Origin: an uncultured Bacillales bacterium
Lineage (GTDB): Bacteria; Bacillota_I; Bacilli_A; RFN20; CAG-826
DNA: 64,000 nt
Assembly (NCBI GenBank): GCA_946414655.1
Contig: CAMKPL010000001.1
Coordinates: forward strand, 47,081-111,080
Reading direction: 5' to 3'
A program made the translations under genes and the position numbers. The notes beneath the pieces are model-generated. The model worked only from the letters and a program-made list of their open reading frames with translations, searched no databases and had not been told where the DNA came from. Numbering within the stretch: position 1 is the first letter of the stretch; every line of letters starts with the position of its first letter. Below, in pieces: positions 1 to 64,000 of the stretch.

Positions 1-539
1 ATCGGGAATCCGGCTCCTTGTAAAACACCTAAATTAATTAGAACAGAAAGGGCGAAAACACCTATACACGAAATCGTTAACAAGAGATTCATATCAATTG
101 GATTTCGTAAGTGAATAATGTTTTGAATGACCTTCCAGACTATGTCATAAACAACGATTCCAGCCGCAACTGCATGGAGTGCGAACGACACCCATGAAAA
201 TTCCTCTCCATAGATAATCATTGCGACGGCAACAAGCACCGCTGCCGCAACGATTCTTCCTAAAGTTATCCAGAATTTGTGGTTAAAAATGGAATATTTT
301 TGTTTTGAGCCTTTATTAATTCTTTCGATTCTTAATGGATCATCTTCAATCTTTTTGATCTCATTTTTTAAGTCTTCAACAGGCATCTCATCTTCGCGAT
401 AAACGATATACAAACGTTCATTTGCAAAGTCGATTGTTGCTTGTTGAACAAACTCTTGTTTATTTAAGTATCTTTCTACTTTAGAGGCGCAGTTTGGACA
501 ATCAAATCCCGAACAATGATAAACTACTTTTTTACTCAT
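1..539 (-). CDS. Heavy-metal (Cd/Zn/Pb-type) P1B-ATPase, N-terminal part; runs off the window start
   Basis: Missed by the ORF track; translated by hand from ATG at 539 (GGAGG RBS): MSKKVVYHCSGFDCPNCASKVEKYL (HMA CxxC domain), then TM helices and 'NPIDMNLLLTISCIG'; directly downstream of an ArsR gene. Confidence 0.85.
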   Translation of the reverse strand, partial: MSKKVVYHCSGFDCPNCASKVERYLNKQEFVQQATIDFANERLYIVYREDEMPVEDLKNEIKKIEDDPLRIERINKGSKQKYSIFNHKFWITLGRIVAAAVLVAVAMIIYGEEFSWVSFALHAVAAGIVVYDIVWKVIQNIIHLRNPIDMNLLLTISCIGVFALSVLINLGVLQGAGFP

Positions 540-540
540 C

Positions 541-888
541 TTATAATTCCTCCACATGTTCCACTGCCACATTTAAAAGTTGTTTAACATGACAATCAGA
601 CAAGGAATAGTAAACCTTTTGTCCTTCTTTACGAGTACGAACAAGATTAGCTCGTCGTAAAACAATTAATTGATGTGAGACTAGTGATTGAGATTCACTA
701 ACTTCACTCACAATGTCGCCAACGCATTTCTCAATCATGCATGAATGACAAGTACATTCAGAACAATTCTGCTTTCCGCACTCGCACATGCATTTTTCAT
801 CATTAAGTAAAGATAAAAGAACTTTTAACCGAGTTGGATCAGACATAATCTTGAAGATTTTAGATACATCGTTAACCTTGTTAGACAT
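541..888 (-). CDS. ArsR/SmtB family metal-sensing repressor with a Cys-rich insertion
   Basis: FKIMSDPTRLKVL, SQSLVSHQL..LRRANLV..RKEGQKVYYSL, alpha5 site DCH-x10-HVEE; true start is 888 (GGAGG RBS), as the longer ORF start at 933 lies inside the promoter. Confidence 0.92.
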   Translation of the reverse strand: MSNKVNDVSKIFKIMSDPTRLKVLLSLLNDEKCMCECGKQNCSECTCHSCMIEKCVGDIVSEVSESQSLVSHQLIVLRRANLVRTRKEGQKVYYSLSDCHVKQLLNVAVEHVEEL

Positions 889-912
889 GATCGGATTATT
901 TCCTCCGCGTAT

Positions 913-941
913 ATTATATGAATGTCCGTTCATATATTCAA
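913..941 (-). promoter_or_regulatory. Sigma-A promoter overlapped by a SmtB/CadC-type operator
   Basis: TTGAAT-17 nt-TATAAT on the minus strand; perfect inverted repeat TATATGAA-N6-TTCATATA at 915-936. Confidence 0.85.
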
Positions 942-943
942 GT

Positions 944-970
944 AAAATAAAAGGATTCCGTTAAGAATCC
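944..970 (-). terminator. Intrinsic terminator after nusG
   Basis: GGATTC-N6-GAATCC hairpin followed by a T-run on the minus strand. Confidence 0.7.
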
Positions 971-987
971 AATTATTTAGGATAATT

Positions 988-1539
988 TTAGATCTTATCG
1001 ATTTCAGAGAAATCAACATCAACTGGGGTAGCACGTCCGAAGAATATTGTTTCGATACGGCAAGCACCTGTTGTTTTATCAATGGAGAGAATCTTACCTT
1101 CGGTACCTTCGAGTGGTCCACGAATGACTTTAACATTGTCACCAACGTTATAACGATCATACATGGAGCTATCAACCATACCCATTCTTTTAAGAACTGG
1201 TTCGATTTCTTCACGGCTAACTGGAGTTGGTTTTTGACCACCACCAGCAGATCCAGCAATACCAGTAACACCCGGTGTGTTACGAACAACATACCAAGAA
1301 TTATCAGTCATAATCATTTCCACAAAGATGTTTCCTGGGAAAAGATTTTTCATTTTTGTTTTGCCTGTTGGCATTCCGTCCTTCAGGACAGGAACTTCTT
1401 GTTCAGCAACCAAGACATTGAAGATGTAGTCTTGGAGATTCATTGTTTGAATACGTTTTCTTAAGTTATCAGCAACTTTATTTTCGTGTTGAGAATAAGT
1501 TGTAACAATATACCAACGTTTTTCACCTAATTGAGCCAT
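988..1539 (-). CDS. nusG: Transcription termination/antitermination factor NusG
   Basis: KRWYIVTTYSQHE, FPGNIFVEM, WYVVRNTPGVTG, KOW motif; follows secE. Confidence 0.97.
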   Translation of the reverse strand: MAQLGEKRWYIVTTYSQHENKVADNLRKRIQTMNLQDYIFNVLVAEQEVPVLKDGMPTGKTKMKNLFPGNIFVEMIMTDNSWYVVRNTPGVTGIAGSAGGGQKPTPVSREEIEPVLKRMGMVDSSMYDRYNVGDNVKVIRGPLEGTEGKILSIDKTTGACRIETIFFGRATPVDVDFSEIDKI

Positions 1540-1552
1540 AGTTAACGTCTCC

Positions 1553-1786
1553 TTATCTAATTAAGCGGATTGCGCCTTCTGTAGCTTCTTTAGCACCACC
1601 GCCAAAAATTTCTTTGAGTTGACCAATTAATGATCCTGAGGCTAGGTCTTCGATTGATAAAATCAAAGCACAAAAAACACAAATCACGATTGTTGTGACT
1701 AGTGCTGGAACAAAGACATCTTTCTTTGGCCAACGAACACGTTTGCCTTCTTTAATGACTTCTTGAGTATACTTTTTAACACCCAT
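1553..1786 (-). CDS. secE: Preprotein translocase subunit SecE
   Basis: EGKRVRWP motif plus one TM helix; rpmG-secE-nusG synteny. Confidence 0.9.
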   Translation of the reverse strand: MGVKKYTQEVIKEGKRVRWPKKDVFVPALVTTIVICVFCALILSIEDLASGSLIGQLKEIFGGGAKEATEGAIRLIR

Positions 1787-1796
1787 ATAAGCCTCC

Positions 1797-1943
1797 TTAC
1801 TTACTTTCCTTATGTAACGTCATCTTGTTACATGTTGGACAGTACTTCTTAATTTCAAGACGTTTTGTTTCCCCTTCTTTCTTTGTTGTCGTGTAATTTC
1901 TCGACAGACATTCAGGGCAAATTAAAATAACTTTCTTTCTCAT
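1797..1943 (-). CDS. rpmG: 50S ribosomal protein L33 (zinc-binding form)
   Basis: Missed by the ORF track; [48 protein letters not shown]. Confidence 0.95.
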
Positions 1944-2015
1944 AAAACGTTATCCTATTAACATCTTGCTGGACTATTTTACTCTTTCACGAATTAAAAA
2001 GTCAATAATGACTTA

Positions 2016-2132
2016 TTATTCGTCTTCCTCGACTGGGGTGAGCATTTCGAATGGTGCGCCACAAACTGGGCAAACTTCACCTTCTTCGACTTCAACTTCT
2101 TGACCGCAGATTTGACAAACATACTTTTTCAT
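2016..2132 (-). CDS. 38-aa rubredoxin-like CxxC..CxxC metal-binding miniprotein
   Basis: Missed by the ORF track; MKKYVCQICGQEVEVEEGEVCPVCGAPFEMLTPVEEDE with AGGAG RBS, directly after mrp. Confidence 0.8.
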   Translation of the reverse strand: MKKYVCQICGQEVEVEEGEVCPVCGAPFEMLTPVEEDE

Positions 2133-2144
2133 AGTTGGTCTCCT

Positions 2145-2972
2145 TTATTTCTTAAATTCTTCAACACGATGAACAAGTTCATCGAGAACATCAGTTTTAT
2201 ATTCTTCAATCTTTCCTTCATCAACCTTTGTGGCAAGTTCTGGATCAATTGGAATCTCAGCTAAAACTTCTAAACCGTGGCGATGAACTTCATCCTCATA
2301 TTTTCCGTTACCAAAAACACGAATTTTTTCGTTACATTTTGGACATTTTACATAAGCCATATTCATTGCTACGCCTAAAATATCAACATACATCATTTTA
2401 GCCATGTTGATTGATTTAGCCACGACCATTCCAACCAGATCTTGCGGGCTAGAAACGACTATAATTCCATCAATTGGATAGCTTTGGAAAACAGTTAATG
2501 GAACATCTCCTGTTCCTGGTGGCATATCGATTAAAAGATAATCCACATCACCATAAATAACGTCGGTATAAAGTTGTTGAACAAAACCAGCAATAAGTGG
2601 CCCTCTCCAACAAATTGGATCTTCTGCGTTTTCAAGCAACGCGTTGGCAGACATGATTTTTACACCATGTTTTGAGATTAATGGGTAAAGACCGGATTCA
2701 TCTTGTGGAGCAAGTTTTCCTTTCAAACCAAAAGCTTGAGGAATGCTTGGTCCGGTAACGTCTGCGTCAATAATCGCCACCTTATGTCCACGCTTGTTTA
2801 ATGCGCTTGCTAAAAGAGATGTGACGAGACTTTTTCCAACACCACCTTTTCCAGAAATCACCGCAAAAGTCCGACGAAATGACGAAAATTGGTGTGGTTT
2901 TAGTTTTTCAATTGTTCGTTCGCCACAGTCGCTAACTGAGCAACTTGCGCAATCGTGATTACAATCCGCCAT
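2145..2972 (-). CDS. mrp: Mrp/NBP35 (ApbC) iron-sulfur cluster carrier ATPase
   Basis: GKGGVGKS, DADVTGPS, WRGP, DMPPGTGD, CPKC; N-terminal Cys-rich motif. Confidence 0.93.
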   Translation of the reverse strand: MADCNHDCASCSVSDCGERTIEKLKPHQFSSFRRTFAVISGKGGVGKSLVTSLLASALNKRGHKVAIIDADVTGPSIPQAFGLKGKLAPQDESGLYPLISKHGVKIMSANALLENAEDPICWRGPLIAGFVQQLYTDVIYGDVDYLLIDMPPGTGDVPLTVFQSYPIDGIIVVSSPQDLVGMVVAKSINMAKMMYVDILGVAMNMAYVKCPKCNEKIRVFGNGKYEDEVHRHGLEVLAEIPIDPELATKVDEGKIEEYKTDVLDELVHRVEEFKK

Positions 2973-3033
2973 ATGAGATAACCTCCGATTTGAGTGCTTC
3001 TATTATCTCATACTTAATAAAATTAAAAAACCA

Positions 3034-3618
3034 TTAATCGAGTTTATTTAATCCGGTCAAAAGTTTTTTGTTTTTACGTTGGGCGATGATTCTTCTTCTC
3101 ACGGTTGAAAGCGAGACATTCATTATTTCAGCAATTTCCTGTAATGAAAATCCAATTCCGCGATAGTAAAGGATTGCTTTATCTAGCGCAGAAATACCAT
3201 ATTCTTCTAGACTAGACGAAGCGACAATTGATTCGAGAAGATCAAGTCGAGTATCATACGATCCAATGATATCGAGCAAAAACTTCCCATCGTCGAATTT
3301 CTTGTCCAAACTTCCGCAATAAAAAAGCGGGTCTTGTTTTGATATGACCCGCCTCACAAAATCCAATGTTTTGTACTCAACTATCTTTTTAAGATAATGT
3401 TTGAATGTACATATTCCTGGTTTGTACGCTTGAATTGCGATTGTAAAGAATTCGTTATACATGTCCTCACAATCTTCTTTAGTTATGTTCATTATTCGGC
3501 ACTCCCGAAGTATGAGCATCATGTACTTACACGAGCTTTCTTGACATGCCCCGTAATAGCTCCGTGTTAATTCTAAAGGGCTCAGCGAAAAATCATCGCT
3601 ATTTTGACGTCTTTTCAT
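3034..3618 (-). CDS. Divergent sigma-70 family (SigH/ComX-like) sigma factor
   Basis: Region 2-like EDCEDMY..F..Y and C-terminal HTH GFSLQEIAEIMNVSLSTVRRR; occupies the sigH position between rlmB and rpmG. Confidence 0.65.
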   Translation of the reverse strand: MKRRQNSDDFSLSPLELTRSYYGACQESSCKYMMLILRECRIMNITKEDCEDMYNEFFTIAIQAYKPGICTFKHYLKKIVEYKTLDFVRRVISKQDPLFYCGSLDKKFDDGKFLLDIIGSYDTRLDLLESIVASSSLEEYGISALDKAILYYRGIGFSLQEIAEIMNVSLSTVRRRIIAQRKNKKLLTGLNKLD

Positions 3619-3634
3619 AAAAAGATCTCCTTAT

Positions 3635-4381
3635 CTATTTAAAGGAGGATCTTATATTACTAAGTAATATGCCTGTTGCCACTGAAACATTTAATGAGTT
3701 AACGTGGCCTAGCATTGGTATTTTGATTATGAAATCAGAATTTTCCAGAACGAGTCGTGAAATCCCATTTCCTTCCGAACCAACGATTAACGCTGTTGGC
3801 CCACCATATTTGACTTTGTCATAGTCATCTTTAGCCGATCCATCGGAGGAGTAGATCCAGAATCCAGAATCTTTCAGCACTTTGATGGCGTTAGAAATGT
3901 TACTCACTTGGCAAATCTTTACGTGATCGATTGCTCCTGTAGAAACTTTAACAACCGTCATATTGATTTGAACCTGATTGCGATTTTTCAGGATGATCCC
4001 GTCCACACCAAAAGCATCGCATGAACGAATAATTGCTCCTAGGTTATGTGGGTCTTCAACCTCATCAAGAATGAGAATTAGTGGTTGTTTTTTACCTTGG
4101 CATCCTTTTAGGATGTCTTCGAGTGTTGAGTATTTGTACTCTTCTACTTCGGCAATAACACCTTGGTGATTACCATTCTTCGATAAACTTGCTAAAACAG
4201 ATGGCTCGACATATTCAATCAAAACGTTCTTATCCTTAGCAAGTTTAAGGAGAGACTGTTCGGAGAAGCCTTTTTGTACTAAAAGTTTTTTTACTTTATT
4301 AGCCTCAATGCTACTCTTTACAGGGATCCTCCCATAAATCAAGTTAGCACGAGTTTTCTTCAAAGCATCCCCGTGTTTCAT
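3635..4381 (-). CDS. rlmB: 23S rRNA (G2251-2'-O)-methyltransferase RlmB
   Basis: NHQGV, LDEVEDPHNLGAIIRS, GSEGNG, IPMLGHVNSLNVSVA (SPOUT motifs). Confidence 0.95.
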   Translation of the reverse strand: MKHGDALKKTRANLIYGRIPVKSSIEANKVKKLLVQKGFSEQSLLKLAKDKNVLIEYVEPSVLASLSKNGNHQGVIAEVEEYKYSTLEDILKGCQGKKQPLILILDEVEDPHNLGAIIRSCDAFGVDGIILKNRNQVQINMTVVKVSTGAIDHVKICQVSNISNAIKVLKDSGFWIYSSDGSAKDDYDKVKYGGPTALIVGSEGNGISRLVLENSDFIIKIPMLGHVNSLNVSVATGILLSNIRSSFK

Positions 4382-5725
4382 TTATAAAATTCCCTTTTCG
4401 ATTAACACCTTTCGAAGGGCATCTGATTCATCAAATTTTTTCTCTGTTTTTAGTGCTAAATACTTGGCATAAGTAGCCTTATCTTCATCACTCAAAACAG
4501 GGTATTTAATATCTAAACCAAAGACATCCAAAATATCGCGGATATTTGCAAAAAGCACCAGCAATTTTTGGTTATCTTTCGGATTTTTACGTAATTCAAC
4601 ATTAGCATTTTTGAGCTCTTCATATAAACAAGTAAAGCCATTAGAAGTGTTGAAATCTTCGCTTAAGGCAGTAAGAAATTTATCGATATTTCCTTTAGCG
4701 TTTTTCAGATCTATATTGGCGACTTCGAGTGCCACTGCTAATTGTTTATATGTTTGGCTAATTTTGGTGAGTTCGTTCTTTGCAGATAAAACCGTTTCTT
4801 CTGTAAACTGAACAGGAGCACGATAATGAGTTGAAAGAATCAACAAGCGGAGAAGATTTGGTCCAAATTCCTTTAATGCATCCTTGGCTAAGATGACATT
4901 GCCTAAAGATTTAGACATCTTTTCGTTTCCAAAGTTTACAAAGCCGTTGTGCATCCAGACATTAGCGATTCGATGACCATCATGAGCTTTTGCTTGAGCA
5001 ATTTCGTTTTCGTGATGTGGGAACTTTAAGTCAAAACCGCCACCATGAATGTCAATCATCCCACCAAAGATAGAATTGATCATTACGCAACACTCAGTAT
5101 GCCAACCTGGGCGTCCTTTTCCCCAAGGGGAATCCCATTGGATACCAACATTAGTTTTCTTCCACAAGACAAAGTCTAATGGAGATTCCTTTTTGCTATT
5201 TTCTTCGATACGTGCTCCAACAACCAAATCATCAACATTAATGTTTTGGAGTTCACCATAGTTCTTGATAGAACTAATACGGAAAAACACATCACCATCG
5301 ACTTCGTAAGCAGCACCTTTTTTGACAAGTTCATCAATATACTTGATGATTGCAGGCATGTACTCAGTGACTTTTGGGTTTTGATAATGTGGTTTTACAT
5401 TTAAAGATTTTAAAACTTCTTTATAAGCAGCAATGTATCGTTCAGAAATAACTTGTTCAGGAACACCTTCCTGTTGTGCTTTATTGATGATTTTATCATC
5501 AACATCAGTGAAGTTAGATACAAGTTTAACATCATAACCGACTTTTTCTAAAAACCGACGAAAAGTGTCGAAAACAATTACTGGGCGAATGTTTCCGACG
5601 TGAGCATCGCCATAGACCGTTGGTCCACAGCAGTACATCGAAATTTCACCAGGTTTAATTGGATGTAAAATTTCTTCGCTGTTAGTTAATGAGTTAAAAA
5701 CTTTGATTTCCATAAGTATATTCAT
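4382..5725 (-). CDS. cysS: Cysteine--tRNA ligase (start 5725 or 5713)
   Basis: YCCGPTVY, HVGN, GRPGWHTEC, DIHGGG.DL.FPHHENE, KMSKS. Confidence 0.98.
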   Translation of the reverse strand: MNILMEIKVFNSLTNSEEILHPIKPGEISMYCCGPTVYGDAHVGNIRPVIVFDTFRRFLEKVGYDVKLVSNFTDVDDKIINKAQQEGVPEQVISERYIAAYKEVLKSLNVKPHYQNPKVTEYMPAIIKYIDELVKKGAAYEVDGDVFFRISSIKNYGELQNINVDDLVVGARIEENSKKESPLDFVLWKKTNVGIQWDSPWGKGRPGWHTECCVMINSIFGGMIDIHGGGFDLKFPHHENEIAQAKAHDGHRIANVWMHNGFVNFGNEKMSKSLGNVILAKDALKEFGPNLLRLLILSTHYRAPVQFTEETVLSAKNELTKISQTYKQLAVALEVANIDLKNAKGNIDKFLTALSEDFNTSNGFTCLYEELKNANVELRKNPKDNQKLLVLFANIRDILDVFGLDIKYPVLSDEDKATYAKYLALKTEKKFDESDALRKVLIEKGIL

Positions 5726-5742
5726 TGTAACATAAATCAGAA

Positions 5743-6954
5743 TTATTCAGATTTATGAGTTTTCAAATATTGTTCAGCAAGGCCACCAACCGATGTTTCA
5801 CGGTAGTTCTTTGACATATCTTTACCGGTTTGAAGCATTGTTTCAACAATGCTATCGAATGAAACTTCGTGTGAATCGCTTGCATATTCGGCTAATCGGC
5901 AAGATGTAATTGCTCTTTGTGCAGCGACGGCGTTTCGTTCTATACATGGGATTTGAACATAACCCAAAACCGGGTCACAAGTGGATCCTAATGAATGTTC
6001 CATGGCAACTTCAGCTGCACACTCAATTGTAGCTAAATCAAGACCTTTAAGATACGCAAATGCTGCCGCAGCCATTGAACACGCTGAGCCAATCTCGGCT
6101 TGGCAACCAGCAACAGCCCCGGAAATTGAACCGTTTTGTTTAATGATATTTCCAATAACGCCAGCAACTGCCAAAGCATTAACCATCTTCTCGATGGAAT
6201 TGTGGTAGTTATCGTAACAATAACGCATCACTGCTGGAAGTGTTCCGGCCGCACCACATGTTGGAGCGGTGACAACAATATTACCACTAGCGTTTTCTTC
6301 GCCAGTTGCAAAAGCATAAGCAATGATTAAGCGATATGAACGAGCAATGCTTGTTTCGCTTTCTGCTTTCGGGGTCAAAAACGAACGGGCACGACGTTTG
6401 ACGTGGAGTGGTCCAGGAAGTTCTCCTTCTTTACGTAATCCAGCATCAATTGTATCCATCATTTGGTTGAAAACTTTTTCTAAATATTTAAAGATTTCTT
6501 CACCTTCATAATGACGAACATAATCGACTAAATCCCACCCATTTTCACCGCAAATCTTGGATATTTCACCAAAATTCTTTTCTGGATAAACCTCTTCTTC
6601 ATACTCTTCAACTTCACCTTCAATTTGGATTGCTCCGCCACCAGTGGAGATGACTTCTTTCTCCAGTGAACGGCCATCACCAAAATGAAGAACAAACTTC
6701 ATTGTGTTTGGGTGTTTAACAGGAGTTTTAATATCAAAATGAATCGCACAGTCAACTGGTGCCAATGTTTGTTGAATTGTTTTGTCGGTTAAGTGACCGC
6801 GTCCAGTTAACGCAAACGATCCGTAGAGATAAACATCATAACTGACGACATCAGGATAGTTCTTACGAAAATATTTCGCGGCACGATATGGCGCAATTGA
6901 ATGAGAGGAACTTGGTCCATTTCCAATACGATATAAATATCTCAGTGATTTCAT
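5743..6954 (-). CDS. sdaA: L-serine ammonia-lyase, Fe-S dependent, single chain
   Basis: IGNGPSSSH, VTAPTCGAAG, GCQAEIG, EHSLG.TCDPVLGYVQIPCIERN. Confidence 0.93.
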   Translation of the reverse strand: MKSLRYLYRIGNGPSSSHSIAPYRAAKYFRKNYPDVVSYDVYLYGSFALTGRGHLTDKTIQQTLAPVDCAIHFDIKTPVKHPNTMKFVLHFGDGRSLEKEVISTGGGAIQIEGEVEEYEEEVYPEKNFGEISKICGENGWDLVDYVRHYEGEEIFKYLEKVFNQMMDTIDAGLRKEGELPGPLHVKRRARSFLTPKAESETSIARSYRLIIAYAFATGEENASGNIVVTAPTCGAAGTLPAVMRYCYDNYHNSIEKMVNALAVAGVIGNIIKQNGSISGAVAGCQAEIGSACSMAAAAFAYLKGLDLATIECAAEVAMEHSLGSTCDPVLGYVQIPCIERNAVAAQRAITSCRLAEYASDSHEVSFDSIVETMLQTGKDMSKNYRETSVGGLAEQYLKTHKSE

Positions 6955-6963
6955 AGCGAGAGA

Positions 6964-6972
6964 ATTATATCA
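6964..6972 (-). promoter_or_regulatory. Extended -10 promoter of sdaA
   Basis: TGATATAAT 9 nt before the ATG, no SD sequence. Confidence 0.6.
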
Positions 6973-6982
6973 TTATTTTCAT

Positions 6983-7014
6983 AAAATAAAAGCGAGTTCG
7001 GTGAGGAACTCGCT
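6983..7014 (-). terminator. Intrinsic terminator ending the catabolic operon
   Basis: GCGAGTTC-N6-GAACTCGC followed by TTTTA on the minus strand. Confidence 0.85.
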
Positions 7015-7036
7015 AGTATTTATGTTTTGGAGCTAA

Positions 7037-8047
7037 TTAACGGCGATCACTTGGGAGCTTATCGTGAACAAATAATGCCATAACAGCTTTAGCTGTGTGG
7101 ATTCTGTTCTCGGCTTCTTGATAAACCACTGATTGTGGTCCGTCGATAACCTCATCAACAACTTCGTTCACACGGTCGGCTGGAAGGGCGTGCATGTAAC
7201 GGCATGTTGGTTTGGCTAAAGCCATTTTTTCTGGTGTACACTTCCATGCTTTAAGAGCAAGTAATGCATCATCAACAACTGTGGTTGATTGGTTGGTGAC
7301 CCAAGAACCCCAGTTCTTTGGGAAGACGACATCAGCATCTTTATAAGCGGCATCCATGTCGTGAGTAATGGTTAATGAACCACCATTTTCAGCGGCATTT
7401 TTGCGGGCTTTTTCGATAACCCAGTCTGGTAAATCATAACCTTCTGGATATGCTAAGGTAACATCGATACCATAGCGTGGGAAAAGAAGAACTTGGCTAA
7501 CCGGAACTGAAATTGGTTTCTTGTGAGTTGTGGCCATCGCCCAAATAACAGAAACTTTTAAGTGCTTTGTTTTTCCGAATTCATCTTCAATGGTCATTAA
7601 GTCCGCAAGAGCTTGCATTGGGTGATATAAATCACATTGTAAGTTAATGATTGGGACTGTGGACCATTTGGCCATTTCGCGGATGTATTTGTTTCCTAAG
7701 CCCCAGTTACAATATCGGCAAGCGATCATGTGACCAAAGCTTGAAAGAATAACCGCGGTATCCTTGGCAGATTCACCATGAGCAATTTGCATCATGGATG
7801 TGTCAAGGAAGGTAGCGTGTCCGCCAAGTTGAGCCATACCACTTTCGAAAGAGTTACGGGTTCTTGTTGATTGTTCAAAGAACATCAAGAAACCTGTTTT
7901 TCCTTCTAACCATGGGGTCTTTTCGTTGGCGTAGAACGCATCTTTAAAGTCATGAGAGACTTTGAGCATGTAGTCGATTTCTTCTTTAGTAAAATCTTCT
8001 AAAGTAATGAGATGTCGACCGGCAAATCTTGGTGCTATTTTTTCCAT
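7037..8047 (-). CDS. Knotted-type (YgeW/AOTCase-like) carbamoyltransferase
   Basis: STRTR and HPMQALAD carbamoyl-phosphate motifs, MHALPADR, Pro-rich loop WAMATTHKKPISVP; context ygeY and carbamate kinase. Confidence 0.85.
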   Translation of the reverse strand: MEKIAPRFAGRHLITLEDFTKEEIDYMLKVSHDFKDAFYANEKTPWLEGKTGFLMFFEQSTRTRNSFESGMAQLGGHATFLDTSMMQIAHGESAKDTAVILSSFGHMIACRYCNWGLGNKYIREMAKWSTVPIINLQCDLYHPMQALADLMTIEDEFGKTKHLKVSVIWAMATTHKKPISVPVSQVLLFPRYGIDVTLAYPEGYDLPDWVIEKARKNAAENGGSLTITHDMDAAYKDADVVFPKNWGSWVTNQSTTVVDDALLALKAWKCTPEKMALAKPTCRYMHALPADRVNEVVDEVIDGPQSVVYQEAENRIHTAKAVMALFVHDKLPSDRR

Positions 8048-8059
8048 TTCTAAATCTCC

Positions 8060-9280
8060 TTATTTTTGTTTTGCGAGGTTTTCAAGGTAAAGACCTGGAA
8101 TTGTCGCATAGAGAGCAGCACACACGACTAAGTCGCGTTTTCTGGTCTTTTCATTTGGGGCGTGTGCTTCTTTTTCATCGCCTGGACCAAAGCCAATGCA
8201 AGGAATTCCGAAGCGTCCCATAATGGAAACACCATTGGTGGAGAATGTCCACTTATCAATCACTGGGGCTTTCTTGAAGAGTCCTTCATAACCTTGTTTT
8301 AAGGATTGAACATAAATGGAATCTTCTGGAATAACCCAGGTTGGGAAGTAGCATTCTTGTTTATAAACAAGACCAGTATAAGCTGGGCGTTCATAATCAT
8401 ACATTGAAACTTCTGCTTTCGCACGTTTCACACTTGGTAAATTTTCAATTTCCGCAATGGAAGTCTTATCGTTTTCTCCGACTGTTAAACGACGGTCGAG
8501 AGAAATCCAGCATCCATCAGCGACAGCACAACGGCTTGGAGACTTGTGGAAGATTTGGGAAATTGTGACTGTTCCTTTACCGAGGAATGGGTCATAGGCT
8601 AAACCAGTTTCATTGAGTTTTTCAATGTCTTTGATGATGTCAGCCATTTTATAAATGGCGTTATCACCACGTTCTGGTGCACTACCATGGCAAGAGATAC
8701 CACGAACGTTGACTTTGATTTCCATACGTCCACGGTGTCCACGATAGATTTGGCAGCTTGTTGGTTCAGTTGAAACAACAAATTCTGGTTTAATCTTGTC
8801 TTGCTCAATAATGTACTTCCAGCAAAGACCATCACAGTCTTCTTCTTGGACAGTACCGGTCACAAGTAAGGTAAAGTCATCTTCAAGACCGAGATCTTTA
8901 ATGATTTTACCGGCATAGACCATTGAGGCCATACCACCTTCTTGGTCACTTGTTCCACGACCACCGATATATGTTTCATCTTCGAAACCTTCATATGGAT
9001 CAAACTTCCAGTTTTTGATTTCTCCGATACCAACGGTATCGATGTGTGCATCCATGGCGATTAAGTGCTTACCATGGCCAATGTAACCTAAGACGTTACC
9101 CATTGGGTCGATGTCGACTTTGTCGAAACCAACTTTGAGCATTTCTTCTTTAATGCGAAGAACAACTTCTTTTTCGCCACATGACTCAGATGGAATCTTC
9201 ACCATGTCGCGAAGGAATTTAGTCATATCTTTTTGATATGATTCAGCTTTCTTAAGGATTTCTTCAAATGAAACTTTCAT
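8060..9280 (-). CDS. ygeY: YgeY family M20 metallo-amidohydrolase
   Basis: [50 protein letters not shown]. Confidence 0.92.
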
Positions 9281-10650
9281 TATTTAATTTCCTTTCCGCG
9301 CATTTCTTTAATCTTCTTATCATATTCGAAGACTTTGTTGTATTCTTTTTCCCAGAATTCTGGATGTCTCATCTCATCAAGATAAGATTGCTTGTAACCA
9401 AATTTAAGCCAATCGGATTCTTTTTGCTTAAAGAGTTTCTCTTTAGCTTCTTTACCACGTGTGTCTAAGACATAACGAGTATCGGCTCCGGCAAAGACAT
9501 CTTGATACCAACGTTCTAAGACGTGGTCAGTCACTTCGAGTTCACGTTCGTGTAAGTTTTGAATAACGGATGGATAGCGGTCAAATGAGTCTGTTGCGAT
9601 AGTTACAACATTATCATCTGGTCCGAGTTTGAGGTATTTGGCCATTTTGATGGCACCTAAAATGTTGCAAATACCAGAAACACCAAAGAGGTTTTCCATT
9701 TCTTTGGCAACTTTGGCTGGAACACCATGTTTTTCAAGGATCTTTGCGCCTTCATGAACGACGGCTAAACCACGGACACAATCATCATCGATGATTTGAG
9801 TAATAAAGTCGGTTGTTAAGGCGTTGTGAATAAGAGTAATCATCTTATCGCCAATACCCTCGATTCGGTGTTGTCCTAAACCACCATTGGTGAGTGTTGA
9901 ACATTCATGTGGTTCAAGAGCAACAATCTTACATTCTGGGAAGACTTGTTTAATTTGGTCACCAGCAGCTAATGTACCAGCAGAACCTGGTGCAGAGCAG
10001 AAGCAAGCAATACGACCATTACCAATACCTTTGACAGCTTCAATACAGGAATTACCTGTAACGTGTCTATGGAAACGATAGTTTGGTAAGAGTTCGAATT
10101 GAGCAAGAGTTCTGTTTTTTGGATTCTTCTTTAATTCGTAAGTTCTTTCGAGAGTAAGAATAACGTCTGATTCGGAACCTGGAGTTAAATCGAGTTTGGC
10201 TCCGTATTTTGAGATACGTTCATATCTTTCTTTCGACATGTTGTCTGGCATGATAACGATGGCGTCATACTTCATTAAGTTAGTAATGTAGCTAACACCG
10301 ATACCAAAGTTACCAGTTGATGGTCCAAGAATTGTGTGTTTTCCTGGAATAATTTCCCCATCCACACAACCTTCCATAAGTGTGGCATAAGCTGGACCCA
10401 CTTTGTGGGAGCCAGATGGGAAGTTCTTACCAAATAAGACGACAATGTTGGCGTCAACACCGGTTAAGCCTTTTGGTAAGACAATTTTGTTAACCTCATT
10501 CTTTTCGTTTTTCCAAGTGATGTTGAAGAGGTTAATTGGATCAAGTTCGTTTTCTTTGATCGCTTTGAGGGCTTTCGCTCTCACTTCTGGGTCTTGGTGT
10601 GATGGATTGAGCATCTCATCATACGTTGGCCCAAATGGGATTTTTGACAT
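9280..10650 (-). CDS. Fold-II PLP enzyme, extended cysteine-synthase-like (456 aa), substrate unknown
   Basis: SGSHKVG (Schiff-base Lys), PSTGNFG, APGSAGT, HRIEGIG; long N- and C-terminal extensions. Confidence 0.8.
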
Positions 10651-10651
10651 A

Positions 10652-11896
10652 CTAAATAGCTCCTTTTTCTTTCAAAAATTTATCCAATTCTTCAAGGTTT
10701 GGTTTCATCGGTTCAGGCATGGATACCGCCTTTTGACCGTTGACTGGATCTTTTAGACCATTGCCAGTCACAATGGTTGTTACGGTTTCACCTGGTTTAA
10801 TAATACCTTGTTCCACCGCTTTCTTTATACCGGCTATTGCGGCCACGCCAGCTGGTTCTCCGAAGATACCTTCGGTTCTTCCAAGTAGCGACATGGCTTT
10901 AATAATATCACTATCAGGTACAGAAATCCAAGCACCATGCGATAAACTTATCGCATTTTGTGCTTTTACAGGGTTTCTTGGGATACCGACAGCGATAGAG
11001 TCGGCAAGGGTGTTTTCATCGGCTTCCTTAAGTGGTTCTCCTGTTTCAGAAGCAATCACAAATGGGGCACAGCCAGTTGATTGAACACCAAGGATTTTCG
11101 GGACTTTTTTAATCAAACCTAACTTAAAAAACTCGGCAAATCCCTTATAAACGCCACCAACTGTACATCCGTCACCAACAGATATCGCAACCCAATCAGT
11201 CGGTTCAAAGTTGAGTTGTTCAGCAATCTCCATCGAGACTGTTTTCTTTCCTTCGACCATGAATGGGTTGATGGCAGCATTACGATTGTACCAACCGTAT
11301 TTATCGATCGCTTGTTTAGAAAGTTGGAAAGCGGCTTTGTAGTCGCCATCAACCTTAACTAAAGTAGCGCCGTATAAACAAATTTGAGTGGCTTTGCCAA
11401 TCGGAGCACGTTTCGGAACAAAGATTACTGCTTTGAGTCCAATATGTGCGGCTTGGCAAGCACAGCTAGAGGCAGCATTACCGGTTGAAGAACAGGCAAT
11501 TGTTTTTGCGCCTGCTTCTACAGCTTTTAAAACAGCTACTCCACTAGCTCTATCTTTAGATGAACCACTTGGATTCAATCCGTCGTCTTTGACGTAGAGT
11601 TCTTTTACGCCAAGTTCTTTTTCAAGACGACGAGCTCGATAAAGTGGGGTCCATCCAACACGTAACATTTCATCAATGTGGTCTTCTTGAATGCCCATAA
11701 TTGGAGCATAACGCCACATTGAGTAGTTGCGATTATTTTCAAAATATTCGCGTGTTAAAACTTTCTTTAATGCATCGTAGTCATAAACGACATCGAGAAT
11801 GCCTTTTTCTCCGCAATGTGGACAAGTTAAGCCAACTTCGCCTTCCTTAAATTCGGCTCCACAAAGAGTGCATTTATAACCTTTAATGTAACTCAT
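10652..11896 (-). CDS. Threonine synthase-like fold-II PLP enzyme with N-terminal zinc ribbon
   Basis: CTLC..CPHC, LNPSGSSKDR, SSTGNAA, VGDG, TLADSI, EPAG, TGNGLKD. Confidence 0.85.
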   Translation of the reverse strand: MSYIKGYKCTLCGAEFKEGEVGLTCPHCGEKGILDVVYDYDALKKVLTREYFENNRNYSMWRYAPIMGIQEDHIDEMLRVGWTPLYRARRLEKELGVKELYVKDDGLNPSGSSKDRASGVAVLKAVEAGAKTIACSSTGNAASSCACQAAHIGLKAVIFVPKRAPIGKATQICLYGATLVKVDGDYKAAFQLSKQAIDKYGWYNRNAAINPFMVEGKKTVSMEIAEQLNFEPTDWVAISVGDGCTVGGVYKGFAEFFKLGLIKKVPKILGVQSTGCAPFVIASETGEPLKEADENTLADSIAVGIPRNPVKAQNAISLSHGAWISVPDSDIIKAMSLLGRTEGIFGEPAGVAAIAGIKKAVEQGIIKPGETVTTIVTGNGLKDPVNGQKAVSMPEPMKPNLEELDKFLKEKGAI

Positions 11897-12750
11897 TATT
11901 TCCTACCTCCAACAATGTCATCAATGAACTTATTAAAGATGTTCATCGAGACTGTTTGACGATATTCTTTATTACTTCTTTGGTCATCGATTGGAGCAAT
12001 AATTTGTGCAAAATCACCAGCAATTTGCGGTTGTTTTGCTTTTAATTCTTCTAATGAAAGACCAACAACTTTTGCTTCAAGTTCTTTGCTTCTTGCCGGA
12101 CGAACTGAGACCGAACCAAAGCAACAAGCAAACTTAGTAACAACGTTCTTCTTCACTTCGTAATAACCAGCAAAGGAGAGTTTAGAAATTGAATCAGCTC
12201 GACGTGAGCCAACCTTAAACCAAAGTTCGCCAGTGTATTCAATTTTTGGGAAAATAAGTTCAGTAATTAATTCATTTGGATGACGATCGACTTTACGAAC
12301 GCCAAGAACAAAATCTTTGGCATCAACTAAACGAACTCCATCAACTGATTCAAGTTTCACTTTTGCATCAAGAAGAGCGTCGATAACAATTGTGTCTCCG
12401 GCTGGAGAAGCATTCGCGATATTCCCAACAAGTGTGCAGAAATGTCGAATATTCGTTGATGCAACTTCACAAATCGCTTTTCTTAATAAAGAAGGACAAA
12501 GCTTATGGTGCTCAATTTCATGCATTGTTGCTGTAGCACCAATGTGAACGCCTTCTTTATCTTCGTAGATGTTTGCTAGTTCCTTAATATGTGAAACATA
12601 TAAAACATCTTTATCAAATAAAGGAGCATAACCAGCAACATTCTTTTTGATAACCATCATGTCGCTTCCACCGGCAACAATGTAAGCATCATGGTTAGCT
12701 AAAAAGTCGAGAGCTTCTTTTTTGGTATAAGCAATTTTCTTTTCTACCAT
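11896..12750 (-). CDS. Xanthine dehydrogenase-family FAD-binding subunit
   Basis: AGGSD, IRHFCTLVGNIANASPAGD, PIDDQRS. Confidence 0.9.
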   Translation of the reverse strand: MVEKKIAYTKKEALDFLANHDAYIVAGGSDMMVIKKNVAGYAPLFDKDVLYVSHIKELANIYEDKEGVHIGATATMHEIEHHKLCPSLLRKAICEVASTNIRHFCTLVGNIANASPAGDTIVIDALLDAKVKLESVDGVRLVDAKDFVLGVRKVDRHPNELITELIFPKIEYTGELWFKVGSRRADSISKLSFAGYYEVKKNVVTKFACCFGSVSVRPARSKELEAKVVGLSLEELKAKQPQIAGDFAQIIAPIDDQRSNKEYRQTVSMNIFNKFIDDIVGGRK

Positions 12751-13217
12751 AATCCAGCTCCTTTCTTACTGGCAATTACTACCGCTTGAACAATAGCTTG
12801 ATAACCAGTGCAGCGGCATAAATTACCACTCATATGTGCTTTAATTTCTTCCTCAGTTGGATGAGGATTATGAGAAAGTAGAGATTGAGCAGCAATAATC
12901 ATTCCTGGAGAGCAGAATCCACATTGGGATCCTCCGACTTCAGCAAATGCTTTTTGTAAAACATCAAATTGTTTGGTTTCTTTGAAACCTTCAATAGTCA
13001 CAATCTCGTGGCCTTCTACGTTAGCTAATGGAAGCAAACAGCTATTCACTGAATATCCATCCATTAAAACAACGCAGGCTCCACAAGATCCTTCGCCACA
13101 ACCTTCTTTTACTCCTTTTAATGAGAAATGATCACGAAGGACATCAATTAAACGCATGCTTGGGTCTAAATCAACAGCAACATCTTTGCCATTTAATCGA
13201 AACTTAATGCTTGTCAT
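12744..13217 (-). CDS. Xanthine dehydrogenase-family 2x[2Fe-2S] subunit
   Basis: GCGEGSCGAC, QCGFC, GNLCRCTGY. Confidence 0.93.
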   Translation of the reverse strand: MTSIKFRLNGKDVAVDLDPSMRLIDVLRDHFSLKGVKEGCGEGSCGACVVLMDGYSVNSCLLPLANVEGHEIVTIEGFKETKQFDVLQKAFAEVGGSQCGFCSPGMIIAAQSLLSHNPHPTEEEIKAHMSGNLCRCTGYQAIVQAVVIASKKGAGLW

Positions 13218-15303
13218 GATTAATCACCTCCATGATGTATTCTGGTGTAGCAGGAATCTTATTCACTTTGTGACCAATTGCTTGTTCAATGGCAAGCGCA
13301 ATCGCTGGAGCTCCACCAACGAGAGTTAATTCACCCATTCCTTTAGCGCCGTTAGCACCATAAATAAATGGGTTATCAATAAATGCTGTCTCCATAGGAG
13401 GAGCATCTTCAAATGTCGGAATAATGTAGTCAGATAATGAACGATTACGGAATTTACCATCTTTAATTCCCATGTGTTCAAGATAACCATAGCCTAAACC
13501 TTGGAGTAATCCTCCATCAGCCTGGCCAACGGCAATACGTTCATCAACAACTCGACCAACATCATAAGTTGACCAACAATGATCAACTTTAATTTGGTAA
13601 GTTACTGGATCAAATGAGACTTCAACAACGTTGACACCCCAAGAATAGGATGGATAAGCGTCACCTTGCATTGTATCTTCATCCCAATGGATATAACTTG
13701 GTCCGACATAACTTTCAACATGTTCTTGTCGAACTCCACTCTTCCAGATTTTCTTTAATTGTTTAGCAGCTTTTTCCATTAGGAAACCAACAATAATAAT
13801 TGTTCTAGAAGCCGCTGTTGGTCCGGAGTCAGGAGTGTGATCAGTATCAGCCGCCTCCATTGTGCATTGTTCAGCTGGTAAACCAAGTGTATTAGACACG
13901 ATACGTGCTAAAGTTGTACGGTTTCCTTGACCAAAGTCAGCACTTGAAGCATAAACATGGATATGATCATTCTCATCTTTGATGAGCTTGACTTTACCAT
14001 TAATAATTGTTGATTCACCAGAACCAGTAAATCCACATCCGTGAAGGAATAAGGACATACCAATTCCTTTGTTAGAGCCTGGTTGGGCGTATTCAACTAC
14101 TTTGCGTTTGTAGTCGGACATTTCCATGGCTTTGTCTACTAACTGAGGAAGAATAATTGGGTCATGGAATTCACCAGAATTTGTTGTGATATCTCCTTGT
14201 TTTGCAAGGTATTTCATTCTTAACTGTAATGGATCAACTCCAAGTTCTTTAGCAACGTGATGGATAAACATTTCCATTGCAAAGATTGTTTGTGGAGCAC
14301 CAAATCCACGGAACGCGGCAGTCGGAACGGTGTTTGTACAATAAACATCTCCAGCCACATCTAGGTATTCAAATACGTATGCATTGCATGAAGCGATGAG
14401 CGCACGTGATAAGACAACACCAGAGCAGCCTTTATAAGCACCACCATTAAGTTTGACACGAATCCTTAAACCAAGAATTTCGTTATTCTTGCCGATAAAT
14501 GCTTCGTATGTTGAAACTGATGGGTGACGTTTTGTTGTATAAGCAATATCTTCAAAACGTTCATAACACATCTTCACTGGACGATGAATTTTATTAACCG
14601 CCACGGCAAGTTGTGAACCCATTAAACTTGGATAGTGTTCTTTGCCACCAAATGCTCCGCCAACAGCAGGTTGTTTAACACGAACTTTTTCTGGAGCAAT
14701 ACCAAGAGCTCGAGCAACAGCCTTTCTAATATAGAATGGACATTGCATTGAACCAGTTAAATAGAACTTATCATCTTCATCGATATAACAAAGAATACCT
14801 TGAGGTTCGATGTAGGCTTGTTCTTGATAACCGGTCTCATAAGTTTCTTTAATTGTTTTAACAGCATTTTTCTCAGCCTTCGAAAAATCACCTTTTGTAA
14901 ATTCTTTATGAATATATGAATTCACAAGATCGTAAACTGGTTTTTCTTCTTCATAAATAACCGAGATTTGCTGGCATAATTTGTGTAAAACCTCTTTATT
15001 TTCTCCAACAAATAAACCAATTGCTTCACCGACATAATTAACTTCTTTATCAGCAAAAATTGGCCAATCGGAGAAGATAATATTAACAACATTTTCACCA
15101 GGAATATCTTTTGCTGAAATCCAATAATAACCTTCTGGAAGTTCAGGCAGTTTGATTTCCTTTATCTTTCCTTTAGCAATTGTTGATCGCACGGTTTGAG
15201 CATAAAGCATTCCTGGTAACACAAAGTCATCAGTAAACTTTGCTTCTCCGCGGATCTTTTCAGGGAAGTCAATTTTTGGTGTACTTGACTTATATAGTTC
15301 CAT
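13204..15303 (-). CDS. Xanthine dehydrogenase-family molybdopterin subunit (XdhA-like, 699 aa)
   Basis: GGAFGGKE, AFRGFG, PTAASR, GAKGMGE. Confidence 0.92.
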   Translation of the reverse strand: MELYKSSTPKIDFPEKIRGEAKFTDDFVLPGMLYAQTVRSTIAKGKIKEIKLPELPEGYYWISAKDIPGENVVNIIFSDWPIFADKEVNYVGEAIGLFVGENKEVLHKLCQQISVIYEEEKPVYDLVNSYIHKEFTKGDFSKAEKNAVKTIKETYETGYQEQAYIEPQGILCYIDEDDKFYLTGSMQCPFYIRKAVARALGIAPEKVRVKQPAVGGAFGGKEHYPSLMGSQLAVAVNKIHRPVKMCYERFEDIAYTTKRHPSVSTYEAFIGKNNEILGLRIRVKLNGGAYKGCSGVVLSRALIASCNAYVFEYLDVAGDVYCTNTVPTAAFRGFGAPQTIFAMEMFIHHVAKELGVDPLQLRMKYLAKQGDITTNSGEFHDPIILPQLVDKAMEMSDYKRKVVEYAQPGSNKGIGMSLFLHGCGFTGSGESTIINGKVKLIKDENDHIHVYASSADFGQGNRTTLARIVSNTLGLPAEQCTMEAADTDHTPDSGPTAASRTIIIVGFLMEKAAKQLKKIWKSGVRQEHVESYVGPSYIHWDEDTMQGDAYPSYSWGVNVVEVSFDPVTYQIKVDHCWSTYDVGRVVDERIAVGQADGGLLQGLGYGYLEHMGIKDGKFRNRSLSDYIIPTFEDAPPMETAFIDNPFIYGANGAKGMGELTLVGGAPAIALAIEQAIGHKVNKIPATPEYIMEVINHDKH

Positions 15304-16400
15304 TATTCTTCCACCTTTGTATACGTGAGAGCTTTAACTGGACACTTAGAAACACAAAGTCCACAGCGGAAACATTTCTCACTGTTGAATTTTGGTTTTC
15401 CATCCATTTCAATGGCGAAGTATGGACAAACTCTAGAACATGTTCCACAACCTGTGCACTTACTGGCATCAAGTTTTGGAGTTTCCCCCATACCAAACAT
15501 GGCATGGTTTTCTAATTGAGTATCAATAACTTCTTGGACAGATTTAAATCCATATTTTTCAAGAGTTGCTGGAAGGTCAGCAAGAATCTTGGCATAAAGT
15601 TCTTTGCCTCTAAGCATTGCTGCCGAGAGCATTTGAACACCGCTTGCGCCAGCGAGAAGGAATTCAATAACGTCGCTAGCTGAAGCAATTCCACCGACAC
15701 CAATTACAGTTAATGATGGTTCGGCTTGTTTAATTGTATAAACAGTTGCTAAAGCAATGTTCTTAATATAAGGTCCACTTGTCCAAGCAAAACCTTTCGC
15801 GTTTCCATAGATAATGCTACGGGAAGCAATGTCAATCTTCATTGAAGGACCAAGGGAGTTAACGGCCACAACACCATTAGCACCATTAGCTTTGATTGTA
15901 TGAGCAAAACCTTCTGGATCTGGCATGTGGGCACTAATTTTCATATAGAATGGTTTCTTGGTGTGCTTACGAATTGTGGCAACAGTTTCACCAAGCGCAT
16001 TCAAGTCGTTTCCAACGTAGTGAGTAGAAACTTCAAATGCATCAGCAAATTTATCAAGAAGAGGAATTAAAATTTCCATATCTTCTTTGGTATAACCAAC
16101 TGAAATTATAAGAGGTTTACCAACTGACTTCTTTTTGTAATATGGTAAGAACTCGTTGATCCACTTTTCCTTAGTATATTCTGTCCATAATTCACAGTTC
16201 ATGATGTAATCACGATCACCATAAATACATGGGTGTGGGATGTGAGCATCCTTTGTGGAGATTGTTTTGGAAACAATCGCACCAAGTCCAGCGACTTGTT
16301 CTAACCAGAGCATTTTCTCGGCGTCACCAACAAGTGGACCGGCAGCTGGCATGAGTGGGTTTTCTAATTTTAACCCATCAAATTTTGTTGAAATATCCAT
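15303..16400 (-). CDS. PreA/dihydropyrimidine-dehydrogenase-like FMN enzyme with C-terminal 2x[4Fe-4S] and an altered catalytic loop
   Basis: NPLMPAAGP, KTIS, MKIS, GVGGI, two CxxCxxCxxxCP motifs; start 16400 with GGAGG RBS. Confidence 0.8.
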   Translation of the reverse strand: MDISTKFDGLKLENPLMPAAGPLVGDAEKMLWLEQVAGLGAIVSKTISTKDAHIPHPCIYGDRDYIMNCELWTEYTKEKWINEFLPYYKKKSVGKPLIISVGYTKEDMEILIPLLDKFADAFEVSTHYVGNDLNALGETVATIRKHTKKPFYMKISAHMPDPEGFAHTIKANGANGVVAVNSLGPSMKIDIASRSIIYGNAKGFAWTSGPYIKNIALATVYTIKQAEPSLTVIGVGGIASASDVIEFLLAGASGVQMLSAAMLRGKELYAKILADLPATLEKYGFKSVQEVIDTQLENHAMFGMGETPKLDASKCTGCGTCSRVCPYFAIEMDGKPKFNSEKCFRCGLCVSKCPVKALTYTKVEE

Positions 16401-16402
16401 CG

Positions 16403-17692
16403 TTATTCCTCCTTCACTTTGGACCATAAATTACTCGCGAATTTGCGAGCTTCAATAACTTCATTAATGAGCTTTTTGCTGGTAATTTTGTAATCTTTGA
16501 CACGTTTTGTACCAGCAGTATAAACATCGCTTGGTTTTAAAGCTGGGAATAATCCGTAGAAGAGATGACCTAGTGCATTTGAAGCATCCATTTTTGTAAA
16601 TGGAGTGTACTTCACGCGCATAAAGTCAGCTTCATAACCTTTCTCAAATTTTCCAAGTTTTAAGCCTAAGCGATCTCCGACATATTTATAAGAGTTTTCA
16701 ATCATTTGATGAACATCTCCAAGGCCAATACCTAAAGGAGATTCGCTCTTCAAATGACCAGTATAAAGAACATTGTTATATTCGTTAGCCATATTAGAAC
16801 TTAAGCCGTCGTTTCCAACCATAACTGGAATTCCATAATCTAAATATTTACGGACATTTGGAAGACCAACAGCATTGTTCATATTGGATGTTGTATTAAC
16901 AACCATGTAGCAGCCTCTTTCCTTAATAATTTGAAGTTCTTCATCATTAAGATGAACACCATGAACAATTAAGGAGTTTGGAACAAGTAATCCAAAATCA
17001 TCAAAGCGTTTAATGATTGGCTTTTTGTATTTTTCTTCTGAATCTGATTCATCATCTAGTGCCTCAGCAACGTGAACGTGTAAAGGAACTCCGTTTTGTG
17101 CTTTTGCAACTCTTCTAAGTGTTGCGTTTGATAGTGACATTGAAGCGTGCAATCCAAATAAACCTTCACCAGGATAACGTTTAGCAAAATTTTTGTTTTC
17201 TTTAATACAATCGCTAACATTATAACGATCGCTTGTTTCAAAGCAGAAGATTCCATGCATTTTGAGTGGTCCGACAAAAGCTTTTCTTAAAGACTTCAAA
17301 GAGCCAATAATTTCTCCTGATGCATGGTGGTCAATAACTGATGTTACACCGTTTAAAAGGAATTCTTCACCGGCACAAATTGCGGAATAGTAAGTTTCTT
17401 GATTAACAAGTTTTGCATCAATCTTCCACCACATTTGATCCAAGATTTGCTGGAAATTTTTTGGATTAAACGGTAAAGCAAGACCTCTAGCAAAAATCGA
17501 ATAAATGTGAGCGTGGGCACACACAAATGTAGGAAGAAGTAGGTCGCCTTTATAATCTTCGACTGATTGGTATTCGCCTTTTGGGAATTCGCTCATTGGG
17601 CCACATTTCACGATTTTGTCATCAAAAAGTAGATAACCGCATTCGATGTAGTTTTTGTAGTCATAAATTCGAGCATTAATAATTGCTTTCAT
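16403..17692 (-). CDS. SsnA-like metal-dependent amidohydrolase
   Basis: CAHAHIYS, DHHAS, GLHAS, HVHVAE, VHGVH, GNDG. Confidence 0.85.
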   Translation of the reverse strand: MKAIINARIYDYKNYIECGYLLFDDKIVKCGPMSEFPKGEYQSVEDYKGDLLLPTFVCAHAHIYSIFARGLALPFNPKNFQQILDQMWWKIDAKLVNQETYYSAICAGEEFLLNGVTSVIDHHASGEIIGSLKSLRKAFVGPLKMHGIFCFETSDRYNVSDCIKENKNFAKRYPGEGLFGLHASMSLSNATLRRVAKAQNGVPLHVHVAEALDDESDSEEKYKKPIIKRFDDFGLLVPNSLIVHGVHLNDEELQIIKERGCYMVVNTTSNMNNAVGLPNVRKYLDYGIPVMVGNDGLSSNMANEYNNVLYTGHLKSESPLGIGLGDVHQMIENSYKYVGDRLGLKLGKFEKGYEADFMRVKYTPFTKMDASNALGHLFYGLFPALKPSDVYTAGTKRVKDYKITSKKLINEVIEARKFASNLWSKVKEE

Positions 17693-18999
17693 TATTTAAC
17701 CTCCCCACAATTTAAGTTCTTTCCCTGATGTGGAACAATTTTTCGATTTTTTAACACAAATTGTCCACGAACAAGCACTGTTTCAAATTCACCAGAACCA
17801 AGAATTCCATCATAAATGGAGTAATCACAAGTACCGTGGTTTTCATTTTCAAAATAGTCTTCTTTTTCTAAAAACACCGACAAATCTGCATCCATTCCAA
17901 CTTTGATTTCTCCCTTGGTTGGGAAATCTTGAATTTTTGCAGAATTAAATGACATTTTGTCGATGATTTCATCACCAAATCGTCGATACATTGTTGAGAA
18001 TGAATGCTCAATTCCTCCAACACCGAGAGGGAATCCTTTTAGAGTTGGATAATCTTTGTCTTTCTTCATAAATGAACAATGGTCGGTGCCAATTGTTTCA
18101 ACATCTTTATAGTAGGCGATTAAAAGTTGTCGTTCTCTTTCACTTCTTAGTGGAGGTGCAAACGTAAATAGTTTTCCATTCTCACCTTCTAAAACAGAGT
18201 TATTAAAGATGAAATATTGTGGACAACTCTCAACAAATAAATTCTTATTAAGAATGTCTGGGAATTGTTCTTTAAGTGCTTTTAATGTTTCACCACTTGA
18301 GCAATGAACCATATAGAAGTTTCCGCCAGTTTCACGAACAAGTTTAGCAAGTTTTAGTGCCTCACTTGTTTCACTCATTGATGGGCGAGAAACTGGTAAA
18401 TCTTTATAAGTATAAGAATCGCGAAGATCGATTAAATCATCGTTTTCAATGTGCGCTTCGATAAGAACGTTGTACTTCTTAGAAAGTTGTAATAATTTTT
18501 CGATATCTTTCTCATAAGTACGTCGACCAGTGTCACTATAAGTTGTAAACAACTTAATTGTTCTCATTCCAAGTTTAACAACGGTTTTGACGTATTCTTC
18601 TAAATCGCCATTTGGCATCTTAATGCAAGCGTGCATGTGATAGTCAACAAGTGACTTCTTCGCGAGTTCAAGACGTTCATAAAACGACTTCTCTAAATCT
18701 TTGGCATTACTAGTTGGATCAAGGAAATCAACAATGGTTGTTACACCGCCATAAGCGGCACAAACTGAACCACTATAAAAGTCATCCACCGAAGTTAATC
18801 GCCCACAGTTCAGTTCAAAATGAACATGTGGATCAATTAATCCAGGAAGAACTTTCTTTCCTTTTGCGTCAAGAACTTCTTTAGCTTCGACTTCTTCTGT
18901 TCCAACGTAAGAAATTTTCTCACCTAAAACAGCCACATTGACGTTTTGCCATTTGTGGTCAATCCAAACTAATCCGTTCTTTATTAATAAGTCGTGCAT
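17692..18999 (-). CDS. Dihydropyrimidinase/hydantoinase (HyuA-like) cyclic amidohydrolase
   Basis: PGLIDPHVHF, AAYGGVTT, IKLF, HIEN, VHCS, GTDHCSF. Confidence 0.85.
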   Translation of the reverse strand: MHDLLIKNGLVWIDHKWQNVNVAVLGEKISYVGTEEVEAKEVLDAKGKKVLPGLIDPHVHFELNCGRLTSVDDFYSGSVCAAYGGVTTIVDFLDPTSNAKDLEKSFYERLELAKKSLVDYHMHACIKMPNGDLEEYVKTVVKLGMRTIKLFTTYSDTGRRTYEKDIEKLLQLSKKYNVLIEAHIENDDLIDLRDSYTYKDLPVSRPSMSETSEALKLAKLVRETGGNFYMVHCSSGETLKALKEQFPDILNKNLFVESCPQYFIFNNSVLEGENGKLFTFAPPLRSERERQLLIAYYKDVETIGTDHCSFMKKDKDYPTLKGFPLGVGGIEHSFSTMYRRFGDEIIDKMSFNSAKIQDFPTKGEIKVGMDADLSVFLEKEDYFENENHGTCDYSIYDGILGSGEFETVLVRGQFVLKNRKIVPHQGKNLNCGEVK

Positions 19000-21314
19000 T
19001 ATTTCTTTTCTTTGACCGCCTTAAAGATTCTTTCAGGAGTAATTGGTAAGTGATGGATTCTTACGCCAAAGGCGTTATAGACAGCGTTACATAAAACAGC
19101 TGGTGGAGTATCAATACCAATTTCACCAACAGATTTCGCACCAAATGGTCCTGTTGGTTCATATGAATCAGCAAATTCGGTGACTAATTCACCAACTTCA
19201 GCGCGGGTTGGAATGTGATAGACATCGAAGTTTGTTGTTAATAGTTTTCCTTTGTCGTTATAAATGACTTCTTCAGAAGAGGCCATTCCATAACCTTGGA
19301 TAATTCCACCTTCAACTTGGCCTTTAGCCAGCATTGGGTTAATTGTTGTACCACAGTCAGTTACTGTGACGTACTTAATCATCTTGTATTCGAATGTTTC
19401 AGTATCGAATTCGAATTCACCAAACGCAGCCATAAATGGAGGTGGAGAAACATGTCCATGGAAGGATTCGGTAACAGCGATTTGGCGGGTGTCTTGGTTA
19501 TATAAACGATTGGTTGCTAAATCTTCTAAGGAGAGAGATTTTTCACCAGATGTAAACATCTTTCCGTCAAATTCAACAGTGCCGACTTTCACATTCATGT
19601 ATTCAGCAGCTTCTTTAACAAGTCTTTCTCTCATCTTAGATGCAGCGTTCCATGCGGCATTACCACTAACATAAGTTGTGGAGGATGCATAAGCACCACA
19701 GTCATATGGAGTTAAATCTGTATCAGAAGAATAGATAATGACTTTATCAACAGTGGTTTGAAGTTCTTCAGCAACGATTTGAGCAATCATTGTGTCGGAA
19801 CCTTGGCCAATATCGGTCGCACCAACAGTGACCATGTAAGAACCACCATCATTGAGTTTAATTGTACAAGAACCCATGTCTAAGAATGGAATGCCAGAAC
19901 CTTGCATAGCAATAGCGCAGCCAACTGAACGAACTTTATGTGGTCCGACTTCTTTTCTTGGCCATTTCTTATCCCATTCAATGAGTTCACGACCACGTTT
20001 AATACAATATGGAAGCTTGCAGCTTTCCATAATCATCGCAGTACCTTCTGTACCTTCACCCATAATTTCAAAGATTGGGGAAGTTTCTTTTTCCTTCATT
20101 GAGTTCAGCTCACGAAGTTTAATTGGATCCATACCCATCTTTTCTGCAAGTTCATCTATGATGGATTCAACAGCATAGTTTCCTTGAATAGCACCGTATC
20201 CACGATACGCACCAGCAGAAACGTGGTTGGTATAAACAACGTGGCCACCAAATTTCACAGCCTTAACTTTGTTATATAAAGGAAGAACCTTTGAACCAAC
20301 AATCATAAAGACTGTTAAGGCGTGTTCACCGTAAGCACCAGTATCACTTAAAGCACGGCAATCAATGGCTTGAATAATACCATCCTTTGTTGCGCCGACT
20401 TTGAGAGTAATTTTCATTGGGTGACGTGTGTATGAACATCCAAATACTTCTTCACGAGTGAAGACACACTTACTTGGTTTCTTTGTTCGTAATGTAACTA
20501 AAGCGCAGAACATTTCACCATGGAAAGCTTGTTTACCACCAAATCCACCACCGACACGTGGTTTAACAACACGAATCTTTTCTACAGGAAGACCCAATGT
20601 CTTTGACATAATTCTTCTCATGTGGAATGGGGTTTGGGTTGTTGAATAAACAACTAAACGGTTATGTTCATCTAAGCGAGCATTACATGAGTGCGGTTCA
20701 AGCATCGCGTGAGCTTGGGCTTGAGAATAGAAAGTGTCTTCAACAACATAGTCACATTTCTTTAATTCTTCAGCGACATTACCAACTTCCATCTCATAGG
20801 AGGCAGCTAAATTCTTCTTTGGATCAAAGCCAATTGGGAACATTTCATGAATGCCATCTTCTGGGTGGATGACAGATTTATTTTCATAAGCTTTTTCAAA
20901 GTCGAGAACTGGTTCAAGAACTTCATAATCGACTTTGATTTTCTTCATTGCTTCTAAAGCAACTTCTTCGCTAACTGCAGCAACAGCAGCGACTTCGTCT
21001 CCTACATAACGAGCGTATTCATCAAAGATGAACTTATCATGTGGAGACGGTTCTGGATAACCTTGTCCAGCACGTGTAAAGGCAACATGTGGAACGTTAT
21101 CTTTGGTGAGAATACAAGCGACACCAGGAACTTTTTCCGCTTCACTAACATCGATTGATTTAATACGAGCAAAAGCGTGAGGACTTCTTAGTAGCTTAAT
21201 TACTAAGGAGTTTTGTTGAGCAAGATCATCAGTGTAGAAAGAACGACCTTGCATTAAGCCTTTACCATCAAGACTTGGAGTAATGTTATTAACAACACGG
21301 AAATTCTTTTTCAT
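18999..21314 (-). CDS. XdhD-like molybdopterin-binding subunit (771 aa)
   Basis: GGGFGGKQ, AYRGYG, GATDIGQG, GAYASS, GAKSVGE. Confidence 0.9.
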   Translation of the reverse strand: MKKNFRVVNNITPSLDGKGLMQGRSFYTDDLAQQNSLVIKLLRSPHAFARIKSIDVSEAEKVPGVACILTKDNVPHVAFTRAGQGYPEPSPHDKFIFDEYARYVGDEVAAVAAVSEEVALEAMKKIKVDYEVLEPVLDFEKAYENKSVIHPEDGIHEMFPIGFDPKKNLAASYEMEVGNVAEELKKCDYVVEDTFYSQAQAHAMLEPHSCNARLDEHNRLVVYSTTQTPFHMRRIMSKTLGLPVEKIRVVKPRVGGGFGGKQAFHGEMFCALVTLRTKKPSKCVFTREEVFGCSYTRHPMKITLKVGATKDGIIQAIDCRALSDTGAYGEHALTVFMIVGSKVLPLYNKVKAVKFGGHVVYTNHVSAGAYRGYGAIQGNYAVESIIDELAEKMGMDPIKLRELNSMKEKETSPIFEIMGEGTEGTAMIMESCKLPYCIKRGRELIEWDKKWPRKEVGPHKVRSVGCAIAMQGSGIPFLDMGSCTIKLNDGGSYMVTVGATDIGQGSDTMIAQIVAEELQTTVDKVIIYSSDTDLTPYDCGAYASSTTYVSGNAAWNAASKMRERLVKEAAEYMNVKVGTVEFDGKMFTSGEKSLSLEDLATNRLYNQDTRQIAVTESFHGHVSPPPFMAAFGEFEFDTETFEYKMIKYVTVTDCGTTINPMLAKGQVEGGIIQGYGMASSEEVIYNDKGKLLTTNFDVYHIPTRAEVGELVTEFADSYEPTGPFGAKSVGEIGIDTPPAVLCNAVYNAFGVRIHHLPITPERIFKAVKEKK

Positions 21315-21766
21315 TATTTCTTACCTCCAAGATATTTTTCGACAGCGTTACCTTGGCTTTGTAAACCAGTACAACGACATAAGTTTCCAACTAAGTAATC
21401 ATTGATTTCTTGACGAGTTGGATGTGGGTTTTCTTCTTTTAAGGCGTGAACAACTAGGGCGAGAGCTGCTGAGCAATATCCACATTGGTCGGCGCCTTCT
21501 TTAGCAAAATATTCGGAAAGTTGAGCAGCTTCTTCTTGGATGGATTCAACAGTCATAACTTTCTTTCCTTCAATTGAAGCTGTTAGAACAGAACAAGATA
21601 GAGTTAGTTTTCCATCAACGAGAACTGTACAAGCTCCGCAAGCGGAGGCGTTACAACCTTTCTTAACTGATTTGACTCCGTTAGCGCGAAGTGAATCAAG
21701 AAGGTATTCACCTGGTTTAACATAGTAGACAACATCTAAACCATTTAAATTGAATTTGACTTCCAT
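21314..21766 (-). CDS. 2x[2Fe-2S] subunit of the second molybdo-hydroxylase
   Basis: GCNASACGAC, QCGYC, GNLCRCTG. Confidence 0.92.
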   Translation of the reverse strand: MEVKFNLNGLDVVYYVKPGEYLLDSLRANGVKSVKKGCNASACGACTVLVDGKLTLSCSVLTASIEGKKVMTVESIQEEAAQLSEYFAKEGADQCGYCSAALALVVHALKEENPHPTRQEINDYLVGNLCRCTGLQSQGNAVEKYLGGKK

Positions 21767-22543
21767 TTATTTAACCTCCTCTAAAGCGCGTTTTAAGTAA
21801 ACACGAGCAAGATGGCTTCGGTATTCACCTTTGGCGCTCATTGAGTCGCCAAGTTTTAACTCTTGCATAGCAAGCTCAACGGCTTGATCAACATCCTTGC
21901 CACCTTCATTTAAATATTTCATCGCTCCTTCGCATAAACATGCAACTAATGGACGAGAACCAACCACAATTCGGTAATCTTTGTCTTTAGTGACACAGAC
22001 ATTCAGAATTGGGTAATCTAGAGCAGTCATTTTAACTTTCTTAAAGAAAGATTTGGCAGAACTCTTATAAATACGAACTTCAGTTAAAATTCCATCAGCA
22101 AATCCTGGTTTCTTCACGTATTCATCAAGTGATATGACTTCTTCTGGATAGAAAACTAAATCAACTTTAAATCCAAGAAGAGCAGTAATCACATCAGAGA
22201 AACCATATTTTCCGTAAACGGAACCTCCGATTGTGGCGCTATTGCGGAAAGCTGGACCCATGATTTGATGAACCGCATCAGAGAGAACTCCGCCACCAAT
22301 CTTTTTAATAATTGGAGAGGTTTCAAAAGCTCTTTGAGTAACCAACGCGCCAACTGAAACATAATCTTTTTCTTCTTTAATTTGGTCTAAACCTAGACGA
22401 GAAAGATCGATTAATTTGTCGACGTCGCCATTTCCTTTCTTTAACCATAAACCACCACCAAGAATTTTATTTTTTGGTGATGATTTTTTGAGGGAGTATG
22501 CTTCTTCCAAAGAAGCTGCACGAACATATTCGTTTACTTTCAT
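21767..22543 (-). CDS. YgfM-like FAD-binding subunit
   Basis: ILGGGLWL, FRNSATIGGSV, SAKGEYR. Confidence 0.85.
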   Translation of the reverse strand: MKVNEYVRAASLEEAYSLKKSSPKNKILGGGLWLKKGNGDVDKLIDLSRLGLDQIKEEKDYVSVGALVTQRAFETSPIIKKIGGGVLSDAVHQIMGPAFRNSATIGGSVYGKYGFSDVITALLGFKVDLVFYPEEVISLDEYVKKPGFADGILTEVRIYKSSAKSFFKKVKMTALDYPILNVCVTKDKDYRIVVGSRPLVACLCEGAMKYLNEGGKDVDQAVELAMQELKLGDSMSAKGEYRSHLARVYLKRALEEVK

Positions 22544-23115
22544 GTTTGCTTCCTTTCTAACAAAGTAAGAAGTTTTTCGTAGTCTTCCATCGTATCAACA
22601 TCAAAATTGATAAATGGATCATTAACCTCTACCTCAACAACTTTGTCTTTGTTTTGATCTAAAAAAGCATGTAAATTCGATTCCACTGGTTCCTTCTTTA
22701 ATGAAGAAAGTAAATGATTTTCAATAAAAAGAGGGTGGCCGGTTTTGCCTTGATAGGTTGGAATACGAACAGTGCCTTTAGAATGTAAGATTGTTTCATA
22801 GGTCTTGCTAGAAACGTTTGGAATATCTCCTGGAATTAAAAGAATGTCTTCATCGTGCGCTCTACTAACTCCAGTTAGCACAGAAGAAAACATTCCTAAT
22901 TCGTAATTCTTGTTGTAGGCAAATTCAACATCATATTGATGAAGAATTTCTCTAAGCTCAGCGTCATAGCGACCAGTCACAACAACAATGTGGTCTACAA
23001 AAGGTCGCATTGTTTTAAATGTATGACAAATTAATGGTTCGCCTTTAAACTCTAAAACCATCTTATTGAGTTTTACCCGGCTGGAATAACCGCCTGCGAG
23101 AACAATTCCTAGCAT
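22540..23115 (-). CDS. mocA: Molybdenum cofactor cytidylyltransferase (MocA/YgfJ-like)
   Basis: VLAGGYSSR..NKM, GMFSS, PGDIP, GHP, DVDT.EDY; first gene of the operon. Confidence 0.8.
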   Translation of the reverse strand: MLGIVLAGGYSSRVKLNKMVLEFKGEPLICHTFKTMRPFVDHIVVVTGRYDAELREILHQYDVEFAYNKNYELGMFSSVLTGVSRAHDEDILLIPGDIPNVSSKTYETILHSKGTVRIPTYQGKTGHPLFIENHLLSSLKKEPVESNLHAFLDQNKDKVVEVEVNDPFINFDVDTMEDYEKLLTLLERKQT

Positions 23116-23141
23116 ACAATCTTTCCCAAAATATAATAAAT

Positions 23142-23170
23142 ATTTTACACGAGCAAGCGCTCGCTATCAA
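23142..23170 (-). promoter_or_regulatory. Promoter of the catabolic operon with a palindrome in the spacer
   Basis: TTGATA-17 nt-TAAAAT on the minus strand; CGAGC-AAGC-GCTCG at 23150-23163. Confidence 0.65.
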
Positions 23171-23262
23171 GCAAGCTCATAAAAAGAAAATTAAATAATG
23201 CAAATATGTGCGTGTTTTGCTGTAGATTTTGTATAATATTGAAGTACGAAAGAGGTAGAAAA

Positions 23263-24180
23263 ATGTCACGTTATGTTGTCTCATTAGGAGGCAATGCACT
23301 AGGCAACAACGCCGAAGAGCAGAAGGCTCTTCTAAAGGGTGTTGCAAAAAGCATTGTCCACTTGATTAAACTTGGAAATGAAGTTGTGATTGTCCATGGA
23401 AACGGACCACAAGTAGGCATGATTAATCTTGCTTTTACTGAATCAACTTCAGCTCCAGATATGCCATTCCCAGAATGTGGAGCAATGAGCCAAGGTTATA
23501 TTGGCTTCCATATTCAAAACGCCATTCAAAACGCACTTAAAGACGAAGGTATTCAAAGAAACGTTGCCACTGTTGTCACGCAAGTGCTCGTTGATAAGGA
23601 TGATCCACTTTTCAAATCTCCATCAAAACCAGTTGGAGCATTCTATAGTGAAGAAGAAGCAAAGAAAATTGCTGCCGAAAAAGGCTATACGATGAAAGAA
23701 GATGCTGGTCGAGGTTGGAGAAGAGTTGTTGCTTCACCACTTCCAGTTGATGTTGTTGAAAAAGAATCTATTTCCCGTCTTGTTAAAGCAGGTGATGTTG
23801 TCATCTGTGCTGGCGGAGGTGGAATTCCAGTAATTAAAAATGGGGATCACTTAGAAGGTATCGCCGCAGTTATCGACAAAGACTATGCATCCGCAAAAGT
23901 TGCTGCTCTTGTTGATGCTGACTATCTTGTTATTTTAACGGCTGTTGATAATGTCTATATTAACTTCCGCAAGCCAGATGAAAGGAAACTTGAACGTGTT
24001 TCTAAAGCGGAAATGGAAGAATATTTAAAAACCGATTACTTTGCTAAAGGAAGTATGTATCCAAAGGTCAATGCCTGTGTAAAATTCTTAAACGAAAAAC
24101 CAGGCAAAACCGCAATTATTTCATCCTTAGAAAAAGCAAATTTAGCTGTTGAATTAAAAGCTGGAACAATTATTAAATAA
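23263..24180 (+). CDS. arcC: Carbamate kinase (YqeA/ArcC-like)
   Basis: SLGGNAL, HGNGPQVG, AMSQGYIG, RRVVASP, GGGGIPV, IDKD, GSMYPKV; start 23263 (AGAGG RBS). Confidence 0.95.
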   Translation: MSRYVVSLGGNALGNNAEEQKALLKGVAKSIVHLIKLGNEVVIVHGNGPQVGMINLAFTESTSAPDMPFPECGAMSQGYIGFHIQNAIQNALKDEGIQRNVATVVTQVLVDKDDPLFKSPSKPVGAFYSEEEAKKIAAEKGYTMKEDAGRGWRRVVASPLPVDVVEKESISRLVKAGDVVICAGGGGIPVIKNGDHLEGIAAVIDKDYASAKVAALVDADYLVILTAVDNVYINFRKPDERKLERVSKAEMEEYLKTDYFAKGSMYPKVNACVKFLNEKPGKTAIISSLEKANLAVELKAGTIIK

Positions 24181-24203
24181 CCAAGAATTGCTGGTTATTT
24201 CAC

Positions 24204-24236
24204 AAAAAAAGTTGACTTTTGACGGTCAACTTTTTT
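24204..24236. terminator. Bidirectional terminator between arcC and serA
   Basis: A7-GTTGAC-N8-GTCAAC-T6. Confidence 0.85.
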
Positions 24237-24251
24237 GATAGAAACTTTTAA

Positions 24252-25388
24252 TTAAATAACGCGAACTCTCTTTACGCCAGCAATGGCTTTTAAGGTAGCT
24301 TCGTCAACCTTGCCTTTAACTTCGGCTAAGGTTGCTCCGAAAGCACCTTTTACGCCACAAACTAGTTTTGTTGCATCGGCTTTAGAGATAACTTCCTTAA
24401 CTGCTTTTTCAGCTTCGGCTTCATAAAGAACAACAACACGCGTACCTTCTTTTTTACCTAAATCGAGTCGTGGATAGTTCACAGAATTAATGATGTTTCC
24501 GTTTTCTACATAATCAACGACTTGTTTAGCGGCCATCATCGCACAGTTATCTTCGGCTTCTTCGGTTGAAGCGCCTAAGTGAGAAATAGCAACGACTCCA
24601 TCCATATTAGCTGTTTTGTAATCTGGGAAGTCGGTAACGTACTTACGGACCTTACCAGAAGCAATGGCTTCTTTTAAGTCATCGTCATTAACAATAGCAT
24701 CACGAGCACAGTTAACAATAATCACGCCATCTTTCATTTTGGCAAACGCTTCTTTGTTAAGCATTCCGCGTGTGGCGTCTAATAAAGGAACGTGAACGGA
24801 AATGTAATCAGCGCGAGCATACATTTCATCATAAGAAACAATTTCCATATCGCTTGGGAAAAGATGTTTGTTTCTTTCGATTGTATCTTTACTTGGTTCA
24901 ACACCAATAACGTGCATGCCAAGTCCACCAGCGGCTTGAGCAACTAATGCACCAATCGCACCACAGCCAATAACACCAAGGGTTTTACCGAGAATTTCAG
25001 TTCCAGCAAAAGCACCTTTAGCTTTTTCCATTGATTTATTAATTAGTTCATCACCTTTATTTTCTTTCACCCATTCCATGGATCCACGAATATCACGAGC
25101 AGCAAGAAGCATCGCGGCGATTGTTAATTCTTTAACGGCATTAGCATTGGCTCCTGGTGTATTAAAAACAACAACACCAGCTTTAGCATATGGTTCAAGA
25201 GGAATATTATTCACACCAGCACCTGCACGAGCAACCGCTAAAACATTTTCTGGGAGAACAGTTTCAAGCATGTTCGCACTACGAACAAGAATTGCTGTTG
25301 CTTCATTAACATCTTCGGTAATGGTATAAGAACTTGGTAAGACCTTTAAACCAACTGGAGAGATTTTGTTTAAACAAAGTACCTTCAT
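24252..25388 (-). CDS. serA: D-3-phosphoglycerate dehydrogenase
   Basis: RAGAGVNNI, NTPGANANAV, GCGAIG, HVPL, NCAR, HLGASTEEAE; next to serC. Confidence 0.9.
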   Translation of the reverse strand: MKVLCLNKISPVGLKVLPSSYTITEDVNEATAILVRSANMLETVLPENVLAVARAGAGVNNIPLEPYAKAGVVVFNTPGANANAVKELTIAAMLLAARDIRGSMEWVKENKGDELINKSMEKAKGAFAGTEILGKTLGVIGCGAIGALVAQAAGGLGMHVIGVEPSKDTIERNKHLFPSDMEIVSYDEMYARADYISVHVPLLDATRGMLNKEAFAKMKDGVIIVNCARDAIVNDDDLKEAIASGKVRKYVTDFPDYKTANMDGVVAISHLGASTEEAEDNCAMMAAKQVVDYVENGNIINSVNYPRLDLGKKEGTRVVVLYEAEAEKAVKEVISKADATKLVCGVKGAFGATLAEVKGKVDEATLKAIAGVKRVRVI

Positions 25389-26470
25389 TATTTATGAGCC
25401 TCTTCAAATTCTTTCATGTATTTGACAAGTGCTTCAACACCAGCAATTGGCATGGCGTTATATAAAGAAGCACGAAGTCCACCAGTAGAACGGTGACCTT
25501 TGAGGTTTGTGAAGCGATATTTCTTTGCTCCTTCAAGGAATTCAGCATCAAGTTCATCGCTTGGTGTACGGAATGTTACGTTCATTAATGAACGTGAATC
25601 TTTATCCACGTATGGTTTGAAGAATTTGCTTGAATCAAGATAGTCGTAAAGAATCTTCGCTTTCTTTTCGTTGTTTGCTTTACGTGCTGCAAGTCCACCT
25701 TCTTTAAGTAACCATTTGAAGACTAATCCACAAATGTAGATACCATAGGTTGGTGGGGTGTTGTACATCGAACCATTTTCAGCATGGAGACGATAATCTA
25801 AATATGCTGGAAGAGGTTGTCTTGGTGTACGAGCAAGTAAATCATCGCGAATAATACAGATCGTAACACCAGCTGGTCCAACGTTCTTTTGGGCACCAGC
25901 ATAGATCATGCCAAATTTCTTCACATCAATTGGTTCACTTAAGAAGCATGAAGACATATCACAGATTAATGGAACGTTTCCGGTTTCTGGATATTCTTTA
26001 AATTTAGATCCATAAATGGTGTTGTTATCACACATATAGACATAGTCTGCTTCTGGATCAAACTTAATTGATTTAACATCCGGAATCTTTTTAAATCCGT
26101 TTTCTTCACCGGAAGCAACAACGTTGACTTCACCAAAGATTTTGGCATCTTTAATGGCTTTCTTTGTCCAGACGCCTGTGTTAATTAAATCGATTTTTCC
26201 TTTGACCATGAAGTTCATTGGAATCATCGCAAATCCGAGGGTAGCACCACCCTGCATAAATAGAACTTTATAGTTCTCTGGAATGCCAATTAACTTTCTT
26301 AAATCTGCTTCAGCTTCATCAATGATGCCTTGGTAGACTCTGGAACGGTGTGACATTTCCATGACCGACATGCCTGAATCATGATAATCAAGCATTTCCG
26401 CAGCAGCGGTCTTGAGGACTTCCTCAGGAAGCATTGCTGGTCCAGCGGAGAAGTTGTAAATTCGACTCAT
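25388..26470 (-). CDS. serC: Phosphoserine aminotransferase
   Basis: NFSAGPA, SVMEMSHRS, AGAQKNVGPAG, YNTPP, KGHRSTGGLRASLYNA. Confidence 0.97.
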   Translation of the reverse strand: MSRIYNFSAGPAMLPEEVLKTAAAEMLDYHDSGMSVMEMSHRSRVYQGIIDEAEADLRKLIGIPENYKVLFMQGGATLGFAMIPMNFMVKGKIDLINTGVWTKKAIKDAKIFGEVNVVASGEENGFKKIPDVKSIKFDPEADYVYMCDNNTIYGSKFKEYPETGNVPLICDMSSCFLSEPIDVKKFGMIYAGAQKNVGPAGVTICIIRDDLLARTPRQPLPAYLDYRLHAENGSMYNTPPTYGIYICGLVFKWLLKEGGLAARKANNEKKAKILYDYLDSSKFFKPYVDKDSRSLMNVTFRTPSDELDAEFLEGAKKYRFTNLKGHRSTGGLRASLYNAMPIAGVEALVKYMKEFEEAHK

Positions 26471-26487
26471 TTAAGACTCCTTTTCTG

Positions 26488-27705
26488 TTATTTAATTCTC
26501 TTTGATTCGAGATAATAACGTTTTTCTGTCGCGTGTCCCATCGAGAATGCTTTTCGTGGGAGCACTTCATCCTTCGCAATGTAAGCGAAGATATCACCTT
26601 TGGTGAGCGCTGGCATAATAATTGCCACACTACCAGGATGTTTTTTAGCCACTTCTAATGTTTGGTCTTCATCATGGATATAATCCACGGATGCGTCAGC
26701 GTGACTCTTTAGATACGCATCAACATAGGTTTGAACAATCTTGTATGCTTCTGGTCCAACTTTTGGAATGGAGAGTTCAACTTTTCCATCTTTGGTTGAA
26801 TACGCATAAGATTTGTTCTCACCTTTTAAGACTTCTTTAAGACCTCTTAGGAAATCGTCTTTCACATTAAATACAACACGATGAATTGGTTCAAAGATTA
26901 AACCTTCATCATAGATGTTTAACGCTTCGACTAATGCATAGCGACCTGGGTGGTTCTTGCGTTCCTCTTCAGAAAGATGAACTTTAACTTTATCCCAATG
27001 TGCTTTTGCAGTAGCTAAAGAATGGTTTCCATCACCAACAATGAAGAGCAATCCGTTATTGTTTTCTTTTAGAAGATCTTCGAATTGTTGGATGATTTTT
27101 TGGGTATCCTTAATCTTGTATCCTTTCAGATGTCCACCGTCTTCATTGAGCTCAAAGTCATAGACTTTCTCGAGTTCATCTCGATGCTCATAGAGCGGCT
27201 CAATGATTTTTCGCTTTGGATCATCGTAAAGGAAGAGAATATGTGGTAATTCAACTGGAGCGTTTTCTCTAATTTTTAATCTTGGAGGTATACGTTCGAC
27301 GATGGTGGCTTCACTAGCGCGAATGAGAGATTTCACACCTTTCTCGTATGTGTAATCTTCTAAATCAATCGCGATCATTAAGCCAAGTCTACGATCAACC
27401 ACATTTGTTTTACGATCGACCAAGATAAAGCATTCGCCTTGGTCGACTAAAACATTCTCTTCAAGATACTTTTGAATTGTTTCATTGATTTTATCAATGT
27501 AGGCTTTTTCATCTACCTTGCCTAAATAGGCTTCTGGGAACATCATTCTTAAAGTTGATGGTTGATCACCAACCAACTTTTCAACTCTTTCCCAGTAGTC
27601 TAATTGAGATGTAAATTGGTCGCAGGCAATAACTGCCCAGGCGGTCATATTTACACCCTTTTTAGGAAGGAGAATGTGTGGAGCTTTAATTGTCGTAAAC
27701 GACAT
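26488..27705 (-). CDS. DUF1015 family protein
   Basis: WAVIACDQFTS, IVGDGNHSLATAK, LPRKAFSMG..RYYLE; typical serA/serC neighbour; start overlaps the gdhA stop (TAATG). Confidence 0.85.
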   Translation of the reverse strand: MSFTTIKAPHILLPKKGVNMTAWAVIACDQFTSQLDYWERVEKLVGDQPSTLRMMFPEAYLGKVDEKAYIDKINETIQKYLEENVLVDQGECFILVDRKTNVVDRRLGLMIAIDLEDYTYEKGVKSLIRASEATIVERIPPRLKIRENAPVELPHILFLYDDPKRKIIEPLYEHRDELEKVYDFELNEDGGHLKGYKIKDTQKIIQQFEDLLKENNNGLLFIVGDGNHSLATAKAHWDKVKVHLSEEERKNHPGRYALVEALNIYDEGLIFEPIHRVVFNVKDDFLRGLKEVLKGENKSYAYSTKDGKVELSIPKVGPEAYKIVQTYVDAYLKSHADASVDYIHDEDQTLEVAKKHPGSVAIIMPALTKGDIFAYIAKDEVLPRKAFSMGHATEKRYYLESKRIK

Positions 27706-29051
27706 TAACAAACTCCTTGAGCGATCATGGCATCCATGACCTTTTCAAAACCAGCAATATTCGCACCTAAAGCAATATTTGTTGGTTGTCCATATTTAAC
27801 AGCTGTATCGTGACATTTTTTGAAGATGTCTTTCATGATTTGTTTTAAGCGAGCATCCACTTCTTCGAATGTCCAAGATAAGTGAATCGCGTTTTGACTC
27901 ATTTCTAAGCCAGAAACGGCAACACCACCAGCATTTGAAGCTTTTCCTGGAGCAAAGAGAACGCCATTGCTATTGAAGTAACGAATTGCTTCAACGTCGC
28001 ATGGCATATTTGCACCTTCGACAAGCATGAAGCAACCATTCTTCTTTAGAAGTTTGGCATCAGCTTCATGAATTTCTCCTTGTGTCGCACATGGAAGAGC
28101 GATGTCACATGGTACAGACCACATGCCGTGTGGGCCGGCGTGCCATTCAACACCTTTATGATCAGCGGCATAATCTTTGGAGAACATGCCTTTTTCTTTC
28201 GCTTTCTTAACAATATAAGGAACATCTAATCCATTTGGATCATAGACATAACCTTCAATGTCGGACATAGCGACTAATTTAGCGCCAAGTTCAGCGGCTT
28301 TAGCGGCTGCCATACCGCCGACTTTTCCGGAACCAGAAATAATGACTTTCATTCCTTTAATGGAAGTCTTCTTAAATTCACGGAGCATTTCCTCTACAAA
28401 GTAGAGAAGACCGTAGCCAGTGGCTTCTGGACGTCCTAATGAACCACCATAGCTCATGCCTTTACCAGTAAAGACACCGGTGAATTCATCACGAAGTTTT
28501 TTGTAATATCCAAACATATAACCGATTTCACGAGCGCCGAAACCTAAGTCTCCAGCTGGAACGTCGGTGTTTGGACCAATGTGGCGGAATAATTCAGCCA
28601 TCATTGATTGACAGAAGCGCATGATTTCTCCATCGGATTTTCCGCGTGGATCAAAATCAGCACCACCTTTACCTCCACCCATTGGTAATCCGGTTAAGGA
28701 ATTTTTGAATGTTTGTTCAAATCCTAAGAATTTAAGAATTGATAGATTTACAGACTTATCGAATCTCATGCCGCCTTTGTAAGGACCAATAGCCGAGTTA
28801 AATTCGACTCTGTAACCCGTGTTGACACGAATCTTTCCCTTGTCATCAACCCAAGGGACACGCATTGTGATGATTCTTTCTGGAACCGTAATTCTTTCAA
28901 GAATCGCAAATTTTTCAATACGTGGATCCTTATCGACAACGAAATCCATTGAATCAAAGAATTCTTCAACAGCAGAAATGAATTCTTTTTGACCTTTGTT
29001 CTTGGCTTTAATTTCACGAAGAACTTTGTTTAGGTATTTGCTTTTGTACAT
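27705..29051 (-). CDS. gdhA: Glutamate dehydrogenase (NADP-type)
   Basis: GPYKGGMRF, GLPMGGGKGG, DVPAGD, RPEATGYG, EGANMP, KASNAGGVAVS. Confidence 0.96.
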   Translation of the reverse strand: MYKSKYLNKVLREIKAKNKGQKEFISAVEEFFDSMDFVVDKDPRIEKFAILERITVPERIITMRVPWVDDKGKIRVNTGYRVEFNSAIGPYKGGMRFDKSVNLSILKFLGFEQTFKNSLTGLPMGGGKGGADFDPRGKSDGEIMRFCQSMMAELFRHIGPNTDVPAGDLGFGAREIGYMFGYYKKLRDEFTGVFTGKGMSYGGSLGRPEATGYGLLYFVEEMLREFKKTSIKGMKVIISGSGKVGGMAAAKAAELGAKLVAMSDIEGYVYDPNGLDVPYIVKKAKEKGMFSKDYAADHKGVEWHAGPHGMWSVPCDIALPCATQGEIHEADAKLLKKNGCFMLVEGANMPCDVEAIRYFNSNGVLFAPGKASNAGGVAVSGLEMSQNAIHLSWTFEEVDARLKQIMKDIFKKCHDTAVKYGQPTNIALGANIAGFEKVMDAMIAQGVC

Positions 29052-29216
29052 GGTTTTAATTACCTCCTAGAACGCAAAAGAAAAAACACAAACTAGTTGC
29101 GCATTATTTGAGTTTGCGTAGATACAGCTTTGCAATCCATTTGTTCAGCATATAAATTTTAAAACTTATTTTTTAAATAAACAAATTAGTAAACTTTTCT
29201 CATATAAAATATGTCC

Positions 29217-29427
29217 GTTTTGCTGGTGAAATTAATCAAAAATAGGTTTCAAAAATGGTTAAAAATTCAACTTCGAAAAATTCAAAAAATGACGGCAAAC
29301 GGGTTTAAAAGATGGTAAAAAGAAGAAAAATTTTGGTAATTTCAGTCAAAAAATGAAAAAACGCAAAAATAAAAAATCGACCTTATTTTAAAAAGTCGAA
29401 TTTTTCTAAAAAAATAACCAGCAAAAC
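29217..29427. repeat. 211-bp A-tract-rich element bounded by perfect 11-bp inverted repeats (MITE-like)
   Basis: GTTTTGCTGGT at 29217-29227 and ACCAGCAAAAC at 29417-29427; no clear target-site duplication. Confidence 0.45.
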
Positions 29428-30027
29428 TTATCTTTTTTCGTAAACAACGCTCATTACGTAATCGTTTAAAAAGACGCTTTCTACTTTGAGTTCTGGATGG
29501 TTTTTAATCATGGTTAGACTATCGTCGACTTCAACGTCTTCGATGGATCCAAGCAATCCTTTACCGGTTAGTTTTAAGTAACTTTCCTTAATTGTCCAAT
29601 AGGCATAGAACACTAATTCTGGTCGATCAGAAGTCTCAATTTGTTTCACTTCGTTTTCAGAAAAGAAACGTTTCGCAACATCCATCTTAGCGTCTTTAAC
29701 TAATTCGATATCACAGCCGATTGGAAATCTCGCTGCAGCAACAAGAACAGTTTCATTACAATGAGAAATCGAAAAATGAATGTCGCTATCTTTGATAATC
29801 CATTGTCCATTTTCATCTTCAATGACGTCGTTATATAAATCTAAAGCGCCTAGTTCTTTTAAACATTCTTCTAAAAGAAGCGTAGCAACAAGAGATTGTT
29901 TTTGGCGATTGCGATCTTTAAATTTCAAAACATGTTCCTGTCTTGCTTTCGGAAGATAACCAAGATTTTCATCAAAGTTTTCTTCTGTAATTTTGTAGAT
30001 CTTTCCAATCTTTAAAGAATAATTCAT
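29428..30027 (-). CDS. Sfp-type 4'-phosphopantetheinyl transferase
   Basis: FSISHC, IGCDIE, WTIKESYLKLTGKG. Confidence 0.9.
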   Translation of the reverse strand: MNYSLKIGKIYKITEENFDENLGYLPKARQEHVLKFKDRNRQKQSLVATLLLEECLKELGALDLYNDVIEDENGQWIIKDSDIHFSISHCNETVLVAAARFPIGCDIELVKDAKMDVAKRFFSENEVKQIETSDRPELVFYAYWTIKESYLKLTGKGLLGSIEDVEVDDSLTMIKNHPELKVESVFLNDYVMSVVYEKR

Positions 30028-30077
30028 CTTAAATTAATTATATTAATAATAAGAAATATAAGTATAATAATTTTGCG

Positions 30078-30638
30078 ATGGATAATAATAAACTTTATCA
30101 AAACAATCCAGAACCACAGGAATGGGATGTCGACCAATCTCTTTTTGATCACAAACCGGTCAAACAAGGTGAAAACTCTGTTGGAGAGCTTTATCGTCAC
30201 ACTCAGGAAAATCTAACTCCAGAGGATTATGATGATTTGTATAACAACTCTCAAAACGTTCGTCATGCCAAGGTTAGAGAAACAAAGAAAAGAACAAACC
30301 TTGCGTTGACCGCTACTGCTATTTTGGTTACCTCAGTTGTTGGAATTATTACAATAGTAAATCCACTAACCATGAGACCAAAGGTTCAAGATCAAAAGTT
30401 TTCGCTAGTAGGCAATGTTCTTAACTATAGTTTTGAAGTTTCAAATAGTCTTCACTATGATTGTAATCTCGTCATTTATAAAGACGGCGAAGAAACAGGA
30501 AGTTTCCCGGTTAGTGAGTCACAAAAATATCAAGGCGAATATCTTGTAACTAATTCTGGAAATTACGAATTAAAGTTTATTTCAACAAATAACATCGATT
30601 ATACAAACCGTGTCACTTTATACACGTTTACATACTAA
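30078..30638 (+). CDS. Hypothetical single-pass membrane protein
   Basis: Acidic N-terminus, TM LALTATAILVTSVVGIITIV, beta-rich C-terminus; TATAAT just upstream. Confidence 0.6.
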   Translation: MDNNKLYQNNPEPQEWDVDQSLFDHKPVKQGENSVGELYRHTQENLTPEDYDDLYNNSQNVRHAKVRETKKRTNLALTATAILVTSVVGIITIVNPLTMRPKVQDQKFSLVGNVLNYSFEVSNSLHYDCNLVIYKDGEETGSFPVSESQKYQGEYLVTNSGNYELKFISTNNIDYTNRVTLYTFTY

Positions 30639-30652
30639 ATTGGAGGTTCATT

Positions 30653-31633
30653 ATGATTAAAAAATTACAAAAACCAAGTTCCTGGTGGAACGCCCAAACA
30701 CCAAAGCAAAAGAAATACTTTATTATCGCTTTAGTCTTTGCTCTAGTAATTCTTTTTCTGTGTTGTTTTGTTTTAACAACTAAAGAATTAGGATTAACTT
30801 CAATCTCTAATTATTTGTTTGGCGAAGGTAATTCAGGATGGTACTGGTTAGCTTCAAAACTTTTTTCTGACGGAATTGCTTGGCTTGAAATTATTGGTAT
30901 CATTGCCGTGGCGTTTATGCTCTCATTCATTATTAATCTAATTATCGGATTAATCACATGGAAAGGTAAAAGAAGTAGAACAATTGGCTCACTATTTAAG
31001 TCACTAATCAAATATGCAATTACTATTGTTGCGATTGGCTTTATCTTACGAATTTGTGGAGTCGATGTTGCTTCGATTGTCGCCGGAATTGGAATTATTA
31101 CATTAATTATTGGTCTTGGTTGCCAATCATTAATTAATGATATTGTTAGTGGTGTTTTCCTTGTTTTCGATGACTTCTTCGATGTCGGAGATATTGTCGT
31201 GATCGATGGTTTCCGTGGAACAGTTATTGAAATTGGTTTAAGAAGCACTAAGATTCAAGACTGGGCTGGAAATATTAAAGGAATCAGCAACTCTCAGATC
31301 GTTACAGTTACCAATCTTTCTCGTGAAGCTACATCAATCGTTGTTAACTTCACAATCGGACGCGAAGAAGATGTTGAGCGCGTTGAAGCTATTCTTGCGG
31401 AAGCTTTGCCAAAGATTCAAAAGAAACTTTCAAAAGTTATTGGAAAAATCTCCTATATTGGTGTTTCAAGTTTAAAAGAATCTGGTATCGAACTAGCCTT
31501 CTCAATGAGTTGCGACGAAAACGATCGTTACCAAGTGAACCGCGATATGATTAGAGAACTGTTCCTTGTCATGAAAGAAAACAACATCAAGGTTCCGTTT
31601 AATCAAATCTCTGTTGTAGAAGAGAAGAAATAA
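30653..31633 (+). CDS. MscS family mechanosensitive channel
   Basis: GLGCQSLINDIVSG, FDVGDIV.I.G..G.V..IGLRST, ISNS. Confidence 0.9.
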   Translation: MIKKLQKPSSWWNAQTPKQKKYFIIALVFALVILFLCCFVLTTKELGLTSISNYLFGEGNSGWYWLASKLFSDGIAWLEIIGIIAVAFMLSFIINLIIGLITWKGKRSRTIGSLFKSLIKYAITIVAIGFILRICGVDVASIVAGIGIITLIIGLGCQSLINDIVSGVFLVFDDFFDVGDIVVIDGFRGTVIEIGLRSTKIQDWAGNIKGISNSQIVTVTNLSREATSIVVNFTIGREEDVERVEAILAEALPKIQKKLSKVIGKISYIGVSSLKESGIELAFSMSCDENDRYQVNRDMIRELFLVMKENNIKVPFNQISVVEEKK

Positions 31634-31711
31634 TCCAATAAATTCCTATTTTGTTATGTATATAAATTAGAAATCGGTTAAAATGATATTAACCAGAAAG
31701 GAAAATTAAAG

Positions 31712-32416
31712 ATGAAAAAATCCAAAATTTTAATGCTTTTACCAGCGTTCTTACTCGTCGGTTGTGCCAAGAGCATAAATAAAGAAGACGCTCAAGCAAA
31801 AGCCAAACAAATCAATGAGTATCAAGAACAACACCCAATCACCGAATTCAAGTTCGAAATGTACTCTTTAACACAAGAGGATGACGAAAAAGAAGAAGAA
31901 AGAGCTTCTTATGAATTCTCTGAAGAAAAAGTTTACTTCCACATTAAGGCTGAAGAAACTGATATGTATGCTTATAAGCAAGAATCGAAATATTACGTTG
32001 TTAACGCAACAGAAAAGCAATATTACGAATTTGGCGAAGAAGCAAAAGCAAGTTTCGATAGCATGATTGCCGGACAAAAAACTCAACTTGCTGGAAGGTT
32101 TGCTGGAATGGCACGCGCTGACATTGATGGTCTACTTGAAGAATATGTACGAGTGCCAAATGCTGAAGTCAAATACTCCACAAAGGGTGACGGCTCATTA
32201 ATTGTCGAAGCTTCTTATAAGGGTTCAGAAGGCGGAGCAACAGGTGAAATTTCTGCAAAAGTTGTATGGGATAAATACTATCCAACAGAAATGTCTGTTA
32301 AGATCAACTCTTCCGGAGAAGGACATTCTTTCAAATCAGAAATGTCAGCTAAGTTTGAATACTCTGTCAACCCATCATTTGTCGATCTTTCAAGTTATAC
32401 CAAGATCAGCAACTAA
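31712..32416 (+). CDS. Hypothetical lipoprotein
   Basis: MKKSK plus hydrophobic stretch and lipobox LVGC. Confidence 0.75.
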   Translation: MKKSKILMLLPAFLLVGCAKSINKEDAQAKAKQINEYQEQHPITEFKFEMYSLTQEDDEKEEERASYEFSEEKVYFHIKAEETDMYAYKQESKYYVVNATEKQYYEFGEEAKASFDSMIAGQKTQLAGRFAGMARADIDGLLEEYVRVPNAEVKYSTKGDGSLIVEASYKGSEGGATGEISAKVVWDKYYPTEMSVKINSSGEGHSFKSEMSAKFEYSVNPSFVDLSSYTKISN

Positions 32417-32436
32417 TCATTGATAATTCACTTTCT

Positions 32437-32467
32437 AAAATCAGTCCATTCGTGGGCTGATTTTTTT
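32437..32467 (+). terminator. Intrinsic terminator
   Basis: TCAGTCC-N6-GGGCTGA-T7. Confidence 0.8.
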
Positions 32468-32591
32468 ATGAAAATACAGGCAATTCCTGATTGTTTGTTT
32501 AAAAATGACGATAATTTATTCTTAAAAACCATATAAGGATAAATACGACGGTTATTTCTTTTAAAGAAATGTTGTGATATATTCTATAACT

Positions 32592-33899
32592 ATGATTGCT
32601 AAGACAAAAAAGATTCATGATGCAATGGAAAATGTCGGTGCTCTACAAGCTATCCGATATGTCGATCCAGAATTTATATATCTAGCAGTAACAAATGCCC
32701 GTTGTGCGACAGCAGATGTTTTTATTAAACCTGGCGATCATGTTGATTGTTGCCAAGTTGTTGGAATGCGTCATGGTCCGTTTTTTGAACAACCAATTCA
32801 TAGTACAGTCTCTGGAACATTTGTCGGTGTCGAAAAACACTACCACCGTAATGGAAAGCTTGTCGATTTTATTAAGATTCAAAACGACAAGAAAGAAACA
32901 TATGCAAAGGAAGTTAAGCAAAGAACTCCAGAAGAAATTGCTAAACTAACCAAGCAAGATATGACTGAAATCATCAAACAATGTGCTGTTGTTGGTTTAG
33001 GTGGCTCTTCTTTCCCAACATACATTAAGTTCCAAACCGATAAACCAATTCACACGATTCTTGTTAACGGAATTGAGTGTGAACCATTTATTAATGCCGA
33101 TCACCGTTTATTAATGGAGTATCCATACCGTCTCTTAGACGGAATTAAATATGTCATGCAAGCATTTAACTGTAAGCATGCCAAGATTTGTATTAAATCA
33201 AAATACAAAGACATTAAAGAAGTTTATGACCAAGTTCTTCAAGAAGAAAACTATAAGGATTCTGGCATTAAACTTTGTTGCGTTGGCAACTACTACCCAC
33301 AAGGTTGGGAAGTAGAAATGATTAAGAATGCCGAAGGTATTCAACTTGCGCCAGGTGAGCTTCCAGCTAACCGTGGCATTATCAACTTTAACGTTTCAAC
33401 AGTTGTTGGTATTTATAAAGCGATTAAATACAACATGCCTGTTATTAAACGTTTTATTACTATTAGTGGTGATGGAATTAAATCTCCAAAGAACTTTAGA
33501 GTTCGTTGTGGAACATCTATTAAAGAACTGATTCCACTCTGTGGAGGTTATACAGATGAAGGCACTGAAAAAGTCTTTATTCTTGGTGGCCCAATGATGG
33601 GGGCATCGGTGCCAAGCGATGATTGCATCATTTCTAAAACAGTGACCTCTATTTTAGTTATCAATAAACGTTCATACCAGGAAGAACCGTGTGTTAGATG
33701 TGGATCATGTGTTCTTTCTTGTCCGGTTCATCTTGAACCTGTTCAAATCATGAACGCTGTAAAAGCGCTTGATAAAGAACGCATTAAAAAACTTAATCCA
33801 CTGAGATGTATTGAATGTGGTTTATGCACATATTCATGTACATCAAAAATCCAAGTAACTGACTACGTCAGGAGGGCGAAACTTTTCGCAAAAATGTAA
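32592..33899 (+). CDS. rnfC: Rnf complex subunit C
   Basis: GLGGSSFPT, NGIECEPFI, YPQGWE, GGPMMG, two CxxCxxCxxxC clusters. Confidence 0.93.
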   Translation: MIAKTKKIHDAMENVGALQAIRYVDPEFIYLAVTNARCATADVFIKPGDHVDCCQVVGMRHGPFFEQPIHSTVSGTFVGVEKHYHRNGKLVDFIKIQNDKKETYAKEVKQRTPEEIAKLTKQDMTEIIKQCAVVGLGGSSFPTYIKFQTDKPIHTILVNGIECEPFINADHRLLMEYPYRLLDGIKYVMQAFNCKHAKICIKSKYKDIKEVYDQVLQEENYKDSGIKLCCVGNYYPQGWEVEMIKNAEGIQLAPGELPANRGIINFNVSTVVGIYKAIKYNMPVIKRFITISGDGIKSPKNFRVRCGTSIKELIPLCGGYTDEGTEKVFILGGPMMGASVPSDDCIISKTVTSILVINKRSYQEEPCVRCGSCVLSCPVHLEPVQIMNAVKALDKERIKKLNPLRCIECGLCTYSCTSKIQVTDYVRRAKLFAKM

Positions 33900-35002
33900 T
33901 GACAATTGTTAAGGAAAGCGCACCACACTTAAGAAAAAAAGCTTCCGTCACCAGAATGATGGTTGATGTTTTAATTGCGCTTGCACCAACTCTCATTTTT
34001 GCATTTGTGGTTTATCCATTAAATACACTCTGGATTTTCTTAATTTCGTTATTAACGATGAATGCTTGTGAGTTTATTTATGTTGGCTTACGCAACATGA
34101 TGCCAAAAGATAATCTCAAGCATTCATTCAAAGAAAGATTTAATTACTCCTACAAAGGAAAATACAAATTATCTAACGCATTAACCGCTTCAATTAGTGC
34201 AGTTATCTTCTGTTTAATTGTTCCAGCAGGTTGCCCATTATACGCCGTCTTCCTCGGTTCCTTAGTTGGAATCACATTGGGAAAACTTGTTTTTGGCGGA
34301 CTTGGAAGCAATATCTTTAACCCAGCTGCGGTTGGTATGCTCTTTGCCAAGATTTGCTTTGGTCCATATCCACAAGTTAATACTTGGTACTACACCATTC
34401 CTGATGCAGCAAGTGGAGGAACACCTTTAGGTGTTCTTAATGGAGGCAATCTCACAAATATTGGAGATTACCCATTATTAGATCTCTTCTTAGGAAGAAT
34501 TCCAGGAACTCTTGGTGAAGTCTTTAAAATCACCATTATTCTTGGATTAATTTATCTATTAATTCGCCGTTCTGCTGATTACAGAATTGTTGTTTCTTAT
34601 TTAGGAACATTTGCCATCTTAATGCTCATTGCGGGCTTAACAATTCCAGGAGTGAACGCCCTACACTTCACCGCATATGCCCTTCTTTCTGGTGGTGTTT
34701 TATTCGGTGCAACATTTATGTTAACTGATCCGGTAACTAGTCCAATTAATCCACCAAATCGATGGATTTATGGTATTGTTGCCGCTATCTTTACTGTTTT
34801 TATTCGTTTATTCGCTGCTCTTCCAGAAGGCGTTGGATTCTCCATCCTTTTGGCAAACATGATCGCGGTCTTCTTAGACCACTACGAATGGAGTAATCCA
34901 CGTTATACATGGAAGAAATATTTAGCAATGGGATTACTGCTTGTTCTTTCAGGATTAACTGTTTTTCTCGTTATTAAATTTGGAGGTGTTGTCAATGGCT
35001 AA
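33899..35002 (+). CDS. rnfD: Rnf complex subunit D
   Basis: SAPH, KLVFGGLGSNIFNPA, SGGTPL (FMN-Thr), PGTLGE, MLTDPVTSP. Confidence 0.93.
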   Translation: MTIVKESAPHLRKKASVTRMMVDVLIALAPTLIFAFVVYPLNTLWIFLISLLTMNACEFIYVGLRNMMPKDNLKHSFKERFNYSYKGKYKLSNALTASISAVIFCLIVPAGCPLYAVFLGSLVGITLGKLVFGGLGSNIFNPAAVGMLFAKICFGPYPQVNTWYYTIPDAASGGTPLGVLNGGNLTNIGDYPLLDLFLGRIPGTLGEVFKITIILGLIYLLIRRSADYRIVVSYLGTFAILMLIAGLTIPGVNALHFTAYALLSGGVLFGATFMLTDPVTSPINPPNRWIYGIVAAIFTVFIRLFAALPEGVGFSILLANMIAVFLDHYEWSNPRYTWKKYLAMGLLLVLSGLTVFLVIKFGGVVNG

Positions 35003-35522
35003 TACAAAGCGTTATGTCATCACCGCCATCACTCTCGGTATTATTGGCGCAGCTAGTGCTGCTATTATTGGTGTGACTAATTTAGTAACAAGAGAACAAA
35101 TTAAGCAAAACGAGCAAAACAAAATTAATGACGGAATTGCTGAGATTTTCGGTCAAAACTCCACTATTTTGAATACACAATCTATTGAAAACGAAAAATA
35201 TACAAACACTGTTTATTTCGTTAAAGCAGATGAGAAAAACCAATATGCATTTAGAGCTGATGGCTCAAATATGTACGGCAAAATTTCTCTTCTTGTTGGC
35301 TTTAATGAACTCAACCAATTTAAAGGAATCTCCGTTATCGTTAATGAACAAACATACGCTTCAACATTAGTTAATGAATACATTGATCCAATGAAAAAAG
35401 CTGATAACAAAGATGAAGCTTTAGAAGATGTCTCCTGTGGAGCAACTTATGGAGCAAAATTAATTCGTGATTTAGTAAACGACGCTCGAAGCGTTGTTAT
35501 GAAGATTAATGCAAAGGAATAG
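34995..35522 (+). CDS. rnfG: Rnf complex subunit G (FMN-binding)
   Basis: N-terminal TM, G.YG.I, SCGAT flavinylation-like motif; start at MANTK. Confidence 0.85.
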   Translation: MANTKRYVITAITLGIIGAASAAIIGVTNLVTREQIKQNEQNKINDGIAEIFGQNSTILNTQSIENEKYTNTVYFVKADEKNQYAFRADGSNMYGKISLLVGFNELNQFKGISVIVNEQTYASTLVNEYIDPMKKADNKDEALEDVSCGATYGAKLIRDLVNDARSVVMKINAKE

Positions 35523-35523
35523 T

Positions 35524-36261
35524 ATGAAAAGAGAGAAAGGACAAACAAAGAAGAATTTCCTCAAAGGGATAATTCAAGAAAACCCACTACTTGTTTCGAT
35601 TCTTGGAACATGTCCTGCTTTAGCCACGACTAAAAGCTTAGAAGCAGCCATTGGTATGGGTATTTTGTTCACGATCGTTTTACTCTGCTCTAACGTTCTT
35701 ATTTCTTTACTTAGAAAACTGATTCCTGATGAAATCAGAACTCCAGCTTATATCGTCATTATTGCGACATTCGTCACAATGGTTAAAATGTTCACCAATG
35801 CGTTCCTACCAGAACTTTATTCCACATTAGGTGTGTTTATTTCACTGATTGTTGTTAACTGCATCGTTCTTGGTCGAGCTGAAGCCTATGCGAGTAAGAA
35901 CGGGGTCTTTGATTCCTTTATTGATGCTTTAGGCATGGGTGTTGGTTATACCTTATCACTCTGTTTATTAGCGTTCTTTAGAGAACTTCTCGGAACTGGT
36001 GGATTTACATTCGGACAAATCTTTACATTTATTCCATTAACAAAACTTATTATTCCGGGCGCGGAGAAGTTTGCGATTTCATTATTCCAAACTCCAGCAG
36101 GCGCTTTTATCGTCTTTGGCATTGTTCTTGCTGTTGTCGCCTTTATTAAGAATAGAAAAGCTGAATTAAAAGCCTTTGAGGCTAAACAAGCTAAATTAAA
36201 AGCCGCCGAGGAAGCGAAAGCTAAATTAGCTGCTCAACAAGCACAAGGAGGTCAACAATAA
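35524..36261 (+). CDS. rnfE: Rnf complex subunit E
   Basis: ENP...LGTCPALA, LIVVNCIVLGRAE. Confidence 0.93.
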   Translation: MKREKGQTKKNFLKGIIQENPLLVSILGTCPALATTKSLEAAIGMGILFTIVLLCSNVLISLLRKLIPDEIRTPAYIVIIATFVTMVKMFTNAFLPELYSTLGVFISLIVVNCIVLGRAEAYASKNGVFDSFIDALGMGVGYTLSLCLLAFFRELLGTGGFTFGQIFTFIPLTKLIIPGAEKFAISLFQTPAGAFIVFGIVLAVVAFIKNRKAELKAFEAKQAKLKAAEEAKAKLAAQQAQGGQQ

Positions 36262-36860
36262 TGTCTACATTTATTTCGTTTATTCTAGCCATTATTTCCT
36301 CCATGTTAATTGATAACGTCGTGTTATCTAGATTCTATGGAATTTGCCCATTCCTTGGTGTTTCCCGTAAGGTTAAATCATCATTAGGTATGGGAATTGC
36401 CGTGGTTTTCGTTATTATCTTAGCCACTTGTATCTGCTGGCCAATTTACACTTATGTATTAGTTCCAGCCGGTATTCCATTTATGGATACGGTCGCATAC
36501 ATTCTTGTTATTGCCTCACTTGTTCAACTCGTTGGATTGTTTATTAAGAAATATTCTCCAGCGTTATATAAAACACTTGGTATTTACCTTCCACTTATCA
36601 CCACAAACTGTGCCGTTTTAGGCGTCGTCCAAGGTAACACCGACCAAGGTTTAACATTCTTAAATGCTCTTGCTAATGGCGTTGGAACCTCACTTGGATT
36701 CCTCGTTGTTATTGTTGTCTTTAGTTGTATCCGCGTTCGTTTAGAAAGCGCAAATACACCAAAGGCTTTCAAGGGTTTACCAATTGCTTTAATCACTGCC
36801 GCGATTATGGCAATTGCTTTTATGGGTTTACAAGGATTATTCTCCGGAATTAAGTTATGA
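36261..36860 (+). CDS. rnfA: Rnf complex subunit A
   Basis: NVVLSRFYGICPFLGVS, LPLITTNCAVLG. Confidence 0.94.
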   Translation: MSTFISFILAIISSMLIDNVVLSRFYGICPFLGVSRKVKSSLGMGIAVVFVIILATCICWPIYTYVLVPAGIPFMDTVAYILVIASLVQLVGLFIKKYSPALYKTLGIYLPLITTNCAVLGVVQGNTDQGLTFLNALANGVGTSLGFLVVIVVFSCIRVRLESANTPKAFKGLPIALITAAIMAIAFMGLQGLFSGIKL

Positions 36861-37078
36861 GCCAAACTGAATACTTAATTATCGCGATCGTGATTCTTGT
36901 AATTCTTGCGGTTACATTCATCGTTTCCTTTGTTCTTTATCAAAGAACACCGAAACCAAAAGGATGTGAAGATTTAAAACCTAGCGATGAAAAATGTGCT
37001 GGGTGCACAAACGATGCTTGTGCTTTCTATAAAGAAAAAGATAGTGTCGAATCAATAGAGAAAAAGGAGGAAAAATAG
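36857..37078 (+). CDS. Small membrane protein with a 4-Cys motif
   Basis: TM helix then C-x9-C-x2-C-x4-C; ATGA overlap with the rnfA stop. Confidence 0.75.
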   Translation: MSQTEYLIIAIVILVILAVTFIVSFVLYQRTPKPKGCEDLKPSDEKCAGCTNDACAFYKEKDSVESIEKKEEK

Positions 37079-37081
37079 TCT

Positions 37082-37399
37082 ATGGAAATCTTGTGGGCTG
37101 TACTAATTCTACTTGGATTAGGTCTCCTTTTAGGTCTTGGTCTAGCAATCGCAGAAAAGATTCTACACGTTAAAGAAGATGAACGAATTGAGGAAGTCGC
37201 TAAACGTCTTCCTAATTATAACTGTGGTTCATGTGGATACGCCGGATGTAAAGGTATGGCCGAGGCCATCGTTAATGGCGATGAAGAAAACCTTCGTAAA
37301 TGTAAGCCTGGTAAAGAGGAACAAAACTTTAAACCGATTATCGAATATCTTGATCAACATCCAAATGAGGATGGTTCAAAAGTAAAAGTTCACTTATAA
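37082..37399 (+). CDS. rnfB: Truncated RnfB (TM plus one Fe-S domain only)
   Basis: [16 protein letters not shown]......C.PG; stops at 105 aa with no ferredoxin repeats; GGAGG RBS. Confidence 0.8.
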
Positions 37400-38353
37400 A
37401 TGAAAAAAATATTTCTACCATTATTATTTTGTTTAACCCTTGTTTCCTGTTCTAGTCGAATGGTTGAAAATAAGGATTTTTTCTATGCATACGACACATA
37501 TGTTGATATTAAAACTTATCAAGGTTCTGCAGAAGATATCCAAGAATTGCGTGGAATTTTAGAAACATTTAGTAAGGAAACAAACAACTATCAAACAAGC
37601 GATATTAATAGTGTTTCAACAATCAATGGAAGTAATTCTGAAATCCCGGTTGGCGATAACCTCTATGGTTGTTTAAAACAAGCAGACGCGTTAACTCAAG
37701 AACTTGATACCTATTTTTCCATGTATATTGGTTCTCTATCAAAAATATGGAAAGAAACTTTATCAACAGGAATTCTACCTGACACTACAACAATAGATGC
37801 TGAATTAACCAAAGCAAGAAACACATCTTTAACATTTGATGATGTAAATCAAAAAGTAACTAGAACCGGATCGGGCGAGATTGATTTGGGCGCAATTGCA
37901 AAGGGTTATGCGTTAGATATTGCTAAGAATCATTTTAAAAACAAGAACATTTCTAATTACATTGTTGATGCGGGATCATCAAGTATTCTTCTTGGTGAAA
38001 AAGTTACAGACGACGGTTTATTTACAATCAAGATTAAAAACTTATCTGAAACATACATAAAAGCTAAAAATGTTTGTATCTCAACATCTTCTATTTCGGA
38101 ACAATACAAAGTAATTGATGGTGTTCGCTACTCGCACATCGTCTCTCCAGAAAACGGGGATGCAAGGCCGATAAATGAAGCTGTTATTGTTCTATCTGAA
38201 CAAGGCGCTTTAGGCGATGCCTTATCAACATCAATGATGATGATGTCCACCACCGAAGTTGTTTCCATTGAAAATGAATTCCACGTGAAAGCTCTTGTGA
38301 TTCGTGATCGCAAAATTGAATACGTTAATAAAGATATTGAACTATTTCACTAA
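37400..38353 (+). CDS. apbE: FAD:protein FMN transferase (ApbE/FmnB) lipoprotein
   Basis: Lipobox LVSC, IDLGAIAKGY, STS, YSHIVSP, DALST. Confidence 0.92.
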   Translation: MKKIFLPLLFCLTLVSCSSRMVENKDFFYAYDTYVDIKTYQGSAEDIQELRGILETFSKETNNYQTSDINSVSTINGSNSEIPVGDNLYGCLKQADALTQELDTYFSMYIGSLSKIWKETLSTGILPDTTTIDAELTKARNTSLTFDDVNQKVTRTGSGEIDLGAIAKGYALDIAKNHFKNKNISNYIVDAGSSSILLGEKVTDDGLFTIKIKNLSETYIKAKNVCISTSSISEQYKVIDGVRYSHIVSPENGDARPINEAVIVLSEQGALGDALSTSMMMMSTTEVVSIENEFHVKALVIRDRKIEYVNKDIELFH

Positions 38354-38727
38354 TGGATAAAAAGAAATTAAGGAACGATCTTTTATTAATTGTGTCGCTA
38401 CTTGTAGCGGCTATTATTGCTTTAATTGTTATTTTAACAAGAAAAACAGATAAACCTTTAGTCGCAAGGGTTTATGTTTCTGATGCGATTGTTGAAACAA
38501 TCGATCTTTCCGATAAAACGGAACGAGATTACACAATTAAGGGTAAGAACGGCGAATTGGTCATTCATGTTCATGATGGAAAGATCAAAGTCAGTAAATC
38601 AAACTGCCCACACCAAGACTGTGTTAACCAGGGTGAAGTTAGTGACATTAATCACCCAATCATTTGTGCGTATAACGAGGTTTATATCGTAATTAATGGC
38701 GATGCCAATTATGACGTGGAGATTTAA
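38353..38727 (+). CDS. NusG domain II-containing (DUF1312, EetA-like) membrane protein
   Basis: TM, then SNCPHQDCV..G......IICAYN. Confidence 0.85.
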   Translation: MDKKKLRNDLLLIVSLLVAAIIALIVILTRKTDKPLVARVYVSDAIVETIDLSDKTERDYTIKGKNGELVIHVHDGKIKVSKSNCPHQDCVNQGEVSDINHPIICAYNEVYIVINGDANYDVEI

Positions 38728-39263
38728 TGATGAAAGAATCAAAATTTAACGTTCATAAAATGACTGTTCTAGCAATACTAACAGCTGGAGCAATTGTTAT
38801 TGGCATTTTAGAATCGCTCATTCCATCAATTGGAATACCAGGGGTTAAACTAGGACTTTCTAATATCGTCATTTTAGTTGTTCTTTATGAGTTAGGAATC
38901 TGGGAAGCACTACTAGTTAGTCTGTCTAGAGTTCTAATTGTTTCACTTGTGAGAGGAACATTCCTTTCGATGGGTTTTGTGATGTCACTAAGTGGGGCTC
39001 TACTTTCTCTTGGCATGATGATTCTTTTCTTCTTACTCATTAGAAAGTTCTCCATTATAGGTATAAGTGTTATTGGCGCATTATTCCATGTCTTTGGTCA
39101 GATTGCTGTAGCAATGATTTATTTATCTACTACTTATGTCCTTTACTATCTACCAATTATTGCTTTATCAGCAATCATTACTGGTGTTATTGTTGGGGTT
39201 TCCGCTCAACTAATAATTAATACAAAAGTCATATCAAAACAAAAAGAAAAATATAAATTTTAA
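38727..39263 (+). CDS. Gx transporter / heptaprenyl-PP synthase component I family (EetB-like)
   Basis: ESLIP...PGVKLGLSNI, SVIGALFHVFGQ. Confidence 0.88.
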   Translation: MMKESKFNVHKMTVLAILTAGAIVIGILESLIPSIGIPGVKLGLSNIVILVVLYELGIWEALLVSLSRVLIVSLVRGTFLSMGFVMSLSGALLSLGMMILFFLLIRKFSIIGISVIGALFHVFGQIAVAMIYLSTTYVLYYLPIIALSAIITGVIVGVSAQLIINTKVISKQKEKYKF

Positions 39264-39288
39264 CCAAGAAATGCTGGTGATTTAAAAT

Positions 39289-39315
39289 AAAAACAGAGGA
39301 TTAGCTCTGTTTTTT
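39289..39315. terminator. Bidirectional terminator
   Basis: AAAACAGAG-N6-CTCTGTTTTT between convergent genes. Confidence 0.75.
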
Positions 39316-40090
39316 ATCCAAGTAGAATTTCTAGAATCATCATAATGATGAATCCAACGGTAAATCCAATTGTGCCAAGATTGGAGTGCCCATCCTGGCT
39401 GGCTTCAGGAATCAATTCTTCAACAACGACGTAAACCATCACGCCTGCAGCAAACGCCAAAGTGTATGGAAGAATAACAACAATTAATGATGTTAATCCA
39501 AGAGCGATTAATGAAGCGATTGGTTCAACAACACCAGATAATGTTCCTAATCCAAACGCTTTCCATTTCGACATACCTTCTTCTTTTAAAGGTAAAGAGA
39601 CAATCATTCCTTCAGGTAAATTTTGAATCGCGATACCAATTGCTAATACAAGCATTGCTTGTTCATTAATATTACCATTCATCATTCCTGCAACGACAAC
39701 ACCAACAGCTAAACCTTCAGGAATATTGTGAAGCGTCACAGCTAAAAAGAATTTGAATGTTCTAGAAAGTTTTGGTCTTTTGACACCTTCTTCAGATCCG
39801 TGTAAATGGATATGAGGAATAAGGTAATCCAAAAGAAGCATAAATCCAACACCAAGAAGAAAACCAATAGCCGGAACAAACCATTTACGGAAGTCACCCT
39901 CTCCATAAGATTCAATTGCTGGTGAAAGTAAAGACCAAAAAGCAGCAGCAATCATTACGCCACTAGCAAATCCCATTAAAGCTTTTTGGATTTTTGGGTT
40001 TAATTCTTTCTTTAGAAAGAAAACCATAGCACTACCCAAGGCAGTACCAACAAGGGGAATGAATAAAGATAAGATTACAATAAACGACAT
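39314..40090 (-). CDS. ZIP (GufA/ZupT) family metal transporter
   Basis: FASGVM, TLHNIPEG, IAIQNLPEG, SGVVEP, EELIPE. Confidence 0.92.
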   Translation of the reverse strand: MSFIVILSLFIPLVGTALGSAMVFFLKKELNPKIQKALMGFASGVMIAAAFWSLLSPAIESYGEGDFRKWFVPAIGFLLGVGFMLLLDYLIPHIHLHGSEEGVKRPKLSRTFKFFLAVTLHNIPEGLAVGVVVAGMMNGNINEQAMLVLAIGIAIQNLPEGMIVSLPLKEEGMSKWKAFGLGTLSGVVEPIASLIALGLTSLIVVILPYTLAFAAGVMVYVVVEELIPEASQDGHSNLGTIGFTVGFIIMMILEILLG

Positions 40091-40151
40091 TTCAGTATGC
40101 TTTCCGTAGAGAGTTTAACACTTTATATGTGTTAAGCAAGGAAAATAAGAT

Positions 40152-40388
40152 TTATTTTGTTTTCTTTAAAACTTCATCAATCCAGTGATTAAAACAAAGC
40201 GAAATTAAAATACCAATGAAGATAACACTTCCTCCAGAAGTAAGAAGTGGTACAGCAACGCTGTAAATATCTAAAACAGTTAAAGGAATACCGGCAACAA
40301 GAGCTAAAAAACCAATCGCAAAAATAACAACAACAACATTTTTTAGTCTTGTAGCGATTTGTAAACTTCTTTTCTCTTGATCACTCAT
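40152..40388 (-). CDS. Small two-TM hypothetical protein
   Basis: 78-aa ORF with two hydrophobic segments, overlapping the upstream gene. Confidence 0.6.
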   Translation of the reverse strand: MSDQEKRSLQIATRLKNVVVVIFAIGFLALVAGIPLTVLDIYSVAVPLLTSGGSVIFIGILISLCFNHWIDEVLKKTK

Positions 40389-40965
40389 GTTGTTCTTTCC
40401 TTTTTCTTAATACTCGAATAAGTGTTTTATTATCTTCGCTATATTCTTTGGATAATAAATGAATTAGATTCATTTCGATTGATCCATATAAAGCGAAACA
40501 TCCAAAGAAGATTTCGTATGAGTTATATAACCAATAGATTTCTCCAATGAATGTGTATGGGAATAAGAATACTGTAGCTGACATTAATTTGTTCATGTAA
40601 GTATGAACAGAACTAAAGCATCGGAATTTAACAAAGCACACTACATAGGCAACCATATGTAATGTGAATGGAATAAGAATAATGACCCAGTTCCACCACT
40701 CTAAAATGCCTAATAGATATGGAAGAATACGAATAGCCATAATTAATTGAAGAGCCCAGTCAGCAACGCTATCGATTACAGATCCGATTCGTGATTCGAG
40801 ATGAAATCGTCGTGCGATGAAACCATCTAAAGGATCCGTTAACCCAGCAATTCCATAAACAATAAAGAACGCTAGACTCATTGGTTCAATAAAAATGATT
40901 GCAATAGCAAGAAGAATTCTTATTGAAGAGAGAATATTTGGAGTCTGACTAAAAATCTTTTTCAT
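40381..40965 (-). CDS. CDP-alcohol phosphatidyltransferase family protein
   Basis: PNILSSIR, TDPLDGFIARR....S.IGSVIDSVAD. Confidence 0.88.
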   Translation of the reverse strand: MKKIFSQTPNILSSIRILLAIAIIFIEPMSLAFFIVYGIAGLTDPLDGFIARRFHLESRIGSVIDSVADWALQLIMAIRILPYLLGILEWWNWVIILIPFTLHMVAYVVCFVKFRCFSSVHTYMNKLMSATVFLFPYTFIGEIYWLYNSYEIFFGCFALYGSIEMNLIHLLSKEYSEDNKTLIRVLRKRKEQHE

Positions 40966-41349
40966 TAACAGTGCTTCATAATTATTAAACAAAAAAATAT
41001 TTTTTTAAATATTTGTCTAAGTAATTATTATAAATTGTCAATCAAAGCAAAGTAAAAAGTGGGACAAGTCTCCTCTTATTTCTGTAATGAATCGCAAGTT
41101 TCTTTTACGAGTTTTTGAAGTTCCTCTTTGATATTGAAGTCGATGTGTCTCAATCAATGTTGCTTTAATATATCTTTCCTGAAAGACTTTTCGATGTTCT
41201 TTAATTAACTTAGTAATAGTTCCTTTACATACAAGCATTTATTTAACCAGTTATCATAAAAGATTCACGATTCATTGAAAAATTTTGATAATTATCCAAA
41301 TTTTGCTGGTAATTTTGCAAAATTCTCAAATATTTTAATTTAACAAAAA

Positions 41350-41371
41350 GAAAAAACTCCACGAAGGAGTT
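41350..41371 (-). terminator. Terminator after the tRNA cluster
   Basis: AACTCC-N5-GGAGTT with T-run on the minus strand. Confidence 0.7.
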
Positions 41372-41376
41372 ATCTT

Positions 41377-41461
41377 TGGTGGAGATAACAGGACTTGAAC
41401 CTGCACGGGTCGCCCCACTAGATCCTAAGTCTAGCGCGTCTGCCAGTTTCGCCATATCTCC
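41377..41461 (-). tRNA. tRNA-Leu (TAG)
   Basis: Acceptor GGAGATA/TATCTCC, anticodon loop CTTAGGA, long variable arm, GGTTCAAGT, CCA encoded. Confidence 0.95.
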
Positions 41462-41537
41462 AAGTGAGCGATATTATAACACACTTAATTACTTTTTGAA
41501 TAAAAAGAAAAACGGCTCTTTCGAACCGTTATTTCGG

Positions 41538-41610
41538 TGCCTTCTATCGGACTTGAACCAACAACCTACCGCTTACAAGGCGGTTGCTCTGCCAATTGAG
41601 CTAAGAAGGC
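41538..41610 (-). tRNA. tRNA-Thr (TGT)
   Basis: GCCTTCT/AGAAGGC, loop CTTGTAA; followed by ACCG rather than ACCA. Confidence 0.93.
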
Positions 41611-41614
41611 AATG

Positions 41615-41690
41615 TGGTGGGCGCTACTGGTCTCGAACCAGCGACCTCTTCCGTGTGAAGGAAACGCTCTCCCAGCTGAGCTAAGTGCCC
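41615..41690 (-). tRNA. tRNA-Val (CAC)
   Basis: Anticodon arm TTTCC-TTCACAC-GGAAG, GGTTCGAG, CCA; one A.C mismatch in the acceptor stem. Confidence 0.9.
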
Positions 41691-41775
41691 ATTTTGGGAG
41701 TATTTAACGACATTGTCGTTAAGGGTCTCCCTAATAAAATTGCCCGTTGAAGTTTGGGCAACCTTGAATGTAGTT

Positions 41776-41852
<77 letters not shown>

Positions 41853-41953
41853 AAATTTTCTATCGCGCTCTTCAGCGCTTAAATAATATACATTTATTTT
41901 TCTGATAGTTCAAGTCTATTTTCTATGAAAATCTATCGTCTTATTTAGAAATG

Positions 41954-41985
41954 AAAAATGCGTACGCAGGAGCGCACGCATTTTT
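41954..41985 (-). terminator. Terminator after rpsI
   Basis: AAAAATGCGT...ACGCATTTTT. Confidence 0.8.
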
Positions 41986-42000
41986 ATAGACAACAATGAA

Positions 42001-42393
42001 TTAACGTTTGGAGAATTGTGGAGCACGACGAGCGGCTTTAAGACCGTATTTCTTACGTTCTTTAGCACGGGCGTCACGAGTGAGCATACCAGCAACTTTT
42101 AAAGTCTTGCGATCAACACCGGCCTCTAAAAGAGCACGGGCGATACCAAGACGGATAGCACCAGCTTGTCCACTAAAGCCACCACCTTCGACGAATGCTT
42201 CAACATCAAATTTTGCTTTTGTACCAGTTAGTTCAAGAGGTTGGGAGAGGTCCATCACTAAAGTGGCATATGGCATATATTTTTCAACGGCTTCGCCATT
42301 AACAATAATTTTGCCTTTACCAGCTTTGATATAGACTCTAGCAACGGATGATTTACGTCTTCCGGTACCATAGTATTTCTTTGCTTCTGCCAT
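42001..42393 (-). CDS. rpsI: 30S ribosomal protein S9
   Basis: [43 protein letters not shown]. Confidence 0.99.
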
Positions 42394-42407
42394 AGTAACT
42401 TATCTCC

Positions 42408-42851
42408 TTACTTCTTCCACACGAGCACTTCTGGTTTTTGGGCTTCGTGTTGGTGTTCAGCACCTTTGTAAACAAAGAGCTTTTTGAAAATTTGACGGCC
42501 TAATGGGCCTTTTGGTAGCATTCCCCAGATGGAGCGTTCAACCATTTCTTCAGGATAACGTTCAATCATCTCACCAGCAGTTCTGGTGCGAAGACCACCG
42601 TTATATCCAGACACATTGTAGTACTTTTTATTTTGTAATTTATTTTTTCCAGAAAGAGCAACCTTTTCGGCGTTGATAATAATGACGTAATCACCGCAAT
42701 CGACATGTGGAGTGTAGATTGGTTTGTCCTTACCCATTAATTTCACAGCGACAAAGGAGGCAAGACGACCATATGGAATGCCTGTTGCATCAATGACATA
42801 CCATTTACGTTCGATCTTTTCTGGTTTTGCGATCGTTGTTTGACGTTGCAT
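42408..42851 (-). CDS. rplM: 50S ribosomal protein L13
   Basis: WYVIDA...[24 protein letters not shown]; start 42851 (GGAGG RBS). Confidence 0.98.
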
Positions 42852-42875
42852 TTTTAGTACCTCCAATTCATTCAA

Positions 42876-42902
42876 GCAATAATCTTACCGGGACTATTGA
42901 TT
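42876..42902 (-). promoter_or_regulatory. Probable L13-leader-type autoregulatory hairpin
   Basis: CAATAGT-CCCGGTAAG-ATTATTG hairpin just 5' of the rplM RBS, resembling the CCCGG-loop leader of low-GC Gram-positives. Confidence 0.45.
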
Positions 42903-43037
42903 TGTTGTGCGAGCAAAAGTATACATTTTATATTTATATAAGTCAAAAAATATTTTAGAAACTGAATTTTCTTTTAGAGAATTCAAGGATAAATCATCAC
43001 GAATTACGTAAATAAATCATGGTCATTTTTAAAAAAG

Positions 43038-43064
43038 AAAATGACGCGGTTTTTGCGTCATTTT
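43038..43064 (-). terminator. Intrinsic terminator
   Basis: AAAATGACGC-N7-GCGTCATTTT. Confidence 0.75.
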
Positions 43065-43085
43065 ATCTAGGTTTTACAGGTGATT

Positions 43086-43505
43086 TTAGATTTTAAACAC
43101 GTTTAATCCGGTTGTTAAGTCTTTCTTACGATTAATCTCAGATTGGGTTAGTCCAATCACACCTTCAAATGTTCCCGAAATACGACAATATGAGAGGTGT
43201 CCTCCATAAACATTAAAGTCTTTATCTCCAAAGTTCATATGAAGATGAAGATAGGGCTCTCCGTCCTTTCTAGAAACATTTCCAACGCAGGAGATAATTT
43301 CGAAATCTCCTTCGAAACGCTTTGATAGATACTGCTGTTTTTCAACTTCGTATAAACCAACTTCGACGATGTCGGCTGCTCCGATAGCAGTAATAAAACC
43401 GCCTTTGAGATTTTCGTCTTTAATAATTTTTAAAAACGAAGACATAACTTCGTCTCCACGATCAAGACGGACAATAATTTTTCCGGGCTCTTTTTTGTAT
43501 TCCAT
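43086..43505 (-). CDS. PPC/DUF296 domain protein
   Basis: RLDRGDEV, AIGA, EIISCVGN, HLHMNF, GGHL. Confidence 0.9.
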   Translation of the reverse strand: MEYKKEPGKIIVRLDRGDEVMSSFLKIIKDENLKGGFITAIGAADIVEVGLYEVEKQQYLSKRFEGDFEIISCVGNVSRKDGEPYLHLHMNFGDKDFNVYGGHLSYCRISGTFEGVIGLTQSEINRKKDLTTGLNVFKI

Positions 43506-43535
43506 AATAAAGAAAAAGAGAAGATAAATCTTCTC

Positions 43536-44243
43536 TTATAACTCAACGTTGTGCGCCACGTTTTGAACATCTTCGAGTTCATCGAGCGCATCAATTAATT
43601 CTTCGAATTTTCGTTTGTCTTCTGGATCTTCAATGGTCATCCATTCGTTTGGTTCCATACGGACTTCGGCTTCTTCGAATTCGGTAATGCCCATTTCACC
43701 GAGAACTTCTTTTGCTTTTGCAAATGATTCTGGTGTGACATAGACATAGATTGTGTCTTCATCTAATTCAACTTCTTGGACATCGACATCGCCAAGGATT
43801 AAGGCTTCTTCGACTTCATCGCGGTTTGTTCCTTTGAATGCCAGAACACCAAGTTGTGTGAAGTTGAAGATGACGCTTCCTAAGTGTCCACCCTTACGGA
43901 TAACATTTGTACGAACTTCAACAAGAGCACGATTTGGATTATCAGTTAATGTATCAATGATGAGGTAAGAATTACCTGGACCAAAGGCTTCGTATCTTCC
44001 TTCGACGTAAGCAACTTGGTCGCCACCTTGTGCTTTCTTAATAGCGCGATCGAATACGTCACGTGGGACGGATTTACCACGATATTTTTCATAAACAGCT
44101 CTTAATGCAAGGTTTGTTTTTGGATCTGGAGAACCTTGCTTGGCGGCCATATATGCTTCTTTAGAAGCACGAGCGTATAATGCTGATTTAATTTTTCCAG
44201 TACGAGCCATTGCTGCGGCACGAACTTCATGATGTCTACCCAT
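43536..44243 (-). CDS. YebC/PmpR family protein
   Basis: DPKTNLALR, DRAIKKA, YEAFGPG, TDNPNR, LDELEDVQNV.HN. Confidence 0.93.
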   Translation of the reverse strand: MGRHHEVRAAAMARTGKIKSALYARASKEAYMAAKQGSPDPKTNLALRAVYEKYRGKSVPRDVFDRAIKKAQGGDQVAYVEGRYEAFGPGNSYLIIDTLTDNPNRALVEVRTNVIRKGGHLGSVIFNFTQLGVLAFKGTNRDEVEEALILGDVDVQEVELDEDTIYVYVTPESFAKAKEVLGEMGITEFEEAEVRMEPNEWMTIEDPEDKRKFEELIDALDELEDVQNVAHNVEL

Positions 44244-44309
44244 AAGTAATTATCTCCTTTGGCGTTAATTATTATATGCCTATTGGTGTATTTTTCAAAG
44301 AAAAGTCAC

Positions 44310-45038
44310 CTAATATTTCACTTCAACAAGGAACAAGCCCTTGCCTTCTGCTTTATATGAAACAACTTTCCTGGTTGTTGTCTCCATTAACTTTTGAACT
44401 TCACTAATGGTTAACTTCCCTTTTCCAACTTGGATTAAAGTTCCGACAAGGAAGCGGACCATGTATCTCATAAAACCGTTTCCAGTAAATTGAATGCGAA
44501 GGTGTTTGTTCTCTAAAATAAATTTGATTTCATAAATGGTTCGAACAAAGTTATTTTGATCTTCCTCTTTTGTTGTGAAGTTTCTAAAACAATGTTCTCC
44601 AACAAAGATTTTTGAACACTTTTTCATTTCTTCAATATCTAAAGGTAAGTCGACGTGCTCTTCATATTTGTAATCGAACGCACTTTCTTCTTTAAGATTG
44701 ATTCGATATTCATATGTTTTTTGTTTGGCACTTAATCTAGCGTGAAAATCATCTGGAACGACTCGTAAAGACTTGATGCGAACATCTTTTGGAAGGACGC
44801 AATTGATTGAATAACGGAATTTTTCTAAATCGCGTTCCTCATCAATATCAAAATGGAACGTTTGACCAAGGGCGTGGACTTCAGCATCAGTTCTTCCACT
44901 ACCAAAAATGTGTGTTTCAGTGTTGCGAATTCTCGAAATCGCGTTTCCAATGGTTTCTTGAACACTAATTTCGTTTGGTTGATATTGCCACCCAGCATAA
45001 GAGGTTCCGTCGTATTCACAAACAGCTAATAATCTCAT
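44310..45038 (-). CDS. truA: tRNA pseudouridine(38-40) synthase
   Basis: EYDGTSYAGWQ, GRTDAEVHA, FHAR, GFMRYMVR. Confidence 0.96.
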   Translation of the reverse strand: MRLLAVCEYDGTSYAGWQYQPNEISVQETIGNAISRIRNTETHIFGSGRTDAEVHALGQTFHFDIDEERDLEKFRYSINCVLPKDVRIKSLRVVPDDFHARLSAKQKTYEYRINLKEESAFDYKYEEHVDLPLDIEEMKKCSKIFVGEHCFRNFTTKEEDQNNFVRTIYEIKFILENKHLRIQFTGNGFMRYMVRFLVGTLIQVGKGKLTISEVQKLMETTTRKVVSYKAEGKGLFLVEVKY

Positions 45039-45964
45039 TTTTTATACCTCCTTGCGTTGGCGGCTCCAAGACCAAAAAGATAGAACAATACCAAGCAACA
45101 TCCGATAACCAACCATGGTACAAATAACGGTGTTTTGATGGTGAAATTCATAACAGAAAACACAATTGTTGCTGCCATAAACGCACCACAAAGAATAAAA
45201 ACAAATAAGTCATTTACCGAGAATCTTAATTTGTGATATGTTGTTCTTTTTGCTTTTGGATCATAACCACGAGCTTCCATACTATCAGCCAGTTCTTCTG
45301 CTCGTTGGAAACTTGCAATGAATAAAGGAATTATTAGTGAAATAATCGCTTTAAATCTTGATGAAATTTTTCCGTGTTTAAAGTCTACACCTCGGCTTGT
45401 TTGCGCCTTCATAATTCGTTCAACTTCATTTAGCAAAGTTGGAATAAAACGAAGGGCAATTGAAATGGTCATGGCGATTTCGTGGGTTGGGAATTTAATC
45501 ACTTTCAAAGGTTTCATAAACCACTCCAATGCATAGGTTAAATCAAGTGGTTTTGTCGATGTGGTAAGAATCATTGTTAGACTCACCATCAGGAATAATC
45601 TGATGATGATTTTTAGTGATTGGAAAATCGACTCCCAATAAATGTCTAGTGATCCAATAGAGAAGGCAATGATTTCGGCGTTATTTGGCTTAATAAGGAT
45701 GTTAATTAATAATAAGAAAATAATCAGGAACCACATCGCTCTTAAAGATTTAAATAAAAGCCTAAAGCTGGTGTTTGAAATAAGAGCAAGAAGGAAAATA
45801 AACAATCCCAAAATTCCTGCCATAATAAAGGTCATTTCCCACGTCGAATAGGAAATAAATATAGCAACCATTAATAAAATTAATGAAATAATCTTAACAC
45901 GAGGGTCGAGGCTATGAATAAAGGTATCGCGAGGAACGTATCTTCCAAGAGTAATATTGCTCAT
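45035..45964 (-). CDS. ecfT: ECF transporter T component
   Basis: LDPRVK, IALRFIPTL, AQTSRG, AMEARGY-like SMEARGY. Confidence 0.95.
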   Translation of the reverse strand: MSNITLGRYVPRDTFIHSLDPRVKIISLILLMVAIFISYSTWEMTFIMAGILGLFIFLLALISNTSFRLLFKSLRAMWFLIIFLLLINILIKPNNAEIIAFSIGSLDIYWESIFQSLKIIIRLFLMVSLTMILTTSTKPLDLTYALEWFMKPLKVIKFPTHEIAMTISIALRFIPTLLNEVERIMKAQTSRGVDFKHGKISSRFKAIISLIIPLFIASFQRAEELADSMEARGYDPKAKRTTYHKLRFSVNDLFVFILCGAFMAATIVFSVMNFTIKTPLFVPWLVIGCCLVLFYLFGLGAANARRYKK

Positions 45965-46821
45965 TTTGAAGTCCTCCTCTGCTTAACAATCTCATCAACC
46001 AAATCATCAATAAAAGCAATCTTTTGAAGATCAAATTTATATCCTTTATTTTCCAAACCTTGAATAAGTTTTGTAACAAGTGGAGTCTCTAAAGAATATT
46101 CATCGACACTGCGATTAAAAAGTTCGTGTGGACCTCCTTGATAAACGACCTTTCCGTGGTCCATAACAATGACGTCTGAAGCATAGCCATAAACAAGATT
46201 CATATCGTGTGTCACAAGTACAACCGTTGTGCCCTGTTCATGAAGTTGTTTAAAGAGCAACATCATCTCTTTGACACCGCGCGGATCTAGTCCAACGGTT
46301 GGCTCGTCTAAAACAATAACTTCTGGCTGCATTGCCATAATACCAGCGATCGCTACACGACGCCGTTCACCGCCACTTAAATCAAATGGGGATTTTTTGA
46401 AGAACGATTCTCCAATGCCGACTTTGAGAAGACTTTCATGAGCAATTTTGAGTGCTTCTTCTTTCTTAACTCCAAAGTTCATCGGGCCAAAAGCAACATC
46501 TTCTTCAACAGTATTTTCAAACAATTGATATTCAGAGAATTGGAAGACAATTCCGACTTTTTGACGTAGAGGTTTTAATTTTTTTGTTCTTTCTTTTTTG
46601 TTGCTAGAAACAACGAAATCACCAGCAAAAACCGAACCTTTTGACGGAATAAGCAGTCCATTTAATTGTTGAATTAGCGTAGATTTTCCACATCCAGTGT
46701 GTCCAACTATACATGTGAAAGATTTTTCTTTAATCTCACAATCAATATCGTTCAGAGCCTGAAAAAGATATGGGGCTTTTGTTCCATAGAAGAAATCAAC
46801 GTGGTTAAACTTTAGCTTCAT
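45961..46821 (-). CDS. ecfA2: ECF transporter ATPase EcfA2
   Basis: GHTGCGKST, VFQFSEYQLF, LSGGERRR, LDEPT. Confidence 0.95.
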   Translation of the reverse strand: MKLKFNHVDFFYGTKAPYLFQALNDIDCEIKEKSFTCIVGHTGCGKSTLIQQLNGLLIPSKGSVFAGDFVVSSNKKERTKKLKPLRQKVGIVFQFSEYQLFENTVEEDVAFGPMNFGVKKEEALKIAHESLLKVGIGESFFKKSPFDLSGGERRRVAIAGIMAMQPEVIVLDEPTVGLDPRGVKEMMLLFKQLHEQGTTVVLVTHDMNLVYGYASDVIVMDHGKVVYQGGPHELFNRSVDEYSLETPLVTKLIQGLENKGYKFDLQKIAFIDDLVDEIVKQRRTSK

Positions 46822-47624
46822 AAGTTTTTCACCACCTCTTCTAAAGAAGATCCTTCAATCTTAACGCCTTTTGCTTCAAGCTTGTTTTTTAATAAAACTA
46901 CAAAAGGTATATCTAATCCAATTTCTTGTAATTTCTTTTGGTCTTTTAAAACTTCTGCTGGTTTTCCTTGGAAAACAACTTTTCCATCATTAAAAGCGAT
47001 AACTTCATCAGCTTGATAGGCTTCTTCAATATCATGAGTAATAGAAAGAATTGTCATTCCAGGATTTTCTTTTTTCATTTTGAGAATTGTTTCACGAATT
47101 TCTTTCTTTCCTTTTGGGTCCAACATCGCAGTAGCTTCATCAAAGATAACGATTTCAGGATTCATCGAAAGAACGCCAGCAATTGCTACTCTTTGTTTTT
47201 GCCCACCTGATAAGTTTTCTGGTTCTTTATCCAAGAACTCAACCATATTCACTTTTTTGGCGTATTCGTTAATAATCTCATCCATGTTCTCGCGCTTTAC
47301 GCAACGATTCTCAAGCCCAAAGGCCAAATCATCGCGCACGGTTGCACCAACGAATTGGTTGTCTGGGTTTTGGAAAACAATACCCATTCTATTTCGAAGT
47401 TCGTGAATGGTTTTTCGATTTAAATCAATACCGAATTCTTTAATTGAATTTTCATTTGGTTCAAGAAGACCCATTAAAAGTTTGGCAAATGTAGATTTGC
47501 CTGAACCGTTATGGCCAATAATCGTAACATATTTTCCTGCTTCAATGCTAAAAGAGACGTCGTTTATCGCGACGTCCGTTTCGTTGTATTTGTATGAGAG
47601 ATGATTGATTTCAATGATTTTCAT
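46818..47624 (-). CDS. ecfA1: ECF transporter ATPase EcfA1
   Basis: GHNGSGKST, VFQNPDNQF, LSGGQKQR, FDEAT. Confidence 0.95.
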   Translation of the reverse strand: MKIIEINHLSYKYNETDVAINDVSFSIEAGKYVTIIGHNGSGKSTFAKLLMGLLEPNENSIKEFGIDLNRKTIHELRNRMGIVFQNPDNQFVGATVRDDLAFGLENRCVKRENMDEIINEYAKKVNMVEFLDKEPENLSGGQKQRVAIAGVLSMNPEIVIFDEATAMLDPKGKKEIRETILKMKKENPGMTILSITHDIEEAYQADEVIAFNDGKVVFQGKPAEVLKDQKKLQEIGLDIPFVVLLKNKLEAKGVKIEGSSLEEVVKNL

Positions 47625-48097
47625 TAAAACTCTAGTTTTGGAACTCTTCCTTTGTATTGTCTCGTTTTGACTCCAGCGAGTTCAAGCATTAATGCACTAG
47701 CTTTTGTCTCGGTAGTATTTGCATACTTGTTTTCTAAATAAACAACTTCTTTAATTCCCTTTTGAATAATAGCTTTTGTACATTCATTACATGGGAATAA
47801 AGTGACATAAAGAGTGCAACCTTTTAAAGCAGCTCCATCTCTTGTGTTTAAAATTGCGTTAAATTCAGCGTGACAAACATACAGATATTTCGAATCTAGA
47901 TCAGCACCTTTATTCCAAGATAAGTGGTCTTCGTCACAACCGGTTGGCATACCATTGTATCCGTTTGAAACAATCTTGTGATCCGGATCAACAATACATG
48001 CACCAACTTTAGTGTTTGGGTCTTTACTTCTTTGGGCACTTAAAAGAGCCATACCCATAAAGTATTCGTCCCATGAAATATTTGCTTTGTGTTCCAT
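47624..48097 (-). CDS. dCMP deaminase (ComEB family)
   Basis: SKDPNTKVGA, GYNG, HAEFNAI, TLFPCNEC. Confidence 0.93.
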   Translation of the reverse strand: MEHKANISWDEYFMGMALLSAQRSKDPNTKVGACIVDPDHKIVSNGYNGMPTGCDEDHLSWNKGADLDSKYLYVCHAEFNAILNTRDGAALKGCTLYVTLFPCNECTKAIIQKGIKEVVYLENKYANTTETKASALMLELAGVKTRQYKGRVPKLEF

Positions 48098-48164
48098 AGT
48101 AGTTATTCCTCGAGTTGCGTAAATTATACATTATTTACGCCTAACTACAAATATATTTAATAAA

Positions 48165-48326
48165 TTAAACAACGAAAATGGTAATAATGCAGCCAATCAT
48201 CAACAAAAGTATAATTCCGCAAAAAATCAACCACTTCCAAGGAGCAGAGGTTTTTTCCACTAGTGGCTCGTTTTCGTCAGCAACTTCGAGCTTTGGATAT
48301 TTTTGTCTGGTTTCTTTTTCTTCCAT
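48165..48326 (-). CDS. 53-aa single-TM hypothetical protein
   Basis: Missed by the ORF track; MEEKETRQKYPKLEVADENEPLVEKTSAPWKWLIFCGIILLLMIGCIITIFVV, starting 2 nt after the folT stop. Confidence 0.6.
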   Translation of the reverse strand: MEEKETRQKYPKLEVADENEPLVEKTSAPWKWLIFCGIILLLMIGCIITIFVV

Positions 48327-48327
48327 G

Positions 48328-49086
48328 TCATTTCACCACTTTCTTAAAAAGAACTCCGAGAAGACTTACAACAAATGTATTTAAAGGTATATCAATAAAG
48401 AAAACCACGGCTTGTGAGAAAAACACGAACAAGAAGTCTACTCCAAAGAACAAAACCTTAACAATCGTGTTTAGAATAAGCATCACAATTAATTCAGTAA
48501 CAACACATGCAACAGCAATTGGGTAGGAGTTAATCACATCATCTCCATATTTCTTTTCCAAATGTCTATTAATGAAATAAATCGCAATAACTGTTCCAAT
48601 TGATAACACCCAAGACAAAGAAATAATTAGTGCCTTATGCCAAGTCAAAAATTCATATGTTTTTCCAAACAAAATTATGGATGAATTTAAGCTCATAAAA
48701 ATGGTCACAAAAACACATAAACAACCAAGAATTGCGGTGATTATTGAGAAATAGAAAGTATTTTTCTTAAACATTTTTGCAAGTTTAATAATAAAATATG
48801 GAAGTAAACCAAGAAGGCCATAAACGACGGTAAATAACGGGTTAATTGAGTAGCCCAACGCATTAGGAAAAAGAACAATTCCAAGAATGTCAGAGGCTGC
48901 ACCAACAACCAAACCATATATTGGCCCAATAAAGATTGATGTAAAAATAATTAAGGCTGGTCCAATCGAAATACGAACAAAAGGAATGATAGGAACATTT
49001 TGGATTGATAGTAGTCTTGTGCAAATGATTGTTAAAGCAAGAATAAGAGCTGATAAAGTAATTTGACGAACGACATTATTTTTCAT
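48328..49086 (-). CDS. Folate-family ECF transporter S component (FolT-like)
   Basis: ALILALTII, RISIG......GP..G...G...DILG; coupled to folC. Confidence 0.8.
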   Translation of the reverse strand: MKNNVVRQITLSALILALTIICTRLLSIQNVPIIPFVRISIGPALIIFTSIFIGPIYGLVVGAASDILGIVLFPNALGYSINPLFTVVYGLLGLLPYFIIKLAKMFKKNTFYFSIITAILGCLCVFVTIFMSLNSSIILFGKTYEFLTWHKALIISLSWVLSIGTVIAIYFINRHLEKKYGDDVINSYPIAVACVVTELIVMLILNTIVKVLFFGVDFLFVFFSQAVVFFIDIPLNTFVVSLLGVLFKKVVK

Positions 49087-50299
49087 TTTTCATCGCTCCT
49101 CTCACAAGACCAGCAAAATATAAAGATCCCGTTACAAGAATTAAGTCGTCAGGATATTTTTCTTCTAATTCTTTTATATATCCTACGTAATCGTGGACAA
49201 ATTTGTAGTCACCTAAATATAGAAAATATTCGTCTTCGGTTCTTGCTCTTTTGTGTTCAAATGTTGTTAAAACAACATCATTAGAAATCGAACCGAGCGA
49301 AATTAACATTTGATCAATGTTTTTATCCCTAAATGCAGCAAAGACAACATGAATAGGACGTGTTTCAACTTTTCCTAATGTTTCAATTAAGGATTTCATT
49401 GCTTCAGGATTGTGTGCGCCATCCACCATGACATTCTTTTTAACATATTCGAAACGGCATGGAAGTGGGTTCGCTTTTAATCCTTTTCTAATAGATTCTT
49501 CGCTAACCGCAAATTTGTCTTGGAGCATTTTTACTGCTTCAACGGCTATTGATGCGTTCTTAATTTGATAAGTTGCCGAAGTAGAAAGCTCTAAAGCCTT
49601 GTAAGGACGATAATCAAATGTGACTTTATCTGCTCCAATAACCTCATTGTGATAGTCATCAACAATAACAATATTTGATTCAGTTTCCTTTGCTCTTTGC
49701 CGAATCGCAAACATTGCAGTTTCTTCAAGTTTTCCAAGCAAAACCGGGATATCTCTCTTAATAATTCCTGCTTTATTGTCAGCAATTTCAGAAACTGATT
49801 TACCCAGATAAGCAGTATGTTCAAGAGAAACAGAGGTGATAATTGAAAGACAAGGAATAAAGATGTTTGTGGCATCAATATAGCCACCCATTCCAACCTC
49901 AATAATGGCGATATCAAGATGCAAATTTTTAAAATATGTGAAAGCTAAAACAGTCTGCATTTCGAAGGTAGATAAATCATATTTTTCGAACCCATTTTCT
50001 AGTGAATTAAATAATGATAAATATTCGCTTTCTGAAATCTCTTTTTCATTTGCTTGAATCATCTCAAAAAGTGTTGTTGTAGAGGGAGAAGAAAATAGTC
50101 CAACTTTGTATCCTTGAGCCAAATATATCTCATAGAGATACTTTGCTGTAGAACCCTTCCCATTTGTACCAGTGATGTGGATTGATGGAATATTAAAAAT
50201 AAATCCCGTTTTCTTGAGATATTTATCATAATTTTCTCTTGAATAAGTCGGTACTGCTTTAACTAAAAAATACTTCTCTAATTCAGCGATGCTATTCAT
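49076..50299 (-). CDS. folC: Folylpolyglutamate synthase FolC
   Basis: HITGTNGKGST, EVGMGG..DATN, SLEH..YLG, VDGAHNPEA, VTGSLY; start 50299 overlaps the smpB end. Confidence 0.92.
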   Translation of the reverse strand: MNSIAELEKYFLVKAVPTYSRENYDKYLKKTGFIFNIPSIHITGTNGKGSTAKYLYEIYLAQGYKVGLFSSPSTTTLFEMIQANEKEISESEYLSLFNSLENGFEKYDLSTFEMQTVLAFTYFKNLHLDIAIIEVGMGGYIDATNIFIPCLSIITSVSLEHTAYLGKSVSEIADNKAGIIKRDIPVLLGKLEETAMFAIRQRAKETESNIVIVDDYHNEVIGADKVTFDYRPYKALELSTSATYQIKNASIAVEAVKMLQDKFAVSEESIRKGLKANPLPCRFEYVKKNVMVDGAHNPEAMKSLIETLGKVETRPIHVVFAAFRDKNIDQMLISLGSISNDVVLTTFEHKRARTEDEYFLYLGDYKFVHDYVGYIKELEEKYPDDLILVTGSLYFAGLVRGAMKNEK

Positions 50300-50762
50300 A
50301 GTCTTTTGTAAGTGATTTTTTAGCCTTATCCATCGCTCGTTCATCATCGCGTTTTTTGATGACTTCACGTTTATCAAATTTCTTTTTACCTTTACCCAAG
50401 GCTATCTCGATTTTAAGAATACCTTTTTTCATGTAGACCTTGGTTGGAACAATAGTCATAGCTTTTTCTTTGGCCTTTTGTTCCATTTTGAGAATTTGTT
50501 TTTTATGTAATAAAAGTTTTCTGGTGCGACGTGGTTCGTGGTTGAACATATTGCCTTGTTTATAAGGGGCAATATACATGTTAATGAGATAAGCTTCTTG
50601 GTTACGAATCACAACATAAGTGTCCATCAATGATGCACCATTTTGACGAATCGATTTAATCTCGCTGCCCTTGAGTTCAACACCGCATTCTAAAAAATCT
50701 TCAAGAAAATAGTTGAAGTAGGCTTTGGAATTTTTCGTGATTAAATCGTTGTTGTGATTCAT
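50292..50762 (-). CDS. smpB: SsrA-binding protein
   Basis: GVELKGSEIKSIR, RKLLLHK, LGKGKKKFDKR; start 50762. Confidence 0.97.
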   Translation of the reverse strand: MNHNNDLITKNSKAYFNYFLEDFLECGVELKGSEIKSIRQNGASLMDTYVVIRNQEAYLINMYIAPYKQGNMFNHEPRRTRKLLLHKKQILKMEQKAKEKAMTIVPTKVYMKKGILKIEIALGKGKKKFDKREVIKKRDDERAMDKAKKSLTKDYE

Positions 50763-50900
50763 AAAAATTGCTCCACCATAATCAAGATTATGAACTAAAC
50801 AGTTTAAAAACAAAAGATTTTTTGGTTTGATGTTCACTTGTAAACATCATTTTGATTTCTTTTGTGGAGAAAATATTGTCATTGAATTATACTACATTCA

Positions 50901-52667
50901 ATGGCATTTGAGACATTAACATTTACCGATAAATCCTCAGAGCATTTTTATTACTTTGTTGATCGATTTACTTTATCAACAAAAAGAGATTTGTTTAATG
51001 CGGTCTTTTTTGTGCCAACTGACAATGATGAAGAAGAACCAAAAGTTACTCTAGATATTCCAGAGGACTTAGCTTTATTCCGTTTTAAAGTTCACGTAGA
51101 GAACTATGGAACATATATGTTCTTCTTTGAAAGAGATGCTTTCAACAATGGCAAAGATGAATTTATCGAAAAAGTTAAAAACCTAAAAAATATTCAAAAT
51201 AACGACGCGTTAAAGGTTGAGAAGTTATTAAACAATGTCTGCAAAATGAAACCAGAACTTATCGGCTTCTATGATGAAAGAGAAGACGACATTTCCTTTG
51301 CAGAATTACGTAAACCGTTCTTAAAAGAACACATCAAATGCAAAGTCATTATCTTTAGAAAAATAGAACTTGATCAAGGTTCTCCAAAACCAAAGAAAGA
51401 AAATTCTTTCGTAAATGATATCAAACTCGTTGCTCACGGAACCAAGAAAGCTGCTCATGGCATTAAGGTTGGTGCCATTGCCATAGCAAAGGCTTGTAAA
51501 TGGACTTGGAATAAAGTTCTTAAACCAGCTGGAAGAGGGATTAAAAAAGTTACATTTGCAACAGGACGATTTATTAAGCGTTGTGCTCTCGGGGTAGCTT
51601 CTGCAGCATGTGCGATTGGTAGAGGTTTTGTTTGGTTCTATTACAAGGTAATTAAACCAATTATTTATTCAGTTGCATTGGCGTTTGTCTATATCGGAAG
51701 AGGCCTAAAGAAAGTCTTTGTTCCATTAGGAAAACTTATATCCAAATTCTTTAAATGGCTTGGACGCGGCATTTCAAAAGCGTTCCCAAAATTGCTTCCT
51801 GCCCTTGGTCGATTCTTTAAGAAAGTCGGACACGGAATTAAGGTGGCCGCCATTCATGTTTGGGCGTGGCTCAAACGTTTCGGAATTGTTCTTGGTGGTT
51901 TCTTTAAAGCATTGGGAATTGCCATTTGGAAAGCGATTAAATTCCTGGCAAAATGGGCTTGGATTGGTCTTAAAGCTCTTGGAAGAGTTCTTTGGAAAGG
52001 TCTTAAAATTCTCGGTAAATACCTTTGGATCTTCCTTAAATGGTTGGGTAAATGGCTTGGCCGATTCTTCGTCTGGCTTGGTAAGAAACTCAAAAAGTTC
52101 TTCATTATGGTTGGTCATGGAATTAAGCACCTTCCAAAATATCTTCAATGGAAGAGTGATTATAGTTTCTATGTCATCTTCACCATTCTCTTTGCGTTCG
52201 CACTTCTTTGTGGAAACGTATGGGCGCTTAATGGGGATGGTTTATCCGTATTCTTCTATGTGATGACTGGATTATTCCTTCTTATATGCGTGTACGCTAC
52301 ATATATAGAAAGAAAAGACCACAAAGACTGGAAGATTACAGCAAAGAACACTATCACGCCAAACTTAGCCATATTCCTTGGATTAACAGCTGGTATTATT
52401 AGTTCATATTTCACTGCAAAAGCGATTGTCAAAATACCAGAAGGAAAAACAATCGACTTTGGTCTTGCGTTATGGATCACAATCGGTGCTTCTGCATTTT
52501 TATTAATCCTTCTGAATTTTACACCGTTTATTATTCATAAAGTTAAAGAAAGTCAGGACGCTAAAGAGAAAGCTGAAAAACAAAAACAACCAGCAAAACC
52601 CCAACAAAACACGGAAATTGCTGGAGAAAATAAAGAACTTCAAAACGACGGGGGAGAACATCAATGA
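50901..52667 (+). CDS. Hypothetical membrane protein with a long cationic 11-mer amphipathic repeat and four C-terminal TMs
   Basis: Acidic N-domain; repeats such as LWKGLKILGKY / LWIFLKWLGKW; then hydrophobic helices. Confidence 0.75.
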   Translation: MAFETLTFTDKSSEHFYYFVDRFTLSTKRDLFNAVFFVPTDNDEEEPKVTLDIPEDLALFRFKVHVENYGTYMFFFERDAFNNGKDEFIEKVKNLKNIQNNDALKVEKLLNNVCKMKPELIGFYDEREDDISFAELRKPFLKEHIKCKVIIFRKIELDQGSPKPKKENSFVNDIKLVAHGTKKAAHGIKVGAIAIAKACKWTWNKVLKPAGRGIKKVTFATGRFIKRCALGVASAACAIGRGFVWFYYKVIKPIIYSVALAFVYIGRGLKKVFVPLGKLISKFFKWLGRGISKAFPKLLPALGRFFKKVGHGIKVAAIHVWAWLKRFGIVLGGFFKALGIAIWKAIKFLAKWAWIGLKALGRVLWKGLKILGKYLWIFLKWLGKWLGRFFVWLGKKLKKFFIMVGHGIKHLPKYLQWKSDYSFYVIFTILFAFALLCGNVWALNGDGLSVFFYVMTGLFLLICVYATYIERKDHKDWKITAKNTITPNLAIFLGLTAGIISSYFTAKAIVKIPEGKTIDFGLALWITIGASAFLLILLNFTPFIIHKVKESQDAKEKAEKQKQPAKPQQNTEIAGENKELQNDGGEHQ

Positions 52668-53308
52668 AGAAACTTTTAAAAACATTTTTCCTTGGCATTT
52701 TAGCCGGGTTTGCGATTGGTCTAGGATCATTTGCGTTTGTAATGTGCAAAGCGGCCGGATCACATATTGTCGGCTCATTTGCTTTCTCAATTGGATTACT
52801 CTTAGTTTGTTTCCTTGGGTTAAATCTCTACACAGGCAAAATTGGTTTCGCAATTGATGGACCCAAAGAGAACATTATTAATCTGGCCCCTATCTATGTT
52901 GGAAATATTGTTGGTGCCGTTCTCTCTGGTTATCTCTTCTTCTTTGCAACCAAAAACATCCAAAGTGTGGTTGATTCAATTGATGGGGTTGTTGCTGCAA
53001 GAGTAATTGGATATGCTGATCCATGGTATCGTTGCTTAATTATGTCGTCTCTTTGTGGAATATTTGTCTTCCTTGCAGTCTATGGATATAAGAAATTCCA
53101 AAACCAAGGCATGAAGGCATTCGCCATTATTATGTGCGTGTTTATCTTTGTTGTAACAGGTATGGAACACACAATTGCTAACATGGTTTATTTTTCATTT
53201 GGAAATGCCTGGTCTTGGAATGCTGTATTAAATATCTTGATTACAACCGTTGGTAACTCGCTTGGTGCAATCCTTGCTTATCTATCAATTAAAGTTGTCC
53301 AAAAATAG
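52664..53308 (+). CDS. Formate/nitrite transporter (FNT) family
   Basis: FSIGLLLV....LYTG, YVGNIVGA, CGIFVFLA, EHTIANM, TVGNSLG. Confidence 0.9.
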   Translation: MKKLLKTFFLGILAGFAIGLGSFAFVMCKAAGSHIVGSFAFSIGLLLVCFLGLNLYTGKIGFAIDGPKENIINLAPIYVGNIVGAVLSGYLFFFATKNIQSVVDSIDGVVAARVIGYADPWYRCLIMSSLCGIFVFLAVYGYKKFQNQGMKAFAIIMCVFIFVVTGMEHTIANMVYFSFGNAWSWNAVLNILITTVGNSLGAILAYLSIKVVQK

Positions 53309-53320
53309 CTTAAACTTACA

Positions 53321-53358
53321 AAAAAGAAAAAGAACCGCACGGTTCTTTTCGTTTTCAT
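53321..53358. terminator. Bidirectional terminator
   Basis: AAAAGAACCG-N-CGGTTCTTTT between convergent genes. Confidence 0.8.
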
Positions 53359-53362
53359 TTAT

Positions 53363-56300
53363 TTATTTTACTTTTCTTCGTCGAATAAAGAAGTATCCGC
53401 CTACAGCTGATAGACCAATTATTGAACCGATCACAATAAGAATTGTTCCATTATTCCAAGTTACAGTTTCAAAAACATTTAAGACTGGGTTCTTTGATAT
53501 TACATAGTCATCTGCAGAAGGACTAATTGTTTTGCCTAAGTGAGCAGCCCACGCTAATAAACGTTCTCTCGCTGTTGAAATGACATAGTCATCGCTTGTC
53601 ATAAATGTCACACGACCGTCTTTTGTCATATTTTCAAAATATCCTTTAACTGTAGCAAATTTTGTTGTGCATTGATTATTTGTGTCTTCATACATAATGT
53701 AATTTGCAACAGCTTCAGGAGTATCGCTTCCATAAAATCCTAGAACAATCGAAGAAATATTGCTGTATGAGCTTGATGTAGATTCGTAAGAGATTTTTAC
53801 AAAGTAATAGTTATTAGTATTGAAATTTGCGCTTGATGTTAATGTCCACGATGACCCGTTTGTACTCACATAAATTTTTCCATCGTTTCTAGCACCACTC
53901 TTCTGAGTAAATGATGCCGAGGTTAACTTCTTGCTAAAGGCACTTGTGTTTTGTATTGAACCAATACCTTTTCCAAAAGAAAGGTAATATGTTGAGTTCG
54001 TATTGTAGGCATATGCATTTGTAGTAACGGTAAAAGCTATTCCTCCAATAGTTACATTAGTATTGCTTGCTGTTCCTGAACTTTTAGAAAGATCAGACGA
54101 ACCAAAGTCGGAACTTGAAATTGTTGTGTTTGTATTTGATGGGGCAGCATAAGCGTTTCTTGAGACATTTACATTAAACAAATAATTCTGCCCAAAATAA
54201 CTTATTGATAATTGTTTTTGTGTAGAGGATCCACCGCTATTAGCATCGCTATATTTAAATTGATAACCATCGTTGTTAAATGTGTAATCAGTTACAACTT
54301 CTTGCTTTCCACTAATATGCGTTACGGTAACAGTTAAATCGCTCTTGGAGATAGTTTCTCCTGGATGATAACTTTTGCTCGACGAAACTGAGACGTTTGA
54401 GATAGTGTCTTCGACAATTGTCAGCGTTAAAGTTGTTGTTAAAGGAGTTGCGGATGTACTTAAAGAACCGGTATAGGTAATTGTTAATTGGTTAGAACCA
54501 GCAGAAGAAGAATTAAATCCCGTAATCGAATAATTACTAGAGCTTAATACAGCATCTGGATATTTGCTTGAATCAGTAAATGAAGCAGTAACAGATATCG
54601 AACTTTCATTAAGTTCATCACCAATGTAAATTGTTCCTCCAGAATAAGAAGCACTTAAAGTATCAACTATTTTGTCAGATAAATCTTGAACCTCGTATGT
54701 AACGGAAACCTGATTACACCAGAATGAATTAGCTGTTGATGTTAATGTAATAACTATGTTACCTTCACACTCAAATGAGCCGGAAAACAAGGTGTAAGAT
54801 TTATAAGAGCTTGTAAGATCACTACTTGAGTATGTTGTTTTAGAAAGAGAAATGGAACTACCAGCATTTGTAATAGATACTGTACCAGAACCACTTGAAC
54901 TATTTTTATGAAGTTGGGCTGTAATAGATGTAATAACACAGTCCGAGTACCCTGAAATAGTCCATAACTCGCGCTTGCCACTAGTCATTTGGTCACTACT
55001 GTTTGAACCATTATTATTGTATGAAACAGAACTTCCCTCGGGGTAATCTCCGGCAATTGTGGCAGATGTTTTTGTTGAAACACTAAATGTTGTTGTTCCA
55101 GTTATTGGAGCTGTAATAGTTACAGAGCACGATGCTTGATAGCCGCCATCAACAGTTGTTGCTGTGATTATTGCGCTACCAGCAGAAACCCCAGTTACAA
55201 CGCCATTATTGACGGTTGCTACGCCAGTATTACTACTTGACCAGTTTAAACTCTTATTTGTCGCGTTATTTGGAGAAACAGTTGCGGTTAATGTTTCACT
55301 ACCTCCGACAGTAATCGATGTTGAATTTTTGTTAAGAGTTACGCCGGTTACATGAACAGTTGAGTCTGTTACTGTTATAGCACATGTTCCATTCTTTGTT
55401 CCATCAGCTTGAGAAGTTGCTGTAATAGTTGCATTACCTGTTGCTTTAGCAGTTACGACACCAGTAGATGATACTGTTGCAATACTTGTATTGCTACTGG
55501 ACCAAGTGACTGCTTGAGAAGGATTGTTAGTTCCATGAACGGTTGCACTTAAAGTTCCAGTTTTAGTTCCATTCAGGTCTAAACTTAATGATGACGGTGA
55601 AATACTAACAGAGGAGACGGTTGGAGATGCGGCTGCTTTTGTAACAGTTACATCAATACCTGCATATACCGAATCATCAATAGTAGATGTAATATAAACA
55701 AAATCTTCTCCCTCTCCAATTGCAGTAATCTTTCCAGATGAGCTTACTGAAACAACATTATTCGTTCCGCTATCAGTTGAAAATGTTACAGTTTTATCAA
55801 AAGTTCCAACGCCGTTAACTGTCCAATCCAAATCCAAAGTATCACCAACTTCCAGCTCTAATTCGTCATTAATTACCTCAGGGTTATTAACAACAATATT
55901 TGTTGGCCCGACAGACTCAACACCCAAAAACTTATCAATATTTAATCGACCGTTTCCTGCCCAAGCAGGACTACCGGAAATAGCATCACAAGAAGCATAT
56001 AAGGCGCTTTCAATCTCAGCTGGCGTTGCGCTTGGATTTTGCTGCTTATAAAGAGCGATTGCGGCTGTAACGATTGGAGCAGAGAAAGAAGTCCCACTAT
56101 TTTTTCTATAAGCAGAGCTTGTCACTTTGTCTGCAACATACACTGTTCCAGGTGCAACAAGATCTATTCCATATGTGTTCGAGTAACCAGCTTTTATATA
56201 AGTAGATGATTCAGCAAGTGAACCAACAGAAATTACATGATCATTGTTGGCTGGATATGATGGTTCGCTGGTGTTGTAGTTTCCGGCGGCTGCAACAAGC

Positions 56301-57040
56301 GTAATTCCAGCGTTATAACAGCTATTAATATAGTTTGTTAATTGGGTTGAACAATTTTTTGAAGCAGACATTGTTGATCCGTTGTATGTCACATCGTGTT
56401 CATAGGCCTGGAAGGACATATTAATGACATCTATTCCTTCGGAAATACAATAGCTTAGCGCACTATTAATTGCGGTCCATTCATAACCGTTATTTGTGTT
56501 TGTTACTTTGTAAATATATAACTCAACATTTGGAGCAATACCGGCGCAACCCAAAGCATTAATTTGGCTAGCAATTACAGAAGCCACATTTGTGCCATGA
56601 CCTAATGAATCAACTATTTTAGATTGATAACCCGAACTAAACTGATAATAAAGCCAACCACCAGATGTATTATCAATGGTTCTAGAATTGCCTTGAATAA
56701 TTTGGTTACCATTAGTGTCAGCAAAATCTTCATGCGTGTAGTTAAGACCGCTATCAATAACTGCAACTTTTACGGAATCACCGCGATATTCTTGAGGTGC
56801 ATTATTAAACCCCATTGTAGAGAATGTGTAACTGTTTTGTGTCGAATAATTAGGCTCGTTTGTAATGTCGGTTGAATAATCAGCCGCATAAAACATTGGA
56901 CCTTCCTCACCCGTATCTTCGCAAATAAAAACTCCTCCATCATTATCTGGTTTTGAACTTGATTCAGAAGCAGAACCCATTAAAAGTCCACTTGATAGAA
57001 GCAGAGCAGATATAGCTAAGAGGATCTTATTCTTTTTCAT
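53363..57040 (-). CDS. Cell-surface S8 (subtilisin-like) serine protease with Ig-like repeats and C-terminal TM anchor
   Basis: Signal peptide MKKNK..., triad motifs VAVIDSG / GHGT / SGTSFSAP, Big_2-like repeats (W.SSNT..ATV), terminal TM plus RRRKVK. Confidence 0.9.
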   Translation of the reverse strand: MKKNKILLAISALLLSSGLLMGSASESSSKPDNDGGVFICEDTGEEGPMFYAADYSTDITNEPNYSTQNSYTFSTMGFNNAPQEYRGDSVKVAVIDSGLNYTHEDFADTNGNQIIQGNSRTIDNTSGGWLYYQFSSGYQSKIVDSLGHGTNVASVIASQINALGCAGIAPNVELYIYKVTNTNNGYEWTAINSALSYCISEGIDVINMSFQAYEHDVTYNGSTMSASKNCSTQLTNYINSCYNAGITLVAAAGNYNTSEPSYPANNDHVISVGSLAESSTYIKAGYSNTYGIDLVAPGTVYVADKVTSSAYRKNSGTSFSAPIVTAAIALYKQQNPSATPAEIESALYASCDAISGSPAWAGNGRLNIDKFLGVESVGPTNIVVNNPEVINDELELEVGDTLDLDWTVNGVGTFDKTVTFSTDSGTNNVVSVSSSGKITAIGEGEDFVYITSTIDDSVYAGIDVTVTKAAASPTVSSVSISPSSLSLDLNGTKTGTLSATVHGTNNPSQAVTWSSSNTSIATVSSTGVVTAKATGNATITATSQADGTKNGTCAITVTDSTVHVTGVTLNKNSTSITVGGSETLTATVSPNNATNKSLNWSSSNTGVATVNNGVVTGVSAGSAIITATTVDGGYQASCSVTITAPITGTTTFSVSTKTSATIAGDYPEGSSVSYNNNGSNSSDQMTSGKRELWTISGYSDCVITSITAQLHKNSSSGSGTVSITNAGSSISLSKTTYSSSDLTSSYKSYTLFSGSFECEGNIVITLTSTANSFWCNQVSVTYEVQDLSDKIVDTLSASYSGGTIYIGDELNESSISVTASFTDSSKYPDAVLSSSNYSITGFNSSSAGSNQLTITYTGSLSTSATPLTTTLTLTIVEDTISNVSVSSSKSYHPGETISKSDLTVTVTHISGKQEVVTDYTFNNDGYQFKYSDANSGGSSTQKQLSISYFGQNYLFNVNVSRNAYAAPSNTNTTISSSDFGSSDLSKSSGTASNTNVTIGGIAFTVTTNAYAYNTNSTYYLSFGKGIGSIQNTSAFSKKLTSASFTQKSGARNDGKIYVSTNGSSWTLTSSANFNTNNYYFVKISYESTSSSYSNISSIVLGFYGSDTPEAVANYIMYEDTNNQCTTKFATVKGYFENMTKDGRVTFMTSDDYVISTARERLLAWAAHLGKTISPSADDYVISKNPVLNVFETVTWNNGTILIVIGSIIGLSAVGGYFFIRRRKVK

Positions 57041-57182
57041 GGTTAGCCGCATCAAACTTTATGCTTTTAATATTCTACACACATACACATAAAATTCCCA
57101 CATCGAAAAATTTTGGGATAAAATCCACAAAATGTTTCGTTGGAGTTTTGCTATAAAATCACCTGCAAATCCAAAATAAATT

Positions 57183-57212
57183 AAAAAGAAGCACCTCTGT
57201 GAGATGCTTCTT
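57183..57212 (-). terminator. Terminator after preA
   Basis: AAGAAGCA-N11-TGCTTCTT with T-run on the minus strand. Confidence 0.7.
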
Positions 57213-57230
57213 AAATATTGATAATATCGA

Positions 57231-58478
57231 TTAAAGTTTAATGTCTTCCACCTTACATTTACGTCCTGGTTTAATTGTAATCTTACCCGGAGTAATAGCA
57301 CCAACTGGACAGACATGTCCGCAAAGGAGACAACCGACGCACTTATCGGTATTGCAGCTTGGTTCACGTTTTTCAGCGTTCCATTCAATGGCTTGGTGAC
57401 CACCATCATAACAGGAAATATAGCAACGTCCACACTTGATACATTTATCAAGATCAATGTTTGGACGGACAATGTAGTCACGGTTAAGGTTTTCTGCCGG
57501 AATGATGTTCTTATTGGCTTTGCCAACAAGTTCATGAAGTGAATCAACACCTTGTTCAACCATGTAGTGCTCAAGACCGTTTTTCATATCTTCCACAACA
57601 CGATAACCATATTGCATAATGGCTGTTGTAACTTGGAGAGTTGTTGCACCGACTAAGATAAACTCAGCAGCGTCTTCCCACGTTTCAATTCCACCAATAC
57701 CAGAGATTTCGAGGTTTTCAAGGCCTTCTGCTTGTCTCATTTGTTGAATGAAACGAAGGGCAACTGGTTTAACGGCTTTACCGGAGTAACCGGAAATAGC
57801 GGATTTGCCATCGACAATTGGTAAACCAACTTTCTTATCAAGATCGATATTACAAATTGATTTGATTGTGTTAATGGCAGCAATACCATCAGCTCCACCT
57901 TCTAAACAGGCTTTGGCTACTGGAACCATATCGGTGATGTTTGGTGTCATTTTAGCCATCATTGGAAGTTTACTTCCACGTTTGACGGCTTGGCAGTATT
58001 TCTTACAAAGTTCGGCGTTTGTACCAACATCACTACCCATGGCATGAGAAGTCATTTGTGGACAGGATAAGTTCATTTCGATCATATCTGCACCAGCTTC
58101 TTCAACCATGCGAGCTAGGTCTTCCCAAGTCTTTTCATCATTACCCATAATAGAGGCAATTAAGACTTGATTTGGGAATTCTTTTTTAAGTTTACGTAAA
58201 TCGCGTAAGTTTTCTTCTAAAGAGTGTTCAGCGATTTGTTCCATGTTCTTGAAGCCAACAAATGGAGTAGATTCCTTGTTGAGCTTATCGAAACGTGGAG
58301 AAACTTCATCAATAAAGTATGATTTTGGGCCGATTGTCTTAAAGACAACACCACCCCAACCAACTTCATATGCTTTCTTACACATGTCGTAGCAGTTTCC
58401 GACTGGCGAAGAGGATAAGCAGAATGGGTTTGGGAATTTCACACCTAAGAAGGTGACTGATAAATCTTTATGTACCAT
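57231..58478 (-). CDS. preA: NAD-dependent dihydropyrimidine dehydrogenase subunit PreA
   Basis: [23 protein letters not shown] (catalytic Cys), KMTPN, SGYSG.AVKP, two 4Fe-4S motifs. Confidence 0.95.
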
Positions 58479-58479
58479 T

Positions 58480-59712
58480 TTATTTACCTCCTAACGCAGC
58501 ATGGACATACAAGGCAACTTCTTTACCTGTACGAACACCGCCAACAACTGTTTTATCATATGCACTATGTGCAATATCGCCACAAACAAAGACTTTTGGA
58601 TCTTTGGTGTAGTATGGCTTTCCTTCATTGACTTCACCTTTAACGAGTTCAATTCCGAGTCCTTTAACTTCTGGGTATTGTCCAACAGCAAGAACGACTA
58701 AATCTGCTTCAACTTTAATTTCAGCTTTTATTTCGCGGTGAGCAAATGTGACAACATTTCCTTCAACCTTGCTTGGGACATAACCGTCAACGATGGTAAC
58801 ACCCATTTTTTGAGCGCCTTCAAGTTCTTTCTTGCTGGCTTTGAATTCTTTAAATTGTTCGTAGACAACATCAGTCACGTGTTCAACACCTAAAAGTTTA
58901 AGTGTAGTAACAACGTCCATAGCAACGTCACCACCACCAACGACTAAGACGTTGGCTGGAACTTTAACAGCTCCGCCTTTTGCTTTGACTTCTCTTAAAA
59001 AATCAACAGCAGAAATTACATATTTGTTGTTTTCGAATGCTGGAAGCATCTTACCATAGGAATATCCTGGGGCAAGAACAACAGCGTCATGTTTCTTTTT
59101 AAGATCTTCGACAGAAACCTTTTTACCAACTTCAACTCCAGTATGGAATTTCACTCCGAGATCTTCAATGCGTTTAATTTCGACATCAACGACTCTGTTT
59201 GGTAAACGATATTCTGGGATGAGTCTAAGCATACCGCCTAAGACTTTTTCTTTTTCGTAAACATGGACTTCATATCCAAGTTTATTGAAGCTTACAGCAG
59301 CTTGAAGAGCAGCTGGACCAGAGCCGACAAGAGCAACAGATTTACCATTTTTCTTACCGGCTTCTAAGATTTTCATCTTATTAGCTTCTTCGAAGTCTGT
59401 CACATAACGTTGAATACGACCAATGTCAATTGGTTTATCGATTCCGCTACGTGAGCAACCTTTTTGGCAATATTTTTCGGTTGGACAAACGCGAGCACAA
59501 ATTGAACCTAATGCGTTGTTTTCACGAATTGTTTCAGCCGCACCTTTGAAGTTACGGAAGCGAACTGAACGAATGAATTTGTCCGGATTAGTGCCAGCCG
59601 GACATGCTTTCGAACATGGTGCATCATGACAAAGAAGGCAGCGAGCTGCTTCTTCGCAAACGTTTAATGGAGAAAATCCAGGTTCGAAATCTTTTTTGTA
59701 ATTTGAATCCAT
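58480..59712 (-). CDS. preT: Dihydropyrimidine dehydrogenase subunit PreT
   Basis: [39 protein letters not shown]; adjacent to preA. Confidence 0.93.
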
Positions 59713-59775
59713 ATGAAAATTCCTTTCGCTTATATTTTAACAAATATGATTCTGTTTTAAATTTAGTTTTTAAAC

Positions 59776-59806
59776 AAAAAAGAAATCCGATTATTTCGGA
59801 TTCCTT
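59776..59806 (-). terminator. Terminator after fic
   Basis: AATCCGA-N5-TCGGATT with T-run on the minus strand. Confidence 0.7.
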
Positions 59807-59826
59807 AAATCGCCTGCAAATCTCCA

Positions 59827-60549
59827 TTATTTTCGCCAATCCTCTGGTTTTTTAATCGTTTCCAATTTTTTTATTGTGTGGTGTGTATATGAGTATTTAG
59901 ATACTTCGTTTCCATCAATTGTTTCGTATTTTTGTGTGTTGAAATTTTTTCTTGTACACAAGTCTGTGACAAATCCGTTTAAAAATTCATAACGAGAATT
60001 ATTGTACAAAGAAGACAAAACCAATGCATTTCTAAAATATTTCCCATACTTAGAAATTGTTTCGAAATTTATAGTTAAATTGTTCTGTTTTGCAAGGAAA
60101 TAAAGAAACACAGAAGTTGTCCTAGAATTCCCCTCTCTAAATGGATGAATATGCCAAAACTCTGAAATAAAGTAGCAAATTTTATCAACCAATTCCTTAG
60201 CGCTTAACGTTTTAAAATTGTACTTTTTATATTCCCCATCCAACTCCGTGAGTGCTGTTTTAATATAACTTGCAAAAACATAGTCAATTGAAGAACCACC
60301 CAAAATTAGTTCTGACTTATATATATCGATCGATCTCGGTTTTCCGGCCCATTCGAAAATGCCTGAAAATAAGGTTTTATGTATTAACAGAACATCAAAG
60401 ATTGAATCGATATGGAAATTGCTTCGAACCAAGTTATTAAAACCAAGCAAAAAATAATCTGCTTCAATATGCTCCAATTCATCTTCGTCTTGAATGTCGA
60501 AGCAATTTTTTAAAACTTTAGTTCCTGGATAAACATATGGATCAATCAT
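59827..60549 (-). CDS. Fic domain protein (FicT-like toxin)
   Basis: DPYVYPGTKVLKN, IHKTLF..IFEWAG..R, HPFREGNSRT. Confidence 0.9.
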   Translation of the reverse strand: MIDPYVYPGTKVLKNCFDIQDEDELEHIEADYFLLGFNNLVRSNFHIDSIFDVLLIHKTLFSGIFEWAGKPRSIDIYKSELILGGSSIDYVFASYIKTALTELDGEYKKYNFKTLSAKELVDKICYFISEFWHIHPFREGNSRTTSVFLYFLAKQNNLTINFETISKYGKYFRNALVLSSLYNNSRYEFLNGFVTDLCTRKNFNTQKYETIDGNEVSKYSYTHHTIKKLETIKKPEDWRK

Positions 60550-60864
60550 CTATTTGTGCAACCTCCCAATTGCAAATTGAGCTGTTTCATAATCGATCTG
60601 ACCCGTCGCATACAATCGTACGATCCTTTTAGCCTCTTCAGACGGGGCAACACCATCAATTTGAGCGAGTGCCGAACCCATTTCGATTTCTTTTTCAACG
60701 TCATTAGATAAAGTTAATTCAAACGGCAGACCCCTTTTATTAACTGATGCATTTAAAAATAAGCTTATTGCTTGACTCGTAGTTAATCCAAGGGCGGCAA
60801 AAATTTTGTCTGCGCTCGCTTTAACCTCTGGGGTTACTCTAGTATGAACGGTCATTGTTTTCAT
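60550..60864 (-). CDS. RelB/DinJ-type RHH antitoxin fused to a VbhA-like C-terminal domain
   Basis: RVTPEVKASA..IFAALGLTTSQAISLFL...GLPFEL plus SALAQIDGVAPSEEA...YATGQIDYE. Confidence 0.8.
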   Translation of the reverse strand: MKTMTVHTRVTPEVKASADKIFAALGLTTSQAISLFLNASVNKRGLPFELTLSNDVEKEIEMGSALAQIDGVAPSEEAKRIVRLYATGQIDYETAQFAIGRLHK

Positions 60865-60882
60865 ATTTCTTTCCTCGAAAAT

Positions 60883-60911
60883 AGTGTATCACAATTGCGA
60901 CACAAGCGCAA
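60883..60911 (-). promoter_or_regulatory. Promoter of the antitoxin-fic operon
   Basis: TTGCGC-17 nt-TACACT (with TG extension) and an imperfect palindrome around CAATTG in the spacer. Confidence 0.55.
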
Positions 60912-60920
60912 GAGATGAGA

Positions 60921-60950
60921 AAAATAAAAGGAGACTTTTCAAAGTCTCCT
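60921..60950 (-). terminator. Terminator after lemA
   Basis: AGGAGACTT-N4-AAGTCTCCT with T-run on the minus strand. Confidence 0.8.
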
Positions 60951-60971
60951 AGTAGTGTTATCAAATTTTCC

Positions 60972-61625
60972 TTAGAAAAACACGCCGCGAGCTTGTTGCT
61001 TAACTTCTTTAGAAACAGAGAATGGAATACGAGTTGTATATCCACGTTTTGCGGCAATGATTTGTTTGAATGGCCACTCAAAGATGGCTTTATTCCATTC
61101 AGCGACAACATCATTATAATGTTCGCGTGCAGCAGTGATTTCACGTTGAGTATAGCTATTTTGTTGCATTGCATCAGCAAGTTCTTGGTGAGCCTTTAAA
61201 TCTGGATAGTTTTCAAATGCAACATTAATCTTACGTGAAACTTCTTCGATTGCCTTATTTTGTTCGGTGAATGATTCAGCACCACCAGCACGTAATTTAG
61301 CAATTTCTGTAAAGGTTGATTTATCTAAATCAATTCCTTTTTCAACAAGCTTAGCAGCATTTTGAAGAATAACGACACGTTGTTCCATGTAGTTATCAAC
61401 TTGAGAAGCAGCTTGTTGGATCTTTTGTTGAAGTTGGCTTAGTTTTTTACCAGCATTGACTCTGGCAAGTAGCACAAATGGAATTGGGATAATAAATAAG
61501 CACAAGACCACTTGGAAAATTGTTGAGCCAACACCAACTTTTACTGGGATTTGTTTTTCAATGACATTAACGTCACGTCCAGCCTCGTTAACTGGACCAG
61601 TCATTTCGTCTAATTCGTTTGCCAT
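60972..61625 (-). CDS. lemA: LemA family protein
   Basis: TM, then ENYPDLKA, REHYNDVV..WN..I..WP...IA. Confidence 0.88.
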   Translation of the reverse strand: MANELDEMTGPVNEAGRDVNVIEKQIPVKVGVGSTIFQVVLCLFIIPIPFVLLARVNAGKKLSQLQQKIQQAASQVDNYMEQRVVILQNAAKLVEKGIDLDKSTFTEIAKLRAGGAESFTEQNKAIEEVSRKINVAFENYPDLKAHQELADAMQQNSYTQREITAAREHYNDVVAEWNKAIFEWPFKQIIAAKRGYTTRIPFSVSKEVKQQARGVFF

Positions 61626-61628
61626 AGG

Positions 61629-63320
61629 TTAATTTTCCTCCTTCGCCATTTGCGATTTTAGACTTTTTATATCTACATTCAACCCTGATTGTAAAGCAAT
61701 CAAGCCTCTCCTGTAAATAGTATTTTCATTGCCAAGTGAGCGGAAAGCAATTTCGTTTCCACCAACATTGGCTGTTTGAATGTCGCCTTCTCCGGTCACG
61801 CCAATATATTCCACCCAAGGAACCGGAACGTTATGAAGACGACCATCTCCGCCCATTACTGGAACGAGTTCAACATGGTTTTCTCCGCGGAATGATTCGG
61901 CGACAACATGCACTTGGTCGGCACCACCTTTTTCACCATTATAGAATGTGCGATAAATGATATCAGTTATCGAGGATTTATCGGCAAATTCTTTTGGATT
62001 AAAGAGATTGACCAACATCTCGTGTTCAAAGGGAGTTATCTGGGATTTGACGGTGTTTTTATAAATATATTCTTTTGGTTTATATTGTTGATAAAGTGGA
62101 ATAGAAAGAAGTGGGGCAAAGTCAAAATAGATAGCTTTGAAATAGTAATCGTTAAAGTCTAAGAAGAACTCACGAACCTTATCATAATCAAAGCCTCTAA
62201 AATCAGCGATGTCCATGAAAATGCTTCTTCCTCTCATATGCAGAGATTCAATAATATTGATGTATTTATCTTTTTTGAAATAGAAATCATCACCGAAGCC
62301 CTGGTCAGAAAAGAGAAGATCAATCATCGCTTTTTGAGCAAGAGGAGTAAACAGTAAACGATATTCAACTTCATTGTTTCTGTTAAGACCACCAAAGGAT
62401 AATTCAAATAAAGAATTTCCAAGAGGAGTATAGGTTCCTCCTTTAGTCATTGCTTTTTCGGCTAGCTTACTAAGATTTCCTTCGTTCTTACGAACATATT
62501 TTTCGCGTTGTTTCTCATCCATGCCATTCATTTCGCTTGGTCCACGAGAAAACTCAAGATGAGGTGCGGCTTCGTTGCCATAAACAAGATATGTTTCTTC
62601 TGAATATTCTGGCTTTGGTTTAGTAACGGTTGCTCTTAAAGTTTGGGTTTCAACAACAGTATAGCTTCCATCTTTTGTGTAAACGCGGCGTGTATATGTA
62701 ATTACCTTTGTTCCAACATAGGTATGAGGAACCATCTTCATCACTTTGTCTTTAAAGAAAACGAATGGATTACCAAGAATACTTCCTGTTTGGAGATTTA
62801 AAACCGAGCGATTTTCCATTGATGAACCCCACATGCCATACTTATTAACAAGCATTTCATATTTGGTTCGATCAAAGTTTCGATCCATCTGAATTAAAGG
62901 AACGCTTTGTTGGAACAGTTTGGCTGGCATATCATCATTAAATAATGCATTAAGGGGAGCCATTTGTTCCCATGCTTCTGAACGTAATTTATTGATTTCT
63001 ACATCGATTTTTGCCAGCATTTCTTGGATATTTTTCTTTTTTGGTCGATAAACAAAAATAAATAAAAAGATTCCAACAATGACTAAACAAAGAATGCCGA
63101 AGAGAAAAGCAAGCCATGCGAGATTTCCAAGTTTTTTCTGAAGCTTTTCTTTCTCGGCTTGTTTAGCATAAAGTCTCTTGCAGGTAGCTTGGTTAGCACT
63201 AATATCAATGCCAGATTTCTTTACGAGTTCATCAAAAAACTTTTCAACACGTTCATGATGTTGATCTTTTAATTGAAGTCGATAAAGTTTAGACGGCTCA
63301 AGTAAATCTGTTTGATTCAT
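61629..63320 (-). CDS. Conserved hypothetical membrane protein coupled to lemA
   Basis: 563-aa ORF, coiled coil-TM-large soluble domain, ends 3 nt before lemA. Confidence 0.7.
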   Translation of the reverse strand: MNQTDLLEPSKLYRLQLKDQHHERVEKFFDELVKKSGIDISANQATCKRLYAKQAEKEKLQKKLGNLAWLAFLFGILCLVIVGIFLFIFVYRPKKKNIQEMLAKIDVEINKLRSEAWEQMAPLNALFNDDMPAKLFQQSVPLIQMDRNFDRTKYEMLVNKYGMWGSSMENRSVLNLQTGSILGNPFVFFKDKVMKMVPHTYVGTKVITYTRRVYTKDGSYTVVETQTLRATVTKPKPEYSEETYLVYGNEAAPHLEFSRGPSEMNGMDEKQREKYVRKNEGNLSKLAEKAMTKGGTYTPLGNSLFELSFGGLNRNNEVEYRLLFTPLAQKAMIDLLFSDQGFGDDFYFKKDKYINIIESLHMRGRSIFMDIADFRGFDYDKVREFFLDFNDYYFKAIYFDFAPLLSIPLYQQYKPKEYIYKNTVKSQITPFEHEMLVNLFNPKEFADKSSITDIIYRTFYNGEKGGADQVHVVAESFRGENHVELVPVMGGDGRLHNVPVPWVEYIGVTGEGDIQTANVGGNEIAFRSLGNENTIYRRGLIALQSGLNVDIKSLKSQMAKEEN

Positions 63321-63365
63321 ACTTAAATGTTATACCTATTATAATTAAATATACATAGAAAAGAT

Positions 63366-63397
63366 AAAAATAAAAGAGAGCCACAATGTGACTCTCT
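63366..63397 (-). terminator. Terminator after the isomerase-like gene
   Basis: AGAGAG-C-CAC-AAT-GTG-A-CTCTCT with T-run on the minus strand. Confidence 0.7.
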
Positions 63398-63416
63398 ATA
63401 AGTAGATAAATAATTA

Positions 63417-64000
63417 TTAGAAGAAACGTCCAATAATATCTTTTGAAGCGGCACAAGTATCTTCCATGTCGCCGAAGGAAATAATTTCTCCAGCGTAGAA
63501 GGTGTTCTTTGTTCCTTGAAGTGCTTCAAGTTTATCATACCATCCGTCCGCATAATCTTTTGAGGAGACGTGTGGGCAATAATAAACTTCTTGAGCATAA
63601 AGTTTTTCTTTAATTGGGAATCCGACTTTCTTCATGTCTTCATCCATTGTTTTCATTACAACATCATAATCAACATCTTTTGAACCGGTGTGATTTGCTA
63701 AAGCGTAAACTGTCGCTGGACAATCGCGATCAAGGCATTGCCATCTGTTGTAATAAACCATCGCATGTCCAAGTCTTTCCGGAACCATATTTTCAACAAG
63801 ATAACCGGAAATATTCGGTGATTTTCCTTCTTCGAAAGTAGCAATGTAATCACAATATCTTTCGTGAATAATCTTGGAGAAGAGTTCTTTTTCTTCCTTG
63901 GTTGCATCAGCGTATTGAGCAAAGTAATCAAGTGGTGTTGTGACGATTAACTTATCAAATTCTTCTTTTTTAAGTTTTCCGTCTTTTCCTTTAATTGTGA
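63417..64000 (-). CDS. FAD-dependent enzyme homologous to C. acnes polyunsaturated fatty acid (linoleate) isomerase PAI; C-terminal ~193 aa, start beyond the window
   Basis: The frame stays open from 63998: ..DKLIVTTPLDYF..FSKIIHERY..PNISGYLVENMVPERLGHAMVYYNRW..YYCPHVSSKDYADGWYDKLEALQGTKNTFYAGEIISFG..SKDIIGRFF; matches my recollection of the PAI C-terminus. Confidence 0.8.
   Translation of the reverse strand, partial: TIKGKDGKLKKEEFDKLIVTTPLDYFAQYADATKEEKELFSKIIHERYCDYIATFEEGKSPNISGYLVENMVPERLGHAMVYYNRWQCLDRDCPATVYALANHTGSKDVDYDVVMKTMDEDMKKVGFPIKEKLYAQEVYYCPHVSSKDYADGWYDKLEALQGTKNTFYAGEIISFGDMEDTCAASKDIIGRFF

Follow-up and report, generated by a model that had tools for sequence, protein, structure and literature searches.

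A reading frame that runs open off the end of a 64,000-nucleotide stretch of DNA from an uncultured Bacillales bacterium (the window) raises the question of whether this lineage carries a relative of PAI, the linoleate isomerase of C. acnes, and of what such a protein would do. The trans-10,cis-12 form of conjugated linoleic acid (CLA) and trans-10 18:1, when they arise in the rumen, bring about diet-induced milk-fat depression and change the fat quality of meat and milk, and to our knowledge PAI is the only cloned enzyme known to make trans-10,cis-12 CLA. In 2007 PAI was without relatives above 26% identity (PMC2885616), and reviews put it in a group of its own among the linoleate isomerases (PMC13365329). 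When 28 cultured rumen species were tested, trans-10 intermediates came from C. acnes only, and this species was judged unlikely to be the sole or predominant trans-10 agent in vivo (PMC7339423). Reviews up to August 2026 still give C. acnes as the only proven producer, with enzymes and hosts unresolved (PMC7339423, PMC11770317, PMC13464031), and in a review from 2026 the enzymes of biohydrogenation and their hosts are still described as "poorly resolved" (PMC13464031). The original prediction, made from the letters of the window, was that the open frame encodes a homologue of PAI and that its lineage may be an overlooked producer of trans-10,cis-12 CLA.

The truncated gene and its full-length counterpart

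Minus-strand translation from window position 63998 to 63417 proceeds without an internal stop to a TAA codon, and the remaining two frames of the region are closed by many stops (Table 1). The peptides that had been quoted for this frame (FSKIIHERY, PNISGYLVENMVPERLGHAMVYYNRW and YYCPHVSS...IIGRFF) were all found in the translation, and the PAI strings given beside them agree with the sequence of PDB entry 2b9w in the HMMER printout. Since the frame runs off the window at 64000, the listing of open reading frames contains only a 123-aa piece that begins at an internal ATG (63417..63788). The fragment corresponds to residues 294-486 of a 486-aa relative encoded on contig L001 and to residues ~229-423 of PAI; the N-terminal half of the gene was expected to lie outside the window, and 293 codons are indeed beyond its edge.

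When the 193-aa fragment was searched against the PDB by phmmer (177,635 sequences), a single match was obtained, 2b9w_A (E 1.1e-48), with query residues 12-193 aligned to PAI 245-423. This entry is the CLA-forming isomerase PAI of C. acnes, deposited under the name 'putative aminooxidase'. BLASTP of the fragment with P0161, the cluster that holds PAI, gave 89 identities in 198 positions (45%, E 5e-54). At the sequence level this match is far beyond chance, and the homology to PAI with a colinear C-terminus was borne out. The fragment had no match in Pfam or NCBIfam; as neither holds a model that covers the PAI-specific C-terminal part, automated annotation is silent on it.

Table 1. Coordinates of the PAI-family gene in the window and in contig L001, and of the hairpin that follows it
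Feature	Sequence	Position	Strand	Detail	Evidence
3' end of PAI-family gene	window	63417..64000	minus		translation, PDB match, colinear contig L001
Two bases of preceding codon	window	63999-64000	minus		
Sense codons of fragment	window	63998-63420	minus	193 codons	
Stop codon	window	63419-63417	minus	TAA	
Intrinsic-terminator-like hairpin	window	63365..63397	minus	AGAGAGTCAC-ATT-GTGGCTCTCT then TTTATTTTTA	terminator scan
PAI-family gene	L001	5122-6582		486 codons	

The hairpin found by the terminator scan begins 20 nt past the stop codon. Its stem (hairpin part 63397-63375, followed by the T-run) has 10 pairs, 5 of them GC, and one such site was found as compared to 0.1 expected in shuffled sequence. 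With a terminator-like hairpin at this place, the PAI-family gene is therefore the last of its transcription unit.

Among proteins, a search with the fragment retrieved partial ones only (at most 302 aa), and the full-length gene was taken from genome contigs. Contig L001 belongs to the rumen MAG UBA4278 (a Bacillales/Caryophanales bacterium) and is colinear with window positions 57420-64000 at 94.3% DNA identity; by tblastn its protein is 98.96% identical to the window across residues 294-486. Judged by these sequences, the source organism is the same species as UBA4278 or a sister species. The N-terminal 293 residues described below are inferred from the 94%-identical L001 and not from letters of the window.

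The full-length L001 protein again had 2b9w as its best PDB match (E 3e-101), with residues 5-486 aligned to PAI 6-423, that is from end to end, and with 45.7% identity over aligned residues. BLASTP between the two proteins gave 191 identities in 482 alignment columns (E 1e-107). From sequence and from the structure predicted below, the 486-aa protein is almost certainly a member of the PAI family. We also considered other enzymes that go under the name linoleate isomerase, the MCRA/oleate-hydratase-type enzymes of lactobacilli (LAI) and Bifidobacterium breve (BBI), which share nominal CLA formation with PAI. Hydratases also use FAD, but the sequences of these enzymes are unrelated to the 486-aa type, and this identity was rejected, as no hydratase structure is among the 30 PDB matches of the L001 protein at E <= 0.01.

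Family, distribution and predicted fold

To place the gene we looked at how far its relatives extend. An exhaustive phmmer search with the fragment against 1.84 billion representatives at 50% identity found 16 clusters at E <= 1e-30 and 215 at E <= 1e-10, and a search with PAI itself (the sequence as aligned in the PDB search output) found 904 clusters at E <= 1e-10. Single 90% clusters of PAI-family proteins are made up of as many as 502 sequences; in sequence space the family is narrow, but gut and rumen data contain many of its members. No isolate name that would point to a cultured carrier came from the cluster look-ups. In the source databases the relatives are called 'FAD-dependent oxidoreductase', 'aminooxidase' (NCBI), 'protoporphyrinogen oxidase' (JGI) or 'hypothetical', and the term isomerase is never used.

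The family splits into three groups: PAI proper with 424 aa, a second group of ~451 aa (group 2) and the 486-aa group of the window's gene (group 1). Group 2 (e.g. P0186, P0219 and P0263) is ~52% identical to both PAI and the L001 protein and carries the same vague oxidoreductase annotations as the 486-aa type. Its members come from MAGs labelled Solobacterium, Bulleidia, Erysipelotrichales, Lachnospiraceae, Oscillospiraceae, Eggerthellaceae and Coriobacteriales. One 425-aa protein that is 63% identical to PAI (P0165) clusters with the ~451-aa group.

Scanning one genome per species in the GTDB set, we found 322 loci that encode relatives. The best 80 of these, at 73-99% identity, are all in ruminant-gut MAGs, from the fore-stomachs of cattle, goat, sheep, buffalo, roe deer and reindeer, with the loose taxon labels Bacilli, Bacillales, Erysipelotrichaceae and Clostridia. 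This agrees with the prediction that the organism is a rumen anaerobe. In nearly all of the 80 species-level genomes the gene is intact and encodes 483-490 aa, at 73-100% identity, the exceptions being copies cut by contig ends and one disrupted copy (L056); evidently, the gene is under purifying selection.

The view of the lineage as an overlooked one needs qualification. A rumen metagenome study from 2023 reported PAI-like genes, found by BLASTP at >=40% identity, in a gene catalogue and in seven MAGs, one of which correlated with trans-10,cis-12 CLA in milk (PMC10019597). Because of these BLAST reports the bare finding of a PAI-like gene in the rumen is not new. Like the present work, that study dealt with uncultured rumen bacteria as proposed agents of the trans-10 pathway, but it contained no sequence analysis and did not treat residues, subfamilies, gene context or biochemistry. 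The seven MAGs were Lachnospiraceae, Oscillospiraceae or 'unclassified', and neither the Bacilli-type 486-aa subfamily nor its operon is described there (PMC10019597). In open-access papers and preprints we found no published activity for any member of the PAI family other than PAI.

A structure was predicted with AlphaFold2 for P0041, which is 92% identical to the L001 protein, on a family alignment of 39 sequences (mean pLDDT 92.5, pTM 0.90). Foldseek returned 2b9w first (E 9.6e-49), with a TM score of 0.94 when normalised to PAI and 0.82 when normalised to the query, and an rmsd of 3.1. CpaO came next with a TM score of 0.76, followed by amine oxidases and protoporphyrinogen oxidase at ~0.65 and 12-14% identity. 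According to the model, the three-domain fold of PAI is present in the 486-aa type, including domains 2 and 3, which were without structural relatives when PAI was solved (PMC2885616).

The original prediction had proposed to look in the full protein for the GxGxxG motif and for the Arg and Phe residues that bind the fatty acid, and all of these are present. The motif lies outside the window, as IIGAGPAG at residues 10-17 of the L001 protein, and aligns with PAI 11-18; throughout the family G13, G15, G18 and E37 do not vary. The same holds for the C-terminal flavin-binding segment A399-G400-E401, which is located inside the window fragment (TFYAGEI). In a family alignment of 236 members, including 119 group-1 and 116 group-2 sequences, 113 positions have the residue of PAI and reach at least 95% conservation in each of the two uncharacterised subfamilies, among them G13/G15/G18, E37, R88, F168, F193, W199, W201 and A399-G400-E401. 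Arg88 and Phe193 we take to act in substrate-channel gating and carboxylate binding in PAI, with Phe168 near the flavin; reportedly, Liavonchanka et al. described Arg88, Phe193 and Phe168 in 2006 as carboxylate anchor, channel gate and flavin-side aromatic residues. R88 is an arginine in 117 of 119 group-1 sequences (R102 in L001), F168 a phenylalanine in the same proportion (F223) and F193 a phenylalanine in all 119 (F248), and each of the three is conserved in 116/116 sequences of group 2.

Taken together, the 486-aa type resembles PAI (PDB 2b9w, 2b9x, 2b9y, 2ba9, 2bab and 2bac), the enzyme that makes trans-10,cis-12 CLA, in being colinear with it end to end at 46% identity, in both FAD motifs and in keeping R88, F168, F193, W199, W201 and about 108 more positions, and it resembles it in its predicted fold. 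Unlike PAI, which has an actinobacterial host, it is found in a Bacilli-type rumen MAG, and it is longer. Inserts of 4+4, 7, 12, 33 and 5 residues add about 62 residues in total, almost all of them in the N-terminal, substrate-binding half; the 33-aa insert follows PAI residue 134, the 12-aa insert residue 109 and the 7-aa insert residue 83. In the model the 33-aa insert is predicted to form an ordered beta-hairpin (strands 162-167 and 185-189). Group 2 has a shorter insert of 22 aa as compared to these 33 aa, and lacks several of the others. In addition, 14 substitutions are fixed in the 486-aa subfamily at positions otherwise common to PAI and group 2, two of which, F371C and Q323C, are inside the window fragment. 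The inserts could alter substrate or regiochemistry.

Gene neighbourhoods

Genes downstream of the PAI homologue in the window are not lipid-related: a 563-aa membrane protein and LemA, a RelB-Fic pair, a PreT/PreA-like pair and an S8 subtilase. Nowhere else in the 64-kb window did we find a PAI-family gene, and genes for HypA, HypB, CrtI-like proteins, AMP-ligase, ACP or thioesterase are missing from it, as are other lipid genes; the sole match to partners of this kind is a PreT-like similarity to the GltD module of the flavoprotein described below. The upstream side is seen in L001, where HypB, a 969-aa Fe-S flavoprotein, HypA, two small membrane proteins (128 and 96 aa) and the PAI homologue follow each other on one strand with gaps of at most 27 bp. 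The two small membrane proteins are confined to L001, L002 and L051, and for this reason they were dropped as components of the system.

HypB, the Fe-S flavoprotein or HypA were present within five genes of the PAI homologue in 28 of 78 loci, including L001, the closest relative of the window, and in 21 of the 78 HypB is directly adjacent; about 50 loci have none of these partners within this distance. Five loci (L034, L035, L038, L042 and L054) carry a run on one strand in the order HypB1, PAI homologue, HypB2, flavoprotein (952-968 aa) and HypA, in which about 3-25 bp separate one gene from the next. The arrangement of the partners differs by locus, being upstream, downstream or divergent, and the association persists. 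The Fe-S flavoprotein (~950 aa) has a GltD/NfnB/PreT-like NAD(P)H module at residues ~390-800 and a C-terminal 2x[4Fe-4S] motif. Its Cys-rich N-terminal part contains the invariant residues C219, C221, C232, C240, H278, C293, C295 and C300, and comparison of the N-terminal 390 residues with Pfam and the PDB gave only a ferredoxin-like motif at 320-345.

Other neighbours occur at no more than 12 loci each, namely an alpha/beta hydrolase, a PlsC-like acyltransferase, TetR, NUDIX, SHMT and ABC ATPases. Judged from their sequences they look incidental, and they were set aside.

The other subfamilies have neighbourhoods of their own. At L083, a 425-aa PAI homologue (63% identical to PAI), which belongs to another subfamily than the 486-aa type, has behind it first a CrtI-family flavoprotein and a PaaE/BenC-like ferredoxin-NAD(P)H reductase, then TetR, and finally a 913-aa orthologue of the Fe-S flavoprotein with HypA and HypB. 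The last three are the same neighbours as in the 486-aa type, the flavoproteins being 46% identical over 932 aa. Four independent group-2 loci have a six-gene module in common, with an acyl-ACP thioesterase, an ACP-like protein and a fatty-acid-AMP-type ligase on one strand and the PAI homologue, a CrtI-family flavoprotein and a ferredoxin-NAD(P)H reductase on the opposite strand. This is a lipid-handling neighbourhood; stray cases aside, it was not found beside the 486-aa type.

In C. acnes, PAI is encoded by a stand-alone gene, with neither redox partners nor other module neighbours nearby, whereas the 486-aa gene is operon-linked to HypB, HypA and the Fe-S flavoprotein. That the subfamilies of gut and rumen have conserved partners, as compared to the solitary PAI, hints at a different or additional role. 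The linkage to HypB, HypA and the Fe-S flavoprotein is new here. Open-access papers and preprints gave no published description of PAI subfamilies or operon partners, which in itself is weak evidence, and nothing relevant on an isomerase-reductase or biohydrogenation gene cluster.

Probable chemistry and place in biohydrogenation

By analogy with PAI, the 486-aa protein is probably a fatty-acid double-bond isomerase. A free C18 fatty acid would enter the hydrophobic channel, and the conserved arginine (R88 in PAI, R102 in L001) would hold its carboxylate at the channel entrance. The cis,cis-1,4-diene would thereby be placed over the flavin, which would take up a hydride and then give it back, and the methylene-interrupted diene would be converted to a conjugated diene with no net redox change. 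From linoleate, a conjugated linoleic acid would be the expected product. Since PAI forms trans-10,cis-12 CLA, this is our default guess for the main product from linoleate, and it is a tentative one. On balance we favour the overall reading of a soluble, FAD-binding PUFA isomerase of PAI type, which is encoded by the last gene of a rumen Bacilli operon and may work as PAI does.

With the inserts, the fixed substitutions and the redox partners, a different regiochemistry or a reductive function would also be compatible. It is unlikely, but worth considering, that the protein is a PAI-family isomerase with another regiochemistry, substrate or acyl carrier. The product could then be c9,t11-CLA, as made by the long-sought rumen 'linoleate isomerase', the substrate could be C18:3, a C20-22 PUFA or a hydroxy or oxo acid, or the acyl chain could be bound to ACP or CoA. 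The 486-aa type being a distinct subfamily with inserts and 14 fixed substitutions of its own is in line with this, as is the clustering of its group-2 relatives with AMP-ligase, ACP-like protein and acyl-ACP thioesterase. However, the conserved R88, as a carboxylate anchor, favours a free acid as in PAI, and nothing points to any single alternative isomer.

A further alternative, rather improbable in our view, is that the protein is the substrate-binding flavoprotein of a fatty-acid double-bond reductase and not an isomerase. Electrons would then pass from NAD(P)H via the ~950-aa Fe-S flavoprotein to the FAD, and a double bond would be saturated, either from CLA to 18:1 or directly in linoleate. 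PAI chemistry passes through a reduced-flavin intermediate, and the operon link to a GltD/NfnB/PreT-like NAD(P)H Fe-S flavoprotein, seen in 21-28 of 78 loci and once more in a different subfamily, fits such an electron route; so does the CrtI-family flavoprotein and ferredoxin-NAD(P)H reductase that follow the group-2 homologues. On the other hand, about 50 of the 78 loci are without such a partner within five genes, PAI works without one, and identity to PAI at 113 positions speaks for a shared chemistry. The partner, moreover, has a Cys-rich N-terminal domain of its own that could be the catalytic site.

That the protein is a generic flavin amine oxidase or protoporphyrinogen oxidase, sharing with PAI the FAD fold only, is effectively refuted: apart from the relatives labelled 'aminooxidase' or 'protoporphyrinogen oxidase', it has in its favour the Pfam matches of the full-length protein, which are at superfamily level only (Amino_oxidase, PF01593, 8.5e-11, residues 16-320; NAD_binding_8), but the window fragment, although it is the non-Rossmann C-terminal part, matches PAI alone in the PDB, the non-PAI matches of the full-length protein start at E 7.6e-5 (amine oxidases at E 1.8e-3 or weaker) and are nearly all limited to the Rossmann motif, and the TM scores of ~0.65 at 12-14% identity stand against 0.94 for PAI. 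The similarity that the original prediction had noticed is hence not merely that of amine oxidases in general.

More speculatively, the isomerase would supply, or act jointly with, the ~950-aa Fe-S flavoprotein encoded beside it and HypA/HypB, as an isomerise-then-reduce module for biohydrogenation or detoxification. The linkage to the flavoprotein, read from gene order only, fits the two steps of biohydrogenation, conjugation and then reduction. In its full form, this would be an undescribed biohydrogenation operon of rumen Bacilli and Clostridia, in which the PAI homologue conjugates linoleate or linolenate, the Fe-S flavoprotein reduces the diene and the two HypB proteins with HypA may mature the flavoprotein with nickel; we regard this as possible though somewhat doubtful. 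If it is true, both the trans-10 (or trans-11) isomerase and the reductase steps of abundant uncultured rumen bacteria would for the first time be accessible at the level of genes, and a new class of nickel-dependent enzyme might be at hand.

The well-conserved PAI-family gene in ruminant-gut MAGs provides a candidate that can be cloned and a marker gene for metagenomic and metatranscriptomic work on the trans-10 shift, and the missing reductase might be sought among the partners that recur in its operon. Should the enzyme make a different isomer, this would be equally informative on how regiochemistry is set in the family.

Genes of the window around the PAI homologue

The gene for the homologue of the Cutibacterium acnes linoleate isomerase (PAI) is cut by the window edge, and its neighbours within the window were annotated (see the table). 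Closest to it, the gene of a 563-aa protein lies directly upstream of a LemA-family gene, and this pair is kept in the related ruminant-gut loci L001 and L002. One membrane segment is predicted in the 563-aa protein, for which no Pfam family was found. Next come a RelB-like antitoxin (104 aa) and, directly after it, a Fic/DOC-domain protein (240 aa), which likely form a toxin-antitoxin pair, found in L001 and absent from the corresponding place in L002. The gene pair encoding a 415-aa PreA-like protein (DHO_dh + 4Fe-4S dicluster) and a 410-aa PreT-like protein (Fer4_20 + Pyr_redox_2) is of dihydropyrimidine-dehydrogenase type, and the 1230-aa S8 subtilase, which carries Big_2 and Big_3 Ig-like repeats, is probably a cell-surface protease.

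Further away, a long gene cluster on a single strand resembles a locus for anaerobic degradation of the purine/urate type; besides two xanthine-dehydrogenase-family molybdopterin subunits it encodes an M20 peptidase, a DHO_dh protein with two 4Fe-4S domains, and two each of amidohydrolases and PLP (PALP) enzymes. Across the window, tRNA was the only Rfam family at gathering score, with four tRNA genes (Leu-tag, Thr-tgt, Val-cac and Ile-gat) clustered.

Features of the window and of related loci (L numbers, in their own coordinates)
Feature	Sequence	Position	Strand	Remark
Putative purine/urate-type cluster	window	8060-22543	minus	
Molybdopterin subunit	window	13204-15303	minus	
Molybdopterin subunit	window	18999-21314	minus	
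Four tRNA genes	window	41377-41852	minus	
S8 subtilase	window	53363-57055	minus	
PreA-like + PreT-like	window	57231-59712	minus	
RelB-like + Fic/DOC	window	59827-60864	minus	
563-aa protein + LemA	window	60972-63320	minus	
HypB/PAI homologue/HypB/flavoprotein/HypA run	L034	3883-9933		also L035, L038, L042, L054, L015, L028
Corresponding run	L001	470-6582		just past window position 64000
Fe-S flavoprotein	L001	1144-4053		969 aa
Fe-S flavoprotein	L083	11870-14611		913 aa
Broken PAI homologue	L056	5122-6582		
Six-gene module	L081	4589-11908		
Six-gene module	L083	4260-11012		
Six-gene module	L086	4350-8892		
Six-gene module	L088	6546-13094		

Other subfamilies and irregular copies

PAI homologues of about 451 aa and of 425 aa, from other gut and rumen lineages, are housed in a conserved six-gene module, with an AMP-ligase, an ACP-like protein and an acyl-ACP thioesterase on one strand and the PAI homologue, a CrtI-family flavoprotein and a PaaE/BenC-like ferredoxin-NAD(P)H reductase on the other. 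The CrtI-family flavoprotein is about 512 aa long and the reductase about 391 aa. In L081, DegV and a 4HBT thioesterase also lie close to the module.

Among the best 80 related loci the PAI homologue is broken in one, into pieces of 404 aa and 76 aa, so that the copy is a pseudogene or else was misassembled. In MAG RGIG4904 the PAI homologue occurs on two contigs (L012 and L016) with identical gene context and scores, through either true duplication or redundancy in the assembly.

Nickel metallochaperone genes and the Fe-S flavoprotein

In related loci the PAI homologue stands in an operon-like order: HypB, PAI homologue, another HypB (sharing 50% identity with the first one), an Fe-S flavoprotein (952-974 aa) and HypA, on a single strand with about 3-25 bp between genes in five loci (L034, L035, L038, L042 and L054). 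A fatty-acid-isomerase homologue amid nickel metallochaperone genes is unexpected. Pfam and PDB matches to the ~390-residue N-terminal part of the flavoprotein comprised one ferredoxin-like motif and nothing else, and C219, C221, C232, C240, H278, C293, C295 and C300 are invariant in 19 sequences with identity down to 47%. Since the HypA and HypB genes are adjacent, this N-terminal part may hold a novel metal site.
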